Positions 1-64,000 are shown, counted from the stretch's first letter. The stretch: DNA of 64,000 nt from a plasmid (NZ_CP024426.1), one strand, 5' to 3'. Numbers and translations are program-made. The notes: generated by a model from the letters alone, not told the origin.

Positions 1-203
1 CAGTCGTGGTCGTCCAGCTCGGCCCTGTGCTTTTCCAGGATGGTCACGATCTGGCGCCCGGACTTGTGCCCGATGCTTTCGCCGCCCTGCGGCGCCTGGC
101 CTACCGAGTGGCTTTCCTTGGTCTCGAGCCAGTCGCGCAGCGCGGACGGCGTCAGGTTTACCAGCGCCTTCCATTCGGTCCAGATCTGGTCCTGCGATTT
201 CAT
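1..203 (-). CDS. DUF3140 family protein, partial. The start codon is at 201-203 and the C-terminus lies beyond the window edge.
   Basis: The minus-strand translation from the ATG (reverse complement of 201-203) reads MKSQDQIWTEWKALVNLTPSALRDWLETKESHSVGQAPQGGESIGHKSGRQIV, which is the conserved N-terminal pattern of DUF3140 proteins. The ORF runs off the window. Confidence 0.55.
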   Translation of the reverse strand, partial: MKSQDQIWTEWKALVNLTPSALRDWLETKESHSVGQAPQGGESIGHKSGRQIVTILEKHRAELDDHD

Positions 204-278
204 GGCGTTACGCCCCCTTGTCCAGGCGGGTGAACACGGCGCCCGGAGAAAGGTTCCGGGCCTGGAACCCCCCGGGGA

Positions 279-686
279 TCAGCCCCGGGCGGCGGTGCGG
301 GCCGGGTCGAAGCCGTGCATTCCCTTGACCCATTGCAGGGCGACGAACATGCCCTTGACCGGCGGCAGCAGCGCCAGCGACAGCAGGATCGCCGCCAGGC
401 CCAGCACCAGCGCCACCAGCGCGGGCCGGTCCCCCATCACGCCGAACAGGGGCGCCAAGGCAAAGGCCACCAGATGCGCGACCAGCAGGATCACGACATA
501 GGCCGGGCCGTCGTCGGCGCGCTGCGGCGTCAGGTCCAGCCCGCAGGCATTGCATTCCTCGGCGACCCGCAGATAGCCCCGGAACAGCTTGCCCTGCCCG
601 CAGCGGGGGCATTTCAGGCAGGCGCCGCGCTTGAGCGCCGGCTTCAGGTTGCCGGGGTCCTGCGCCAGAAGGTTCGAAACGGTCAT
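279..686 (-). CDS. DUF983 zinc-ribbon membrane protein
   Basis: A 135-aa product starting MTVSNLL (ATG as reverse complement of 684-686) with a CPRCGQGKLF...CNACG zinc-ribbon followed by two hydrophobic helices. The longer 330-aa ORF call is an Arg-rich upstream extension and was discarded. Confidence 0.7.
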   Translation of the reverse strand: MTVSNLLAQDPGNLKPALKRGACLKCPRCGQGKLFRGYLRVAEECNACGLDLTPQRADDGPAYVVILLVAHLVAFALAPLFGVMGDRPALVALVLGLAAILLSLALLPPVKGMFVALQWVKGMHGFDPARTAARG

Positions 687-887
687 GGCCTTCCTTGTCC
701 AAAACAAAGCCGCGCGCCGCATCCGCTGCGGCGCGCCCTGCCCCCGATATAGGGAACCCGGCGCCCGGGACAAAGCCCCCTGCGACATGCTGTCCATGGC
801 CCGCCCCGCCGGCGGGAACGAATCCCTCCTGGCCTTCGTTTTTCCCCTGCTGCCCCGCCCAAGGGGGCAAGGGAAACGGAGGAGCCC

Positions 888-1094
888 ATGGCCCAGAACC
901 CGAAGCCTGACGACATCCCGCCGGACGCGGTCCTGAAGGACGAGGCGCAGGATACGCCAAGCACCCCCCCTGACGACCGCGGCGGCCTGCCCGAAGGGGT
1001 CCGCGGCACCACGCGGGACGTGGATCATACGGTCCCGGCCGAGGAACACGCCGGCTATCCCGATCCCAACAAGCCCGATCTGCGCAAGCCCTGA
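888..1094 (+). CDS. Small acidic, Pro/Asp-rich hypothetical protein (68 aa)
   Basis: ATG preceded by GGAGG about 8 nt upstream. The product is low-complexity with no recognisable domain, and it lies in a non-coding-looking region, so it could be spurious. Confidence 0.3.
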   Translation: MAQNPKPDDIPPDAVLKDEAQDTPSTPPDDRGGLPEGVRGTTRDVDHTVPAEEHAGYPDPNKPDLRKP

Positions 1095-1442
1095 CGGATC
1101 ATCGGTTCTGCCGCTGCAGCAGGTCCACGAGGTGGGTCTGAGCGCGGGTTGGAAACTGACGCTCTCGGCTCTAGTCGTGTGATCCGGTAGGCGGCGCCTG
1201 CAAAGGCGCTGCCTTGGCGTACAGCCGTCCTCGCCGCAGCGCGAGTGCAGTACGGCTGGCGAAGGGGCCATGAGGACATGGCTGGAACCTCAGCCTCGAC
1301 ATCCACTACATGATGCACGACATGCGCGGGGCCGGCAGACAAGTGGCTTCTGCCGGCCGATCGCGCCTGTTACCTTGGCGGTCGGGGGAGAGCCTGCTGT
1401 TCGGGACGCGCCCGCGTCGGCGGCGGTCTAATCGGGCTAATG

Positions 1443-1468
1443 GGGGCGGACCACCGCCCCTTTTTTTA
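1443..1468 (+). terminator. Rho-independent terminator (GGGGGCGG acca CCGCCCC followed by TTTTTTT)
   Basis: A perfect 7-8 bp GC stem with a 4-nt loop and a 7-T run on the plus strand. The minus-strand reading lacks a T-tract, so it is oriented plus. Confidence 0.55.
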
Positions 1469-2147
1469 GCCATAAACACGAGGCGCATCTGCCTGCTCGC
1501 GCAGCCTTGGATGGGCAGGGATATCTCTCTTGTTGCAACGACAAATCCAACCGACGGCCCGGTCATTCCGGGGCGGCGCATCTGCCTGCTCGTGCAACCA
1601 CAGGGTTAAGGAAAAATCAAATCGTTTGTTGTCTTTATAAATAATAACTCACAAACGTCATGCCTCGTTATTCCATGCAGCGGCGCGCGCTAATCCCGCA
1701 TCTGGACTGCGACTTGCCGCATTGCGCGTCCGATATACTCGAAGAAAATTGCCGCGCAAAATATCCACCTGCGCCCCGACGAATCCTTCGGGAATCGGCA
1801 CACGCAAGGGTAATATATCTTAATTGTATGCACGCAGCGCGGAACCAAGGCGGCGGAAATCCCGTTCATGGCCCAGTACGTCAGCGATTTCAGCGTGCCT
1901 GGAGCCCAACAACAAGAACATGTATTCGCTCGATTAGACGGTAGAATGTTGCCCCCCGAAGGTTGGACCTTTGGTCCCGCCTTCATGCCGGAGCCAGTCG
2001 CCATTTATCCCGACGAGACACCGTGACAGGCGCGAAGCCCTGTGGCGCGAGGCCTCTTGTCCATTCGGATTGCGGGACAGTCCGTATCATTTGCCGTGTC
2101 GAGTATCGCCGTTTCCCCCGATGTCATTCAACATGGCTGGAGACGCT

Positions 2148-3815
2148 ATGAATACGCATTCCAATGCAGGTCATTCTGCGGCCGGGGCCGCCGCAGGCAA
2201 AACCATCACCATCGACTCCAGAAACGGTGGCCCGACGCATGCGAATGGCACGTCAGGCAATGACGTGATCCGCGCAACCACCGATGGAGCGACCGAAAAC
2301 CAGATCCATATCCATGCCGGGTCCGGAAACGATTCCATCGTTATGGACCTGGGCGTCGCCGGAGCCAGGACCATCCAGCACGGCTATCATGCCTTCGGCC
2401 ACCAGGGATGGGACACGTTCTCATTTTCGAACGTGGCGGCGATGCGCGGGACCGTGGTCGGCAGGATCGACGATTTCAACAGTCTCGAGGACCGGATCGT
2501 GATCGCGGGCCAGGTCCTGGATCCGCTGCGGCCGGGCCAGATCGCGGGGGCTGATGTCTCGATCGTCCTCTATCAGGGCCAGCAATGGCTGCAGATCGTC
2601 AATGCCGTCGGGGGCCGGGCGCTGTTCACGCTGGAAGGCGCCCGCCAGGTCCGCCAGCCGGACGGAAGCTGGGCCGACGAAAGCCATTTCCTGAAGTGGA
2701 ACCATCCGCTTCCCAAGCAGCTGCCGTCCGTGGCGTTCGAGAACCCGTACAATGCGCTGCCCCAGGGGCTTTTGCAGCAGGCCCTGCCGGCAGAGCGTAC
2801 CAGCATGCACAACCCGACCCCGAACAGCGCCGGTGTGATCCAGGGCTCGGCCGCGCATGACGTGATCGTCACCGGCCGCGGGGACGAGCATATCCAGGGT
2901 GGGGCCGGGCGGGACTATATCCGTGCCGACATCGGCTCGGACACGCTGAACGGCGGCACGGGCGACGACATTCTCGAGGGCGGCAAGGGCTTCGACCTGA
3001 TCTATGGCGGCCCCGGCAACGACACCATCGCGGGCGGGTCCGACGCGGACACCGTCTATGGCGGTCAGGGCAACGACCTGATCTTTGGCGGCACGGAAAA
3101 CGACGCGCTGCATGGCAACGCCGGCAACGACATCATCCATGGCGGCCGCGGCGCCGATATCCTGTGGGGTGAGGACGGCCACGACCGGCTGTCGGGTGGC
3201 GGCGGAAACGACCGCCTTCTGGGCGGGACCGGGAACGACTGGCTGGCCGGGGGCACGGGAAACGACACCCTGTATGGCGGCTCCGGCAACGATACGCTGA
3301 TCGGCGGGGCCGGCAACGACGTGCTGCATGTCGAGGCGCAGAACAACATCCTTTCCGGCGGCGCGGGCAATGACCGGCTTTACGGCGGTTCGGGCCGCGA
3401 TAGCCTGCTGGGCGATGTGGGCAGCGACCAGCTTCGTGGCGGCGGCGGCAACGACCGCCTGAACGGCGGCGCCGGCAAGGATGCGCTGTGGGGCGGCGCC
3501 GGTGCGGACCAGTTCGTCTTCCTGGCGCCCGGCCATTCGTCGACGACCAACCCCGACGTGATCGCGGATTTCGCCCGCGCGCAGGGCGACCGGATCGACC
3601 TGTCGCCGATGGATGCCATGGTCACGCGCGCAGGAAACCAGGACTTTGACTTCATCGGTCGCGCGGCCTTCGGCGGCGACGCCGGAGAGCTGAGGTATCA
3701 GGTCGCGCAGGGCAAGGCTTATGTCTACGGCGACGTGAACGGCGACGGCAGGGCCGATTTCTGCATCCAGGTGAATGGCGTCATAGCCTTGTCGGGGAAC
3801 GACTTTATCCTGTGA
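2148..3815 (+). CDS. RTX (hemolysin-type) calcium-binding repeat protein; putative type I secretion substrate
   Basis: ATG at 2148 with GGAGA 5 nt upstream, starting MNTHSNAG. There are more than 20 tandem GGxGxDxL nonapeptide repeats ([24 protein letters not shown] and so on). The C-terminal acidic non-repeat tail is typical of T1SS secretion signals. No catalytic domain was recognised. Confidence 0.8.
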
Positions 3816-4094
3816 GCAGGCCGCCTTTGGGGGCCACCACCACATCGCCTGCCCTGGGGGACATTACAGTGCCCCGTCCCCCCTCCGGCAAGGCGATGGC
3901 CCCCGCTGCCAGGGTGCGGGGCACGCCGCTGCGACCGGGGCTCGACCTCGCTGCAATGGCGATCCCGCGCCCTGGTCCTACGGCCCCGGCCCCGCCCTGC
4001 CCGGGATTTTTTGCAACCTGCGCGATTGCCAAGCGTTGCCCTGCCAGACGAAACGGCCGGACCTTGCCGGCCCTGACGCCAAGGAGGCTGATCC

Positions 4095-4526
4095 GTGGTT
4101 CCTGTCGCCACCCCTGGTCCGGTCCGGCCGATCCATCCGCTGCACGCGGTTCTGCTGGCTTTCCCGTTTCCGCTGTTTCTGGGCGCGCTGGTCAGCGACA
4201 TCGCCTATTGGCGCAGCCATGAAATCCAGTGGTCGAACTTTGCCCAATGGCTGAACGCCGGCGGGCTGCTGGTCGGCGCCTTCGCGCTGCTTTGGGCACT
4301 GGTCCATGCGGTTCGCAGCCGCAGGTTCGCCAGCCGGCGACCGCTGTGGTATGTCCTGACCCTGCTTGCCGCCTGGATCGTGGGGCTGGTCAACGCTCTC
4401 GCCCATTCCCAGGACGCCTGGGCGATCATGCCCGAGGCGCTGTGGTGGTCGAGCCTGTCCACCCTGCTGGCCCTGATCGCCTCGCTGCTGGGATATGCCG
4501 GGGTCCAGACCGTGGAGGACTACTGA
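4095..4526 (+). CDS. DUF2231-like integral membrane protein
   Basis: GTG start with GGAGG 7 nt upstream; four predicted hydrophobic helices (LLAFPFPLFLGALVSDIAYW...). Confidence 0.6.
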   Translation: MVPVATPGPVRPIHPLHAVLLAFPFPLFLGALVSDIAYWRSHEIQWSNFAQWLNAGGLLVGAFALLWALVHAVRSRRFASRRPLWYVLTLLAAWIVGLVNALAHSQDAWAIMPEALWWSSLSTLLALIASLLGYAGVQTVEDY

Positions 4527-5830
4527 TGCGCGCCCTGATCCTGATCGGCCTTGCCGCGGCCATGCCGGCTGCCGCCCTGCCTGTCGCCGTCCTGGCGCAG
4601 GGAGCGCCCGCAACATCCTATGGCGCCGATCCCGAGCTGCCGGCGCCGCAGCGCGGCCTGCTGCCCGACATGACGATCCCGCGGCCCGCCCTGTGGGGGG
4701 ACGACCTGCCCACGGTGCCGGAGGGTTATGCCATCTCGGCCATCGCGACCGGGCTCAAGATTCCGCGTCAGACCCTGATCCTGCCCAATGGCGATATCCT
4801 GGTGGCCGAAGGCAAGGGTGCCAGCGCCCCGGCGATGCGGCCCAAGGACATCATCGCGGGCTTCATCAAAAGCCTTGGCAAAAGCTCTGAACCCGGCGGC
4901 AACCGCCTGACCCTGCTGCGCGACGCGGATGGCGATGGCGTCTATGAAATGCAGACGGTCTTTGCCGAAGGGCTGAACTCGCCCTATGGCTTGGCCTATA
5001 TCGACGGCGCAATCTATGTGGCGAACCAGGACGCCGTGGTGCGCTTTGCCTATGCCGACGGCCAGACCCAGGCCGGCGGCCCGCCCGAGACGCTGGCCCG
5101 CCTGCCCTCGGCGCTGAACCACCACTGGACCAAGGCGATGACGGCAAGCCCTGACGGGCGCTTCCTGTATGTGGGCATCGGGTCGAACAGCAACATCACC
5201 GAGCGCGGCATCGAAGCCGAGGAGAACCGCGCGATGATCTGGCAGATCGACGTGGCGACCGGCGCCCATCGGCCCTATGCCACCGGCCTGCGCAACCCGA
5301 CCGCCCTGACCATCCAGCCGGGCACCGGGCAGCTTTGGGCCGTGGTGAACGAGCGCGACGAGATCGGCCCCGATCTGGTGCCGGACTACCTGACCTCGGT
5401 GCAGGAAGGCGCGTTCTATGGCTGGCCCTACAGCTACTGGGGGCAGAACGTGGACAGCCGGGTCAAGCCGCAGAACCCGGACAAGGTCGCCTCGGCCATC
5501 GCGCCCGATTATGCGCTTGGCGCCCATGTGGCGGCTTTGGGCGTCGCCTTTTCCAACGATGCGATGGGGCCGCAGTTTGCCCAGGGCGCCTTCGTCGGCG
5601 AGCATGGCAGCTGGAACCGGGCCGAGCCGGTGGGCTACAAGGTGGTGTTCGTGCCTTTCGAAAACGGCCGCCCCTCGGGTGATCCGGTCGATGTGGTGAC
5701 GGGGTTCCTGCAGGACGGGGACAAGACGCGCGGCCGCCCGGTGGGGGTCAGCGTCGACCCGCGCGGCGCCCTGATCGTGGCGGACGACCTGTCGAACACG
5801 ATCTGGCGCATCGCACCCGCGCAGCCCTGA
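4526..5830 (+). CDS. PQQ-dependent sugar dehydrogenase (sorbosone/soluble glucose dehydrogenase family), secreted
   Basis: Start MRALILIGLAAAMPAAALPVAVLAQ is a signal peptide; the ATG overlaps the upstream stop (ATGA). Beta-propeller motifs present (GLNSPYGLAY, RNPTALT, GWPY, LIVADD). The ORF-track start at 4229 was rejected as an Arg-rich extension. Confidence 0.75.
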   Translation: MRALILIGLAAAMPAAALPVAVLAQGAPATSYGADPELPAPQRGLLPDMTIPRPALWGDDLPTVPEGYAISAIATGLKIPRQTLILPNGDILVAEGKGASAPAMRPKDIIAGFIKSLGKSSEPGGNRLTLLRDADGDGVYEMQTVFAEGLNSPYGLAYIDGAIYVANQDAVVRFAYADGQTQAGGPPETLARLPSALNHHWTKAMTASPDGRFLYVGIGSNSNITERGIEAEENRAMIWQIDVATGAHRPYATGLRNPTALTIQPGTGQLWAVVNERDEIGPDLVPDYLTSVQEGAFYGWPYSYWGQNVDSRVKPQNPDKVASAIAPDYALGAHVAALGVAFSNDAMGPQFAQGAFVGEHGSWNRAEPVGYKVVFVPFENGRPSGDPVDVVTGFLQDGDKTRGRPVGVSVDPRGALIVADDLSNTIWRIAPAQP

Positions 5831-5864
5831 CGACGTGGGGCCTGGCCAGCAGGGCCAGTCCCCG

Positions 5865-6410
5865 TCATGCGCCCCGAATGGGCCACATGCGCGACCAGAC
5901 GCCGTCGCGGCGGATCAGCGCGTGATGGCAGGCGGCGGCGATATGGACTGCCAGCACCCCAATCAGCACGAAGGCCGCCGTGGCATGGACGTTTTCCGCG
6001 AACCCGGCCAGCGCAGGGGACTTGCCGATCCACGGCCCCAGCCCCAGCCGGTCCAGCAGTTCGATCGGAAAGCCGCCCGCCCGAACCCGGACGAACCCGC
6101 TTAGCGGCATGATGACCAGCAGCAGATACAACAGGACATGCGAAACGGCTGCCGCCTGCCGTTGCCAGGACGGCACCGTATCGGGCAGGGGCGGCGGGGG
6201 ATGGGTCAGCCGATAGGCGATCCGCACCAGGATCACGGGGATCAGCAACGCGCCCAGGTTCTTGTGAAACAGGAACAGCGCGTCCTGAAGCGGGCGTGGA
6301 ATACCCTCGCGCGTCATCACCAGCCCCGCAGGGATCATCGAAAGCACCGCCAGCGCGACAAGCCAGTGCAGCGCGCGGGCAGGGGGGCGGTAACCGGGCG
6401 GCTTGGGCAT
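5865..6410 (-). CDS. Cytochrome b561 family protein
   Basis: A 181-aa product starting MPKPPGYRPPARALHWLVALAVL, with four transmembrane helices and the conserved His positions of the CybB/b561 family. The 554-aa ORF call was trimmed to this internal ATG. Confidence 0.75.
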   Translation of the reverse strand: MPKPPGYRPPARALHWLVALAVLSMIPAGLVMTREGIPRPLQDALFLFHKNLGALLIPVILVRIAYRLTHPPPPLPDTVPSWQRQAAAVSHVLLYLLLVIMPLSGFVRVRAGGFPIELLDRLGLGPWIGKSPALAGFAENVHATAAFVLIGVLAVHIAAACHHALIRRDGVWSRMWPIRGA

Positions 6411-6502
6411 GGCGCGGCTCCTTTGCGGAAAGTCTAGCAGAAGCGTCGCGTTCCGAACAGCCGGCGCTTGACGAAGGGCAGGGCTTGGCACGAGGCTTGG
6501 AC

Positions 6503-7240
6503 ATGCGCGACATCCACCCCGCCAGACCGACGCCGCCCCGGCAGCACCGGGCCGGGAACGCCATCGCGCGCGAGGTCGGCGCGGCGGCGCTGGCGGGGGT
6601 CGGCGTGATCGCGCTGGCGCAGGCGGTTCTGGCGGGCCGGGGGTCTGCGCTGATGGGCGCGACCTGCGTCTTTCTGCTGGCAAGCCTTGCGGTGGCGATG
6701 CTGATGCGGCGCGCCTATCCCCACGACCGGATCGGGGCCTGCAATGTCGTGACGCTGGGCCGAGCGGCGCTGGTCTGCGCGCTGCTGGCGCCCCTGCTGG
6801 CGGGGCACGCGGCGGGCTGGGCGGTCGCCGGCGTGGCGGGCCTTGCCTTGGCGCTGGACGGGTTGGACGGCCGCCTGGCCCGGCAAAGCCGCCTGGTGTC
6901 CCGCTTTGGCGCGCGCTTCGACATCGAGGTCGATGCCGCCCTGGCGCTTGTCCTGTCCTTGCACCTGCTGGCCGGAACCGCGGCCGGGCCCCAGATCCTT
7001 GTGCTGGGGTTGACGCGCTATGCCTTTGTGCTGGCGGGGCTGCGCTGGCCCTGGCTGCAGGCCGACCTGCCCGAGCGGCGCTGGCGCAAGGCCATCTGCG
7101 TGATGCAGCTGTCGGTGCTGATCCTGCTGCAGACGCCCCTGCCCGGGCCAGCCCAGGCCGAGGCGCTGGGGTGGCTGGCGGCGCTGGCGCTGGTCTGTTC
7201 CTTCGCAGCGGATGTGCTTTGGCTGTGGCGGCAAGCATGA
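6503..7240 (+). CDS. CDP-alcohol phosphatidyltransferase family protein
   Basis: Contains the motif DGLDGRLARQSRLVSRFGARFDIEVD (D-G-x2-A-R...G-x3-D-x3-D) in a polytopic membrane protein of about 245 aa. The stop overlaps the next gene's start (ATGA). Confidence 0.7.
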   Translation: MRDIHPARPTPPRQHRAGNAIAREVGAAALAGVGVIALAQAVLAGRGSALMGATCVFLLASLAVAMLMRRAYPHDRIGACNVVTLGRAALVCALLAPLLAGHAAGWAVAGVAGLALALDGLDGRLARQSRLVSRFGARFDIEVDAALALVLSLHLLAGTAAGPQILVLGLTRYAFVLAGLRWPWLQADLPERRWRKAICVMQLSVLILLQTPLPGPAQAEALGWLAALALVCSFAADVLWLWRQA

Positions 7241-8796
7241 ACGGCCCGGCCCGCCTGCTGGTCGCGGCCGGCATCCTGCATCTGGTGCTGGTCCTGCCGG
7301 CAGCGCCCATGCCCCTGTCCCAGGCGCTGCTGCGCCTTGCGCCCGAGCTGCCGCTGATCCTGCTGGCGCTGGCCCTTGCCCGACTTCGCCTGCCCGTCGC
7401 CCTGGCGCTGCTGGTGCTGACGGTCCAGAAGCTGGCCGATCTGGCGACGATGCTGGCGCTGGGGCGTGGGTTCAACCCGCTGACCGACTTGCCGCTGGTC
7501 GATGCGGGGCTGCGGTGGGTCGGGGGCACCCTCGGTCCTTTCGGCCTGGGTCTGGCGCTGGCGGCGGCCTTGGCCGCGCTGGTCGCGGGCGCGGCGGCGG
7601 TCTGGTGGGCGGCGGGCGTCTGGGCCCGCCCGCCCCGGCGACTGGCCCCTGCGATTGCGGTCCTTGCCGCTGTCCTGCTGGCGGTCCCGGGCTGGGGCGG
7701 AAACGGCCCCTATGCCCTGTCGCGGGTCGCCCTGGTCCGGCAGACCGCGCAGGACCTGCGCCAGCTGCGCCTGCTTGCCGCGCAGGACCCCTTGGCCACG
7801 GCCTCCGGTCTGCTGGCCGGGATCGACCGGGATGTGCTGGTGGTCTTTGTCGAAAGCTATGGCCGCGCCAGCCTCGATGTGCCGTTCTATGCCGGCAGGC
7901 ACCGGGCAACGCTGCGCGAGGCGCAAGGCAGGCTGGCGCAAGCGGGACTGGCGATGCGCTCGGGCTTTCTGGCTGCGCCGACGCGCGGGGGGCAAAGCTG
8001 GCTGTCGCACGCGACCTTCGCCAACGGGCTCTGGATCGCCGATCAGGCGCGCTACGATGCGGCGCTGGCCTTGGGGCGGCAGGGGCTGTTCCATCACGCC
8101 CGCCGTGCCGGGTTCCGAACGGCGGCGGTGATGCCCGCGATCACCCGGCCCTGGCCCGAAGGCGCGGCGATGGGCTTTGACCGCATCCTGGCGCGGGACG
8201 ACCTGGGTTATCGCGGCCTGTCCTTCGGCTGGGTGACGATGCCCGACCAGTTCACCCTGGCCGCGACCGACCGGCTGCTGCGCGGGGCCGCAGGCGGGCC
8301 GCATCTGTTTGCGCAGGTCGTGCTGATCTCGTCCCACGCGCCCTGGGTGCCGGTGCCCCGGCTGCTCCCCTGGGCCGAACTGGACGATGGCGCGGCGTTC
8401 GACGCCATGGCCCGCGCGGGCGATCCGCCGGAGGAGGTCTGGCGCGACCCGGACCGGGTGCGCAAGGCCTATCGCGAGGCGCTCGACTACAGCCTGCGGA
8501 CGGTGGCGGATTACGCGCTGTCCCACACCGGGGATCCGCCGCTGATGATCGTGCTGGGCGACCACCAGGCCGCCCCCTGGGTGGCGATGGACGAGCGGCC
8601 CGACGTGCCCATCCACCTGATCGGCCCCGCGCCCCTGGTCGAGCGCGCGGCGGCCTGGGGCTTTGCCCCCGGCCTGGTCCCACCCGCCGGGCAGCCCGTC
8701 CTGCCCATGGACCGGATGCGCGACCTGATCCTGGGCGGCTTTGAACCGGATGCCGCGCCCGGGGGTTGCGGATCGGGCTGCTTGGCGGTCAAATGA
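7237..8796 (+). CDS. Membrane-anchored sulfatase/alkaline-phosphatase superfamily protein (LtaS/phosphoglycerol- or phosphoethanolamine-transferase-like)
   Basis: Five N-terminal hydrophobic helices followed by a soluble domain (VVFVESYGRAS...LISSHAPW...VLGDHQ). Translationally coupled to the phosphatidyltransferase upstream. Confidence 0.65.
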   Translation: MNGPARLLVAAGILHLVLVLPAAPMPLSQALLRLAPELPLILLALALARLRLPVALALLVLTVQKLADLATMLALGRGFNPLTDLPLVDAGLRWVGGTLGPFGLGLALAAALAALVAGAAAVWWAAGVWARPPRRLAPAIAVLAAVLLAVPGWGGNGPYALSRVALVRQTAQDLRQLRLLAAQDPLATASGLLAGIDRDVLVVFVESYGRASLDVPFYAGRHRATLREAQGRLAQAGLAMRSGFLAAPTRGGQSWLSHATFANGLWIADQARYDAALALGRQGLFHHARRAGFRTAAVMPAITRPWPEGAAMGFDRILARDDLGYRGLSFGWVTMPDQFTLAATDRLLRGAAGGPHLFAQVVLISSHAPWVPVPRLLPWAELDDGAAFDAMARAGDPPEEVWRDPDRVRKAYREALDYSLRTVADYALSHTGDPPLMIVLGDHQAAPWVAMDERPDVPIHLIGPAPLVERAAAWGFAPGLVPPAGQPVLPMDRMRDLILGGFEPDAAPGGCGSGCLAVK

Positions 8797-8850
8797 CAGG
8801 GGGTCCGGCCGCCTGACGGGCCGGGACGATGGGCCGGGACGGAGGTGCCG

Positions 8851-9837
8851 ATGTCATCCATTGCCTTTTCGCGCAGAACCCTGCTGGGCGCCGGCCTGGT
8901 GCTGGGTGCCTCGGGGCTGGTGCGCCCGGCCCGCGCGCAAACCCCGGTGGGCCTGCAACTGTCCTGGCTGCATTCGGTCCAGTTCGCCGGCAGCTATATC
9001 GCGCAGCAGAACGGCTGGTGGTCCGACGCGGGGCTGCAGGTGCAGCTGATGCAGGGCGGGCCCAATGCCCCGGTCGAGCCGCCGGTGGTCGCCGGAACGG
9101 CGCTGGTCGGGATCTCGGCCGCGGACTACGCCGCCGCCGCCGTGGCGCAGGGCGCGCCGTTCCGCATCATCGGCGTGGCGATGCAGAAGAACCCCTTCGT
9201 GATCGCCTCGCTGGCCGACAAGCCCATCCGCGCGCCCGCCGACCTGCCCGGCAAGCGGATCGGCATGGCGGTCGCCAATACCCCGGTCCTTCAGGCGCTG
9301 TGCGCGCTGAACGGGATCGACCCGGCCAGCGTCCAGATCGTCCCGACCCAGTACTCTGCCCAGCCCCTGATCGCGGGCGAGGTCGACGGGCTGTTGTGCT
9401 GGGAAACCGACCTGCCGGTCGCCATGGCGATCCACGGGATCAAGGCGCATACCATGCTGCTGGCCGATCACGGCTATGCCGTGCATTCGCAGACCTACAT
9501 CGCGACCGAGGACAGCCTTGCCAACCGCCGCGCCGACCTGGTGGCCCTGATGGCGGGCGAGTTGCGCGGCTGGGACGCCTATCGCAAGGACACGCGCGCC
9601 GCGGCGGAACTGACCGTGCGGATGTTTCCCGACGCGGGGCTCGACCTGCCCACGCAAGTCATGCAGGCCGAACGGCAGGTGCCGCTGATGTTTTCCGAAC
9701 TGACCGACGCCAAGGGCTTTGGCTGGTGGGCCGAGGATACGGTCCAGGACAATATCCGAACCCTCGCGCTGCTGGGGCGCAAAGTGGGCCCCGAGCTGTG
9801 GGACCGCTCGGTCCTTGAAGAAGTCCATGCCCTTTGA
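8851..9837 (+). CDS. ABC transporter substrate-binding protein, NMT1/SsuA (nitrate/sulfonate/bicarbonate) family, Tat signal
   Basis: Starts MSSIAFSRRTLLGAGLVLGASGLVRPARAQ (twin-arginine motif), with GGAGG 6 nt upstream of the ATG at 8851. Shows the NMT1/THI5-like fold pattern. Confidence 0.75.
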   Translation: MSSIAFSRRTLLGAGLVLGASGLVRPARAQTPVGLQLSWLHSVQFAGSYIAQQNGWWSDAGLQVQLMQGGPNAPVEPPVVAGTALVGISAADYAAAAVAQGAPFRIIGVAMQKNPFVIASLADKPIRAPADLPGKRIGMAVANTPVLQALCALNGIDPASVQIVPTQYSAQPLIAGEVDGLLCWETDLPVAMAIHGIKAHTMLLADHGYAVHSQTYIATEDSLANRRADLVALMAGELRGWDAYRKDTRAAAELTVRMFPDAGLDLPTQVMQAERQVPLMFSELTDAKGFGWWAEDTVQDNIRTLALLGRKVGPELWDRSVLEEVHAL

Positions 9838-10618
9838 GCCCCCCGCTGGCATCGTCTGCAGCGGGCTTGGCAAGGTCTATGACGGCGGTGTGGCGGCAGT
9901 CGATGCCATCGACCTGACGCTGGCGGCGGGGCAGACGACGGCGCTGCTGGGCCCCTCGGGCTGCGGCAAGTCCACGCTGCTGCGGCTGATCGCGGGGCTG
10001 GAGCAGCCGACCGCCGGGCAGGTCCGCATCGCAGGCGATCCGCCTGGCCTGCTGGGCCGGCAGGGCGGGCTGGCGATCGCCTTTCAGGACCCCTGCCTGC
10101 TGCCCTGGCTGGACGTGGCGCAGAACGTGGCGCTGGGTCGCAAGCTCGCGCGCCAGCCCGCCGACCCGGCGCGCGTCGCGGAACTGATCGAGCTGGTGGG
10201 CCTGGGCGGCTTTCAGCGGGCGCGCCCGGCCGCGCTGTCGGGCGGGATGCGGCAGCGCGCGGCCATCGCGCGCGCCCTGGTCACGCAGCCGCGCGTCCTG
10301 CTGCTGGACGAACCCTTCGGCGCGCTCGATGCGCTGACGCGCCAGCAACTGGCCCAGGACCTGCCGCCGCTGTGGCAGGCGCAGGGCACCACGGCGGTGC
10401 TTGTCACCCATTCCGTGGACGAGGCCGTGATGCTTTCCGACCGCATCGTCGTGCTGTCCCCGCGCCCGGCCCGGATCGTCGCCGATATCGAGGTGCCGCT
10501 AGCGCATCCGCGTTCGCCGGGCGTCTCGGAAACGCCTTCCTTCCGCCGGCTGGTCGCCCGGGCGCTGGCGGCGCTGGCCCAGGGCGGCGGGCCGGCGCAG
10601 GTCCTGGCCGCGCAATGA
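9827..10618 (+). CDS. ABC transporter ATP-binding protein (SsuB/TauB-like)
   Basis: Walker A GPSGCGKST, signature LSGGMRQR and Walker B LLLDEP. Overlaps the SBP stop by 11 nt. Confidence 0.85.
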   Translation: MPFEPPAGIVCSGLGKVYDGGVAAVDAIDLTLAAGQTTALLGPSGCGKSTLLRLIAGLEQPTAGQVRIAGDPPGLLGRQGGLAIAFQDPCLLPWLDVAQNVALGRKLARQPADPARVAELIELVGLGGFQRARPAALSGGMRQRAAIARALVTQPRVLLLDEPFGALDALTRQQLAQDLPPLWQAQGTTAVLVTHSVDEAVMLSDRIVVLSPRPARIVADIEVPLAHPRSPGVSETPSFRRLVARALAALAQGGGPAQVLAAQ

Positions 10619-12150
10619 CGGGCCGCTGGGCGGGACCGGCCCTTCTGCTGGGGCTGTGGCAGGGCGCGGCACTGGCCACGGGCGGCCACCTGCTGGCCGG
10701 ACCGCTGGAGATTGCCGGCTGGCTGGGGGCGAATGCCGGGCTGGCGGGCCGCGCCACGGCGGCGACGCTGGGCAATGCAGCCTGGGGGCTGGCCGCCGGG
10801 AACCTTGCCGCCATCCTGCTGGCCGCCGTGCCGGCGCTATGGCCCCGGACGCTGGGCCTGGTGGCGGGGCTGGCGCTGGCGGTCTTTTGCCTGCCCTTGG
10901 TCGCCACCGGGCCGATCCTGCGGGTGCTGATGGGTCCGGGCGACGGGCCGCAGATCGTGCTGGCGGCGCTGGCGGTCTATTACACCACGCTGATCCCGCT
11001 GCTGGCGGGGTTGCGGGCGGCGCCAGCGGCCTGGTTCGACCTGGTGCGCAGTTATGGCCGCGGCCGGTGGGCCGAACTGGTCCATGTCCGCCTGCGCGCC
11101 GCGCTGCCCTATCTGGTTGCGGGGCTTCAGATCTCGGCCCCTGCCGCGATCCTGGGCGCCATGGTCGGAGAGTTCACCGGAGCCGAGCGCGGCCTGGGCG
11201 TCCTGACCATCCGCTTTACCCGCGACCTCGACATTCCGGCGCTGTGGGCGGTCGCGGCGGTGGCGGCGGCATCCTCGTATCTGGCCTATGCCGCCGTCGG
11301 CTGGCTGGGCCGCAGGCTGTTGCCGGACCCGCCGCCGGTCATCCTTGCGCCCGCCCGGGCGGGGGGGCCTTCGGCCGCGCAGAGGCTGGCGCAGGCGGCG
11401 CTGCTGGTCGCCGTGCTGCTGGCGGTCTGGTGGGCGGGGATGGAGGCCCTGGGCCTGAACCGCTTTTTCGCCAAGCGCCCGCCCGATGTTCTGGCCGCCG
11501 TCCTGTGGGCGCCGGATGCCCCGGCCACACGCGCGACGCTGCTTGCGGCAGCCTGGGAAAGCGTCGCGCTGGTCCTGCCCGGCTATGCCGCGGGGCTGGT
11601 GCTGGGGGCGGGGCTGGCGGTGCTGCTGGCGCTGCGCCCGGCCCTTGCGGCGCTGGCCGCGCCGCTGGCCGTGGCGCTGCGGTCCGTGCCGATCCTGACG
11701 ACGGCGCCCCTGGTCGTCCTGCTGCTGGGGCGCGGCGCCCTGGGCACCATCGTCCTGGTCGCGCTGATGGTGTTCTTTCCCACATTCGTCGCCTGCCAGC
11801 ACGGGCTGCGTCAGGCGCCGGGCCCGATCCTGGACCTGTTTCGCAGCTATGCCGCCGGCCTGCTGCGGCAGATGTGGCATGTCCGCATTCCCGCGATGCT
11901 GCCCGCGCTGTTCGCCTCGGCCCGGATGAGCGTGCCTGCCGCCGTCCTGGCCGTCACGGTGATCGAGTGGCTGGCGACGGGCCGGGGACTGGGTCACCTG
12001 ATGGCGCTGTCGGCCTCGGTTTCGGGCTACGGCATGCTGTGGCTGACGGTGGTCGCGGTGACGCTGCTGTCGGGGCTGTTCCACGCCCTGGTCGCCGCGG
12101 TCGAACGTCGGGTGCTGGCCCGCTTTGCGCCCGAACAGGGGGCCGCGTGA
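10615..12150 (+). CDS. ABC transporter permease with two fused (duplicated) transmembrane domains
   Basis: A 511-aa product carrying two SsuC-like permease modules. The ATG overlaps the ATPase stop (ATGA). The ORF-track start at 10372 was rejected. Confidence 0.8.
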   Translation: MTGRWAGPALLLGLWQGAALATGGHLLAGPLEIAGWLGANAGLAGRATAATLGNAAWGLAAGNLAAILLAAVPALWPRTLGLVAGLALAVFCLPLVATGPILRVLMGPGDGPQIVLAALAVYYTTLIPLLAGLRAAPAAWFDLVRSYGRGRWAELVHVRLRAALPYLVAGLQISAPAAILGAMVGEFTGAERGLGVLTIRFTRDLDIPALWAVAAVAAASSYLAYAAVGWLGRRLLPDPPPVILAPARAGGPSAAQRLAQAALLVAVLLAVWWAGMEALGLNRFFAKRPPDVLAAVLWAPDAPATRATLLAAAWESVALVLPGYAAGLVLGAGLAVLLALRPALAALAAPLAVALRSVPILTTAPLVVLLLGRGALGTIVLVALMVFFPTFVACQHGLRQAPGPILDLFRSYAAGLLRQMWHVRIPAMLPALFASARMSVPAAVLAVTVIEWLATGRGLGHLMALSASVSGYGMLWLTVVAVTLLSGLFHALVAAVERRVLARFAPEQGAA

Positions 12151-13193
12151 TCCGCCGACCGCTGGCCTTCGCGGTGCCGGGCGACATCGCCACGCTGACG
12201 GGCGGCTATGTCTATGAACGCCGCCTGCTCGAAGGGCTGCGCGCGCTTGGCCATGACGTCTGGCATCTGGAACTGCCCGCGGGCTTTCCCGACCCGGACC
12301 CGGCCGAGATAGCGGCGGCGCTTGCCGCCCTGGCGCGGGTGCCGCAGGATCGGCCGCTGATCCTGGACGGGCTGGCCTTTGGCGCGCTGGACACGCAGGG
12401 CCTGTCGCGCCTGCGCGCGCCGCTGGTCGCGATGATCCATCATCCGCTGGCGCTGGAAAGCGGGCTTGCGCCGGCACGCCGCGACCACCTGTTCAGGACC
12501 GAACGCGACAATCTGCGGTTGGTCCGGCACGTCCTGGTCCCCAGCCCGCACACCCGTCGCATCCTGATCGACCGCTACGCCGTCGCCCCGCAGGCGATCA
12601 GCGTGGCCCGGCCGGGGACCGACCGGCCGCGCCTGCCCTCGGCGCCGCAGTCCCCCCCGCTGATCCTGTCGGTCGGCATCCTGCATCCCCGCAAGGGCCA
12701 CGACATCCTGATCGAGGCGCTGTCGCAACTGGGCGACCTGGACTGGCGCGCCGTCATCGCGGGCCGCCCTTGGGATGCGGATCACGCGGCGGCGCTGGAG
12801 CGCCAGCGCGCGGCCAGTCCGGTGGCCGCGCGGATCGACCTGGCGGGCCAGGTTCCCGCCGCTCGGCTCGAGGCGCTTTACGCGGGGGCCTCGGTCTTTG
12901 CGCTGGCGACGCGCTACGAAGGATACGGGATCGTCTTTGACGAGGCGCTGGCCCATGGCCTGCCGATCGTCAGCTGCCGCACCGGCGCGGTGCCCCAGAC
13001 CGTGCCGCCCGGTGCCGGGCTGCTGGTCCCGCCCGAGGATCCGGTCCGCCTGGCCGGGGCGCTGCGCCGCGTGATCGCGGACGACGCTTTGCGCGACGCC
13101 CTGTCCCGGACCGCCCGGGCCGCCGGCGCCCGCCTTCCCGGCTGGCTGGACACCGCCGAACGGGCCAGCCGCAGCCTGTCCGAAATCCTGTGA
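12147..13193 (+). CDS. Glycosyltransferase family 4 (GT-B, RfaG-like)
   Basis: GTG start overlapping the permease stop (GTGA). Motifs LALATRYEGYGIVFDEALAHGLPIV and the E-x7-E signature. The N-terminal part is shared in-frame with ORF 10656..13193. Confidence 0.75.
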   Translation: MIRRPLAFAVPGDIATLTGGYVYERRLLEGLRALGHDVWHLELPAGFPDPDPAEIAAALAALARVPQDRPLILDGLAFGALDTQGLSRLRAPLVAMIHHPLALESGLAPARRDHLFRTERDNLRLVRHVLVPSPHTRRILIDRYAVAPQAISVARPGTDRPRLPSAPQSPPLILSVGILHPRKGHDILIEALSQLGDLDWRAVIAGRPWDADHAAALERQRAASPVAARIDLAGQVPAARLEALYAGASVFALATRYEGYGIVFDEALAHGLPIVSCRTGAVPQTVPPGAGLLVPPEDPVRLAGALRRVIADDALRDALSRTARAAGARLPGWLDTAERASRSLSEIL

Positions 13194-13379
13194 CAGGCCG
13201 GGCGCAACCCGAGGGGCTCTCGACAGATGGATGTTGTCCGACCCCGAAGAAGGCGATACTAGAAGGACCTGAACGCGCAGCGCCTGATCCGACCGGCAGA
13301 GCGGGCCTTGGAACACGGACCTGACTTGGGAACGCCATGCCCCACACGCTGAACGCAACCTCTCTGGGCACCCTGACGG

Positions 13380-16184
13380 ATGGCGACCGGCTGCGCCTGG
13401 CGCTTGCCGCCGGGGGCCATCGTCGGCACCTGGTTCTGGGATGTGACCGCCGACCGCTTCACGGTCGACGAGCAGTTCGCGGCAGCCTTCGGGCTTGATC
13501 CGGCGCTGGGGCGCGCGGGCCTGAGCCTGGCGCAGGTGATCGCCACCGTCCATCCCGACGACAAGGCCGGGCTGACCGCGGCGATCAAGCAGGCCATCGC
13601 CCGGGGCGGCCCCTATGCCCACCAGTACCGGGTGCGGCGGCTGAACGGCAGCTATCACTGGATCGAGGCGAACGGCCGCGTGGATCGGGACGCCGCCGGC
13701 ACGATCACCTTTCCGGGCGTTCTTCTGGACGTGGACGAACGCCGCGTGCTGGCCGCGGAACGCGACCGCGCCAAGCGCCTGCTCGAGGCCTTCATCGAGG
13801 CCGTGCCGGGCGTGGTCTATGCCAAGGACCGCAACGGCCGGATGTTGGTCGCCAATCGCGGGACCCTGGAGCTGGTCGGCAAGCCCCTGGCCGAGATCCT
13901 GGGCAGGACCGATGCGGAGTTCCTGAGCGATCCGGCCGAGGCCGAGGCGATCATGCGCCTCGACGCCGCCGTCATGGCCTCGGGCCAGACCCTGGTCGCC
14001 GAAGAGGCCGTGCGCCGCCCGGACGGGACGCCCGCCGTCTGGCTGTCCACGAAATCGGCGTTCCGGGGCGAGGACGGGCAGGTGATCGGCCTGATCGGCT
14101 CGTCCGTGGACATCACCGACCGGCGCTGCGTCGAAGCCTCGTTGCGCGAAACCGAGGAACGCTATCGCCTGGCCGCGCAGGCGACCAACGACGCCATCTG
14201 GGACTGGCGGCTGGCCGACGGGCACGTCATCTGGAACAACGCGCTTGAGGACCGCCTGGGCCACGCCCTGCGCGAAACCAGCGCGGCCTGGTGGATCGAG
14301 CACATCCATCCCGACGACCGCGACCGGGTCGACCAGTCCATCCATGCCGTCATCGACGGATCGGGGACCGGCTGGACCGAGGAATACCGCTTCCGTCGGG
14401 CGGACGGGTCCTATGCCGCCATTCTGGACCGCGGCTTCGTGCTGCGCGACGACGGCGGCCGCGCCACCCGGATGATCGGCGCCATGCAGGACCTGACCGA
14501 TCGCCGCGCCGCCGAGGCCGCCGTGCGCGAAAGCGAGGAACGCGCCCGGCTTGCGGCCGAGGCCGCCTCGATGGGCACCTGGGATCTGGACCTGCGCAGC
14601 CGGGACCTGCGCTGGGATGCCCGCACCAAGGCGCTGTTCGGCTTGGCCCTGGATGCCCGGGTCACGTTCGAGGACTCGTTCCTGGGCGGCGCCCATCCCG
14701 AGGACCGGGACCGGGTGCGCAGCGCGGTCGAGGCCGCCGTCACGCGCCACGGCACCGGAACCTTCGCCGTCGAGTTCCGCACCGCCGCCGGGACCGACGG
14801 GGCCGGGCGCTGGGTCGCCGCCCGGGGGCGCACCCTGTTTTCCGACGATGGCGAGCCCCTGCGGTTCATCGGCACCATGGTCGACATCACCGAGCTGAAG
14901 ACCGCCGAGGCCCGGCTGCGCGAACTGAACGAGACGCTGGAAAGCCGCGTCGCCCAGGAAATCGCCGAGCGCGAGCAGGCCGAGGAGGCGCTGCGTCAAA
15001 GCCAGAAGATGGAGGCCCTGGGCCAGCTGACCGGCGGCATCGCGCATGACTTCAACAACCTGCTGCAAGGCATCACCGGCAGCCTCAGCGTCATTCAGCG
15101 CCGCATCGGCCAGGGCCGGACCGACGATCTGGACCGCTTCATCGAGGGTGCCGCCGGGGCGGCGGCCCGCGCCGCCGCGCTGACGCATCGCCTGCTGGCC
15201 TTTTCCCGGCGCCAGCCGCTGGACCCCCGGCCCGTGCGCGCCAATGCGCTGATCGCCTCGATGGAGGACCTGTTCCGCCGCACCATGGGCGAGAATGTCG
15301 CGGTCGAGTTCGCGCTGGCCGAGGACCTCTGGGTCACGCTGTGCGACCCCAACCAGCTTGAGAACGCCGTGCTGAACCTCGCCATCAACGCCCGCGACGC
15401 GATGCCCGGCGGCGGGCGGCTGCGGATCGAGACCCGCAACGTCGATGCAGACGATCTGGACATGCCGCACGACCGGAGCCTTCGGCACAGCGACTACATT
15501 CGCATTGCGGTCTCGGACACCGGAATCGGCATGGATGCGGCCACGATGGCCAAGGCGTTCGAGCCGTTCTTCACCACCAAGCCGCTGGGGCAGGGCACGG
15601 GCCTTGGGCTGTCCATGATCTACGGCTTTGCCCGCCAGTCCGAGGGGCACGCCCGCATCGAAAGCGATCCGGGCGCCGGCACCACCGTCAGCATCTTCCT
15701 GCCGCGCCACCGCGCGGCGCTGGCCGAGGAGGGGGCCCAGCCTGCGGGCGCGGCGCCGGGGACGACGACCTCGGGCGAAACCGTCCTGGTGGTCGAGGAC
15801 GAGACGCTGGTGCGAAACCTTGTCGTCGGGGAACTGGCCGATCTGGGCTATCGGGTGCTCGAAGCCGCGGAAAGCGCCGAAGCCCTGGCGATCCTGCGGT
15901 CGGGCCGACGGATCGACCTGATGCTGACCGACATCGGCCTGCCGGGCCTGAACGGCCGGCAACTGGCCGCGGCCGCCCGCGAACTGCGGCCCGCGCTGAA
16001 GGTGCTGCTCATGACCGGATATGCGCAGGATGCCTCGCGCGCCAGCGGGTTTCTGGACCATGGCATGGAACTGATCACCAAGCCCTTCGAGATGGCGGCC
16101 CTGGTGTCCCGGCTGCGCGCCATGCTGGAGGGCGAGGCCTTGCCGGCCGGGACGGCGGCGGACGCCCCCGGCGGTCAAGGCTAG
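13380..16184 (+). CDS. Hybrid sensor histidine kinase/response regulator with about three PAS domains, HisKA, HATPase_c and one receiver
   Basis: H-box [10 protein letters not shown] boxes, DTGIGM and receiver D residues present. The true N-terminus appears to start at the ATG at 13337 (MPHTLNATSLGTLTDGDRLRLALAAGG) in another frame, joined through a G5 run at 13412-13416 (see findings). Confidence 0.8.
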   Translation: MATGCAWRLPPGAIVGTWFWDVTADRFTVDEQFAAAFGLDPALGRAGLSLAQVIATVHPDDKAGLTAAIKQAIARGGPYAHQYRVRRLNGSYHWIEANGRVDRDAAGTITFPGVLLDVDERRVLAAERDRAKRLLEAFIEAVPGVVYAKDRNGRMLVANRGTLELVGKPLAEILGRTDAEFLSDPAEAEAIMRLDAAVMASGQTLVAEEAVRRPDGTPAVWLSTKSAFRGEDGQVIGLIGSSVDITDRRCVEASLRETEERYRLAAQATNDAIWDWRLADGHVIWNNALEDRLGHALRETSAAWWIEHIHPDDRDRVDQSIHAVIDGSGTGWTEEYRFRRADGSYAAILDRGFVLRDDGGRATRMIGAMQDLTDRRAAEAAVRESEERARLAAEAASMGTWDLDLRSRDLRWDARTKALFGLALDARVTFEDSFLGGAHPEDRDRVRSAVEAAVTRHGTGTFAVEFRTAAGTDGAGRWVAARGRTLFSDDGEPLRFIGTMVDITELKTAEARLRELNETLESRVAQEIAEREQAEEALRQSQKMEALGQLTGGIAHDFNNLLQGITGSLSVIQRRIGQGRTDDLDRFIEGAAGAAARAAALTHRLLAFSRRQPLDPRPVRANALIASMEDLFRRTMGENVAVEFALAEDLWVTLCDPNQLENAVLNLAINARDAMPGGGRLRIETRNVDADDLDMPHDRSLRHSDYIRIAVSDTGIGMDAATMAKAFEPFFTTKPLGQGTGLGLSMIYGFARQSEGHARIESDPGAGTTVSIFLPRHRAALAEEGAQPAGAAPGTTTSGETVLVVEDETLVRNLVVGELADLGYRVLEAAESAEALAILRSGRRIDLMLTDIGLPGLNGRQLAAAARELRPALKVLLMTGYAQDASRASGFLDHGMELITKPFEMAALVSRLRAMLEGEALPAGTAADAPGGQG

Positions 16185-16302
16185 GCGGGCCGGGACCGCC
16201 GGCCTTTGGCCGATGCGGACGCGACGGCGGGGTTGCGGCTGACCCGCGATATCGCGCACAAGACGGACGATGCCCCCGGCGGGGCGGCGTGGAGGACGGA
16301 CC

Positions 16303-19300
16303 GTGACTGACCTGACCCTGTCGAACCGGAGCCGAATTTTCCTCGGCGACGGCGAAATGGCCGCGCTCATGCGCGCCAAGGACTGGGGCAGCACCGCGCT
16401 TGGCGATCCCGAACAGTGGCCGCAATCGCTGAAGGTCGCGGTCGGCATCCTGCTGACCTCGCGGTTCGAGATGTGGCTGGGCTGGGGGCCGGACGTCAAT
16501 TTCCTGTACAACGACGCCTATCGCCCGACCCTCGGCATGAAGCACCCTAATTCGCTGGGCATGCCCACGAAGGAGCTGTGGTCCGAAATCTGGGACGATG
16601 TCGAACCAAGGATCCGCAGCGTCTATGAGCGCGGCGAGGCGACCTGGGACCGCGCGCTGCGGCTGATCGTCGAGCGCAACGGCTACCCCGAGGAAACCTA
16701 CCACACCTTTTCCTACAGCCCGCTTCTGGACGATGCGGACAAGCCTGCCGGATTGCTGTGCGCGGTGTCCGAGGAAACGACGCGCGTCATTACCGAACGG
16801 CGCATGGAAACCCTGCGGGTTCTGTCCTCGGAACTGGCGGGCGCGACGGACCGGGTCTCGGTCCTGCGGGCGGCGCAGAGGGCGCTGGAGGCGAACCTGC
16901 ACGACCTGCCCTTTACCCTGACCTATCTGGCCGAAGCGGGTACCCCCGCGCTGGCCTTCGCCACGGGCATCCCGGCCGGGTTCGATCCCGCGGTGATCGG
17001 CGGGGCCATCGCGCTGGACGGCGACGGGCCCCAGTGCCTTGTTGGCGTCGCGGACCTGCCGTCCGGGGCGTGGGACCGCCCGCCTGTCTCGGCCATCGCC
17101 GTGCCGCTGACCGGGCACGGCATGGGTGCCGATTTCGGGACGATGGTGGTCGGGCTGAACCCGCTGCGGCCCTTTGACAGCGACTATGCCGATTTCCTGA
17201 GACTGGTGGCGGGGCAGGTCGCGGCGGGGCTGTCGGGCGCTGCCGCCTACGAAACCGAACGCCGCCGGGCCGAGGCGCTGGCCGACGCGCTGCACATGCG
17301 CCAGGCCGCCGCCACCGCGCTGGAAAAGGCGAACGTCTCGCTCAGTTCCGAGATCGACAAGCGCACGGCCGAACGCGACCGGCTGCGCGCCCTGTTCCAG
17401 CACGCGCCCAGCTTCATGTGTGTGCTGAACGGTCCCGAGCATGTCTTCGAATTCATGAACGAGGCCTACCTGCAACTGGCCGGCCACCGTGACCTGATCG
17501 GCAAGCCCGTCCGCGAGGCCTTGCCCGATATCGAGGGCCAGGGCTATTTCGAGCTTCTGGATCAGGTCTATCGCACGGCCGAGCCCTTCATCGGCCGGGA
17601 CATGGCGGTGACGCTCCAGCGCACCCCGGGCGGGCCGGGCGAACGGCGCTTCGTCAACCTGGTCTATCAGCCGATCCTGGACGAGGCGGGTCGGGTCACG
17701 GGGATCTTTGCCGAAGGCCACGACGTCACCCATCGCAAGCGGGCCGAGGAGGCGTTGCGCGCGCTGAACGACACCCTGGCGGCGCAGGTCGAGGCGCGGA
17801 CCCACGAACGCGACATGACCTGGCGCATCAGCGAGGACCTGTTCCTGATCTGCACGATGGATGGCGTGTTCAAAAGCGTCAATCCGGCCTGGAGCGCGGC
17901 GCTTGGCTATGCCGAGCATGACCTGGTGGGCACGCGGCTGGACGCGCTGGTCCATCCCGACGACCTGGTCGCGGTCGTCGAACGGGGCAGGGCGCTGGCC
18001 CAGGGCGCGGTGCTGCGCGACTTCGACCTGCGGCTGCGCGCCCGGTCGGGTGACTATCGCTGGTATTCCTGGACCTGCGTCCCCGAGGGCGGCCAGTTCT
18101 ATGGCGCCGGGCGCGACGTCACCACCCGCAAATCGCTTGAGGACCAGCTGCGCCGGTCGCAGAAGATGGAGGCCCTGGGGCAGCTGACGGGCGGGGTGGC
18201 GCATGACTTCAACAATCTCTTGCAGGTGATAAGCGGCAATCTTCATCTGCTTTCCAAGGATATCGCCGGCAACGAGCGCGCCGAGATGCGCGTGCAGAAC
18301 GCCCTGGCCGGCGTCACCCGCGGGTCGAAGCTCGCCTCGCAACTGCTGTCCTTTGGCCGGCGCCAGCCGCTGGAGCCCAAGGTGGTCAATGTCGGCCGCT
18401 TTCTGCAGGGCATGGACGACATGCTGCGTCGCACCCTGGGCGAGGAGATCCAACTGGAGACGGTCGTCGCCGGGGGCCTGTGGAACACCCTGGTCGATCC
18501 CAACCAGATCGAGAACGCCGTGCTGAACCTGGCCATCAACGCGCGCGATGCCATGGCCGGGCACGGCCGGCTGACGATCGAGGCAACCAATGCCTCGCTC
18601 GACGACGCCTATGCCGCCGACAATGACGCCCAGCCCGGCCAGTATGTGCTGATCGCCGTGACCGACACCGGGTCGGGCATGCCGCCCGAGATCCTCGACA
18701 AGGTCTTCGAGCCGTTCTTCTCCACCAAGCCCGAGGGCAAGGGCACCGGCCTGGGGCTGTCCATGGTCTATGGCCTGGTCAAGCAGTCGAACGGCCACAT
18801 CAAGATCTACAGCGAGCTTGGGCACGGCACCACGGTCAAGATCTACCTGCCTCGGAACATGGCGCAGGAGGACATGCTGACCGACCTGCGCACCCAGCCC
18901 GTGCAGGGCGGGACCGAGACGGTTCTGGTCGTCGAGGATGACGACGAGGTGCGCGAAACCACCGTGGCGCTGCTGACCGACCTTGGCTATCGCACCTTGC
19001 GCGCGCGCGACGCGGCATCGGCGCTGACGGTGGTCGAAAGCGGCGCGCCCATCGACCTGGTCTTTACCGATGTCGTCATGCCCGGCCCGGTGCGCAGCAC
19101 GGATCTGGCGCGCAAGGCCAAGGAACGGCTGCCCGGCGTCGCGGTGCTGTTCACCTCGGGCTATACCGAGAACTCGATCGTTCATGCCGGGCGCCTTGAT
19201 CCGGGCGTCGAACTGCTGCCCAAGCCCTATTCCCGCGAAACGCTGGCCCGCAAGATACGCCATGTCCTGGCCAACCAGCAGCAGGCCAACGCGGTCGCCG

Positions 19301-19704
19301 CCCGGCGGCAGGGCATGCCCGCCCCCCGGCGCGATGCGCCGCCGGCCGTCTCCGCAAGACCCCTCAACATCCTGCTGGTCGAGGACGACGCGCTGATCCA
19401 GCTCAGCACGGCCGACATGCTGGAATCGCTGGGCCACTCCGTCACCGCCGTGGGCACGGGGTCCGAGGCGTTGGCGGCGCTGTCGCCCGGAACGGACGTG
19501 CTGATGACCGATCTGGGCCTGCCCGACATGAACGGCAGCGATCTGGCCCAGGCGTGCCGACGCCGGATGCCGGAGCTGCGCGTGGTGCTGGTCACCGGCG
19601 ATCCCGGCGCCGCCTGCGAGGTCGAGAACGCCATCGCCGTCATCAAGCCCTATGTCGAGACCGACCTGGAACGCGCCCTGTCGGCGGTATCCGACTGCCG
19701 CTGA
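16303..19704 (+). CDS. Hybrid sensor histidine kinase with an N-terminal PAS-like sensor, GAF/PAS modules, HisKA, HATPase_c and two C-terminal receiver domains
   Basis: GTG at 16303 with GGAGGA 6 nt upstream; the in-frame ATG at 16270 is an alternative start. Motifs [33 protein letters not shown] and [10 protein letters not shown]. Confidence 0.8.
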
Positions 19705-19888
19705 CTGGGTTGGTGAAAGGCGGGATGGAGTTGGGGAGGGAGCTAGGACACCTTGGAGTACTATTTCACGTCCGGAACGATTACATAACTTATCTTACAC
19801 TTCTAATAAGTATAGGGGGGGGACGCGCTATCCTGAAATGCGACTTTCTGTGCTCAACAATGGGTTGAGCCATGAAAGGAGCATAGGA

Positions 19889-20446
19889 ATGAAGGTTCGG
19901 TTCTCTCACCTTTCTCTTTCCGAACGCCGCAAGATCGAACGCTGGCGGCAGATGAAGCTGAGCCCTGACGAGATGGCGCGCCGGCTTGGCCGGCACCGCT
20001 CGACGATCTTCCGCGAGCTGAGGCGCAATCATTTCCACGACAGCGAGGTCCCGAAGCTCAGCGGCTACTGGTGCGTTGTGGCGCAAAGCTATTCGGACGG
20101 GCGACGGACGCGGCAGCGCAAGCTGGTGCGGGATCCCGGGCTGCGCGACCAGGTCGAGCGTTGTCTCCGCTCTGGCTGGACCCCCGAGCAGATCGCCGGC
20201 CGGATGCGCTATGAAGGTGCCCCGCGCCGGGTCTGCCAGGAGACCATCTATTGCCACATTTATTCCGAGGAGGGTCGCCGGGCTGAGTTGTGGCGCCACC
20301 TGCCCTCCGGCCGCCGGCGCCGTCGGGGCTACCGGCTGCGCAAGCGTCCGCCGCCGAAATTCGCGCCGGAACTCAGCATCTTGTTCCGCCCGGACGTCAT
20401 TGCGCATCGAAGGCAGTTCGGGCACTGGGAAGCGAGCTATGGCTGA
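19889..20446 (+). mobile_element. IS30-family transposase, 5' fragment (185 aa), truncated exactly at the HWE(GD) catalytic-domain entry
   Basis: AAGGAG RBS 7 nt upstream of the ATG. N-terminal HTH region LSLSERRKIERWRQMKLSPDEMARRLGRHRSTIFRELRRN typical of IS30 transposases. Ends ...FGHWEASYG* where intact IS30 transposases continue with GHWEGD. Flanked by low-GC sequence. Confidence 0.7.
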
Positions 20447-20466
20447 ATTTGGGTGACGCGGCTTGA

Positions 20467-21300
20467 TCATGCGGCGCGGCTTTGGCTGGCATCGTCAGGG
20501 ACGACGCCATCGGTGAACCTGACGGCTTCGATGGCGCGTGGCAACTGGTTTGTGCCGTTGAGCTTGCGCGACTTCTTCGATGCGGCCCGGACCGGGGCGA
20601 AGACCATCAGCTTCGCGGTCTTCTGCGACAGTGCGCCCTTGGTGCGGACGGTTCGGTGTCGGACGGTGGCGAAGACGCTTTTGATCGGGTTCAAGGTGCG
20701 CAGATGCTCCCAGTGCTTGGCGGGGAAGTCGTGAAAGGCCGGCAAGGCTTCGTTGTCCCTGGTCAGACAGGTCACGCCACGCTGGTATTTGGCGGCATAT
20801 TCATCCTTGAAGGTCTCGATGGCCGCCAACGCCGCAGCGCGGGTTTGGGCATGAGAGATCTCGCGCAGATCGGCGGTGACAGCGGGCTGCATGGACCTGG
20901 GGAAGCCATTGAGCACATTCGCCATCTTGTGAAACCAACACCGTTGATGGCGGGTGCTGGGGAAGATCTCATCCATGGCCTTCCAAAAGCCCAAGGCACC
21001 ATCGCCAACGGCCCGTTCGGGCGGCACGGCAAGGCCGCGAGACTTGAGACCGACCCGCAGTTCGCGCCAGCTTTGCGCGCTCTCGCGCACCCCGACCTGG
21101 AATCCCACGAGTTCCTTCTTTCCTTCGGGTGTGGCCCCGAGGATCACCCGCATGCACTCGGCTTGCGGTTCCAGCCGGGCCTGAAAGTAGACGCCCTTGG
21201 CCCGGATATAGACAGAGCGACGTGCCGAAAGGTCGCGGCGCTGCCAGCGGTCGTAGTCCTCCTGCCAGCCTGCTGTCAGTTGCGCGATTATACGTGCTAC
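20467..21300 (-). mobile_element. IS256-family (Mutator-type) transposase, 3' fragment lacking about 150 N-terminal residues
   Basis: Minus-strand translation gives ...WQRRDLSARRSVYIRAKGVYFQARLEPQAECMRVILGATPEGKKELVGFQVG...FPAKHWEHLRTLNPIKSVFATVRHRTVRTKG, matching IS256 family core motifs. No intact start or N-terminal HTH. The upstream limit is approximate. Confidence 0.7.
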
Positions 21301-21464
21301 CCTGCATCTGGTCTCTGCCCCATTCTTGAGGCTCGGCGCCCGTCAACCGGGCGCAACCCTCAAAGGGAGAATGCCGCGGGAGAGGCCACAGACCCAGTCA
21401 GATCAGGGTCCGATCATGGGGTCTAGTTATGCGGATGGGGTCCAACCTGATCCAGGGTTTACCA

Positions 21465-22277
21465 TCAACTTGCTTGCGCAACGGGCGGGGTGAAGCGCAC
21501 GGCAAGATCGGCCGCAAGCCCTTGCGGATCGCGCAGGCTCTCGGCTGTTACGACGGGTCCTTCATAGGGTTGAATCCGGCCTCCTGCGATCATGTCTTCG
21601 ATCCGGTCCAGCGTGGCGTCGATATTGTCCATTGGTGCTGAAAACAGATCAAAGATCGAATAGCGCCACCATTGCACGGCCAGCAGGCGCTCGACCGCCG
21701 GTTCTGGAAAGCGGAGCCGTCCGACCCGCCCAGGTGTTCCCACGACGATCGAATAGGGCGGTACGTCCCGCAGCACGACCGCGCGGGCGCCGATGATGGA
21801 CCCGGTGCCGATGCGGACGCCCGACTTGATGAAGGCACCCTGCCCGATCCAGACATCGTCGCCGATCTCGGTGATCGGGCAACTCCCCTTGAAGGGACGC
21901 AGACCTTGCCGGATTTCCTCGGTGCGTTGCGGGGCTACAAGCTCGCGCCAGCCGTTCACCTGCGGGAAATAGGCGGCGCGCGATGTGGTCAGCCAGTCCG
22001 TCGGATGCTCATGCATGCCGATGACGACGCCCGCCGCGATCGAGCAATAACGCCCGAAGCGGACATTGTTGATTGTCCCGCCGCTCAGGTTGCAGAACGC
22101 CCCGATATCGATGAATGCTCCTGGCGAGACGGAGCAGATGATCGAGGTCGGCCCCTCGATCCGGGAACCTGCCGCCAGCCTGCCCGTCTGCAGAAGACCC
22201 GGAAGGCGCAGGCCGACGCGGTCCAGCGCCGGAAGATCGGCATGCTTCAGTGTGAAAGTACCTTCGCTCATTTCCAT
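21465..22277 (-). CDS. CatB/Vat-type xenobiotic O-acetyltransferase (hexapeptide-repeat, left-handed beta-helix)
   Basis: Motifs GRYCSIAAGVVIGMHEHPTDW, FPQVNGW, IGDDVWIGQGAFIKSGVRIGTGSIIGARAVVLRDVPPYSIVVGTPGRVGRLRF and a C-terminal LLAVQWWRYSIFDL tail resembling CatB. Start ATG MEMSEG at 22275-22277. Confidence 0.75.
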   Translation of the reverse strand: MEMSEGTFTLKHADLPALDRVGLRLPGLLQTGRLAAGSRIEGPTSIICSVSPGAFIDIGAFCNLSGGTINNVRFGRYCSIAAGVVIGMHEHPTDWLTTSRAAYFPQVNGWRELVAPQRTEEIRQGLRPFKGSCPITEIGDDVWIGQGAFIKSGVRIGTGSIIGARAVVLRDVPPYSIVVGTPGRVGRLRFPEPAVERLLAVQWWRYSIFDLFSAPMDNIDATLDRIEDMIAGGRIQPYEGPVVTAESLRDPQGLAADLAVRFTPPVAQAS

Positions 22278-22322
22278 CTTACCTGTTTTCTTTGCCGATT
22301 GTCGGCGCAAAAGGTTAAGAAA

Positions 22323-23612
22323 TCATTCATCCCGCATCGCCCTTCCCAGATGCCGCAGGATCGGTTCCAGCAGATAGTCGCCCGCCCGACGCTCGCCGGT
22401 CTGGATCGCGACCTCGACCGGCATCCCTGCTGTCAAGGCAATCTCCGGCTGCTCCTCCAGAGCACCCGCATCCAGCGCGACGCGCGCCTCGAAATAGCGG
22501 CTGCCGTCGCGCGGTTCCTCCAGAAGATCGGCGGAAACATAGGTTACCTCGCCCCCAATAGTGGGAGCGACGGCGCGGCGATAGGCCGTCAGCCGGACCC
22601 GTGCCTTGCGTCCCACATGGACGGTGTCAATGGCCTCGGGTGGAAGCCGTACCTGGGCGACCAGCGCGTCGGTGTCGGGTACGACCTCCATCACCACGGC
22701 GCCCGAGCCGATCACCGCGCCAGGCGTCACGATGGGGATATCGACCACCAGGCCATCCTGCGGCGCGCGCAGGGTGCGGCGGCGAAGCACATCTTCCGTT
22801 GCGCGCATCTGCGCTTCAAGCGCGGGAAGACTGCGGCGGGATTGCGCCAGCATTTCGTTTGCTTCGGCCACGCGCTGCTGGCGAAGGGTTGCGATATCGG
22901 CCAGGACGCGCGCGCCGTCGCGTTCGTTCGCCTCGGCCAGCGCGGCATATTCGTCGCGCTCACCCTCCAGGACAGAGATGGTGCGGCCAAGCTCTCGGAG
23001 CTTCTGGGGGGTGGCGGCACCGCGCTCGACGAGAGTTTCGGTATTCGCCAGTTCCTGTCGCCAGCTTTCGATCTGGCGTTCCGAGGCGCGGGCCTGTGCG
23101 CGATTGGCCCTTGCCTGGGCCGACAGATGTTCGGCCTGGCGCATCATCGAGGCGATCTGCCCCTGATGCAGGGCAAGCCGCGCGTCGTGCAGTCCGGCCT
23201 GGGCTGCGATCCGCTGGGGGTCCGCCTCGGGGGCATTGGCGGCATCAAGGGGCGTTCCCTGTGCCTCGGCCTCCAACCGCCAGATGTCGAAGACCAGAGC
23301 GCGACGCTCGGCCTCCATCTGTGCCAGGCGCTCGCGGTCCTGGGTGGTGTCGAGCTGGGCGACCGGCTGGCCGGCCACGACCCGATCACCCGGCGCAACC
23401 AGAAGCCGGGACAGAATGCCGCCTTCCAGGTTCTCGACGGTCTTTCGCCTGCTTTCCGCAAGGATGACCCCCTGCGTGACCACCGCGCCGTCAAGCCGGG
23501 CGTAAACGCCCCATCCGCCCAGTGTGCAGACCAGGAACAGGATCGTCGCTAGCGCCGTCAGAAAGACCGGCCGATAGGTGGGCAGGATTTCGTCATCGGC
23601 TGTCACGCTCAT
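22323..23612 (-). CDS. HlyD-family type I secretion periplasmic adaptor (membrane fusion protein)
   Basis: N-terminal transmembrane anchor, long coiled-coil region and a C-terminal beta domain. Start overlaps the upstream ABC gene stop (ATGA). Confidence 0.85.
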   Translation of the reverse strand: MSVTADDEILPTYRPVFLTALATILFLVCTLGGWGVYARLDGAVVTQGVILAESRRKTVENLEGGILSRLLVAPGDRVVAGQPVAQLDTTQDRERLAQMEAERRALVFDIWRLEAEAQGTPLDAANAPEADPQRIAAQAGLHDARLALHQGQIASMMRQAEHLSAQARANRAQARASERQIESWRQELANTETLVERGAATPQKLRELGRTISVLEGERDEYAALAEANERDGARVLADIATLRQQRVAEANEMLAQSRRSLPALEAQMRATEDVLRRRTLRAPQDGLVVDIPIVTPGAVIGSGAVVMEVVPDTDALVAQVRLPPEAIDTVHVGRKARVRLTAYRRAVAPTIGGEVTYVSADLLEEPRDGSRYFEARVALDAGALEEQPEIALTAGMPVEVAIQTGERRAGDYLLEPILRHLGRAMRDE

Positions 23613-25330
23613 GACATGCGCGCCTCTGCTGCGAGGGCAAGCTTGCGTCGGCTGGGGCCCAGTGCCGCAAGCACCTCGGCCTTGTCGCCGTATTGCGCCA
23701 CCGCGCCGTCACGCAGCAAAAGCAGGCGATCGGCCTTGTTCAGGATCGACATGCGCTGCGCGACGATCAGCACGGCCGCTCCGCGGACGCGGGCATGTTC
23801 AACCGCTTCGACCAGCGCCGCCTCGCCATCGGCGTCCAGCGATGAGTTCGGCTCATCCAACACCAGAAGCTTCGGCATACCGAAAACGGCGCGCGCCAGG
23901 GCGATGCGCTGGCGCTGCCCGCCCGAAAGGCGCGCCCCGGCATCGAGCAGAGGCGTTTCGTAACCCTTGGGCAGGCGGCCGATCATTTCGTGAACCCCGG
24001 CCTGGCGGGCTGCGGCCACCACGTCCTCGATAGGCGCATCGCGGAACCGCGCGATGTTTTCGCGAACCGTTCCGTCAAGCAGCAGCGGCTCTTGCGGAAG
24101 ATAGCCCAGGGCGGCACCAAAACTGGCCCTTTCGTGCAGGAAGGTGGATTGCCCGTCAAGGAAGATGCCCCCCGTGGTCGGTCGCCAGAGCCCGACAACC
24201 AGACGCGCCAGGGTCGATTTTCCGGCGCCCGAGGGACCGATCACGCCCACCATCTCGCCCGGCGCGATGGAAAAGCTGATGTTGCGCAGCAGGGGCGCAT
24301 CCTGCCCGGGCGGCACATAGCTGAGGCGGTCGACTTTCAACTCTGCCCGACCGACCGGAACCGGCACGGCCGAGCGGGTTCTCGCCCCCTCGTGAAGAAG
24401 ATCGCGCAGCCGCCGCGCCACGACCGAGGCATTGACCCACTGCCGCCAGCCATCGATCAGATGCTCGAACGGGGACAGCATGCGCGAGATGATGACCGCC
24501 GCGGCCATGATGGTGCCCGGGCTGACCTCTTGCCGAATGACCAGCGTGGCCCCGGTGCAGATCACCGCAATCTGTAGCCCAACCCGAGATCCGCGTGCCA
24601 GCGCGGCAAGGAATTTTGCCGTGGTCCCGCCCGCCTCGATGCTGTCAAGCGACATGGCCTGCCCCCGTCGCCACCGCCGCGACAGTTCGGGCAGCATGCC
24701 CATCGCCGCGATGACTTCGGAATTGCGGATCGCGCTGGCGGTGTCGGCTTGCAGCACGACGTTCTTCTGGACTGCATTTGCGGCAGGGCGGCGGCCCAGG
24801 ATCTCGGTCGCCAGCGCGATCAGCGTCAGCAGCCCTGCTCCGCAAAGCCCGACCGTTCCGTAGAGCGGATGCAGCAGGAACAGCACGGTCAGCAGGATCG
24901 GCGTGAAGGCCATGTCCATCGGCAAGGTGATCGCACCCCCGGCGACAAAGCCGCGAAGTCCGTTCAGGTCGCGCATGGCGGTCGCGGCCGAGGCTGCCCC
25001 CGACTTCAACGCGTTTTCGATCGCGGCCTCGAACACTGGGCGGCCGAGCGCCATTGAAAGCCGGGCTGCGACGACCAGCAGCAGGCGGGACCGCAGGAAG
25101 TCCAGCATCGACTGGAAGATGAACAGGAACCCCACGATCAGCGTCAGCGCGACCAGCGTGTCGAGGTTTCCCGACGAGATCACGCGGTCGAAGATCTGGG
25201 ATTGGTAAAGCGGCAGTGACAGGTAAAGCAGGTTGACGAAGAAACCGACGCATGCCGCTGCCGCCACCCCCTTGGCCAGGTCGCCCAGGGCCGTGCGCCA
25301 GGGATCCTGCACCAGGCCGCCGTCAGCCAT
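23609..25330 (-). CDS. Type I secretion system ABC transporter (permease/ATPase, PrtD/AprD type, no C39 peptidase domain)
   Basis: A 573-aa product starting MADGGLVQDPW, with a 6-TM domain then an NBD carrying GPSGAGKST, LSGGQRQR and LLVLDEP. The ORF-track start at 25471 was rejected as an Arg-rich extension. Confidence 0.85.
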   Translation of the reverse strand: MADGGLVQDPWRTALGDLAKGVAAAACVGFFVNLLYLSLPLYQSQIFDRVISSGNLDTLVALTLIVGFLFIFQSMLDFLRSRLLLVVAARLSMALGRPVFEAAIENALKSGAASAATAMRDLNGLRGFVAGGAITLPMDMAFTPILLTVLFLLHPLYGTVGLCGAGLLTLIALATEILGRRPAANAVQKNVVLQADTASAIRNSEVIAAMGMLPELSRRWRRGQAMSLDSIEAGGTTAKFLAALARGSRVGLQIAVICTGATLVIRQEVSPGTIMAAAVIISRMLSPFEHLIDGWRQWVNASVVARRLRDLLHEGARTRSAVPVPVGRAELKVDRLSYVPPGQDAPLLRNISFSIAPGEMVGVIGPSGAGKSTLARLVVGLWRPTTGGIFLDGQSTFLHERASFGAALGYLPQEPLLLDGTVRENIARFRDAPIEDVVAAARQAGVHEMIGRLPKGYETPLLDAGARLSGGQRQRIALARAVFGMPKLLVLDEPNSSLDADGEAALVEAVEHARVRGAAVLIVAQRMSILNKADRLLLLRDGAVAQYGDKAEVLAALGPSRRKLALAAEARMS

Positions 25331-26603
25331 GACGCACCGCCAGCCCGGCCTTGGCATTCCGGGCGAGGATCTTTTCGAACAGGCTGGCGTGCAGCCGCGC
25401 GGCCTCGTCCGCGCCCGTCGGGGGCCGGATGCCGGCATGGAGACGATCCCAGACCTGCGGGTCCATGGCACGGGTCATCGCCTCGGCCAGGCTTTCCGGG
25501 TTCGAGACGCGGAAATGCATTCCGTCGATGCCATCCCGCACCTTTTCCGCCATTCCGCCGATGTCCGATGCGATGATCGGACGGCGGTGGTGAAACGCCT
25601 CCTGAATGACGACGGGCGCGTTCTCCCACCAGGTCGAGGGCACGATCGTCCAGTCCACCTCGCGCATCAGATGCGGCAGGTCGGCGCTTTTGTACGACCC
25701 CATGAACCGCAGGCGGCGGCCGGAAAGGCGGAACAGTTCCTTGACCTGCGCCTGAAATTCCTCGGGCTGGTGCTCCAGGTTGCCGCCGAAGATATAGAGG
25801 ATACCGTCGCCCCAGGTCTTCTCGGGGATGCGGGTGACGGCTTCGACCAGGACCTTGATGCCCTTGAAGGGGTTGAGCTGTCCGAAATAGGCGAAGCGGT
25901 TGCGCCGTCCGCCTGGCGGCAGGGCGCGCGCCTGGGCAACCGGTCCGCCATCCAGGCCATTCTCGATCATCACCAGCTTTTCGCGGGGCAGGCCCCAGTC
26001 CTGAAAGCGCTTCAACAGGAAGCGCGAAGGAGAGACGAAGGCGTCGACCTGGGCAAGGAAGGATTTGATGAACAGTTCCCGGCGCAGCATGTTCGCCGCG
26101 CCGATCTGGGGAAAGCACATGCCGCAGTCCGAGGCTGAGGCCTTCATGCACAGGGCACCATTCTTGGCCTTGATCATCTGGCCGTGATGGGCGCAGATCG
26201 GCAGGAACTCGTGCAGGGTATAGACGATCGGCACGTCGCCCAAGGCGCGGCGCGTGGCGCGGATCGCCTGGATCCCGAAGCCCATGACGTGATGGAAGTT
26301 CACGATATCGGGCCGCAGGTCCGCCAGGAAGCGTTCGAAATGCTGGATCAAGGCGCCCGTATCGTTCAGTCCCAGGTGGAACCAGTCGTAGTCATTGGTC
26401 CAGAACAGGGTTTCATCCGGTGCTTGGCCCAGGGACATCAGGGGCGTCGCGGCATGGCGCGCGACCGGGGGGCCGACCCCGGCGATGTAGTGTGCGTCCC
26501 AGCCCGGCTGTCGCTTCATCGCCTGGAACAGGTTGTAGGATGCGACCTGTGCCCCGCCGATGGAAAAGGCCGGGTGGGCATGGCTCAGCACAAGGGCTTT
26601 CAT
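25323..26603 (-). CDS. Glycosyltransferase family 4
   Basis: GT-B fold; E-x7-E-like motif WWENAPVVIQEAFHHRRPIIASDIGGMAE. ATGA overlap with the gene upstream (26600). Confidence 0.8.
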   Translation of the reverse strand: MKALVLSHAHPAFSIGGAQVASYNLFQAMKRQPGWDAHYIAGVGPPVARHAATPLMSLGQAPDETLFWTNDYDWFHLGLNDTGALIQHFERFLADLRPDIVNFHHVMGFGIQAIRATRRALGDVPIVYTLHEFLPICAHHGQMIKAKNGALCMKASASDCGMCFPQIGAANMLRRELFIKSFLAQVDAFVSPSRFLLKRFQDWGLPREKLVMIENGLDGGPVAQARALPPGGRRNRFAYFGQLNPFKGIKVLVEAVTRIPEKTWGDGILYIFGGNLEHQPEEFQAQVKELFRLSGRRLRFMGSYKSADLPHLMREVDWTIVPSTWWENAPVVIQEAFHHRRPIIASDIGGMAEKVRDGIDGMHFRVSNPESLAEAMTRAMDPQVWDRLHAGIRPPTGADEAARLHASLFEKILARNAKAGLAVRHG

Positions 26604-28753
26604 CCGAGTCGGTCTCCGCTGACGGTGAACGCCATCTTGCCCGTCAAAGATGAATCAACCCTTTCCAGCAGGCGAACGATTGCATCGGTGGGGCCGGGAA
26701 GGTCCTCAAGCGCCCAGAAATCGACCCTGCGCGATGCCCAGGTGCCGAAGCCCTGGTCGTGCAAGCGGCGGGCAAGGTCGCGGTGGACCATCGCATCGGA
26801 ATAAAGCTGCCCCGAAAAGCCCCCTGCCGCAGCCATCGCCTGGCGGTCGATCAGGGCAAGCTGGGCCGCGCCGGCGGGCATCGGGCGCGGCGCGCCGCGG
26901 ATCATCCACCCCAGCGGATAGCCCAGCATGGGCGTGCTGTTTTCCTCGGTCGCGCCTTCGCCGCCGTAAAGGATGGACCCATCCTCATAGACCAAGGTGG
27001 GCGAGATCAGGCCGGGTGCGCCCAGCCCCGCAAGCTCGTCCTCCAGCAGGTCGAGCCAGCCAAGCGTCGCGGGCAGGGCCGAGGGCTGCCAGAGCAGCAC
27101 CCGCGAGCCCGCGGCATGGGCAAGCCCAGCCTCGACCCGGGCGCAGAAATCGGTCTGGTCCGGGACCAGAAGCAGCCTGCCGCGAAGCCCGTAGAAAGCG
27201 AAAAGATCCTTGAGCCGCGTCGGAACACCCGCGGCTGCGGCCCGCGCCATGACGATCACCAGATCAAGCCGGTCCGCCTCGGCTGTCCCGGCCAGAAGCG
27301 CCATCATCGGTTGCAGGTGGTCAAGCTTGCCAAGCGGGACAATGGCCGCGATCTCTCCGGCCTGAGTGGACAGCGGAATCGGTCGCTGCGGGGCGCGGCT
27401 TTTCCGCTGCCGCGGAGGAAGCCGCGCCAGGAATGGCGCCAGCGCATCCTCGATGATCTGGTCAAGCGCCGGATCGTGCAGGGGAATGGCCGGAAGGATA
27501 TGCGGCAACAACTCACGCCCCTCGAGCCGGGTGATCTTTAGCGGGCGGAACAGGCAGCTGCCATCGTCAAGGATCAGTTCCAGATAGAATTCCTCGTCCC
27601 CCTTGCGCGGGCCACCCGGCGCGAAGGCGATGAAGCCATGCATGGTGTCCGTGGGATCGAGCAGGCGCGCAAAACGGGGATCGGCCGCGAAGCCATCGTT
27701 CAGGTCGGCGCGAGGAAGCGGGTTCCAGCGGTCATGCAAAGGCGCATAAAGCCCGGTCGTGCTTTTGATGATGACGCGTTCGACCCGCCGCAGCGGGTCC
27801 AGCAGCCAACCCATCGCCAGAAGCCCGCCCAAGGGCGCCTCGAACACCGCATCGAAGGCGGCGGCCACCGGCAGGAGGGTCGACGACAGGGTGTCGGTGC
27901 CTTGATAGCGGGGGCGGCAGATGCGCCGGAAAACGCCCGCCGCATCGGCGTCGCAATCCAGCCGGGGCAGCATGTGGCGGACATGATCGGTCGCGGCCTC
28001 GCCACGCAGCCTGAGGACCGCGCCGCGCACCACCTCAAGCCGCTTCAGGATGCCGTCCTGTTCATAGAACAGGCAGTCGAGCGTCTCCAGATCGGACCCG
28101 CGCCAGTCCAGGCTGAACAGGCAGAACCCCGTGCCCGGCGGTGGGATGTCGTCGCGTGGAAAGACGGCGGCATTCGCGTTGCAAAGCTCCAGCGTGCCGT
28201 TCAGGCGGGCCAGCCGATGGGGGCCTGGGGCCAGCGCCATCGCCCAGCCCTGGGCGAAAAGACCGCCCGTATCAGGACAGGCGAGGATTTCGACAAAGCC
28301 GCCGGCCTCGGACGCCATGAGAAAGGCGGCCGCGAATTCGTGGTCGCTGCCGCGTGTTTCGCCGGTCGCGGACCCGGCCAGCGCCTCGGTCAGGAACTCG
28401 AACACCTTTCGGCTGTTCAGGCCGCTGCGGCGGACGAATTCCGCCAGCGGCCCCGGTGCGACATCCACGGCGCGCGGCGTGGCGATCTGTCGTTCGTCGC
28501 CGCCGGGGCCACGCAGCCGGCCGGTCCCGACCAGCGGCGTTTCGACAAGCGCCAGCCCGGCGCGCCCGTCCTGTGCGGGCCAGCAGGTCGCGCGCCAGGG
28601 CGCATCCCCGCAAAAGCCGCGCCGTGGCAGTGCGCTGCCCAGCTGCGACAGCGCCAGAAGCGTCCGCCCGCCGGGCAGGATGATCGCCAGATCGGGGGTC
28701 AGCACCGCGTCTTCGGGCGGGGCTGCGAAAAAGGCGCCGTCGGCGGGGCTCAT
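26600..28753 (-). CDS. Large hypothetical protein (717 aa), paralogous to 29988..31958; C-terminal region may be a GT-like nucleotide-sugar-binding fold
   Basis: No confidently recognised domain. Shares its architecture and C-terminal motifs (IAAIVPLG/IVTAIG; LLLVPD/LVLLPG; WLDLLEDEL/WLPFWLRRL) with the paralog. ATGA coupling on both sides. Confidence 0.55.
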   Translation of the reverse strand: MSPADGAFFAAPPEDAVLTPDLAIILPGGRTLLALSQLGSALPRRGFCGDAPWRATCWPAQDGRAGLALVETPLVGTGRLRGPGGDERQIATPRAVDVAPGPLAEFVRRSGLNSRKVFEFLTEALAGSATGETRGSDHEFAAAFLMASEAGGFVEILACPDTGGLFAQGWAMALAPGPHRLARLNGTLELCNANAAVFPRDDIPPPGTGFCLFSLDWRGSDLETLDCLFYEQDGILKRLEVVRGAVLRLRGEAATDHVRHMLPRLDCDADAAGVFRRICRPRYQGTDTLSSTLLPVAAAFDAVFEAPLGGLLAMGWLLDPLRRVERVIIKSTTGLYAPLHDRWNPLPRADLNDGFAADPRFARLLDPTDTMHGFIAFAPGGPRKGDEEFYLELILDDGSCLFRPLKITRLEGRELLPHILPAIPLHDPALDQIIEDALAPFLARLPPRQRKSRAPQRPIPLSTQAGEIAAIVPLGKLDHLQPMMALLAGTAEADRLDLVIVMARAAAAGVPTRLKDLFAFYGLRGRLLLVPDQTDFCARVEAGLAHAAGSRVLLWQPSALPATLGWLDLLEDELAGLGAPGLISPTLVYEDGSILYGGEGATEENSTPMLGYPLGWMIRGAPRPMPAGAAQLALIDRQAMAAAGGFSGQLYSDAMVHRDLARRLHDQGFGTWASRRVDFWALEDLPGPTDAIVRLLERVDSSLTGKMAFTVSGDRLG

Positions 28754-29991
28754 GCCGAAACCTTTCGTGAGAGGGTGCGATAGATGTCCAGATGGGCGTC
28801 GACAAAGGCGCGATAGGCGTCATCCCTGTGCCGGCTGCGCTGCGCCGCCGCCATGCGCGCATGGGCTGCCGGATCGCTGGCGGCGGCGCGCATCGCCTCG
28901 GCCAGGGCACGGGGATCGCCCGGGGGGACATGCAGGCCGGTCGTGCCATGCGCCACCATCTCGGCCATGCCGCCGATGCCCGAGCAGATCACCGGCAGGC
29001 CCGCCGCGCGGGCCTCCAGCACCACCAGCGGGGCGTTTTCCCACCAGAGCGACGGCAGGACCAGCCAGTCGGCGCGCGCCATCAGCGCCGACAGATCCGC
29101 GCGGTTATAGGGGCCATGGTGGGCAGCGTTGGGGGTCGCTGCAAGCGCCTCGGCGAACTCGCGGCGAAAACCGGCCTCGGCGTGGCCCAGCCCGCCGTGC
29201 AGGTCCAGCGTAAGCGCCTCTCCCGCAAGGCGGGTCGCGGCCATCAGGGGCAGCACGCCCTTGTGCGGGGCGATATTGCCGAAATAGGCGAAGCGGTCGG
29301 GATTTGCACGCGGACCGCGCTGCGGGTGGGGCGCAGGCTGAACCTGGTTGGGCAGGACGGTGATCCGGCCCGCGTCGAGCCCCCAATCGACAAAGCATTC
29401 CGCCAGAAAGCGTGACGGCGCGATGAAGGCATCGACCAGCGAAAGCAGCGCCGTCAGATGCGCCTTGCGCAGCAGATGCGCTGCGGCGGGCATGTCCGGG
29501 TAACAGCGCCGGCAGCGGTCCTGCCCGGGATTTCGACAGCGCGCACCTTCGGGGACCGTCAGCATCAACCCGTCGTTCGGACACAGGATCTGGTAATCGT
29601 GCAAGGTCAATACGATGCGTGCCCGGGGCGCGAGGCGTCGCAGCACCGCCAGCACCTCGGCCCCGATCCGGTCCAGCCCGTGCAAATGCACCACGTCCGG
29701 GCGGACATGGCCCAACAGCCGCCCCATCGAGGCGACCCAGTCGGTGCCATCCTGCCGCAGCATGGAAAAGCGGTCATAGCGCCCGGTGCGCAGCAGGTGA
29801 TCCCCGCCTTCCAGGCCCAAGGCCCCCGGCGCATCGCTCGGGCGCTGCAGCGCGGTGGTCGCGGCCAGCAATCGGGCCCGCACCCCCGGGGTCGCATCCA
29901 GCGCGCGGGTCAGGTCATGGGCCAGGATTTCCGTTCCGCCGCTTGTATAGGCGGGGTGATCATGAACGATGTGCAGCACCTGAAGGGTCAT
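28750..29991 (-). CDS. Glycosyltransferase family 4 (paralog of 25323..26603)
   Basis: Motifs FGNIAPHKGV, LPSLWWENAPLVVLEARAAGLPVICSGIGGMAE, about 45% identity by eye to the other GT4. ATGA coupling. Confidence 0.8.
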   Translation of the reverse strand: MTLQVLHIVHDHPAYTSGGTEILAHDLTRALDATPGVRARLLAATTALQRPSDAPGALGLEGGDHLLRTGRYDRFSMLRQDGTDWVASMGRLLGHVRPDVVHLHGLDRIGAEVLAVLRRLAPRARIVLTLHDYQILCPNDGLMLTVPEGARCRNPGQDRCRRCYPDMPAAAHLLRKAHLTALLSLVDAFIAPSRFLAECFVDWGLDAGRITVLPNQVQPAPHPQRGPRANPDRFAYFGNIAPHKGVLPLMAATRLAGEALTLDLHGGLGHAEAGFRREFAEALAATPNAAHHGPYNRADLSALMARADWLVLPSLWWENAPLVVLEARAAGLPVICSGIGGMAEMVAHGTTGLHVPPGDPRALAEAMRAAASDPAAHARMAAAQRSRHRDDAYRAFVDAHLDIYRTLSRKVSA

Positions 29992-31958
29992 GCGCGATCC
30001 CTTTCCATCAAGGCAAACCCCGCCTCGGCCAAGGCGGTGGTAAAGGCGCCGGGCGCCGGTACAGGGCCGAACCTGCGGAACGGTCGGCGCGTTTCGGTCC
30101 GGGCGCTGCCGCCCAGGGCCGAGGCGATCCAGAGCGCCGGATCGGGGTGCGGCGCGGCCTGCAGCAGCCGCGCGATTCCCGCAGGCCCAAGCGCCAGACA
30201 GTCGACCAGCGGTCGGCGGACCGGCCGGCCCGAGGCGGGCAGATCCGTGGCCGGCAATCCACGGCGGGGATCCTCACCCTCTTGCGTCGCGGCAATCGAG
30301 CCGTCGCTTGCCAGCAAGGCGGGTGCCAGGGCCTCTGGCTGGCGCAGGCGCCGCAGCCAGAAGGGCAGCCAGCCCCGGCCCTCGGGCAGGACATCGGCGC
30401 CCAGCAGCAGCGTCGGGACCTCTTGCGCTTCGGCCAGGGCAATACGCAACCGCTCGGCCACGCTGGCGACGCCGGGCAGCAGCACCAGCCGATGCGGGAT
30501 GCCATAGATCGCCGCGGTCTGGGCCAGCGCATGACGCGCGCCTGCCGCCAGCGGTCCGTCGGTCATGGTGCAGATCACCTCGACCGGCGCGCCCTTCCCC
30601 TCGGCCAGGATCATGGCGGCGCGCGCCCGGATCATGTCGGCCGATTCGCCGATTGCAGTCACGATCTGCAGCCCGCATTTCTGCACGGGGCCGAAATGCT
30701 GCGCGACGGACGGCGGCATTGCGCGGTGAAAGCCGGCCCGGGCCCGGGCCAGCGGCGGCAGGACATCGGCGCCAAGCGCCCAGGCGTCCTCGAAGCCCGG
30801 GGGGATGCCGCCGTCGTAGGCCGCGACCGGCGCCTCGGCCAGATTGCGCAGATGACCGGAACGGTACAGCACGCGAATGCGGCAGGTGTCGCGGGCCCGC
30901 ATCTCGCCCGGCAGATCGGCAAGGCCTGCCAGGATCGTTGTCCCGTCGACCCCATGCGCTGGCGTCAGCGCGGCCTGCCGACCCTGCCGCTCAAGGATCA
31001 CCTTGCGGATCAGGCGTGAAGGATCCGTGAGCACCAGGGCATGAAGCAGTCCCGAAGGCAGCGCCGACAGATGCCGGATCGCGATGCGGGGTTCGGTCAG
31101 CCCGCTGGCAGGACGGCGCCCCGTGGCGACCACGTCGGTCCCGACGCGCGTTGACAGCCAGTCGCGGCAGTCCTTTCCACGGTCCCGCAGCCATGCCGCG
31201 GCCGGCTGGCGGCGCAGCGATCCGCCTTCCGCGCCCAGCCGAAGCGGCGCATCGGCGAAAGCCACGATCTGCGCGGGGGCAAGACCGCGCGGCAGCAGCA
31301 CATGCAGCAGCGTCCCTTCGAACAGGCAATCGAAATCCTTGAACGGGACCGGGCGACCGTCCTGGATCGTCACGGCAGTGCCGGGACCGCGCAGGCCGGC
31401 AAGACCGGGCGCGGCATAGCTGACCAGCGCCCGCCCCGCGACCTGCGTTTTCGCGATGGGGGCAAGGGCCGGAATCTTGCAGAGGTCCATCAGATGCAAG
31501 GCGGCCTCGGCAAGCCCCGCCGGTGCCTCAGCCGCGAAAAGCGAGGCTCCGGTGGTCAGCATCATCCGCAGCAGCCGGCACAGGCCCGGCGCCGAAAGCT
31601 GCGCGGCCAGCGTCGCGAGATCGCCTTGCGGCGCCTGCAGCCAGCCGGGGTCGATCTCGGCGGCCGGCAAGTCGTTCAGGCGCAACAGCAGGTGGCGCGC
31701 CAGCACGGCTTCGATCCCCTGCGGAACGAACAGCACATGCCGCGTGCCCCCCGACCTCAGGCCCAGTTCCGCCGCGATAAAGGGGCGCGGGACGGGCTCG
31801 CCGTCCTGTTCCGCCTGCATCCTTTCGCGCCGCCCCCCGGGCTGATCGAAAAAGATCGCGCTCAGCGAAGGGCCCAACGCGACCGCCATCGCCTCGTCAG
31901 GGCGGGCGGGCAAGCGCGGAACCGGCGCGCGCAGCGTTCGGTCAAGAGGGATGTTCAT
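29988..31958 (-). CDS. Large hypothetical protein (656 aa), paralog of 26600..28753
   Basis: ATG as reverse complement of 31956-31958; no recognised domain; see the paralog. Confidence 0.55.
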   Translation of the reverse strand: MNIPLDRTLRAPVPRLPARPDEAMAVALGPSLSAIFFDQPGGRRERMQAEQDGEPVPRPFIAAELGLRSGGTRHVLFVPQGIEAVLARHLLLRLNDLPAAEIDPGWLQAPQGDLATLAAQLSAPGLCRLLRMMLTTGASLFAAEAPAGLAEAALHLMDLCKIPALAPIAKTQVAGRALVSYAAPGLAGLRGPGTAVTIQDGRPVPFKDFDCLFEGTLLHVLLPRGLAPAQIVAFADAPLRLGAEGGSLRRQPAAAWLRDRGKDCRDWLSTRVGTDVVATGRRPASGLTEPRIAIRHLSALPSGLLHALVLTDPSRLIRKVILERQGRQAALTPAHGVDGTTILAGLADLPGEMRARDTCRIRVLYRSGHLRNLAEAPVAAYDGGIPPGFEDAWALGADVLPPLARARAGFHRAMPPSVAQHFGPVQKCGLQIVTAIGESADMIRARAAMILAEGKGAPVEVICTMTDGPLAAGARHALAQTAAIYGIPHRLVLLPGVASVAERLRIALAEAQEVPTLLLGADVLPEGRGWLPFWLRRLRQPEALAPALLASDGSIAATQEGEDPRRGLPATDLPASGRPVRRPLVDCLALGPAGIARLLQAAPHPDPALWIASALGGSARTETRRPFRRFGPVPAPGAFTTALAEAGFALMERDRA

Positions 31959-31994
31959 GCCCTGGCACCTTGGACGAAGGGATGGAAAGGAAAG

Positions 31995-32019
31995 GTCCGG
32001 GCACGGAGGGCGCCCGGAC
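31995..32019 (-). promoter_or_regulatory. Intra-operon hairpin (GUCCGGGC-9nt-GCCCGGAC) followed by a C/U-rich tract, between the RTX gene and downstream secretion/glycosylation genes; putative attenuating terminator
   Basis: A perfect 8-bp GC-rich inverted repeat 3' of the RTX stop (32028), followed on the minus strand by CUUUCCUUUCC. Confidence 0.35.
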
Positions 32020-32027
32020 CGTCCGCA

Positions 32028-32870
32028 TCAGACCACGGTAAAGAAGCGGCCCGGGTCCGCGGTCACGTCGTCATAGGACACGCCGTGCAGCAGGACGCTG
32101 TCGCCCTGGCCGAAGTCGATCAGCGTGCCGGCGTCGCCAAGGTCGACGGCGAAATCGGCCACTTCCTCGGCCGAGCCCAGCGTCACCCCCTCCAGCCGCG
32201 AGGAGATCTGGATGATGTCGCCGTCGGTAAAGTCCATGACCACGTCGCCGCCGCCCGAGAAGGTGAACAGGTCCTCCCCCTCGCCGCCATAAAGGACGTC
32301 GTCGCCGGTGCCGCCGTCCAGGGTATCGCGGCCGGCACCCCCTTCAAGCAGGTCGTCGCCTTCGCCGCCCAGCAGAAGATCATCGCCCAGCCCCCCAAGG
32401 ATCTGGTCGTCGCCGGCGTTCCCCAGCAGCGTGTCGTCGCCGACGTCGCCCGAAAGAGTATCGTCGCCCGCACCGCCGTCCAGCAGATCGTCGCCGGTGC
32501 CGCCGGCCAGGGCATCGTCCCCCGCGCCGCCTTCCAGCGTGTCGTCGCCGGCACCGCCTGCCAGAAGGTCGCTGCCCGCGCCGCCCTGCATCAGGTCGTC
32601 GCCCGCACCGCCGGACAGGGTGTCGTTCCCTTCCCCGCCGTAAAGCGCATCGTCCCCGGTGCCGCCCAGCAGCTGGTCGTCGCCGGACCCGCCATACAGC
32701 CGATCGTCGCCCGAACCGCCGTTCAGCAGGTCGTCGCCCGCCTCGCCGTGAACGATGTCGTCGCCCGAGCCGGACATGACGGTATCATGCCCCGCTCCGG
32801 CTGCGATGAAGTCCGAGAGCGACGTCCCGAACAAGAAGTCGCTGAACGCGCCCCCTGGTATCGTGGCCAT
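32028..32870 (-). CDS. RTX calcium-binding repeat protein (280 aa), putative T1SS substrate
   Basis: About 15 GGxGxDxL repeats ([29 protein letters not shown]...) and a C-terminal non-repeat tail. ATG MATIPGG with AAAGGGG upstream; the TTG at 32897 is an alternative start. Confidence 0.75.
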   Translation of the reverse strand: MATIPGGAFSDFLFGTSLSDFIAAGAGHDTVMSGSGDDIVHGEAGDDLLNGGSGDDRLYGGSGDDQLLGGTGDDALYGGEGNDTLSGGAGDDLMQGGAGSDLLAGGAGDDTLEGGAGDDALAGGTGDDLLDGGAGDDTLSGDVGDDTLLGNAGDDQILGGLGDDLLLGGEGDDLLEGGAGRDTLDGGTGDDVLYGGEGEDLFTFSGGGDVVMDFTDGDIIQISSRLEGVTLGSAEEVADFAVDLGDAGTLIDFGQGDSVLLHGVSYDDVTADPGRFFTVV

Positions 32871-33068
32871 GATGACCCCTTTCTTGCTGTGATCCAATGC
32901 GGCGGAAGCTAAACCAAAGCGTGCAGACGGCCGACGTCTATTTACTTAAAATTGCAGGCTTTTCCGGTTCGCTTCGGCAATGCGGTCCCGCTAGCATCCG
33001 TCCGACGTTCCAGTCCCGGGCATCACCGGGGCGCAGGATCAGGGCCGCTTCAAACTGGAAAAGCAACC

Positions 33069-34259
33069 ATGGCGACGTATTCAGACCTGAAATCGACCAT
33101 TCTGTCCGACGAACTCTTTCGCCTCCTGCCGACCGGCCTCGACCCGGCGGAATCCGAGGGGCTGGATTTCGCCAGGACCGCCATCGGCATCCTGGCCGGC
33201 GCCCTGTCCCAAGGCCTGCAAATCGGCGGAAGCGGGGCCGACACGCTTGCCGGCGGTCCGGGCAACGATGTCATGCTTGGACTCGCCGGCGACGATTCCC
33301 TGCACGGCGGTGCGGGCTGGAACCTGCTGTTCGGAGGTGAGGGCAACGATGTGCTGGACGTGCGCTGGCTGACCGATCCCGACCGAGGCGGCCTGTCCTA
33401 TGACGACTGGGCCGAGGCAAAGCCCGCCGCCGGGGACGGGTTGTTCGGCGGCGCGGGTAATGATTCGCTCTTTGGATCGTTCGGGTCCGATCTGCTGCTG
33501 GGTGGTGCAGGGAGCGACCTTCTCAGCGGGCAGGATGGCAACGACCTGCTGGATGGCGGATCCGGCGACGACCGGCTCGAAGGCGATGCCGGGCGCGACA
33601 GCCTTCATGGCGGCGCAGGCAACGATACGCTGTCAGGGGGCTTGGGCGAAGACCGGCTTTATGGCGGCGACGGCAGGGACAGGTTGCAGGGCGACAATGG
33701 CAACGACCTGCTGGACGGCGGCTTGGGAAACGACACGCTTCATGGCGGCTTTGGCGACGACAGCATCACGGGCGGCGCGGGCAACGACTGGGTGGATGCC
33801 GGCGGCGGCGACGACAGCATCGACCTTGGCGACGGCAATGATTTCGCCGCCGCGATCGAGGATTTCGGGCGCGGCGACGATTCCATCTTTGGCAGGGCGG
33901 GCAACGACACGCTGCATGGCGGGCGCGGCAACGACATGATCGACGGCGGCGCGGGCGACGATGCCCTGAACGGCGGCGCGGGCGACGATTTCCTGACCGG
34001 CGGCGGCGGTGCCGACCTGTTCCAGTTCCGCAGCGCGCATGGCGTGGACATCATCGCCGATTTTTCCGACGAGGATCGCCTGATCATCACCCGCAACATC
34101 AATGGCCAGTCCATCGACCCAGAATCGCTTGGCGACCGGTTGCAGGACCTGGGCGATGCCGCTTACCTGGATCTGGGCAACGGTCATGGCGTGATCTTCC
34201 TTGGCCACGACGCCGAGACGCTGGGCGAGCTTTTGCAGACCAGGGTGGATTTCTGGTAA
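33069..34259 (+). CDS. RTX calcium-binding repeat protein (396 aa), divergent from the RTX gene at 32870
   Basis: Tandem GGxGxDxL repeats; C-terminal tail DFSDEDRLIIT...; ATG at 33069. Confidence 0.75.
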   Translation: MATYSDLKSTILSDELFRLLPTGLDPAESEGLDFARTAIGILAGALSQGLQIGGSGADTLAGGPGNDVMLGLAGDDSLHGGAGWNLLFGGEGNDVLDVRWLTDPDRGGLSYDDWAEAKPAAGDGLFGGAGNDSLFGSFGSDLLLGGAGSDLLSGQDGNDLLDGGSGDDRLEGDAGRDSLHGGAGNDTLSGGLGEDRLYGGDGRDRLQGDNGNDLLDGGLGNDTLHGGFGDDSITGGAGNDWVDAGGGDDSIDLGDGNDFAAAIEDFGRGDDSIFGRAGNDTLHGGRGNDMIDGGAGDDALNGGAGDDFLTGGGGADLFQFRSAHGVDIIADFSDEDRLIITRNINGQSIDPESLGDRLQDLGDAAYLDLGNGHGVIFLGHDAETLGELLQTRVDFW

Positions 34260-34384
34260 AGGCGGGACGGCTGGCAGCCGAGGCCACACAGGCCGAGCGC
34301 GGCTCAAGGCGTAAAGCTTGCGCAGGCAACAGCTGAATTTTCCACCTTCTGCCCAAAATTGAACTGCTTTAAGGTCATGTCATT

Positions 34385-35770
34385 ATGACCCAATGGCGCC
34401 CCGATCCCGCCCGCCTTCGTCGACCGGCCTATCTGTCCCTGGCGGATCAATTCGCGCGGGCCATTGCGGACGGGCTGCTGCCCTCGGGCGCCAAGCTCAG
34501 GCCGCACCGGGACCTGGCCTATGAACTGGGGCTGTCGGTGCAGACCGTGTCGCGCGCCTATAACGACCTGATCCGGCGTGGGCTGATTGCGGGCAAGGTG
34601 GGCAGCGGGTCGTTCGTCCTGCCGCCGGCCGGCGACAGCAACCCGCCCTATATCGCCGACCGCAGCAGCGAGGTGATCGACCTTTCGATCCTGAAGCCGG
34701 TCAGCGACGACCACCACATCGCCCTGATGCGCGACGGGCTGCACTGGGTGGCCGACAACCTCAGCGCGTCCTCGGCGCTGTCATTCCGACCCAGTTCGGT
34801 CCTGCCGCATCACCGCCATGTCGCCGCCGGCTGGTTGAAGCGCAGCGGCATTGAGGTCGCGCCCGACAATATCGTCATCACGGACGGCGCCACCTCGGCC
34901 ATCACCACCGCGGTGATGAGCGCGGTGCCCTGCGGTGCGACACTGGCGGCGCCCGCGCTGACCCATCACCTGCTGATGCCGCTGTGCAAGTATCTGGGCC
35001 TGCATCTGGAAGGGCTGGCCTGCGACAGCGACGGCATCCTGCCGGATGCGCTTGATATGGCGGCGGAAAAAGGGCTGGTGCGCGCGGTCTATACCCAGCC
35101 CACCGCGATCAATCCGCGCGCCAATGTCACCAGCCTCGCGCGGCGGCGCGACATTGTGGACATCGCCCGGCGGCACGACCTGTTCATCGTCGAAAACGAC
35201 ATCCTGGGCGATGTGGTGGTGGGCGCACCCACGCCCTATGCCATGCTTGCGCCCGAGCGGGTCTTTCACATCCGCGGCTTTACCAAGGTCGCGCTGCCCG
35301 GGCTGCGGCTGGCCTATCTGTCCGCGCCGGAACGGGCGGCAGCCGTGGCGGCAAATCGCCATCTGGTGACAAGCTGGATGGCGACGCCGCTGATGGTCGA
35401 GTTGCTGAGCCACTGGATCGAGGACGGCACCCTGCCCGGCCTGGTCGCCTGGCAGCGCGAGGCCCTGCAGCGCCGCCATGCCCTGGCGCAGGCGATCCTC
35501 GCCGGCCTGGATTTCAGCGCCCATCCGCAGGGCCTGCATGTCTGGCTGAACCTGCCCGAGGGCGTGGACGAGGATCAGTTCGTCGCGCAGGCGCGGGTGC
35601 ATGGCGTGGCCATCGCCTCGGGGCAGGCGTTCCGCGTCAACGATCATCAGCGCCGCAATGCCGTCCGCATCGCCCTGGGCACCAAGCGCGAGGACGATCT
35701 CCAGCGCGGCCTTGGCCTGGTGCGCGACCTGCTCCGCAGTTCGCCCGAGCCCCTGCTGCCACTGCTGTAG
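34385..35770 (+). CDS. enuR: MocR/GabR-type GntR regulator with PLP aminotransferase-like domain (ectoine-catabolism regulator EnuR-like)
   Basis: N-terminal GntR wHTH (LAYELGLSVQTVSRAYNDL) plus a fold-type I aminotransferase domain. Position immediately upstream of ehuABCD-eut. Confidence 0.75.
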   Translation: MTQWRPDPARLRRPAYLSLADQFARAIADGLLPSGAKLRPHRDLAYELGLSVQTVSRAYNDLIRRGLIAGKVGSGSFVLPPAGDSNPPYIADRSSEVIDLSILKPVSDDHHIALMRDGLHWVADNLSASSALSFRPSSVLPHHRHVAAGWLKRSGIEVAPDNIVITDGATSAITTAVMSAVPCGATLAAPALTHHLLMPLCKYLGLHLEGLACDSDGILPDALDMAAEKGLVRAVYTQPTAINPRANVTSLARRRDIVDIARRHDLFIVENDILGDVVVGAPTPYAMLAPERVFHIRGFTKVALPGLRLAYLSAPERAAAVAANRHLVTSWMATPLMVELLSHWIEDGTLPGLVAWQREALQRRHALAQAILAGLDFSAHPQGLHVWLNLPEGVDEDQFVAQARVHGVAIASGQAFRVNDHQRRNAVRIALGTKREDDLQRGLGLVRDLLRSSPEPLLPLL

Positions 35771-35848
35771 AATTGTCATGATACGATATAATAATTGACC
35801 TGATTTGGCAGCAATGCAAACCTCTCCGCGAATGGCAAGGGGACGGAC

Positions 35849-36634
35849 GTGGGCGACCCAATCATCCGCATCGACAATCTGCGCAAATCCTTCGGCACGC
35901 TGACCGTCATCGATGGGCTGTCCTTTGACGTGCACAAGGGCGAAAAGCTGGCGCTGATCGGGCCTTCGGGCTCGGGCAAGACGACGATCCTGCGCATCCT
36001 AATGACGCTGGAATCGCTGTCGGGCGGCCGGATCGAGATCGACGGCCAGCCGCTTTACCACATGCAGAAGAACGGCGCCGAGGTGCCCGCGGACGAAGCG
36101 CATCTGCACAAGATGCGCGCCCGCATCGGCATGGTGTTTCAGCATTTCAACCTGTTCCCGCACAAGTCCGTGCTGCAGAACATCACCCTGGCGCCGGTCC
36201 TGACCCAAGGCCAAAGCCGCACCGCCGCCGAAAGGCGCGGCCGCGAGCTTCTGGACATGGTCGGGCTTGCCGACAAGGCCGATGCCATGCCCTCGCAACT
36301 GTCGGGCGGGCAAAAGCAGCGCGTGGCGATCGCCCGCGCGCTGGCGCTGAACCCCGACATCATGCTGTTCGACGAGGTGACGTCCGCCCTTGACCCCGAA
36401 CTGGTCGAGGAGGTTCTGCTGGTGATGAAGCGGCTGGCCGCCGAAACCGACATGACCATGCTGCTTGTCACCCACGAGATGGGCTTTGCCAGCGAATTCG
36501 CCGACCGCATCCTGTTCTTCGACAAGGGCCGGATCGTCGAGCAGGGCCCGCCAGAACAGATCTTCAAGAACCCCAAGGAAGAAAGAACCCGAGGCTTTCT
36601 GCGCAAGATCATCGCAGCCGGCCATCGGGTCTGA
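35849..36634 (+). CDS. ehuA: Ectoine/hydroxyectoine ABC transporter ATP-binding protein
   Basis: Polar amino-acid ABC ATPase motifs [24 protein letters not shown] and [14 protein letters not shown] start with AAGGGGA upstream. Confidence 0.8.
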
Positions 36635-36661
36635 CCAACAGAACCAACAGCGGAGATTGAC

Positions 36662-37483
36662 ATGAAGCTTTACCTGATGGCCGCCGTGATGCTGGCCGCT
36701 CCCCTGCCCGCGCTTGCCGATCTGGACACGCTGAGGGAACAGGGCTTTGCCCGCATCGCCATCGGCAACGAGCCGCCCTATACCGCCGTCGGCTCGGACG
36801 GCAAGGTCTCGGGCGCGGGTCCCGATGTCGCGCGCGAGGTGTTCAAGCGCCTGGGCGTCGCCGATGTCGAGGCCTCGATCCTGGAATATGGCGCGATGAT
36901 CCCCAGCCTGCAGGCTGGCCGCGTCGATGCCGTGACGGCGGGCCTGTTCATGAAGCCCGAGCGCTGCGCCGCGGTCGCCTATTCCCAGCCGATCCTGTGC
37001 GATGCCGAGGCGCTGCTGGTGCCCAAGGGCAACCCCAAGAACTTCCAGTTCTATGCCGATATCGCCAAGGACGAGACCGCACGGCTGGGCGCCCCCGGCG
37101 GCGGCACCGAGGAAAAGCTGGCGCTGGACGCGGGCGTGCCGCGCGACCGGCTGATCGTCGTGCCGGACCCGCAATCGGGGCTGAAGATGCTGCAGGACGG
37201 GCGCATCGACGCCTATTCGCTGCCGGTGCTGTCGCTGAACGAACTGCTGGCGAAATCCGGCGATGCCGGTCTGGAAATCTTTGCCCCGGTCAAGGATGCC
37301 CCGGTCTATTGCGACGGCGCGGCCTTCAACAAGAAGGACACGGCGCTGCGCGACGCCTTCGACGTGGAACTGGCCAAGATGAAGGAAACGGGCGACTTCG
37401 CCAAGATCGTCGAGCCCTACGGTTTCAGCGCCGAGGCCGCGCTGTCGACCGACCGCGACACGCTTTGCGCCGCGCCGCAATAA
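36662..37483 (+). CDS. ehuB: Ectoine/hydroxyectoine-binding periplasmic protein
   Basis: Signal peptide MKLYLMAAVMLAAPLPALA; type 3 SBP fold; GGAG 7 nt upstream. Confidence 0.8.
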   Translation: MKLYLMAAVMLAAPLPALADLDTLREQGFARIAIGNEPPYTAVGSDGKVSGAGPDVAREVFKRLGVADVEASILEYGAMIPSLQAGRVDAVTAGLFMKPERCAAVAYSQPILCDAEALLVPKGNPKNFQFYADIAKDETARLGAPGGGTEEKLALDAGVPRDRLIVVPDPQSGLKMLQDGRIDAYSLPVLSLNELLAKSGDAGLEIFAPVKDAPVYCDGAAFNKKDTALRDAFDVELAKMKETGDFAKIVEPYGFSAEAALSTDRDTLCAAPQ

Positions 37484-37523
37484 GCCGAACCGCAGACCCC
37501 AACAGCAAGGCAGGCATCAGCGC

Positions 37524-38180
37524 ATGGGCGACTGGGCAGGATATCTGACACTCATCCTTCAGGGGGCCTGGGTCACGGTGCAACTGACCGTGATGGGCTG
37601 CGCGGTCGCGCTGGTCGTGGCCTTCCTGGCCGGCTTGGGCCGGGTGTCGCGTCATGCCGGCCTGCGCTGGCTGGCCAGCATCTATATCGAGTTCTTTCGC
37701 GGCACCTCGATCTTTGTGCAGCTGTTCTGGATCTATTACGTCCTGCCGCTGACTGGCGTATCGCTCAGCCCGATGCAGGCGGGGGTGATGGCGCTGGGTC
37801 TGAACGTCGGCGCCTATGCGGCCGAGGTGGTGCGCGGCGCCATCCTGTCGGTGCCGCGCGACCAGCACGAGGCGACGGTCGCGCTGAACCTGACCGGCTA
37901 TCAGCGGATGCGCCATGTCATCCTGCCCCAGGCCCTACCGCTGATGCTGCCGACCTTCGGCAACAATGCCATCGAACTGCTGAAGGCCACGTCGGTCGTG
38001 TCGCTGATCTCGCTGTCCGACATGACGTTCCAGGCGCAGGTGGTGCGGTCGCAGACCGGCAGCACGCTGGTCCCCTTTGTCGCGATCCTGGTGATGTATT
38101 TCGCGCTCTCCTCGCTGATTTCGGCCGGGATGCGCTGGTTGGAACGGCGCGCGACGCGCGGGCTGGACGGGGTGCGCTGA
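37524..38180 (+). CDS. ehuC: Ectoine/hydroxyectoine ABC permease
   Basis: His/Glu/Gln/Arg/opine family permease with an EAA loop. Confidence 0.8.
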   Translation: MGDWAGYLTLILQGAWVTVQLTVMGCAVALVVAFLAGLGRVSRHAGLRWLASIYIEFFRGTSIFVQLFWIYYVLPLTGVSLSPMQAGVMALGLNVGAYAAEVVRGAILSVPRDQHEATVALNLTGYQRMRHVILPQALPLMLPTFGNNAIELLKATSVVSLISLSDMTFQAQVVRSQTGSTLVPFVAILVMYFALSSLISAGMRWLERRATRGLDGVR

Positions 38181-38839
38181 TGGAATGGGATTGGGATTTC
38201 GCGCTGAGCATCCTGCCGACCCTGTTGCAGGGCTTGCAGATCACGCTGCTGGCGACCGTTCTGGGCGTCGTCGTGGCCGCCGTCCTGGGCCTTGTCTTTG
38301 CGCTGCTGCGGCGCTCGCCCAGCCGCGCCGTTACCCGCACGACCGGCTTCGTGGTTGAATTCATCCGGGGCACGCCGCTGCTGGTGCAGCTTTACTTCAT
38401 CTTCTACGTCCTGCCCGACATCGGGCTGCGGCTGCCGGCGCTGGCGGCGGGCGTGCTGGGCATGGGCCTGCATTACGCGGCCTATTTCGCCGAGGTCTAT
38501 CGCGGCGGGATCGAGGCCGTGCCGCGCGGTCAATGGGAGGCGGCGCGCGCCACCAACCTGACCGCGCGCCAGACCTGGGTGCATGTCGTCCTGCCGCAGG
38601 CGATGCCGCCGATGATCCCGGCCATGGCGAACTATGTCCTGGCCATGTTCAAGGAAACGCCCCTGCTGTCGGCGATCACCGTGATGGAACTGATGGGCCA
38701 GGCCCGCTCGGTTGCGAATTCGACCTATCGCTATGTCGAGCCGATCACCCTGGTCGGCGTGTGCTTCCTGATCGTCAGCATCATCTCGGTCGTCGGCTTG
38801 CGCTGGCTGGAACGCCGCTTTGGAAGGTTCGGAAAATGA
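38180..38839 (+). CDS. ehuD: Ectoine/hydroxyectoine ABC permease
   Basis: Second permease, ATGA-coupled to ehuC. Confidence 0.8.
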   Translation: MEWDWDFALSILPTLLQGLQITLLATVLGVVVAAVLGLVFALLRRSPSRAVTRTTGFVVEFIRGTPLLVQLYFIFYVLPDIGLRLPALAAGVLGMGLHYAAYFAEVYRGGIEAVPRGQWEAARATNLTARQTWVHVVLPQAMPPMIPAMANYVLAMFKETPLLSAITVMELMGQARSVANSTYRYVEPITLVGVCFLIVSIISVVGLRWLERRFGRFGK

Positions 38840-39573
38840 CCGCGGAACTGCATCTGGACGACCGCCCCCTGCCCCGCCGCATCGGCCTGATCGCGCTGGC
38901 GACCGACCACACGACCGAGCCGGATTTCCATCGCATCCTGTCGCCGCGCGGCATCGGCGTCTATGCGACGCGCATCCCCTTCGCCAATCCGGTGACGCCT
39001 GAAACCCTGGCCGCGATGGCGGACGACGTGACCGGCGCCGCCGCGCTGATCCTGCCGGGCGAGGATCTGGATGCGGTGGTCTATGGTTGCACCTCGGCCT
39101 CGGTCGTGATCGGGGATGGGGCGGTGCGTGACGCGATCACGGCGGGCAAGCCCGGAACGGTGGCGATCACGCCGATCTCGGCGGGGTTCGCGGGTCTGCG
39201 CGCGCTTGGCGCGCAGCGGATCACGCTGCTGACCCCCTATGTGCCCGAAACCACCGCACCCATGGCCGCCTGTTTCGAGGCCGGCGGCTTCACCCTGCAA
39301 GGCGTCACCAGCCTTGGCCTGACCGACGACCGCGCCATGGCGCGGCTGTCGCCCGACAGCATCGTCGCGGCGGCACAAGCGGCGCTGGTTCCAGGCAGCG
39401 ATGCGATCTTTGTGTCCTGCACCGCCGTCCGCGCCGCCGGGGTGATCGACCGGATCGAGGATGCAACCGGCGTACCGGCGGTGTCGTCGAACTATGCCGC
39501 CGCCTGGGCGGTGCTGCGCGCCTGTGGCGACACCGGCGTCGCCGCGCCCGGCCAGCTGATGAGGTTGCCGTGA
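38836..39573 (+). CDS. eutA: Ectoine utilization protein EutA (Asp/Glu/hydantoin racemase-like)
   Basis: Arylmalonate decarboxylase/racemase-like fold in the conserved position after ehuD; overlaps ehuD by 4 nt. Confidence 0.75.
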   Translation: MTAELHLDDRPLPRRIGLIALATDHTTEPDFHRILSPRGIGVYATRIPFANPVTPETLAAMADDVTGAAALILPGEDLDAVVYGCTSASVVIGDGAVRDAITAGKPGTVAITPISAGFAGLRALGAQRITLLTPYVPETTAPMAACFEAGGFTLQGVTSLGLTDDRAMARLSPDSIVAAAQAALVPGSDAIFVSCTAVRAAGVIDRIEDATGVPAVSSNYAAAWAVLRACGDTGVAAPGQLMRLP

Positions 39574-40528
39574 TGCCCGTCACCTTGGCCGACATCCGCG
39601 CCGCCAGCGCCCGCATTGCGCCCCATGTCGCGCGCACGCCTCTGGTCGCCGACCGGCGCCTGCCGCAGCTCTGGCTGAAATGCGAACACCGCCAGCCGAC
39701 CGGCGCCTTCAAGCTGCGCGGCGCGACCAATGCGGTGCTGACCCTGCCCAGGCGCGCGCGGGCCGTCGTCACCGCCTCGACCGGCAATCACGGTCGGGCG
39801 CTGGCCCATGCGGCGCAGGCGGCGGGTATTCCCGCGACGGTCTGCCTGTCGCACCTGGTCCCGGACAACAAGGTCCGCGCCATTCGCGCCATGGGCGCCG
39901 AGGTCCGCGTCACCGGCGCCAGCCAGGACGAGGCGATGGCCGAGGTCGCCCGCGCCGTGGCCCACGAAGGCATGACGCGGATCGACCCTTTCGACGACCC
40001 CGCCGTGGTTGCGGGACAGGGAACCATCGGGCTGGAACTGGCCGAGGACCGGCCCGATCTGCACAGCGTCCTGGTGCCCCTGTCGGGGGGGGGCTGGCGG
40101 CGGGCATCGCCGTCGCCGTCAAGGCCCTGATCCCTACCGCCCGCGTGATCGGCGTCAGCATGGAAAACGGCGCCGCCATGGCCGCGAGCCTGGCCGCCGG
40201 CCATCCGGTCGAGGTGATCGAAACCGCAAGCCTGGCGGATTCCCTTGGCGGCGGCATCGGGGCGGACAACCGGGTGACCTTTCCCCTCTGCCGCGCGCTT
40301 CTGGACGGGGTGATCCTGGTCTCCGAAGCCGAAATCGCCGCCGCCCTGCGCCATCTGGCGGCGGCGGGCCATGTGGTCGAGGGCGCGGCGGCCGTGGGCC
40401 ATGCCGCCATCCTGTCGGGCCGCTTCCGCCCCGAGGGGCCGACCGTCACCATCCTGTCGGGCGGCAACATCGACCCGGGCCTGCACGCCCGCATTGTCGC
40501 CGGCGCCAACTCCGTCGAGGCCGCATGA
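39570..40528 (+). pseudogene. eutB: Ectoine utilization protein EutB (threonine-dehydratase-like, PLP), interrupted by a -1 frameshift in a G9 homopolymer at 40085-40093
   Basis: N-terminal part in frame 0 (FKLRGATN...LVPLSGGG) and C-terminal part in frame 2 (GLAAGIAVAVKAL...GGNID). Ten Gs would restore SGGGLAAG. Either a sequencing error or a genuine pseudogene. Confidence 0.7.
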
Positions 40529-41487
40529 GAACGCCCGTCATCATCCTGACCGAGACCGATCTGCGCCGGCTGGTGCCCCTGGACCTTGCCGCCGTCGATT
40601 GCATCGAGGACGCCTTCCGCGCGCTGGCGACCCAGGCCGTCGCCATGCCGCCGGTCCTCCGCCTCGACATTCCCGAACACCGGGGCGAGGTCGACGTGAA
40701 GACCGCCTATGTCCCCGGGATCGACCATTTCGCGATCAAGATCAGCCCCGGCTTTTTCGACAATCCGACGCTGGGCCTGCCGTCGACGAACGGCATGATG
40801 GTGGTCCTGTCCGCCCGCACCGGGCTGGTTCAGGCGCTGCTTCTGGACAACGGCTATCTGACCGACCTGCGCACCGCTGCCGCCGGGGCCGTCGCCGCGC
40901 GGCATCTGGCGCGGCAGGACGCTGAAAGCGCCGCGATCCTGGGGGCGGGGATGCAGGCCCGGATGCAGTTGCGCGCGCTGGCGCTGGTCCGCCCGCTGAC
41001 CCGCGCCACCGTCTGGGCGCGCGATCCGGCCAAGGCCCGCGCACTCGCCGATGAGATGACGGCCGAGCTTGGCTTTCCCGTCACCCCGGCCGTGACGCCC
41101 GAGGCGCAGGCGGATGTGATCGTGACCACCACGCCCGCCGAAAGCCCCATCCTGGCCAGCGCCCCGCCCGGCAGCCACATCACCGCCATGGGCTCGGACG
41201 CCGGGCACAAGAACGAGATCGCGCCTGACCTGCTGGCGGCCGCCCATTACGTCGCCGACCGCCTGTCCCAGACCCGCGCCCTGGGCGAATTGCACCATTC
41301 CCCCCTGGCCGGGACCGAGTTCCCCGAGCTTGGCCAGGTCATCGCCGGAACCGCGCCGGGCCGCACGTCGGACCGGCAGATCACGCTGGCCGACCTGACC
41401 GGCACCGGCATCCAGGACACCGCCATCGCCGCCCTTGCCCTTGCCCGTGCGCGGGCCGCCGGGGCCGGCCAGACCTTCACCCCTTGA
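40525..41487 (+). CDS. eutC: Ectoine utilization protein EutC (ornithine cyclodeaminase/mu-crystallin family)
   Basis: NAD-binding GAGMQARMQ and OCD-family motifs; ATGA overlap with eutB. Confidence 0.8.
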   Translation: MRTPVIILTETDLRRLVPLDLAAVDCIEDAFRALATQAVAMPPVLRLDIPEHRGEVDVKTAYVPGIDHFAIKISPGFFDNPTLGLPSTNGMMVVLSARTGLVQALLLDNGYLTDLRTAAAGAVAARHLARQDAESAAILGAGMQARMQLRALALVRPLTRATVWARDPAKARALADEMTAELGFPVTPAVTPEAQADVIVTTTPAESPILASAPPGSHITAMGSDAGHKNEIAPDLLAAAHYVADRLSQTRALGELHHSPLAGTEFPELGQVIAGTAPGRTSDRQITLADLTGTGIQDTAIAALALARARAAGAGQTFTP

Positions 41488-41497
41488 AAGCAGCGCC

Positions 41498-42679
41498 ATG
41501 ACAGAAGCAGCCTTGAAATTCAGCCGCGCCGAATATGCCGACCGCCTGCGCAAGACCCGCCAGGCGATGGAGGAGAAGGGCGTCGATCTGCTGATCGTCA
41601 CCGATCCCTCGAACATGAACTGGCTGACCGGCTATGACGGCTGGTCGTTCTATGTGCACCAATGCGTCGTGGTCCCGCCCGAGGGCGAGCCGATCTTCTT
41701 CGGCCGGGCCATGGATGCCGTGGGCGCGCGCTTCACCGCCTATCTGAACGAAGCCAATGTCATCGGCTATCCCGACGACTATGTGCAGAACACCCAGAAA
41801 CATCCGATGGACCTGCTGTCGCAGATCCTCAAGGACAAGGGCTGGGGCGCGAAACGCATCGGCGCCGAGATGGACAACTACTGGTTCACCGCCGCCGCCT
41901 TCGCCGCCCTGCAAAGGCACCTGCCCGACGCGACGTTCAGCGACACCACCGGGCTGGTGAACTGGCAGCGCGCGGTGAAATCCCCGACCGAGCTTGACTA
42001 CATGCGCAAGGCCGGGGCCATCGTGACGAAGATGCACGAACGCATCTTCGAGAAGATCGAGCCGGGGATGCGCAAATGCGACCTGGTGGCGGAAATCTAT
42101 GACGCGGGCATCCGTGGCACCGACGGCTTTGGCGGCGATTACCCGGCCATCGTGCCGCTGCTGCCCTCGGGGCGCGAGGCGGCGGCGGCACATCTGACCT
42201 GGGACGACCGGCCGATGCGCGCGGGCGAGGGCACCTTCTTTGAAATCGCGGGTTGCTATAACCGCTATCACGCGCCCTTGTCGCGAACGGTCTTCCTGGG
42301 CAAGCCGCCCAAGGTTTTCACCGAAGGCGAACAGGCCGTGCTGGAGGGGATGGAGGCCGGGCTCGAGGCCGCGCGCGCGGGCAATACCTGCGAACAGTTC
42401 GCCGGAGCCTTCTTTGCCGTGCTGAAGAAATACGGCATCGTCAAGGACGGCCGCACCGGATACGGCATCGGCGTCAGCTATCCGCCCGACTGGGGCGAAC
42501 GCACCATGTCGCTGCGTCCGGGCGACCGCACCGTGCTGCAACCCGGCATGACCTTCCATTTCATGACCGGCCTCTGGACCGACGAGATGGGGCTGGAGAT
42601 CACCGAAAGCGTCGTCATCACCGAGGGCGCGCCGGAACTGCTGGCCTCGGTGCCGCGCAAGCTGTTCGTGAAGGACTGA
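41498..42679 (+). CDS. doeA: Ectoine hydrolase DoeA/EutD (M24 Xaa-Pro peptidase family)
   Basis: Creatinase/prolidase N-domain plus M24 pita-bread domain. Confidence 0.8.
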   Translation: MTEAALKFSRAEYADRLRKTRQAMEEKGVDLLIVTDPSNMNWLTGYDGWSFYVHQCVVVPPEGEPIFFGRAMDAVGARFTAYLNEANVIGYPDDYVQNTQKHPMDLLSQILKDKGWGAKRIGAEMDNYWFTAAAFAALQRHLPDATFSDTTGLVNWQRAVKSPTELDYMRKAGAIVTKMHERIFEKIEPGMRKCDLVAEIYDAGIRGTDGFGGDYPAIVPLLPSGREAAAAHLTWDDRPMRAGEGTFFEIAGCYNRYHAPLSRTVFLGKPPKVFTEGEQAVLEGMEAGLEAARAGNTCEQFAGAFFAVLKKYGIVKDGRTGYGIGVSYPPDWGERTMSLRPGDRTVLQPGMTFHFMTGLWTDEMGLEITESVVITEGAPELLASVPRKLFVKD

Positions 42680-42683
42680 CGCC

Positions 42684-43694
42684 ATGTTGCAGATGCAGCT
42701 GACGCCGTCGCCCATCACGGCGACGGTGGATTTCTCGGCGCCCGGGGTCAGCCACGGCTTCCTGCGCCTGCCCTATTCGCGCGACGACGCGGCCTGGGGG
42801 TCGATCATGACCCCCATCACCGTGGTCAACAATGGCGAAGGCCCGACCGCCCTGCTGACCGGGGCGAACCACGGCGACGAATACGAAGGCCCGATCGCAT
42901 TGTTCGACCTGGCCGCGACCATCCGGGCCGAGGACGTGACCGGCCGCATCATCATCGTGCCGGCGATGAACTATCCGGCCTTCGGGGCGGGGACGCGCAC
43001 CTCGCCCATCGACCGGGGCAACCTGAACCGCAGCTTTCCGGGGCGTCCCGACGGCACGGTGACGCAGAAGATCGCCGACTACTTTCAGCGGGTTCTGCTG
43101 CCCATGGCCGATGTGGTGGTGGATTTCCATTCGGGCGGCCGGACGCTGGACTTCCTGCCTTATTGCGCCGCCCACATCCTGCCCGACAAGCGGCAGGAGG
43201 GGCAGAGCTTCGACCTGGTGCGGGCCTTTGGCGCGCCCTGGTCGGTCAGGATGCTGGAAATCGACCCCGTCGGTATGTACGACACCGCGGCCGAGGAGAT
43301 GGGCAAGATCTTCGTCACCACCGAACTGGGTGGCGGCGGCACAGCGACCGCGCGCACGGCGGGCATCGCCAAGCGCGGCCTGCGGAACCTGCTAATCGCT
43401 GCCGGCGCGATGCGGGGCGAGGTCCGGGCCCAGCCGACGCAATGGCTGGACATGCCCGACGCCGATTGCTTCACCTTTGCCGAGGACGGCGGGCTGATCG
43501 AATTCCTGGCCGACCTGGGCGACGCCCTCGACAAGGGCCAGCCGGTCGCCCGCATCTATCCGATGACCCGCACCGGCATCGCCCCGGTCACGGTCACGGC
43601 CAACCGCGCGGGCCTGTTCATGGCCCGGCATTTTCCCGGAATCGTCAAGCCCGGCGACTGCGTGGCAGTCGTCGGCGTGGAAATCGAGGCATGA
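42684..43694 (+). CDS. doeB: N-alpha-acetyl-L-2,4-diaminobutyrate deacetylase DoeB/EutE (succinylglutamate desuccinylase/aspartoacylase family)
   Basis: Zn-binding HGDEYEG and FHSGG motifs. Confidence 0.8.
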   Translation: MLQMQLTPSPITATVDFSAPGVSHGFLRLPYSRDDAAWGSIMTPITVVNNGEGPTALLTGANHGDEYEGPIALFDLAATIRAEDVTGRIIIVPAMNYPAFGAGTRTSPIDRGNLNRSFPGRPDGTVTQKIADYFQRVLLPMADVVVDFHSGGRTLDFLPYCAAHILPDKRQEGQSFDLVRAFGAPWSVRMLEIDPVGMYDTAAEEMGKIFVTTELGGGGTATARTAGIAKRGLRNLLIAAGAMRGEVRAQPTQWLDMPDADCFTFAEDGGLIEFLADLGDALDKGQPVARIYPMTRTGIAPVTVTANRAGLFMARHFPGIVKPGDCVAVVGVEIEA

Positions 43695-43695
43695 G

Positions 43696-45159
43696 ATGCT
43701 GGACCTTCCTTCCTTCGTTGCCGACCCCGCGCTGATCCGCGCCGATGCCCATGTCGGGGGCCAGTGGCAGGGCGCCGCGCAGCGGTTTGCCGTGACCGAC
43801 CCCGCCACGGGCCAGACCATCGCCCAGGTGGCGCAGCTGGACGCCGACGCCGCTCGCGCCGCCGTCGATGTGGCCCAGGCCGCCTTTCACGACTGGGCCT
43901 GGCGCCTGCCGCAGGACCGCGCCGCCATCCTGCAGCGCTGGTTCCACCTGGTGCAGGACGCGCGCGAGGACCTGGCCCGGATCATGACCGCCGAACAGGG
44001 CAAGCCGCTGTCCGAAGCGCGGGGCGAGATCGACTATGCCGCCAGCTTCATCGAGTTCTATGCCGAAGAGGCGCGCCGCCCGAACATCGAAAGCGTCACC
44101 TCGCATCTGGCCACGGCCGAGATGGAACTGTGGCGCGAACCCGTGGGCGTCGCAGCCCTGGTCACGCCCTGGAATTTCCCCTGCGCGATGATCACCCGCA
44201 AGGCCGCCGCCGCGCTGGCGGCGGGCTGCACGGTGGTCGTCCACCCCTCGGCCGAAACGCCGCTGTCGGCGCTGGCCTTGGCGGAACTCGCGCAGCGCGC
44301 GGGCTTTCCGCCCGGCGTCTTCAACGTGGTGACGGGCGACGCGCCCGAGATCGTGGGCGCCTGGTGCCAGGATGCGCGGGTGCGGGCGCTGTCCTTTACC
44401 GGTTCGACCCGCGTGGGCAAGCTGCTTTACCGGCAGTCCTCGGATACGGTCAAGCGGCTGGTGCTGGAACTGGGCGGCCACGCCCCCTTCATCGTCTTTG
44501 CCGAGGCCGATCTGGACCAGGCGCTGGACGAGGCGATCAAGGCCAAGTTCGCGACCTCGGGCCAGGACTGCCTGGGGGCCAACCGCTTCCTGGTCGAACG
44601 CCCGGTCTATGACGCCTTTTGCAAAGGCTTTGCCGCCCGCACCCGCGCCCTGACCCTGGGCCCGGGCGTCGAGGACCGCGACCTCGGCCCCCTGATGAAC
44701 GAGGCCGCCATAGCCAAGCAGGAAGAACACGTTGCCGATGCCATGGCCCGCGGCGCGCGCCTGCTGACGGGCGGACAGCGCGATCCGCAGGGGCCGCTGT
44801 TCTATCAGCCGACCGTGCTGGCCGACGTGCCGCGCGACGCGCTGATCTTTCACGAGGAAACCTTCGGCCCGGTCGCCGCCATCGCCCCCTTCGACGACGA
44901 AGCCGAGGCGGTCGCCATCGCGAACGCGACCGAATACGGGCTGGTCGCCTATTTGCACAGCCAGGACCCGCGCCGCATCTATCGCCTGTCGCGCGCGCTG
45001 GAGTTCGGCATGGTCGCCGTCAACCGCACCAAGGTCACCGGCGCGCCGATCCCCTTTGGTGGCATGAAGCAGTCGGGCCTGGCCCGCGAAGGCTCGCGCC
45101 ACGGGCTCGAGGCCTTCACCGACATCAAATACGTCTGCCGCGACTGGAGCCAGTCATGA
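43696..45159 (+). CDS. doeC: Aldehyde dehydrogenase (aspartate/succinate semialdehyde dehydrogenase, DoeC)
   Basis: ALDH motifs ELGGHAP and FTGSTRVG with the catalytic Cys context. Confidence 0.8.
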
Positions 45160-46556
45160 GCAGCGCCCTGAAAGGAGACACCATGCTGACCAATGACGAG
45201 CTTGCGAAATGGGACCGCGAGAATTTCATGCACCCCTCGACCAATCTGGCGCAATTCGCGCGGGGCGAGGCGCCGCAGCGCATCGTAACGGGGGGTGAGG
45301 GCGTCCATATCACCGATCGCGACGGCAATCGCCTGCTGGACGCCTTTGCCGGGCTTTACTGCGTGAACGTGGGCTATGGCCGGACCGAGATCAGCGAGGC
45401 GATCGCCGCGCAGGCGCGCGAACTGGCCTATTACCACGCCTATGCCGGGCACGGGTCCGAGGCGTCGATCACGCTGGCCAAGATGGTGATGGAGCGCGCG
45501 CCCCAAGGCATGGCGCGGGTCTATTTCGGCCTGGGCGGGTCGGATGCCAATGAAACCAACGTCAAGCTTGTCTGGTATTACAACAACATCCGCGGCCTGC
45601 CCCAGAAGAAGAAGATCATCTCGCGCTGGCGCGGCTATCACGGCTCGGGGCTGGTCACGGGCTCGCTGACGGGACTGGAGCTGTTCCACAAGAAATTCGA
45701 CCTGCCGCTGGCGCAGGTGATCCATACCGAGGCGCCCTACTACTTCCGCCGCAAGGACGCGGGCATGACCGAGGAAGCGTTCAGCGCCCATTGCGCCGAC
45801 GAACTGGACAAGCTGATCGCCCGCGAAGGCGCAGACACCATCGCCGCCTTCATCGGCGAGCCGGTGCTGGGCACGGGGGGCATCGTGCCGCCCCCGCGCG
45901 GTTACTGGGACGCCATCCAGAAGGTGCTGGCGCGCCATGACATCCTGCTGATCGCGGACGAGGTGGTGACGGGGTTCGGCCGACTGGGCAGCATGTTCGG
46001 CAGCGACCATTACGGGCTTAAGCCGGACCTGATCACCATCGCCAAGGGGCTGACCTCGGCCTATGCGCCCTTGTCGGGCAGCATCGTCGGGCAAAGGATG
46101 TGGGACGTGCTGGTGCAGGGTGCCGACGAATTCGGCGTGCTGGGCCATGGCTGGACCTATTCCGCCCATCCCATCGGCGCGGCCGCCGGCATCGCCAACC
46201 TCAAGCTGATCGACGAACTGGGGCTGCTCGGCAATGCCGCGCGCACCGGTGCCTATCTGAACGCGCAGATGCAGGCGGCGCTGGCCGATCACCCGAACGT
46301 GGGCGAAATCCGGGGCGAGGGCATGCTGTGCGCCGTCGAACTGGTCGCAGACCGCGCCGCCCGCCGGCATTTCGATCCCGGCCAGGCAATGGGCGCCAAG
46401 GTCGTCGCCGCCATGTTGAAGCGCGGCGTGATCGCGCGCGCCATGCCGCAAGGCGACATCCTGGGCTTTGCCCCGCCGCTCTGCCTGACCGAGGCCGAAG
46501 CCGACACCATCGTCGGCGTCACCGCGGAGGCCCTGGCCGAGGTCTGCGGTGGCTGA
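45156..46556 (+). CDS. doeD: Class III aminotransferase (diaminobutyrate--2-oxoglutarate transaminase, DoeD)
   Basis: PLP-lysine context ITIAKGL; the omega-aminotransferase fold. Confidence 0.8.
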
Positions 46557-46569
46557 GATCCCGCAAAGG

Positions 46570-47640
46570 ATGCGCGCCATGGTCCTGACGGGCCATGGCG
46601 GCATCGACCGGCTGGAATGGCGCACCGACTGGCCGGTGCCCGTCCCGAAAGCGGGCGAGGTTCTGGTCCGCATCACCGCCTGCGCCAAGAACAACACCGA
46701 CCGCAAGGTGCGCGAGGGGCTTTACTCCACCGCGGACGACGGCGCGGTGACATCATTCGCCATGGCCGGAAACACGTTGCGCTTTCCCCGCATCCAGGGG
46801 GCGGATGTCGTGGGCCATGTGGTCGCGGTGGGCAAAGACGTGTCGCCCGAACGGATCGGCGAACGCGGCCTGCTGGACTTCAACATCTATCCCGATGCCC
46901 GGCGGGACCTGAACCTCGCGCCCGACTATTACGGGCATGGCGCCGATGGCGGCTATGCCGAATACGGCGCCTTCCCCTCGGATCAGTTCCACCACACCCC
47001 GAACCCCGACCTGTCGGATGCCGAATTGGCGACGCTGGGCCTGTGTTCGTGGCAGTCGGGCTATCACATGCTGACCTCGGCTGGCGTCGCGGCGGGCGAA
47101 CATGTGCTGGTCACGGGCGCCTCGGGTGGGGTCGGGACGGCGCTGATCCAGCTGTGCCGCGTGATCGGGGCGGTGCCGCACGCGATCGCCAGCCCGGGCA
47201 AGGCGGCTGCGCTGAAGGCGCTGGGGGCGGAGACCGTGCTGGACCGCAGCGGCGACTGGCCCCGGGCGCTTGCCGGCATCGCCATCGACGCGGCGATGGA
47301 CCTGGTCGGCGGCGCCATGACCGTGCCGCTGATCCAGGCCATGTGCCGCGACCTGCGCGCCCGCAGGACCCCGCCGCGCCTGTCCATTGCCGGGGCCGGC
47401 GGCGGCAATGTCACGCCCCTGCCCTGGACGCTGATCTATCTGAACCAGGTGCAGATCTTTGGCGTCTCGCACGGCACCCGGGCCGAGGCCGAGCAGTTGA
47501 TCGCCTGGATCCGCGACGGCCGGCTGAAGCCGGTGCTGGCCGAAACCCTGCCGCTGTCGCGCCTGCACGACGCCGAAACCCGCTTCACCGCCCGCGGCGC
47601 GGACTTCGTCGGCAAGATGGTGATCGTCCCCGATCAATAG
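46570..47640 (+). CDS. Zinc-binding alcohol dehydrogenase/quinone oxidoreductase family protein
   Basis: MDR family GxGxxG (LVTGASGGVGT). Start uncertain: GTG 46549, ATG 46570 or 46579. Confidence 0.65.
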   Translation: MRAMVLTGHGGIDRLEWRTDWPVPVPKAGEVLVRITACAKNNTDRKVREGLYSTADDGAVTSFAMAGNTLRFPRIQGADVVGHVVAVGKDVSPERIGERGLLDFNIYPDARRDLNLAPDYYGHGADGGYAEYGAFPSDQFHHTPNPDLSDAELATLGLCSWQSGYHMLTSAGVAAGEHVLVTGASGGVGTALIQLCRVIGAVPHAIASPGKAAALKALGAETVLDRSGDWPRALAGIAIDAAMDLVGGAMTVPLIQAMCRDLRARRTPPRLSIAGAGGGNVTPLPWTLIYLNQVQIFGVSHGTRAEAEQLIAWIRDGRLKPVLAETLPLSRLHDAETRFTARGADFVGKMVIVPDQ

Positions 47641-48188
47641 ACGGGCGGCGCCACGATCCAGACGACCACCGCCGGTTCATCGCCGGGATTGCGCCAGGCA
47701 TAGGACTTGCCGGCGAACTGGAAGCTGTCGCCGGGGGCCAGGTCGAACGCGGTGCCGTCGATGGTCAGCCGCAGCTGCCCCGAGATCAGCACGCCGCCAT
47801 CCTCGCGGGGGGCGGCGGGCCGGACGGCGGCGCTTTCCGAGCGGGGGGCAAAGGTCGACTTGATCATCTCGAACGAGCCGCTGAGCGCGGGCGACAGCAA
47901 CTCCTCGGTCAATCCGCTTTCCGGGGTGCCGATGGCCATGCGGTCCGCGGCGCGCAGGATCAGGCCGCGTTCCTCGGGCGCGCGGGAGGATGAGCGAAAG
48001 AAGAAGCTGATGCTGACGCCAAGCCGGTTCGCGATGGCGCCCAGATCATGGACCGACGGGGTCGTCTGGCCGCGCTCGACCTGGCTCAGCCAGCCGACCG
48101 AGCGGCCGACGGCGGCCGAAAGCTCGGCCAGCCGCAGGTTGCGTGATTTCCGCAGCGACCGGATGTCTTCACCCACATGATGGTTCAT
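47634..48188 (-). CDS. XRE-family HTH transcriptional regulator with C-terminal cupin domain
   Basis: HTH_3 motif LRLAELSAAVGRSVGWLSQVERG plus a cupin_2-like C-terminus. Confidence 0.75.
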   Translation of the reverse strand: MNHHVGEDIRSLRKSRNLRLAELSAAVGRSVGWLSQVERGQTTPSVHDLGAIANRLGVSISFFFRSSSRAPEERGLILRAADRMAIGTPESGLTEELLSPALSGSFEMIKSTFAPRSESAAVRPAAPREDGGVLISGQLRLTIDGTAFDLAPGDSFQFAGKSYAWRNPGDEPAVVVWIVAPPVY

Positions 48189-48288
48189 CGGCTCTCCCTC
48201 GAGGACGGCCGCAGGCTGCCGTGCCTGGCATGAAATTTCAACAGCGGGTGATCGTTGGATGTGAAAGATGGCGATAATACTTTCTTGA

Positions 48289-48315
48289 AATGAAAATTTT
48301 TATTGATTTTTCATT
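48289..48315. promoter_or_regulatory. Palindromic putative operator AATGAAAA-11nt-TTTTCATT in the AT-rich divergent promoter region between the XRE-cupin regulator and the dehydrogenase gene
   Basis: A perfect 8-bp inverted repeat inside a conspicuous AT-rich stretch, in an otherwise GC-rich genome. Confidence 0.4.
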
Positions 48316-48409
48316 TTTGCGGTGAATAGTCGGCTTGACGGCCGCAGCCCTGCCCCTTTCCCCCGGGACGGCTGCGCCCCTTGCCCGGTTCAACAGCGGA
48401 TCACCCACC

Positions 48410-50857
48410 ATGGCCGAACTGCCCACCCAAGCCCGCGTCGTCATTATCGGAGGCGGCATTTCCGGCTGTTCCGTCGCCTATCACCTGGCGCAGCTCGGCT
48501 GGACCGACATCCTGCTGCTCGAGCGCAAGCAGCTGACCTCGGGCACCACCTGGCATGCGGCGGGGCTGATCGGTCAGCTGCGCGCCAGCCAGAACATGAC
48601 GCGGCTGGCGAAATATTCCGCCGATCTTTACACCCGGCTTGAGGCGGAAACCGGGCTGGCGACCGGCTTGCGGCAATGCGGCTCGATCACCGTCGCGCTG
48701 ACCGGGGAGCGGCGCGAGGAGATCTTGCGCCAGGCGGCCTTGGCCCGCGCCTTCGGCGTGGACGTGAACGAGCTTTCCCCACGCGAAGTGCTGGCGCTTT
48801 ACCCCCATCTGGAAGTTTCGGACGTGGTGGCGGGCGTCCACCTGCCGCTGGATGGGCAGGCCGATCCGGGCAATATCGCGCTGGCACTGGCCAAGGGCGC
48901 ACGGATGCGCGGGGCCCGCATCGTCGAGCAGGTCAGGGTCACGCGCGTCACCACCGCCAACGGCCGCGTGTCCGGTGTCGACTGGGCATGCGGCAGCGAA
49001 AGCGGCCATATTGCCTGCGAAAACGTGGTGAACTGCGGCGGCATGTGGGGTCGCGATCTGGCCGCCCGGAACGATGTCACCCTGCCGCTGCACGCCTGCG
49101 AGCATTTCTATATCGTCACCGAAACCATTCCCGAACTTGCCCGGCTTCCCGTGCTGCGCGTCCCCGACGAATGCGCCTATTACAAGGAGGACGCGGGCAA
49201 GATCCTGCTGGGTGCGTTCGAACCCAGGGCAAAGCCCTGGGGCATGGCGGGCATCCCCGAGGATTTCTGCTTTGACCAGTTGCCCGAGGATTTCGACCAT
49301 TTCGAACCGATCCTGGAAAAGGCCGTCGCCCGCATGCCGCTGCTGGCGCAGGCGGGGATCCATACCTTCTTCAACGGCCCCGAAAGCTTCACCCCCGATG
49401 ACCGCTATTATCTGGGCGAGGCGCCGGAGCTGAAAGGCTATTGGGTCGCGGCGGGCTATAATTCCATCGGCATCGCGTCCTCGGGCGGGGCGGGCATGGC
49501 GCTGGCGCAGTGGATGGCCGACGGCGAGCCGCCCTTCGACCTGTGGGAGGTCGATATCCGCCGCGCCCAGCCCTTCCAGAAGAACCGCCGCTATCTGAAG
49601 GAACGCGTGACCGAAACGCTGGGCCTGCTTTACGCCGACCATTTCCCCTATCGGCAGATGGCGACGGCGCGCGGCATCCGCCGCTCGCCCCTGCATGGGC
49701 ATCTGAAGGCACGCGGCGCCGTCTTTGGCGAGGTCGCGGGCTGGGAACGGGCCAACTGGTTCGCGCGCGAAGGCCAGCCCCGCGAATACCGCTATTCCTG
49801 GCAGCGCCAGAACTGGTTCGACAACCAGCGCGCCGAGCATATGGCCCTGCGCGAGGGCGTGGGCCTGCTGGACATGTCCAGTTTCGGCAAGATCCGGGTC
49901 GAGGGGCGCGACGCGCTTGCCTTCCTGCAACGGCTTTGCGCAGCCGACATGGCGGTGCCGGCGGGCCGCATCGTCTATACCCAGATGCTGAACGCGCGCG
50001 GCGGCATCGAGTCGGACCTGACCGTGACCCGGCTGTCGGAAACGGCCTTCCTGCTGGTGGTGCCCGGCGCCACCTTGCAGCGGGACCTGGCCTGGCTGCG
50101 CCGGCATCTGGGCGACGAATGGGCGGTCATCACCGACATCACCGCAGCCGAGGCTGTGCTGCCGCTGATGGGCCCGCGCTCGCGCGCGCTTTTGTCGCTG
50201 GTCTCGCCCAACGATTTCTCGAACGCGGCGCATCCCTTCGGCACGGCCCGCGACATCGAGATCGGCATGGGCCTGGCCCGTGCCCATCGCGTGACCTATG
50301 TGGGCGAACTCGGGTGGGAGCTTTACGTCCCGACCGACCAGGCCGCGCATGTGTTCGAGACTCTGGTCGAGGCGGGCGAACAGGGCGGGCTGACGCTATG
50401 CGGTCTGCACGCCATGGATTCATGCCGCATCGAAAAGGCCTATCGCCATTTCGGCCATGACATCACCGACGAGGATCACGTGCTGGAGGCGGGCCTGGGC
50501 TTTGCCGTCAAGACCGGCAAGGGCGATTTCATCGGCCGCGATGCCGTGCTGAGAAAGCGCGACGCGGGGCTGGGGCGCCGCCTGGTCCAGTTCCGGCTGC
50601 GCGACCCTGGACCGCTGCTGTTTCACAACGAACCCATCCTGCGCGATGGCAGGATCGTGAGCCAGCTTACCTCGGGCAATTACGGCCATGCGCTTGGCGC
50701 GGCCATCGGCCTCGGCTATGTGCCCTGCCGCCCGGACGAGACGCCCGAGGAGATGCTGGCCGCCGATTACAGCATCGACGTTGCCGGCCGCATCGTCCCG
50801 GCCGAGGCCAGCCTGTCCCCGCTTTACGATCCCGGGTCGGCCCGCGTACGCGGCTGA
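48410..50857 (+). CDS. Dimethylglycine/sarcosine dehydrogenase-like protein (FAD oxidoreductase fused to GcvT aminomethyltransferase-like folate-binding domain)
   Basis: N-terminal VVIIGGGISGCSVAYHLA FAD motif; DAO domain; C-terminal GcvT-like domain. 815 aa. Confidence 0.8.
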   Translation: MAELPTQARVVIIGGGISGCSVAYHLAQLGWTDILLLERKQLTSGTTWHAAGLIGQLRASQNMTRLAKYSADLYTRLEAETGLATGLRQCGSITVALTGERREEILRQAALARAFGVDVNELSPREVLALYPHLEVSDVVAGVHLPLDGQADPGNIALALAKGARMRGARIVEQVRVTRVTTANGRVSGVDWACGSESGHIACENVVNCGGMWGRDLAARNDVTLPLHACEHFYIVTETIPELARLPVLRVPDECAYYKEDAGKILLGAFEPRAKPWGMAGIPEDFCFDQLPEDFDHFEPILEKAVARMPLLAQAGIHTFFNGPESFTPDDRYYLGEAPELKGYWVAAGYNSIGIASSGGAGMALAQWMADGEPPFDLWEVDIRRAQPFQKNRRYLKERVTETLGLLYADHFPYRQMATARGIRRSPLHGHLKARGAVFGEVAGWERANWFAREGQPREYRYSWQRQNWFDNQRAEHMALREGVGLLDMSSFGKIRVEGRDALAFLQRLCAADMAVPAGRIVYTQMLNARGGIESDLTVTRLSETAFLLVVPGATLQRDLAWLRRHLGDEWAVITDITAAEAVLPLMGPRSRALLSLVSPNDFSNAAHPFGTARDIEIGMGLARAHRVTYVGELGWELYVPTDQAAHVFETLVEAGEQGGLTLCGLHAMDSCRIEKAYRHFGHDITDEDHVLEAGLGFAVKTGKGDFIGRDAVLRKRDAGLGRRLVQFRLRDPGPLLFHNEPILRDGRIVSQLTSGNYGHALGAAIGLGYVPCRPDETPEEMLAADYSIDVAGRIVPAEASLSPLYDPGSARVRG

Positions 50858-50869
50858 TCGGGCTGTTCC

Positions 50870-51718
50870 TTATTCGGAAACGTCCAGCCCCAGGTCCAGC
50901 ACCGGCGCCGAATGGGTCAGCGCCCCGACCGAGATGTAATCCACCCCCGTCGCGGCGACCTCGGCGATGCGGTCCAGCCGCATGTTGCCCGAGGCCTCGG
51001 TGACCAGCCGGCCCGCGACCATGCCGACCGCGTTTCGCAGCGTGGGCGTGTCCATGTTGTCCAGCAGCACGACGTCGGCGCCGCCCTCGTCCAGGGCTTC
51101 GGCCAGCTGGTCCAGCCGGTCGACCTCGATCTCGACCCGGATCATGTGCGAGGCGCGGGCCTTGACCGCCTGCAGGACGGGCCGGATGCCGCCCGCCGCC
51201 GCGATGTGGTTGTCCTTGATCAGGATCGCGTCCGACAGGCTGAAGCGGTGGTTGAAGCCGCCGCCGTGCAGCACGGCCTGCTTTTCGACCAGGCGCAGGC
51301 CCGGGGTGGTCTTGCGCGTGCAGGTGATCCGCGCCTTCGTTCCGGCCGCCTGCGCGACGAAATCCGCCGTCCGGGTCGCGATGCCGCACAGCCTGCCGGC
51401 AAAGTTCAGCGCCACCCGCTCGGCCGACAGGATGGCGGCGGCGTCGCCCGCGACCTCGGCCAGGGTCTGGCCCTTGTCAAAGCGGGTGCCGTCGGGAACC
51501 AGGATCTGCAAGGCCAGCGCCGGATCGACCAGCCGGAAGGCGATGGCCGCAAGCTGCATCCCCGAAGCGACGCCCGCCTCGCGCGCGACGATCCGGGCGG
51601 CATAGCGGGTGCCGGGCGCAATGACCGTGCGCGTGGTCAGGTCGCCATAGGTGCCCAGGTCCTCGAGCAGGGCGGCGCGGACCAGGGGCTCAAGGATCAT
51701 GTCGGGGAACGGGGTCAT
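50870..51718 (-). CDS. nadC: Nicotinate-nucleotide diphosphorylase (carboxylating)
   Basis: A 282-aa QPRTase. Start overlaps the nadB stop. Confidence 0.85.
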   Translation of the reverse strand: MTPFPDMILEPLVRAALLEDLGTYGDLTTRTVIAPGTRYAARIVAREAGVASGMQLAAIAFRLVDPALALQILVPDGTRFDKGQTLAEVAGDAAAILSAERVALNFAGRLCGIATRTADFVAQAAGTKARITCTRKTTPGLRLVEKQAVLHGGGFNHRFSLSDAILIKDNHIAAAGGIRPVLQAVKARASHMIRVEIEVDRLDQLAEALDEGGADVVLLDNMDTPTLRNAVGMVAGRLVTEASGNMRLDRIAEVAATGVDYISVGALTHSAPVLDLGLDVSE

Positions 51719-53259
51719 GCGGTTTCCTTCTGGCTGGCACGGGCCTCGGCCAGGGTCATGCGGCTGCGCCGGCCGGCGGGATGGGTGTCGGGATGATCGC
51801 TGCGGCAATGCGCGCCGCGGCTTTCGCGCCGGGCAAGGGCGGCGGCGCAGATCAGCGTCGCAGTGGCGGTCATGTTGCCCAGGGGCGCGCAATCGGGCTG
51901 GGCTGCCTCGATGGCCGCGATCTCGTGCAGGCAGGCGGCAAGCCCTGCCGCGTCGCGCACGACGCCCGCCCCCGCCGTCATCGCCTGGCGCAGGCGCCGG
52001 ACCAGCGCCGGGTCGGGCGGCGGGGCATCGGCCAGTTCGGGCAGGACAACCCGGGCGTGGTCCCCCGCCGCGACCTCGGCCCCGATCGACGCCGCCGCGC
52101 GCGCCGCAAAGACCAGCGCCTCGAGCAGCCCGTTCGAGGCAAGGCGGTTCGCGCCGTGCAGCCCGGTCGACGCCGCCTCGCCGCAGACCCACAGACCGGG
52201 CAGGCTGCTGCGCCCGTCGCGATCGCTTTCGACCCCGCCCATGTGGTAATGCGCCGCGGCGGCGACCGGGATCGGCGCGCGGGTGGGGTCGATCCCCGCC
52301 CGGGCACAGGCAGCTGCCACCGCCGGGAATTCCGTCAGGATCCGCGGCCCCAGGCAATGCCGGGTGTCAAGCGCCGGCCGCAGCCCCGCCTGCGCCTGCA
52401 GATAGACGGCACGGGCCACCACGTCGCGCGGCGCAAGCTCGGCATCGGGGTGCACGGCCAGCATGAAGCGCACGCCCTGAGCATTGACCAGATGCGCGCC
52501 CTCGCCCCGCAGGGCTTCGGTCGCCAGGGGCGCGGGGTCCAGGCCCACGTCCATCGCGGTCGGGTGGAACTGCACGAATTCGGCATCGGCAATCACCGCG
52601 CCTGCCCGGGCGGCCATGCCGACCGCCTGGCCTGCGATGCGGGGCGGATTCGTCGTCAGCGCGTAAAGCCCGCCGACGCCGCCGGCCGCCAGCAGCACCG
52701 CCGGCGCGTGCAGCACGACCTGGGCCGAGGCCGGGGTCCGCATCAGCCGGACGCCGATGACGCGGCCCGCGCGCGTTTCCAGCCCCGTGGCCATCGCCCC
52801 TTCCAGCACCTGGACCGAGGGCGCACGCCGCACCGCCGCCACCAGCACCCGCATGATTTCCGCCCCTGCGCTGTCGCCCCCGACCCGGACCACGCGGGAC
52901 GCGGAATGCGCGGCCTCGCGCGACAGCACATAGGCCCCGGTTTCCGTGCGGTCGAAGGGCGCGCCAAGGGCCGTCAGGTCGCGGATGTGGTCGGGCGCGG
53001 CCCCCGTCACCAGCCGCGCCACCTCGGCCTCGACCAGGCCGGCACCGGCGCGCAGCGTGTCCGCGGCATGGGCCTCGGGGCTGTCGGCGGGGTCCATCGC
53101 CGCCGCCACCCCGCCCTGCGCCCAGGCCGAGCTGGCCCCTTGCCCCAGGGGATCGGGCGAGACGACCAGCACCGGGCGCGGCGCCAGGCGCAGCGCGGCC
53201 GACAGCGCCGCAAGCCCCGCGCCCAGGATGACGATGCGCCCGGTGGCAAGCGCCGTCAT
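51715..53259 (-). CDS. nadB: L-aspartate oxidase
   Basis: FAD motif VILGAGLAALSAAL; succinate dehydrogenase/fumarate reductase flavoprotein fold. Start trimmed to MTALATGRIV. Confidence 0.85.
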   Translation of the reverse strand: MTALATGRIVILGAGLAALSAALRLAPRPVLVVSPDPLGQGASSAWAQGGVAAAMDPADSPEAHAADTLRAGAGLVEAEVARLVTGAAPDHIRDLTALGAPFDRTETGAYVLSREAAHSASRVVRVGGDSAGAEIMRVLVAAVRRAPSVQVLEGAMATGLETRAGRVIGVRLMRTPASAQVVLHAPAVLLAAGGVGGLYALTTNPPRIAGQAVGMAARAGAVIADAEFVQFHPTAMDVGLDPAPLATEALRGEGAHLVNAQGVRFMLAVHPDAELAPRDVVARAVYLQAQAGLRPALDTRHCLGPRILTEFPAVAAACARAGIDPTRAPIPVAAAAHYHMGGVESDRDGRSSLPGLWVCGEAASTGLHGANRLASNGLLEALVFAARAAASIGAEVAAGDHARVVLPELADAPPPDPALVRRLRQAMTAGAGVVRDAAGLAACLHEIAAIEAAQPDCAPLGNMTATATLICAAALARRESRGAHCRSDHPDTHPAGRRSRMTLAEARASQKETA

Positions 53260-54308
53260 CCCGCCAGCCTGCGCGACAGGTCGATCATGCGCTGCACGGC
53301 ACGGCGGGCCGGTTCGGCGACGCCTGGGTCGACCTCGACCACGCCGGTCATGGAATGCAGCGACCACAGCACCTTTTCCAGCGTGATCTTCTGCATATAG
53401 GGGCACATGTTGCAGGGGCCCAGAAACTCGACCTCCGGGTTCGCGTCCGAGATGTTCGAGGCCATGGAACATTCCGTCACCAGCATGACCTGCTTGGGCT
53501 GCTCGGCCGTCACCCAATCCTGGATATTCGCGGTCGAGCCGGCGTAATCCGCCTCGGCCACCACCTCGGGCGGGCATTCGGGATGGGCGATGATCTTCAG
53601 CCCCGGGTTCCAGTCGCGGAAGTCGCGCAGGTCCTGGGCCGTGAACTGTTCATGCACGATGCAGGCGCCGTCCCACCAGACCACGCGCTTGTGCGGCACC
53701 TTCAGCGCCACGTTCTGCGCCAGCCATTTGTCGGGCGTCATGATGACGGTATCGCTCTCCATCGCCGAAACGATCTGCACCGCGTTGGCGCTGGTGCAGC
53801 AGATGTCGGACGCAGCCTTCACCTCGGCGGTGGTGTTGACATAGCTGACCACCGGCGCGCCCGGATAGCGCGCGCGCATCTCGGCGATGCCTGCGGCGGT
53901 GATGCTTTCGGCCAATGAACAGCCCGCCTCCATGTCCGGCATCAGCACGGTCTTTTGCGGGTTCAGGATCTTCGAGGTCTCGGCCATGAAATGCACGCCG
54001 CATTGCACGATCACATCGGCCTCGACCTCGGTCGCCTTGATCGCCAGGTGCAGGCTGTCGCCCACCACGTCGGAAATCCCGTGATAGATCTGCGGCGTCA
54101 TGTAGTTATGCGCCAGCACGACGGCGTTGCGCTGCCTTTTCAGCTCGTTGATGGCGCGGACATAGGGCGCGTGAATGGCCCAGTCGACCATCGGCATCAC
54201 CCGGCCCATGCGAGCGTGGATGTCCGACATCGCTTCGGCCAGCGCCAGCGAGGGTTCCAGGTCGTAATGCGCGCGCAGCGTGCCGCGAATGTCGGTCAGG
54301 TCCAGCAT
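53256..54308 (-). CDS. nadA: Quinolinate synthase
   Basis: NadA motifs (VLAHNYM, CSLAESI, CTSANA) with the three conserved Cys. Start MLDLTDIRG. Confidence 0.85.
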   Translation of the reverse strand: MLDLTDIRGTLRAHYDLEPSLALAEAMSDIHARMGRVMPMVDWAIHAPYVRAINELKRQRNAVVLAHNYMTPQIYHGISDVVGDSLHLAIKATEVEADVIVQCGVHFMAETSKILNPQKTVLMPDMEAGCSLAESITAAGIAEMRARYPGAPVVSYVNTTAEVKAASDICCTSANAVQIVSAMESDTVIMTPDKWLAQNVALKVPHKRVVWWDGACIVHEQFTAQDLRDFRDWNPGLKIIAHPECPPEVVAEADYAGSTANIQDWVTAEQPKQVMLVTECSMASNISDANPEVEFLGPCNMCPYMQKITLEKVLWSLHSMTGVVEVDPGVAEPARRAVQRMIDLSRRLAG

Positions 54309-54490
54309 GGCCTTCGTGCCCCCCGCTCTGCTAGAACAAAGCCGCACCCCGGACCCCGGCGGCGCGCGCTGGCTATGCTCTGTAAGGATGACGCAACGTC
54401 AAGGCAACAAGGGATTGCTGCTGCTGCGACAAGGGCGCCAAGGGCCGGACGGCAAGCCCCTGCCACGTTGAAAAAACCCGGCGGGAAAAT

Positions 54491-54542
54491 CCATTCAGGA
54501 AGGACGTTTCCTTCAAGGCAGAGGCAAGACAATCCTGAATGG
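54491..54542. promoter_or_regulatory. Nested inverted-repeat element (outer CCATTCAGGA/TCCTGAATGG; inner GAAGGA-cgtt-TCCTTC) in the 520-bp low-GC nadA/peroxidase divergent intergenic region
   Basis: A perfect 10-bp outer IR and a 6-bp inner hairpin seen directly in the sequence. Function unknown; could be an operator or an RNA structure. Confidence 0.3.
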
Positions 54543-54826
54543 TTGCAGCCCCGTGCCATAATGCAACTGCGGGCCACCGTTCCAAAAAATCCTTTTGAAA
54601 TGAAACTGCAAATCCGGCGGGTCTGGCCCATCCGATGATATTCTTGGCTCAAGGGCCCCTTTCGTGATATTTTCCGGAAATCTGAAACGACTCGCGCCGG
54701 CCATTTCCCGCGGCGCGGGATTATACTTCGCCCAAGACATTTTCCATAAAGACAGGCAACGCCGCATGGCGGATTTCTTCGCCACGGCATCCCCATAGTT
54801 CGATGACCAGTTGACGGAGTATTGTC

Positions 54827-56623
54827 ATGCTCTTTTCGCTTAGCCACGGGATGCATGTCGTCCAGGACAGCGCCCCCCTTCAGCCAATCGCCGCCGACAG
54901 CACACGTTCGCGCGGCGCGACCGCAGTCGAAGCCGCCCAGACCGAGGCCGGGGTCATCCCGATCGACGCCGTGGTGGACGAAGCCCGGGGGACGACCCGG
55001 GGCCTTGCCCTGGAACGGGCCATGCGCTCGGCCACGGCGCCCGGAGCCTTTCGCTATCTGTTCCGCAACGCGGCCGGGATACCGACCGGCCCGCAGGCGC
55101 TGGCCGCGCTGGATGCCCTGGCCGACAGCATGGCGACCGAGGCGCCCGGCCCCTCGGAAAGCGCGCTGCCCCCGATCCTGACCTATTTCGGGCAGTTCAT
55201 CGACCACGACATCACCGCCAATACCGACCGCGAGGTCGTCGGCCTGTCCGAAATTGCGGGCGACATCCACCCCATGGACCGCGGCACGGTCGAGGCGGGC
55301 CTGGGCAACCTGCGCGAGGGGTCGCTGGGACTGGACAGCCTTTATGGCGACAAGCCCGGCCAGGGGCCCTTTGCCACCAAGCTGGCGCGGCTGATGCGGC
55401 ACCCGACCCTGACCGACAAGATGCGGCTGGGGATGACGGCCGATTCCGGCGGCGGCCGCCCGCCGCTGCCCGCCGACCCCGCCGCCGACCTGCTGCGGCT
55501 GGGCTTTCTGCTGGATCGTGGCGAGATCACCGAGGCCGAGCTGAACGCGCTCGATCCTGCGTTGCGGGCGAACTTCGTGGATAGCGCGGGGCCGATCCGC
55601 ACCCGCGCCATCATCGGCGACGGGCGCAACGACGAAAACCTGCTGGTCGCCCAGTTGCATGTCGCCTTCCTGCGGCTGCACAACTGTTTCGTGGACGTGC
55701 TGGGCGATTTCGACTCCGCGCGTCAAGCGACGCGCTTTCATTACCAATGGCTGGTTCTGCACCAGTATCTGCCGGCGATCTGCGCGGGCAACGTGCTGGA
55801 CGAGGTGCTGGCCACGGGCGCGCCGCTTTATGCCGAGTTCCACGACGCGAACCGGCCCGCCGACCCCGACCAGCTGCCGATGCCGCTGGAGTTTTCGGTC
55901 GCGGGCTTCCGCTTTGGCCATTCGATGGTGCGCGGGGCCTATGACCACAACCGCTTCTTCGGCACGGCCGTCGCGGGCTCGACCCAACTGACCCCGTTCG
56001 CGACCTTCCAGCAGCTGTTCGAGTTCACCGGCAACGGGCGCATGCCCTCGCCGCTGACCGCCGATCCCAAGACCGCGCTGCCGGGGAACTGGGTGATCGA
56101 ATGGGAACGCTTCGTCCATGCCGAAAGCCCGGCCCATTCCGCGCGCAAGATCGACACCCATCTGGCCCCGCCGCTGGCGGACCTGCTGAACGAACCCGCC
56201 AATCCCGCCGTCATGAAGCGGCTGGCGCAGCGCAACCTGCGGCGCGGCTATCGGCTGAACCTGCCCTCGGCCCAGGCCATGGCCGAGGCGATCAATGCGA
56301 CGGGGCTCTACCGCCCGATCCCGATCCTGACGCCCGAGCAGGTGCGCGAGGGGCGCGAGTTCCTGCAGGCGCCTGGCCTGGACGCCGCGACCCCGGCCTG
56401 GTTCTATGTCCTGCGCGAGGCCGAGCTGACGGGCGGCAACCATCTGGGTCCTCTGGGCAGCCATCTGGTCGCCAACACGCTGGTCGGGCTGGTGGTGCAC
56501 GATGCCTCGTCCTATTGGAACGCCCGGATCGGCGGGCACCGCTGGTCGCCCAGCCTGTTCCGCCCGGCCGAGCCCATCGACAGCCTCAAGGCCATGCTGC
56601 GCTTCGTGGGCCTGCTGGTCTAG
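54827..56623 (+). CDS. Animal haem peroxidase (peroxidase-cyclooxygenase superfamily) family protein
   Basis: Distal-His motif TYFGQFIDHDI; RNDENLLVAQLHVAFLRLHN; proximal-His region FRFGHSMV. GGAG 8 nt upstream of the ATG. No signal peptide obvious. Confidence 0.8.
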   Translation: MLFSLSHGMHVVQDSAPLQPIAADSTRSRGATAVEAAQTEAGVIPIDAVVDEARGTTRGLALERAMRSATAPGAFRYLFRNAAGIPTGPQALAALDALADSMATEAPGPSESALPPILTYFGQFIDHDITANTDREVVGLSEIAGDIHPMDRGTVEAGLGNLREGSLGLDSLYGDKPGQGPFATKLARLMRHPTLTDKMRLGMTADSGGGRPPLPADPAADLLRLGFLLDRGEITEAELNALDPALRANFVDSAGPIRTRAIIGDGRNDENLLVAQLHVAFLRLHNCFVDVLGDFDSARQATRFHYQWLVLHQYLPAICAGNVLDEVLATGAPLYAEFHDANRPADPDQLPMPLEFSVAGFRFGHSMVRGAYDHNRFFGTAVAGSTQLTPFATFQQLFEFTGNGRMPSPLTADPKTALPGNWVIEWERFVHAESPAHSARKIDTHLAPPLADLLNEPANPAVMKRLAQRNLRRGYRLNLPSAQAMAEAINATGLYRPIPILTPEQVREGREFLQAPGLDAATPAWFYVLREAELTGGNHLGPLGSHLVANTLVGLVVHDASSYWNARIGGHRWSPSLFRPAEPIDSLKAMLRFVGLLV

Positions 56624-56656
56624 TCGCCTGGGGGCGGCGCTGGTCCGTGCCGCCCT

Positions 56657-57673
56657 TCAGCCAAGCCCGCGCAGGATTTCGTCCGTCTGCGGCATGCGCG
56701 CCAGGCTTGCCCCGATCCGGGCCCGCCAGCGCGGGCCCCGCGACAGGGCATCGCGATAGGCGTCGCGCAGGTCCTCGGGCCGGTCCTCGGCCAGGACCTG
56801 GACCAGAAAGGCAGCCTGGCCTCGGTCCTTGCGCGCCTTGGCCTGGTCGGGCCCGCCGCGCCTGCGGTCGGCCACGATCAGCTTGTGGATGGCAAAGCGT
56901 TCGGGCCGGGGGATCTGCACCAGCACCCCCGAGCGGTACAGGGCGACCGCCGGGATCGGCTCGGCGATCAGGAAGTTCAGATAGTTCAGCGCCTGCGCGC
57001 TGACCCCCAGCGCCGGCAGCGGCTTGACCTGTTCCTGGCCAAAGGCGGGGGTCAGGAACTCGACCATCGCCTCGCCCCGGCCCTGGCGCCATTTCCAGAC
57101 CTGGCGGTCGCCCACGCCCGGCACCGGGTCGAACTTCAGCGCGCGCAGGATGTCGTCCGGGGTCTCCTCGACCCGGTCGTCCAGCGCGACCGACAGCCGA
57201 TGAAAGCTCGCCAGGTCGATGTCCCCGGTCCGAGCCAGCTCCTCGGTGTCGAAGCGCACGCCCAGTTCGCCCTGATACAGCGCATAGGCCGCCGTTCCGA
57301 CCAGCGTGCCGCCCAGCCGGAACACCCCCGCCCGGGCAAAGGCCAGCAGCATCGAGCCGGTGTCGCGGTCCGTGGCGATCATGCCCTCGGCCCGCAGGAT
57401 GCGCGCCAGCCGCGCCATCCGGTCGCGGCGCGCATCCGCATCGGCCCGCAGGGCAGCAGCGCGGGCCAGACGCTCGCGCAGTTCGGGCGTGCCCTCGCCC
57501 AGATAGCGGCTTTTCATCTCGGACCCCAGGCGAAAACGGTCATAAAGATAGGTCCGGCCGTTCCTGTGCCGCTCCTCGACGCTGCCCAGAAGCGCAGAGG
57601 CCCCCTCGTCCAGATGCAACCGCAGCAGGTCCTGATAGGCGACCTGCGCGGTGCGGGAATGCGACACGGGCAT
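56657..57673 (-). CDS. GSU2403-family nucleotidyltransferase-fold protein
   Basis: Motifs AYQDLLRLHLDE and FARAGVFRLGGTLVGTAAYALY resemble this family as I recall it. The assignment is from memory and not verified. Confidence 0.5.
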   Translation of the reverse strand: MPVSHSRTAQVAYQDLLRLHLDEGASALLGSVEERHRNGRTYLYDRFRLGSEMKSRYLGEGTPELRERLARAAALRADADARRDRMARLARILRAEGMIATDRDTGSMLLAFARAGVFRLGGTLVGTAAYALYQGELGVRFDTEELARTGDIDLASFHRLSVALDDRVEETPDDILRALKFDPVPGVGDRQVWKWRQGRGEAMVEFLTPAFGQEQVKPLPALGVSAQALNYLNFLIAEPIPAVALYRSGVLVQIPRPERFAIHKLIVADRRRGGPDQAKARKDRGQAAFLVQVLAEDRPEDLRDAYRDALSRGPRWRARIGASLARMPQTDEILRGLG

Positions 57674-57775
57674 TACCTGCGCCCCCGGTGTGGATCAAAT
57701 TTATTTCTGCTGCACATGAATTATGGGTATCGAAATATTTCATGCTGCACAACAGCTCCGACAGGATGGCCGGCC

Positions 57776-58378
57776 CTAGACGATATTGCGGCGACGCGCG
57801 ACCTGGATCGCCTCGGGGATGGTGGGGGCGCCCAGCCGGCTGCGCACCGAGGTCAGGCGGGCCCGCAGCGCGCCCGTCGAGATGCCCAGCATATGCGCGG
57901 CAATCGCATAGGGCTTGCCCGCGGCGACCAGCCGCAGCGCCTGCAATTCGCGAAAGGTGATCGACTGCGGCAGGTTGCGGGTGTGCAGCCGCTGCACGGC
58001 ATCCTGCAGCCATTCGATCTCGTCGCGCGCGAAGGGCCGGTCCGGCCGCGCAAAGCCCGCAAGGGTGCGCGCCTTGATCTCTCCCGTTCCGATGATCAGG
58101 CCGTGCTTCAGGCCGTGGGCCGCCGCATCGGCAAAGATCCCCGCGGTATCCAGATGGGCCAGCGCGCTCCACCGTGCGGCGCCGTTGTTGGCAAAGCCCC
58201 AGGCGATGGTCGGGTCGCGCAGCCGATAGGACATGGCGGCATACCGCTCCTGCCATTCGGGGGGATAGGTGTTGAACACCAGATCCGCCTTGGACTGGCG
58301 GATCCGGATTCCCATGTAATACCCGGCCGGGGCCAGCGCCCTGATGATTTCCCGGTCCTTATCCGCACTGAACGCCAC
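57776..58378 (-). CDS. LuxR-family transcriptional regulator with autoinducer-binding domain (LuxR solo)
   Basis: C-terminal GerE/LuxR HTH (FRELQALRLVAAGKPYAIAAHMLGISTGALRARLTSVRSRLG) and an N-terminal autoinducer-binding-like domain (GYYMGIRI...W). Start uncertain: GTG at 58378 was chosen, and TTG candidates up to 58540 give an Arg-rich extension. Confidence 0.65.
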   Translation of the reverse strand: MAFSADKDREIIRALAPAGYYMGIRIRQSKADLVFNTYPPEWQERYAAMSYRLRDPTIAWGFANNGAARWSALAHLDTAGIFADAAAHGLKHGLIIGTGEIKARTLAGFARPDRPFARDEIEWLQDAVQRLHTRNLPQSITFRELQALRLVAAGKPYAIAAHMLGISTGALRARLTSVRSRLGAPTIPEAIQVARRRNIV

Positions 58379-58616
58379 CGCAGGTCCTCGCCAGACATCA
58401 TTCCTTGCGGCTTGCTGGCCCCGATGCGGGGCCAAGCGCCGGAATCGGCGCTGCGATACCAAAGCTTCCCGCCCAGGGCCACGGGCAACCTGCGGCTGTG
58501 CAGGTCCGCGTGCCCGGCCGGCCACAGCCCGACGCCGCAACCGCCCGCAGCTTGCCCGCGCCCGCTTTCCTGCCTAGAGCTTGACCCTGGAAACGCCAAA
58601 TTGCGGGAGCATCGCG

Positions 58617-59540
58617 ATGCGCGAACTTGTCTTGCTGCGGACCCATATCTTTGACGAGGCCACGCGCAGCTTCTGCGACTATCTGCGCGAGACTTCGGGG
58701 CGCGACGTGGCGCTGATCTGCGAAGAAGGGGGCGGGCCGGTCGACGTCGGCAAGGGCCGCGCCAAGATCGGCCTGGACCGCGCCCATGTCGAGGCGATGG
58801 GCCTGCACACGCCCAAGAACTTCGGCTGGCTCTGCGGCGATTACTTCCTTTACGTCGGGATGCAGGCGCTGCCCCATTACGACCGTTACTGGCTGGTCGA
58901 ATACGACGTGCGGCTGAGCTTTGCCGAAGCGCGCGAGTTCTTCGACCTGTTCGCCGATCCCGGCGTGGATTTCCTGGCCTTCATGATGCACGAGGCCGGC
59001 CCGAACTGGAACTGGCACGCGGTCATGCTGCCCTTCAGCCCCCGCGTCCACGCCTGCAACTTCTCGATCGTGGCCGCCAGCCGCAAGGCGCTGGACCATG
59101 CGCTGGCGGCGCGGCGGCGCATGTCCCAGGGCTTTGCCGAAACCCAGGCCCAGGACCCGGCGCGGCGCTGGCCGAACGACGAATCCTTCATGGCGACGCT
59201 GCTGAACGAAGGCGGCTTTCGCTGCCGCGGCCTGAACGGCATGGGCCGGCGCCTGTCCACGCCCGAAACCTATCGCGAAGGCGCGCCCATGTCGCATCGC
59301 CGCATTGCCGGGATGACGCCGAACGGGATGGTCTATCACCCGGTCCATGTCGGCGAACGCTTCCTGCGCAAGGCCGACAGCTTTGTCCAGATGCACGAGG
59401 GGCGCGGCATCAGCCTGGCCCGGGCCGAGGCGCTGTTCACCCAGGAGCTGCGCGACGACATCCTGCTGGAAGGCGGGCCCGAGGCGCTGGCGCGCCACGA
59501 CCGCCGCATCGCCGCGCTGAAGCAGCGCCTGACTGCCTGA
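58617..59540 (+). CDS. Hypothetical protein (307 aa), no recognised domain
   Basis: ATG with GGGAG 8 nt upstream; coding-like composition; co-oriented with the downstream sulfotransferase and glycosyltransferase genes. Confidence 0.55.
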   Translation: MRELVLLRTHIFDEATRSFCDYLRETSGRDVALICEEGGGPVDVGKGRAKIGLDRAHVEAMGLHTPKNFGWLCGDYFLYVGMQALPHYDRYWLVEYDVRLSFAEAREFFDLFADPGVDFLAFMMHEAGPNWNWHAVMLPFSPRVHACNFSIVAASRKALDHALAARRRMSQGFAETQAQDPARRWPNDESFMATLLNEGGFRCRGLNGMGRRLSTPETYREGAPMSHRRIAGMTPNGMVYHPVHVGERFLRKADSFVQMHEGRGISLARAEALFTQELRDDILLEGGPEALARHDRRIAALKQRLTA

Positions 59541-59629
59541 CGAAGGGGCCCGGTCTTTCGACAGGCCGCGCGTTGGGCTAAGGCTGGACCCGGGCCCGCG
59601 CGGCCCCCTGCCCCAGGAGTCGTCCAGGA

Positions 59630-60361
59630 ATGCCAGCCTATCGCCATCTTTACGCCCCGCAGGGGGGGTACGTGTTCGTCGTCACCTATGGACGCTCGGG
59701 CTCGACCCTGACGCAGAACCTGCTGAACGCGATCCCCGGCTATGCCATCCGGGGCGAGAATGCGAACCTGACCCATCTGTTCGCCAAGGCCATCCACCTG
59801 GTGCGCGAACACGAGATGTTCCGCTGGCGCCGCGAGGACCTGGAAAAGCCTCGCGACGAACGGCGGCCCTATCTGAAACCCATCCTGGGCAAGCCCTGGG
59901 ACCCCTGGGCCGGCGCCGAAAAGGTCGATCCCGACCAGTTCAGCCTGGCCCTGATGGATCTTTTCGTGCGCCAGGTGCTGCGGCCGCCCAAGGATTGCCG
60001 GGTCAGCGGCTTCAAGGAGATCCGCTTTCACGAGGACGCGGCCTTTTTCCGCGACCACCTCGACATCATGCGCACCGTCTTTCCCAAGGCGCGCTTCCTG
60101 TTCCAGCGCCGCAACCACGAGGCGGTCGCCAAGTCCAGCTGGTGGGCAAAGCAGCCGCGCGAAAAGGTCTTTGCCCAGTTGCGCCAGGCCGAGCAGCTGT
60201 TTCTGGCCTATGCCGCGGCCCATCCCGACTGCGCGATGATGCTGGACTACGAAGGGCTGGTCTCGGGGCCCGACTATATCCGCGGCATGCACGATTTCCT
60301 GGGCGAAGCGATGGACCGCCAGGCGGTCGAGGCGGTGCTGGCCCGCAGCCTGCGGCACTAG
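59630..60361 (+). CDS. Sulfotransferase family protein (Stf0-like, PAPS-dependent)
   Basis: 5'-PSB P-loop VVTYGRSGSTL near the N-terminus; size about 240 aa; AGGAG upstream. Confidence 0.7.
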   Translation: MPAYRHLYAPQGGYVFVVTYGRSGSTLTQNLLNAIPGYAIRGENANLTHLFAKAIHLVREHEMFRWRREDLEKPRDERRPYLKPILGKPWDPWAGAEKVDPDQFSLALMDLFVRQVLRPPKDCRVSGFKEIRFHEDAAFFRDHLDIMRTVFPKARFLFQRRNHEAVAKSSWWAKQPREKVFAQLRQAEQLFLAYAAAHPDCAMMLDYEGLVSGPDYIRGMHDFLGEAMDRQAVEAVLARSLRH

Positions 60362-60564
60362 GTCAAGCATCGCCCCCTGATCGGACGGTCGCCGTGGTTC
60401 GGAACCGCACGGTTTCGTGACTGGCCCTCTGGCGCCGTCGACGATTTGCCGCTAGGCAACGGTTCAGCCGGAGAGGAGGCGTCACGCCCCCTCGCCACGG
60501 GCAGACTATATGCTAGATTGACAATCCTTAGACGGATAATTGCAGACTGCAGGGTAATTGGTCC

Positions 60565-61986
60565 ATGATCTCGTTTGTTGTCGATGAGCGCGTGCAGGAT
60601 ATGGTCCGCGCTCTTCTGCCCAAGAACGTGACACTTGAATCCATCGCATTGGCTGACACCTCGGCCCGACGCGACGGTCCGGTTTCGCGGCCCGCCCTGG
60701 CGGCGGTGGCACTGGCCGGCCACGCCGAGACGATGCGTGCGGCCCTGGCCGAGGGCCCGGATGCCCAGGCCATGATCGTCGAGCTGGATCCCGCCCGACC
60801 CGAAGCCGCCTGCGCGACCCTGCTGGGGATTTTCGCGGACGAGGTCGCCGCAGCCCATCGCCGTACCGGCGAGGCCCGGGCCATCGCCGCGCAGTTTCGC
60901 GCTGACAGCCTGACCACCACGACCCGCCTGCGCGAAATCGAGAACCTGCTTTACAGCCTGGGCAACCCGCAGCTGGTCAGCACCCTGGCCTGGCCGCCCA
61001 CCGGCCGGATGCTGGTGCTTGAACCCGGACAATCCGTCGAACAGGCGCTGCCCCTGAACGCGGTCAGCCTGTCGGCCATCGACCTGTGGTTCCCGCAGGT
61101 CGTGCTGCCGCAGATCGGCGATCTGGCCGCGGAAATCCGCGATGCCTCGGGCCAGGCGCATGTCCTTTATGCCGCCATCCCCGACATGGGGATCGAGACG
61201 GGCTGGGTGCGGTTTGTCCTGGACGAGCCCGTCGCCGGCGTCGGCCGCGATTGCCGGCTGCGCCTGGCCTGGACGGGCGGCGAGGACCTGACCATCGGCC
61301 TGGGCCTGCCGGTGCCCGACCCGCGGTTCCGCGCCGGGATCTCGGCCGGCACCGCGCCCGAGGAAACGCTGGCCCTGCGGGTCTGGCAGTCGCTGGGCGG
61401 CGTGCGCCTGCCCGCCTGCACCCCGGCCTTTACCGGCGGCGGCACGACCACGATCCGCCGGGCGGAATTCGTGCTGCCTTCGGCCCTGCCCCGGCCCGAG
61501 GTTTTCGCGCTGCCCATGACGGCCCAGGACCATGTCTCGACCGATTTCTGGTCGAAAGAGGATGCGATCTTTGTCCACCCCTCGCGCCAGGGGGCCGTGT
61601 GCGCGATCATCCGCGGCGTGGATCTGGCGGGGCTGTCGCATGTCGCGGCCCTGGTGACGGTGGGCCATGCCCGCGCGCCCAACCTGAACTTCGCCATCGG
61701 CGTCGCCCCGCATGGCCGGGTGGACGAGGACGGCTTCTGGCAGCGCCGCCTGGGCCCCTGGGTCACGGGCCTGCCGGCGCGCGGCTGGGGCCAGGCCCAT
61801 TGCATCCCGGTCGAGCCGATCACCGGCAAGGCCGACATCCTGATGGCCGTGTCGCTGGCGACGGATGTGCCGAACGACCTCAGCTGGGGCCTGTTCCGGG
61901 GCTTCCGCTTCTCGCGCGGCGACGATGCGGCGGCGCAGGACGAAGCCCAGGGTCACAGCAGCCCGGCGCGGGAAGCCGCGCCATGA
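60565..61986 (+). CDS. Hypothetical protein (473 aa; may belong to a DUF family found beside glycosyltransferases)
   Basis: No catalytic motif recognised. Stop overlaps the GT2 gene start (ATGA). Confidence 0.5.
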   Translation: MISFVVDERVQDMVRALLPKNVTLESIALADTSARRDGPVSRPALAAVALAGHAETMRAALAEGPDAQAMIVELDPARPEAACATLLGIFADEVAAAHRRTGEARAIAAQFRADSLTTTTRLREIENLLYSLGNPQLVSTLAWPPTGRMLVLEPGQSVEQALPLNAVSLSAIDLWFPQVVLPQIGDLAAEIRDASGQAHVLYAAIPDMGIETGWVRFVLDEPVAGVGRDCRLRLAWTGGEDLTIGLGLPVPDPRFRAGISAGTAPEETLALRVWQSLGGVRLPACTPAFTGGGTTTIRRAEFVLPSALPRPEVFALPMTAQDHVSTDFWSKEDAIFVHPSRQGAVCAIIRGVDLAGLSHVAALVTVGHARAPNLNFAIGVAPHGRVDEDGFWQRRLGPWVTGLPARGWGQAHCIPVEPITGKADILMAVSLATDVPNDLSWGLFRGFRFSRGDDAAAQDEAQGHSSPAREAAP

Positions 61987-64000
61987 CCCCCGCCCCGGAG
62001 GACGGCGCCCCGCAGGCCAGGCCCCCCGTCATCAGCGTCGTGGTCCCGATCAAGGGCCATCCGGTCCTGCTGGACGACGCCCTCGCCTCGGCCCACCGCG
62101 AGATCGCGACGGGCGCGATCCAGCGCGTGATCGCCGTCGACGACGGCTGCGCCTATGCCGAAACCCGCGAAAGCCTGGCCGACTGGCAGGCGGTGCTGGG
62201 CGACCGGATGCTGGTCCTGCACTGCACCAACGGGGGCCTCAGCGCGGCGCGCAACCGCGGCATCGCCGCCGCCCTGCGGCGCGACCCGGACCTGGACGCG
62301 ATCTTTCTGCTGGACGCCGACAACATGCTGGCGCCGGGCGCGGGCGCGGCCATGCGGCGGCTGCTGGACAGCGCCCCGCAGGCCGACTGGTTCTATCCCG
62401 ATTTCGACTTCTTCGGCCAGGACGGGCACTATATCACCGAACGCGCGTATGACCTTCTGTTCCACGCTCGCATCAACCTGTGCGAGGCCGGCAGCCTGAT
62501 CCGGCGCCGCGTGTTCGACGCCGGCGTCCGCTTCGACGAGACGATGAAGCGGGGCTACGAGGATTGGGATTTCTGGCTGTCGGCAGCCCAAAAGGGGTTT
62601 CGCGGCCAGGCCGCCGCCCAGCCCCTGCTGCTTTACCGCAAGCGCCCGGTCAGCATGCTGAGCAACTCGCATGACCTGGACGCCGAACTGCGCCGGCACC
62701 TGGAACAAAAGCACGACTGGCTGTTCAACACCCCCAAGCTGCTGGCGCTCGAGGCCGCGCGCTTTCCCCGCTTTGCCGTGATCGAGGGCGAAGGCGCCAC
62801 CCTGCGCCTGCAGACCGACCCCGGCCAAAGCCGCGACATCACCCTGGCCGAGCTTGAGCGGCAGATCATGGCGCATCTGGCCGAGCCCTTCGCCAACCAC
62901 GCGCCGGCCTATCTGGTGTTCCTGCGCGACGGGGTTTCCGACCGGCTGCAGGACCACCGGCTGCTGCACAGCTTTTTCTGGAACGCCGAGCGGCGCTGGA
63001 CCCGGGCCTGGGAGCGGCCCCAGCTTGACCTGTTCTTCCTGGACCCCGCCACCTCCGGCTATCGGATCGACAGCGACATGGGCAACCCCGACCGCCAGGC
63101 CGATGGGGTGGTGATCGACCTGGCCGCGGTGCGCGACCTGCTGGCGGCCCCCGAGGACGCGTTGCGCCGGCTGGACCATACGCCGACGGATTTTCGCGTC
63201 CGCAGCTGGGGCATGGCGCTGGAGCACATGGCTCGGCTGGACCGCAGGACGGCCAGCGCGCAGGAACTGCTGCGCGGCTTCATGCTGCAACTGGCGCGCA
63301 GCCGGTTCCGCGCCGCCCTGGGCCAGCCTTGGGAATGGCGCGCGCAGGGGGGTGCGGTGGACCGCGCCACAGCGGTCGAAATCCCCCGCAAGCCCTCGGC
63401 CGGGGGGGTGGTCTTTCCGCTGCTGAAACAGGCCGGGCTTCGGGATGTGGGCTTTGTCCTGCCGATCTTCGACTTCGGCGGGGTGGAAAAGGTCGCGGCC
63501 TCGATGGCGCGCGAACTGGCGCAGAACGGCTATCGCTGCCACCTGTTCGTCATCAGCGACCGGCCGATCCATCCCGACAGCTGGGCGCTGCAAGCCTTCG
63601 CCACGGTGAACTGGATGCCCGACGCCAGCGCCATCGACTGGACGGGTACCGAGTTCCTGGGCACGGCCGAACCCAGCTGGGGCAATCCGCAGGAGCGGGC
63701 CGACCTGATGGGCCTGCTGTCGTCGATGGACGTGATCGTCAACGCCCATTCCGGCGCGCTGCACAAGGTCGCCGACCAGCTGCGCCGGCGCGGCATCACC
63801 ATGATCGACCACGAACACCTGCTGGAACGCAGCACCTATGGCCGCAGCTATGGCCCGCCCAAGCTGGCCCTGGCCTATGAATATGCCTATGACCTGATCC
63901 TGACCTGCTCCGAGGCGCTGCGGGTCTGGATGCACGGGCAGGGCGTGCCGCGCGAAAAGCTGATGGCGGTGGTGAACGCGCCCGGCTACCCCCTGCCTTC
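61983..64000 (+). CDS. Bifunctional glycosyltransferase: N-terminal GT2 (GT-A) domain fused to a C-terminal GT1/GT4-like (GT-B) domain; partial, continues past the window end
   Basis: Hand-translated frame from the ATG at 61983: ISVVVPIKG, VDDG, NGGLSAARNRGI, LLDADN, YEDWDFW (GT2). Later VVFPLLKQAGLRDVGFVLPIFDFGGVEKVAASMARELAQNGYRCHLFV (GT-B N-domain). No stop before 64000. The opposite-strand 660-aa ORF is a shadow. Confidence 0.75.
   Translation, partial: MTPAPEDGAPQARPPVISVVVPIKGHPVLLDDALASAHREIATGAIQRVIAVDDGCAYAETRESLADWQAVLGDRMLVLHCTNGGLSAARNRGIAAALRRDPDLDAIFLLDADNMLAPGAGAAMRRLLDSAPQADWFYPDFDFFGQDGHYITERAYDLLFHARINLCEAGSLIRRRVFDAGVRFDETMKRGYEDWDFWLSAAQKGFRGQAAAQPLLLYRKRPVSMLSNSHDLDAELRRHLEQKHDWLFNTPKLLALEAARFPRFAVIEGEGATLRLQTDPGQSRDITLAELERQIMAHLAEPFANHAPAYLVFLRDGVSDRLQDHRLLHSFFWNAERRWTRAWERPQLDLFFLDPATSGYRIDSDMGNPDRQADGVVIDLAAVRDLLAAPEDALRRLDHTPTDFRVRSWGMALEHMARLDRRTASAQELLRGFMLQLARSRFRAALGQPWEWRAQGGAVDRATAVEIPRKPSAGGVVFPLLKQAGLRDVGFVLPIFDFGGVEKVAASMARELAQNGYRCHLFVISDRPIHPDSWALQAFATVNWMPDASAIDWTGTEFLGTAEPSWGNPQERADLMGLLSSMDVIVNAHSGALHKVADQLRRRGITMIDHEHLLERSTYGRSYGPPKLALAYEYAYDLILTCSEALRVWMHGQGVPREKLMAVVNAPGYPLP

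What the first reader, a model, noticed from the sequence alone, without database searches (positions are those of the whole stretch)
21465..34259. Operon coupling a type I secretion system to paired GT4 glycosyltransferases, two paralogous unknown large proteins, RTX-repeat substrates and a CatB-type acetyltransferase
Eight co-oriented minus-strand genes (RTX protein 32870-32028, unknown B, GT4, unknown A, GT4, T1SS ABC, HlyD, hexapeptide acetyltransferase) are linked by ATGA or 4-8 nt overlaps. A second RTX gene is divergently transcribed from the same promoter region (32898-33068). The RTX proteins have no catalytic domain. An intra-operon hairpin (31995-32019) separates the substrate gene from the machinery. 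A T1SS operon with glycosyltransferases and acetyltransferase inserted between substrate and transporter is not a described archetype: hly/apr/prt operons lack them, and Caulobacter RsaA O-antigen genes are not interleaved with the transporter. It suggests a dedicated system that glycosylates or acetylates either an RTX protein or a cell-surface glycan to which the secreted RTX protein anchors, S-layer-like.
Basis: partly seen in the sequence, partly recalled or inferred. Interest (0 to 1): 0.8.

Follow-up and report, generated by a model that had tools for sequence, protein, structure and literature searches.

The report
Galactoglucan-like polysaccharide and RTX secretion operon
This gene cluster on a Paracoccus yeei plasmid is a compact relative of the Sinorhizobium meliloti genes that make the exopolysaccharide galactoglucan and need a type I-secreted calcium-binding protein to do so, so it is a new example of a known but poorly understood system, not a new kind.

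Summary
Eight co-oriented minus-strand genes lie at 21465-32870, a divergent second RTX gene at 33069-34259, four junctions overlap as ATGA, one overlaps by 8 nt, and an 11-bp GC-rich hairpin follows the first RTX gene. The novelty claim does not hold. The cassette is collinear with, and homologous gene by gene to, the S. meliloti pSymB expE/expD (wge/wgd) genes for galactoglucan (EPS II):
- GT4 25323-26603 matches ExpE7 (53% identity).
- GT4 28750-29991 matches ExpE4 (43%).
- "Unknown A" matches ExpE6 (28% over 649 aa, E 1e-45).
- "Unknown B" matches ExpE2 (profile probability 97%).
- The ABC and HlyD proteins match ExpD1 and ExpD2.
- RTX1 matches ExpE1, including the non-repeat N- and C-termini.

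The parts
21465..22277 (-). Hexapeptide-repeat (XAT/Vat/CatB-like) O-acetyltransferase. It is the last gene, 45 nt after HlyD.
   Evidence: Pfam Hexapep. NCBIfam Vat/CatB/phn hits are all below cut-off. RefSeq names it 'CatB-related O-acetyltransferase' in the sister plasmid. It is conserved downstream of HlyD in about 30 of 37 Rhodobacterales loci at 59-85% identity. There is no homologue in the part of the S. meliloti exp locus that was examined.
22323..23612 (-). HlyD-family T1SS membrane fusion protein, homologue of ExpD2/WgdB.
   Evidence: TIGR01843 at 302 bits, above the cut-off. 32% identity over 430 aa to S. meliloti ExpD2. N-terminal TM segment at 13-38.
23609..25330 (-). PrtD-type T1SS ABC permease/ATPase, homologue of ExpD1/WgdA.
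   Evidence: TIGR01842 at 577 bits, above the cut-off. 45% identity over 541 aa to S. meliloti ExpD1. Its start overlaps the GT4 stop by 8 nt.
25323..26603 (-). GT4 glycosyltransferase, orthologue of ExpE7/WgeG.
   Evidence: Pfam GT4/GT1 domains. 53% identity over the full length to S. meliloti ExpE7, E 1e-150. The EX7E-type motif WWENAPVVIQEA and four invariant Cys residues are retained. It is the most conserved gene of the cassette, at 72-91% identity.
26600..28753 (-). 'Unknown A': ExpE6/WgeF homologue. It is a soluble 717-aa protein with N-terminal beta-sandwich/helical modules and a C-terminal GT-A fold domain that lacks an acidic DxD motif.
28750..29991 (-). GT4 glycosyltransferase, orthologue of ExpE4/WgeD.
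   Evidence: Pfam GT4/GT1. 43% identity to S. meliloti ExpE4, E 1e-92. The same Cys cluster and EX7E-type motif as the other GT4.
29988..31958 (-). 'Unknown B': a strongly diverged ExpE2/WgeB homologue. It has the same architecture as A and a GT-A fold with decayed GT2 motifs.
31994..32020 (-). GC-rich hairpin directly after the RTX1 stop codon. It is probably a partial terminator or transcript stabiliser that sets the ratio of RTX to enzyme transcripts.
   Evidence: 11-bp stem with 9 G-C pairs and tail TTTCCTTTCC. z = -2.5. Hairpins of -30 to -59 kcal/mol sit at the same position, with different sequence, in Amaricoccus, Cereibacter, Sinorhizobium, Phyllobacterium and Azospirillum.
32028..32870 (-). 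RTX1: orthologue of the secreted Ca-binding protein ExpE1/WgeA. It is the first gene of the operon and a T1SS substrate.
   Evidence: Eleven RTX stretches and no other domain. The alignment shows the shared N-terminus MAT(I/L)(P/E)GGA(F/Y).D..FG and a conserved C-terminal domain of about 80 aa in common with ExpE1 of Sinorhizobium, Phyllobacterium and Azospirillum.
32871..33068 (.). Divergent control region between RTX1 and RTX2. It contains an AT-rich element, CTATTTACTTAAAATTGCAG (32938-32957), that is conserved among Paracoccus species.
   Evidence: Sequence. Unique occurrence in the window. Conserved block in the alignment of Paracoccus intergenic regions. The scan found no sigma-70 consensus site.
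33069..34259 (+). RTX2: second RTX protein, divergently transcribed, and a likely second substrate of the T1SS.
   Evidence: Nine RTX stretches only. Present in the same divergent position in most Rhodobacterales loci at 37-71% identity. There is no counterpart in the S. meliloti exp locus.
60532..63998 (+). Possibly associated second locus: a DUF6212 protein (60532-61986) and a GT2+GT4 fusion glycosyltransferase (62004 to the window end). They are homologous to the DUF6212 protein and the 893-aa glycosyltransferase that lie upstream of the expD genes in S. meliloti (my reading: wgaA-wgaB). A sulfotransferase (59582-60361), a hypothetical gene and a LuxR-type regulator lie upstream.
   Evidence: Pfam DUF6212 at 238 bits; GT2 plus GT4 domains. 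29% identity over 689 aa to the S. meliloti 893-aa glycosyltransferase. The sister plasmid shows the full 884-aa gene. These genes are not linked to the cassette in the other 37 genomes, and DUF6212 homologues carry different species names.

Best explanation
The cluster is the Rhodobacterales version of the S. meliloti expE/expD (wge/wgd) module for the exopolysaccharide galactoglucan (EPS II). It most likely produces an O-acetylated extracellular hexose polymer whose production or release depends on type I secretion of a small RTX protein.

Proposed working:
1. One promoter region drives RTX2 in one direction. In the other direction it drives RTX1, followed by B, GT4, A, GT4, ABC, HlyD and the acetyltransferase.
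2. The hairpin after RTX1 lets only part of the transcription continue, so the secreted protein is made in excess over the enzymes.
3. The two GT4 enzymes have intact catalytic motifs. Together with the two large soluble GT-A-domain proteins, they form a cytoplasmic, membrane-associated glycosyltransferase assembly. A lacks the DxD motif, and B is a decayed ExpE2. They may act as scaffold or acceptor-binding subunits, not as standard enzymes.
4. The hexapeptide acetyltransferase decorates the sugar.
5. The PrtD-type ABC protein, the HlyD adaptor and an unlinked TolC-like channel export RTX1, and probably RTX2, through their C-terminal signals.
6. As in S. meliloti, the exported Ca-binding protein is needed for polymer production or release.

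Shown here: homology, collinearity, folds, motif states, the conserved hairpin and synteny across taxa. Taken from the literature: ExpE1 secretion by ExpD1/D2/TolC, and its requirement for EPS II. Inferred: the nature of the Paracoccus product, the roles of A and B, attenuation at the hairpin, and the coupling mechanism.
For: Homology with S. meliloti pSymB, gene by gene:
- GT4_1 matches ExpE7 at 53% identity (E 1e-150).
- GT4_2 matches ExpE4 at 43% (E 1e-92).
- A matches ExpE6 at 28% over 649 aa (E 1e-45).
- The ABC protein matches ExpD1 at 45%, and HlyD matches ExpD2 at 32%.
- B matches ExpE2 by profile comparison (probability 97.2%).
- RTX1 shares the non-repeat N- and C-terminal regions with ExpE1.

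Gene order and distribution:
- The order E1-E2-E4-E6-E7 is the same in both clusters.
- The same core is found in Phyllobacterium and Azospirillum plasmids.

Folds and motifs:
- A and B have a GT-A fold.
- Both GT4 proteins keep the EX7E-type motif.

Conservation:
- The hairpin after the RTX gene is conserved in position in six taxa.
- The nine-gene cassette is syntenic in about 37 Rhodobacterales genomes in different genomic contexts.

Literature:
- ExpE1/WgeA is secreted via ExpD1/D2 and TolC, and expD mutants lack EPS II (PMC1403797; PMC2912261; PMC13438883).
[quoted passage not shown] That fits the presence of an acetyltransferase.
Against: - No cassette protein other than the ABC and HlyD proteins has a transmembrane segment.
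- The cassette and its flanks contain no priming phosphoglycosyltransferase, flippase, polymerase or outer-membrane polysaccharide export protein.
- The wga-type genes that the reviews count among the EPS II biosynthesis genes of S. meliloti are absent from the cassette. They are unlinked in the other genomes and lie 26 kb away in P. yeei.
- There is no pyruvyl transferase, GalE, methyltransferase or MarR regulator.
- B has lost the canonical GT2 motifs and A has no DxD motif, so only two enzymes are clearly competent.
- No experimental data were found for this cassette in any Rhodobacterales species.
- The role of ExpE1 is unresolved even in S. meliloti.
Confidence: 0.68

Rival explanations
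1. RTX glycoprotein or S-layer-like system. The cytoplasmic glycosyltransferases and the acetyltransferase modify RTX1 and/or RTX2 themselves, or a short glycan carried on them. The T1SS then exports the modified protein to form a surface or matrix layer.
For: - The cassette is self-contained and moves as a unit between genomic contexts.
- Its only membrane components are the T1SS proteins.
- It has no lipid-carrier or polysaccharide export genes.
- The substrates and enzymes are tightly co-conserved.
- Glycosylated RTX surface proteins exist: SwmA and oscillin (PMC3034196).
- S. meliloti is credited with six potential glycosyltransferases for a disaccharide repeat (PMC3233446), so some may have another acceptor.
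Against: - The papers read here did not report ExpE1 glycosylation.
- T1SS substrates are thought to pass unfolded through a narrow channel, which bulky glycans would hinder (established knowledge, not tested here).
- RTX1 is almost entirely Ca-binding nonapeptides, with no Ser/Thr-rich or sequon-rich segment.
- In S. meliloti the known output of the homologous genes is a free polysaccharide.
Confidence: 0.12
2. The ABC/HlyD/TolC machine is itself the polysaccharide exporter. The polymer is made in the cytoplasm by the glycosyltransferase complex and passes through the same tripartite system. The RTX proteins act outside the cell as Ca-dependent chaperones, cross-linkers or release factors.
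For: - The cassette encodes no other export route.
- One review lists wgdA/wgdB as potentially engaged in polymerisation (PMC3233446).
- TolC is required for EPS II, and also for a mixed-linkage beta-glucan (MLG) in S. meliloti. The authors of that work discuss direct passage of glucan through TolC (PMC13438883).
- The last GT4 gene and the ABC gene overlap by 8 nt, which suggests translational coupling.
Against: - The ABC protein scores above the curated cut-off of the PrtD protein-exporter family. It is 45% identical to ExpD1, which demonstrably secretes a protein.
- In S. meliloti the EPS II defect of tolC mutants is attributed to lack of WgeA secretion (PMC2912261).
- No papers read here describe a PrtD-type T1SS exporting a polysaccharide.
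Confidence: 0.12
3. The RTX/T1SS unit is functionally independent of the glycosyltransferases and merely sits next to them.
For: T1SS operons and GT genes are both common in alphaproteobacteria. No expression data are available for this locus.
Against: - ATGA and 8-nt overlaps link every gene from B to HlyD.
- The order is identical in about 37 genomes, and the core is shared across three orders.
- Genetic dependence has been shown for the S. meliloti homologues.
Confidence: 0.03

Closest known systems
Sinorhizobium meliloti galactoglucan (EPS II) exp/wge-wgd gene cluster on pSymB (ExpE1-E8, ExpD1/D2; Becker et al. 1997, Moreira et al. 2000, as cited in PMC1403797 and PMC3233446)
   Same: - Orthologous RTX protein, PrtD-type ABC and HlyD adaptor.
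- Two GT4 enzymes (ExpE4, ExpE7), the ExpE6-type large protein and an ExpE2-type large protein.
- The same order, E1-E2-E4-E6-E7.
- A hairpin after the RTX gene.
- No Wzx/Wzy-type genes in the part of the locus examined.
   Different: - The T1SS genes lie downstream in the same operon, not in a separate operon upstream.
- ExpE3 (methyltransferase), ExpE5, ExpE8, the MarR regulator WggR, ExpC and the pyruvyl transferases are absent.
- The ExpE2 homologue has lost its GT2 motifs.
- A hexapeptide acetyltransferase and a second, divergent RTX gene are added.
- wga-type genes are unlinked.
- The product is unknown.
Rhizobium leguminosarum PrsD-PrsE T1SS, linked with the EPS (pss) genes; it secretes PlyA/PlyB glycanases and Rap adhesins
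   Same: A PrtD-type T1SS that is functionally tied to exopolysaccharide genes. Its secreted Ca-binding proteins act on or with the EPS (PMC3233446).
   Different: The substrates there are glycanases and lectin-like adhesins. Here the RTX proteins have no catalytic domain. The GT genes are not homologous to, or interleaved in the same way as, those of this cassette. That EPS is attributed to a Wzx/Wzy-type pathway (from knowledge, not checked in the papers read here).
Caulobacter crescentus RsaA S-layer with the RsaD/RsaE T1SS and neighbouring O-antigen genes
   Same: An RTX-type protein secreted by a T1SS whose function depends on a surface glycan encoded nearby (from knowledge, not tested here).
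   Different: RsaA is a large S-layer protein (about 1000 aa) that anchors to LPS O-antigen. There is no ExpE-type GT set, and the genes are not orthologous.
Glycosylated cyanobacterial RTX surface proteins (SwmA of Synechococcus WH8102, oscillin of Phormidium)
   Same: RTX proteins reported as glycosylated and surface-located (PMC3034196). They are a precedent for the rival explanation.
   Different: No sequence relationship was tested. Those proteins are far larger and function in motility.
Classical PrtDEF/AprDEF protease T1SS operons
   Same: The ABC and MFP subfamilies (TIGR01842, TIGR01843) and C-terminal-signal RTX substrates.
   Different: Those operons carry an OMF gene, a protease and an inhibitor, and have no glycosyltransferases.

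Membership tests
Galactoglucan-type (Exp/Wge-Wgd) EPS locus | ExpE1/WgeA-type small RTX protein with family-specific N- and C-terminal regions | tested here: met
   The alignment shows the conserved MAT(I/L)(P/E)GGA(F/Y).D..FG N-terminus and a C-terminal domain of about 80 aa shared with ExpE1 of three other genera. 44% identity over 225 aa.
Galactoglucan-type (Exp/Wge-Wgd) EPS locus | Dedicated ExpD1/ExpD2 T1SS pair | tested here: met
   45% identity to ExpD1 and 32% to ExpD2 over the full length. Both are above the NCBIfam cut-offs.
Galactoglucan-type (Exp/Wge-Wgd) EPS locus | ExpE4 and ExpE7 GT4 glycosyltransferases flanking an ExpE6-type protein | tested here: met
   43% and 53% identity for the GT4 pair, with reciprocal best pairing. 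A matches ExpE6 at 28% over 649 aa, E 1e-45. The order GT4-A-GT4 is the same.
Galactoglucan-type (Exp/Wge-Wgd) EPS locus | ExpE2-type GT2 beta-glycosyltransferase after the RTX gene | tested here: inconclusive
   B occupies that position and is homologous over 559 profile columns (probability 97.2%) with a GT-A fold. The NxGY, LNSD and ED.DLC motifs of ExpE2 are decayed, so catalytic equivalence is doubtful.
Galactoglucan-type (Exp/Wge-Wgd) EPS locus | Accompanying wga operon (DUF6212, GT2-GT4 fusion, pyruvyl transferases, dTDP-sugar genes), wgcA and the MarR regulator wggR | tested here: not met
   None is adjacent. Only DUF6212 and the GT2-GT4 fusion occur, 26 kb away. There is no pyruvyl transferase or MarR gene in the flanks. 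These genes are not linked in 37 other cassette loci.
Galactoglucan-type (Exp/Wge-Wgd) EPS locus | The product is a Glc-Gal disaccharide polymer, and RTX secretion is required for its production | not testable with these tools
   Needs genetics and carbohydrate chemistry.
Type I secretion system | ABC exporter and MFP of the T1SS subfamilies | tested here: met
   TIGR01842 at 577 bits and TIGR01843 at 302 bits, both above the cut-off.
Type I secretion system | Outer-membrane factor (TolC family) | not tested
   None is present in the cassette or its immediate flanks. The rest of the genome is not available. It is also unlinked in S. meliloti.
Type I secretion system | Substrate with RTX nonapeptides and a C-terminal uncleaved signal | tested here: met
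   11 and 9 RTX stretches, followed by a non-repeat C-terminal domain. Secretion itself was not tested.
GT2/GT-A glycosyltransferases (for proteins A and B) | GT-A Rossmann-like fold | tested here: met
GT2/GT-A glycosyltransferases (for proteins A and B) | DxD-type metal/nucleotide-sugar motif and catalytic acidic motif | tested here: not met
   A has (P/G)-S at the DxD position in all six taxa aligned. B keeps one acidic residue (GAD/GSE) but lacks the ED.DL motif. No Pfam GT2 hit for either.
Type B chloramphenicol / streptogramin acetyltransferases (CatB/Vat) | Score above the curated family cut-off | tested here: not met
   80-91 bits against cut-offs of 300-350. It is a hexapeptide XAT-like enzyme, not a resistance CatB.

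The most novel reading that the evidence does not exclude
The nine-gene Rhodobacterales cassette is a self-sufficient machine in which the type I secretion system is the only export route for the glycan. Either the GT4/GT-A complex builds the chain on the RTX protein (protein-primed synthesis) and the conjugate is secreted, or the PrtD-type ABC/HlyD/TolC channel carries the polysaccharide itself. Either mechanism would explain the long-standing puzzle of why galactoglucan production needs ExpD1/D2 and ExpE1, and would add a polysaccharide secretion route distinct from the Wzx/Wzy, ABC (Wzm/Wzt, KpsMT) and synthase pathways.
Probability: 0.12. Interest if true: 0.8.

Novelty: new member of a known kind. 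Interest (0 to 1): 0.35.

Why it matters
The link between a type I-secreted RTX protein and galactoglucan production has been known in S. meliloti since 1997-2000, but its mechanism has not been explained. The Rhodobacterales cassette is a natural minimal version of that system: one operon with two RTX proteins, four glycosyltransferase-fold proteins, the T1SS and an acetyltransferase. It has no other membrane component, and it is conserved in about 37 genomes, including the genetically tractable Cereibacter. That makes it a cleaner system for asking what the RTX protein does for the glycan, and what the ExpE6/ExpE2-type proteins do. Those proteins are assigned here to a GT-A fold with missing or decayed catalytic motifs. 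The cassette sits on a plasmid of P. yeei, an opportunistic human pathogen, so it may also bear on surface or biofilm properties.

Tried and rejected
- Pfam, NCBIfam and PDB sequence searches gave nothing for A and B. Only the tblastn search of plasmids, profile comparison and structure prediction resolved them.
- The sigma-70 promoter scan found no site in 21000-34600. It is uninformative for this organism.
- Terminator-like hits other than the RTX1 hairpin were at the level expected by chance (10 found against 8.4 expected).
- The afdb50 fold library was not available. Foldseek against the PDB added only further GT-A hits and nothing clear for the N-terminal modules.
- The primary papers (Becker 1997, PMC178839; Bahlawane 2008, PMC2394980) are not held. 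Statements about ExpE1/ExpD therefore rest on reviews and on later papers that cite them.
- The quorum-sensing-controlled pxm polysaccharide cluster of P. denitrificans (PMC13235738) is a different locus, based on a phosphoglycosyltransferase.
- I tested whether the DUF6212/GT2-GT4 pair is an obligatory partner of the cassette. It is not within 10 kb in any of the other loci, and its homologues carry other species names. I list it only as possibly associated.
- I considered the acetyltransferase as an antibiotic-resistance CatB and rejected that reading: its scores are far below the cut-offs, and it has a conserved place in the operon.

Full report
**1. What is in the sequence**

The window is GC-rich (about 64-75%). 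It is near-identical to plasmids of Paracoccus yeei: 98.9% amino-acid identity for protein A to NZ_CP044079.1, and 98% to plasmid pYEE46822P11.

On the minus strand the order is:
- RTX1, 32028-32870
- B, 29988-31958
- GT4, 28750-29991
- A, 26600-28753
- GT4, 25323-26603
- ABC, 23609-25330
- HlyD, 22323-23612
- hexapeptide acetyltransferase, 21465-22277

RTX2 (33069-34259) is transcribed divergently.

Pfam and NCBIfam confirm the family assignments. The ABC and HlyD proteins exceed the curated cut-offs of the PrtD-type T1SS families. The two RTX proteins hit nothing but RTX repeats. The acetyltransferase is Vat/CatB-like but far below those cut-offs.

Four junctions are ATGA overlaps, and GT4/ABC overlap by 8 nt. 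The acetyltransferase follows HlyD after 45 nt.

The hairpin after RTX1 has an 11-bp stem with nine G-C pairs and a partly T-rich tail.

The cassette is bounded on the left by insertion-sequence fragments and two hybrid histidine kinases. On the right lie a MocR-type regulator and an amino-acid ABC transporter, which RefSeq annotates as ectoine uptake and utilisation genes in the sister plasmid. No polysaccharide export or priming genes lie next to it.

**2. What the two "unknown" proteins are**

A and B have no Pfam, NCBIfam or PDB sequence match. Their mutual similarity is limited to about 190 C-terminal residues (profile-profile probability 93%).

**3. The decisive comparison**

A tblastn search of plasmid records with A found S. 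meliloti pSymB and plasmids of Ensifer, Phyllobacterium, Neorhizobium, Azospirillum and Chelatococcus. The pSymB hit lies inside the galactoglucan (EPS II) exp/wge cluster.

Gene by gene:
- GT4 25323-26603 matches ExpE7 (53% identity, E 1e-150).
- GT4 28750-29991 matches ExpE4 (43%, E 1e-92).
- A matches the 738-aa hypothetical ExpE6 (28% over 649 aa, E 1e-45).
- ABC matches ExpD1 (45%).
- HlyD matches ExpD2 (32%).
- RTX1 matches ExpE1 (44%).

B gave no BLAST hit, but its family profile aligns with ExpE2 over 559 columns (probability 97.2%, E 4e-11). ExpE2 is a recognisable GT2.

RTX1 and ExpE1 share their non-repeat N-terminus and a C-terminal domain of about 80 residues. The relationship is therefore not an artefact of RTX repeats.

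The order RTX, ExpE2-type, GT4, ExpE6-type, GT4 is the same in both clusters. The same core also occurs in Phyllobacterium zundukense and Azospirillum argentinense plasmids, there with a methyltransferase, pyruvyl transferases, GalE and a MarR regulator.

**4. What is known about the homologous system**

Reviews and later papers report the following:
- The exp cluster directs galactoglucan synthesis.
- ExpE2 is taken as a beta-glucosyltransferase, and ExpE4/E7 as galactosyltransferases.
- ExpE1 is a secreted Ca-binding protein.
- ExpD1/D2 (PrtD/PrtE-like) are needed for its secretion, and expD mutants make no EPS II (PMC1403797; PMC3233446).
- TolC is the outer-membrane partner. The EPS II defect of tolC mutants is attributed to lack of WgeA secretion (PMC2912261; PMC13438883).
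- EPS II is a disaccharide polymer of acetylated glucose and pyruvylated galactose (PMC5748678).

A T1SS and its RTX substrate embedded among glycosyltransferases is therefore a described arrangement. An R. sphaeroides gene has even been labelled "expE1, galactoglucan metabolism" in a transcriptome table (PMC6909082).

**5. How the Paracoccus version differs**

A scan of one genome per species found 38 loci. 37 of them are Paracoccus, Paenirhodobacter, Cereibacter, Rhodobacter or Amaricoccus genomes, or related metagenome bins. These keep the order RTX2(-) | RTX1-B-GT4-A-GT4-ABC-HlyD-(x)-acetyltransferase, in different genomic neighbourhoods.

Compared with S. meliloti:
- The T1SS genes are fused to the end of the enzyme operon.
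- The methyltransferase, ExpE5, ExpE8, ExpC, the MarR regulator and the pyruvyl transferases are missing.
- A hexapeptide acetyltransferase and a second RTX gene are added.

The motif alignment separates three states:
- ExpE2 of the Hyphomicrobiales and of Azospirillum keeps the canonical GT2 signatures (NxGY..NAG, LNSDV, FEDGS, EDSDLCL).
- Rhodobacterales B keeps only a single acidic residue at the DxD position and has lost the rest. B is also the fastest-evolving gene (28-63% identity, against 72-91% for the ExpE7-type GT4).
- The ExpE6/A family lacks an acidic residue at the DxD position in all six taxa aligned. It conserves YEDGS and a later Asp.

Both GT4 proteins keep an EX7E-type motif and four invariant cysteines.

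None of the enzymes or RTX proteins has a predicted transmembrane segment. Only ABC and HlyD do.

The A/ExpE6 family has 196 representatives at 50% identity with E<=1e-30.

**6. The hairpin and the promoter region**

A stable hairpin directly follows the RTX gene's stop codon in Paracoccus, Amaricoccus, Cereibacter, Sinorhizobium, Phyllobacterium and Azospirillum. The sequences are unrelated. That pattern argues for a conserved function, most simply partial termination or transcript stabilisation, giving more RTX message than enzyme message. This is inference, and no transcript data were available.

The divergent intergenic region contains an AT-rich block (32938-32957) that is conserved among Paracoccus species. 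It is a candidate promoter or regulator site.

**7. A possibly related second locus**

At 57776-64000 lie a LuxR-type regulator, a hypothetical gene, a sulfotransferase, a DUF6212 protein and a GT2+GT4 fusion glycosyltransferase. The last two are homologous to, and collinear with, the DUF6212 protein and the 893-aa glycosyltransferase that sit upstream of the expD genes in S. meliloti. I take these two S. meliloti genes to be wgaA-wgaB.

The GT2+GT4 fusion would be a natural alternating polymerase for a beta/alpha disaccharide repeat. However, the pair is not near the cassette in the other genomes, and DUF6212 homologues carry different species names. It is not an obligatory partner.

**8. Interpretation**

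The best-supported reading is a galactoglucan-type extracellular glycan module whose output depends on T1SS export of a small RTX protein (confidence about 0.68). The homology itself is close to certain.

The main weakness is the absence of any glycan export or priming function in a cassette that otherwise behaves as a self-contained unit. This keeps two less conventional readings alive:
- The RTX proteins are themselves the glycosylation targets. Glycosylated RTX surface proteins are known (PMC3034196).
- The tripartite T1SS carries the polymer.

Neither has direct support. Both are testable with the experiments listed under the next steps.

**9. Verdict**

The novelty claim is refuted by a documented homologous system. 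I class the finding as a new member of a known kind, with moderate interest (0.35). Its value is as a minimal, widely conserved version of an old unsolved coupling between type I secretion and exopolysaccharide production, and as a fold assignment for the ExpE6/ExpE2-type proteins.

Noticed in passing
window 57776-64000: Second glycan-related locus: a LuxR-type autoinducer-binding regulator (57776-58573, -), a hypothetical gene (58578-59540), a sulfotransferase (59582-60361), a DUF6212 protein (60532-61986) and a GT2+GT4 fusion glycosyltransferase (62004 to the window end). The last two are homologous to, and collinear with, the DUF6212 protein and 893-aa glycosyltransferase upstream of the expD genes in S. 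meliloti (my reading: wgaA-wgaB). The sulfotransferase hints at a sulfated polymer.
   Followed up: partly
window 1938-3815 (+): A third RTX protein (625 aa) has nine RTX stretches and a serralysin-type C-terminal domain, but no protease domain was detected. It may be another substrate of a T1SS.
   Followed up: no
window 19652-21153: Insertion-sequence remnants lie at the left edge of the cassette: an HTH_38 (IS30-like) ORF on the + strand and a truncated Mutator-family transposase on the - strand. The sister plasmid NZ_CP044079.1 has an IS3 transposase on the same side. This flank is a hot spot for rearrangement.
   Followed up: partly
L047 (JBLNCP010000049.1, bin labelled Solirubrobacterales) 4800-20300: A contig binned as an actinobacterium carries a complete S. 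meliloti-like set: ExpE1, a canonical ExpE2 (39% identity), the methyltransferase, ExpE4, ExpE6, ExpE7, then ExpD1/D2, an ExpC-like GT and a pyruvyl transferase. The T1SS lies downstream of ExpE7, as in Paracoccus. This is either an intermediate arrangement or a mis-binned alphaproteobacterial contig.
   Followed up: partly
window 25323-26603 and 28750-29991 (proteins): Both GT4 enzymes and their Sinorhizobium and Azospirillum orthologues share four invariant cysteines (C137, C152, C160 and C163 in the first GT4; pattern C-x14-C-x7-C-x2-C) inside the N-terminal Rossmann domain. This is a possible zinc site that I do not associate with typical GT4 enzymes.
   Followed up: partly
window 32938-32957: The AT-rich element CTATTTACTTAAAATTGCAG lies in the divergent RTX1/RTX2 intergenic region. 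It is conserved among Paracoccus species although the genome is about 67% GC. It is a candidate promoter or regulator binding site.
   Followed up: partly
window 13377-19704 (+): Two adjacent large hybrid histidine kinases with multiple PAS/GAF domains and receiver domains (935 and 1144 aa) lie just upstream of the IS remnants. No link to the cassette was tested.
   Followed up: no
window 54815-57694: A bacterial animal-haem-peroxidase family protein (602 aa, +) lies next to a GSU2403-type nucleotidyltransferase-fold protein (-). They are unrelated to the finding.
   Followed up: no
L001 16668-18083 (Amaricoccus macauensis) and several other Amaricoccus loci: In Amaricoccus a TPR-repeat protein is inserted between HlyD and the acetyltransferase. 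The Phyllobacterium cluster also carries a TPR protein, together with a GH16 glycanase.
   Followed up: no
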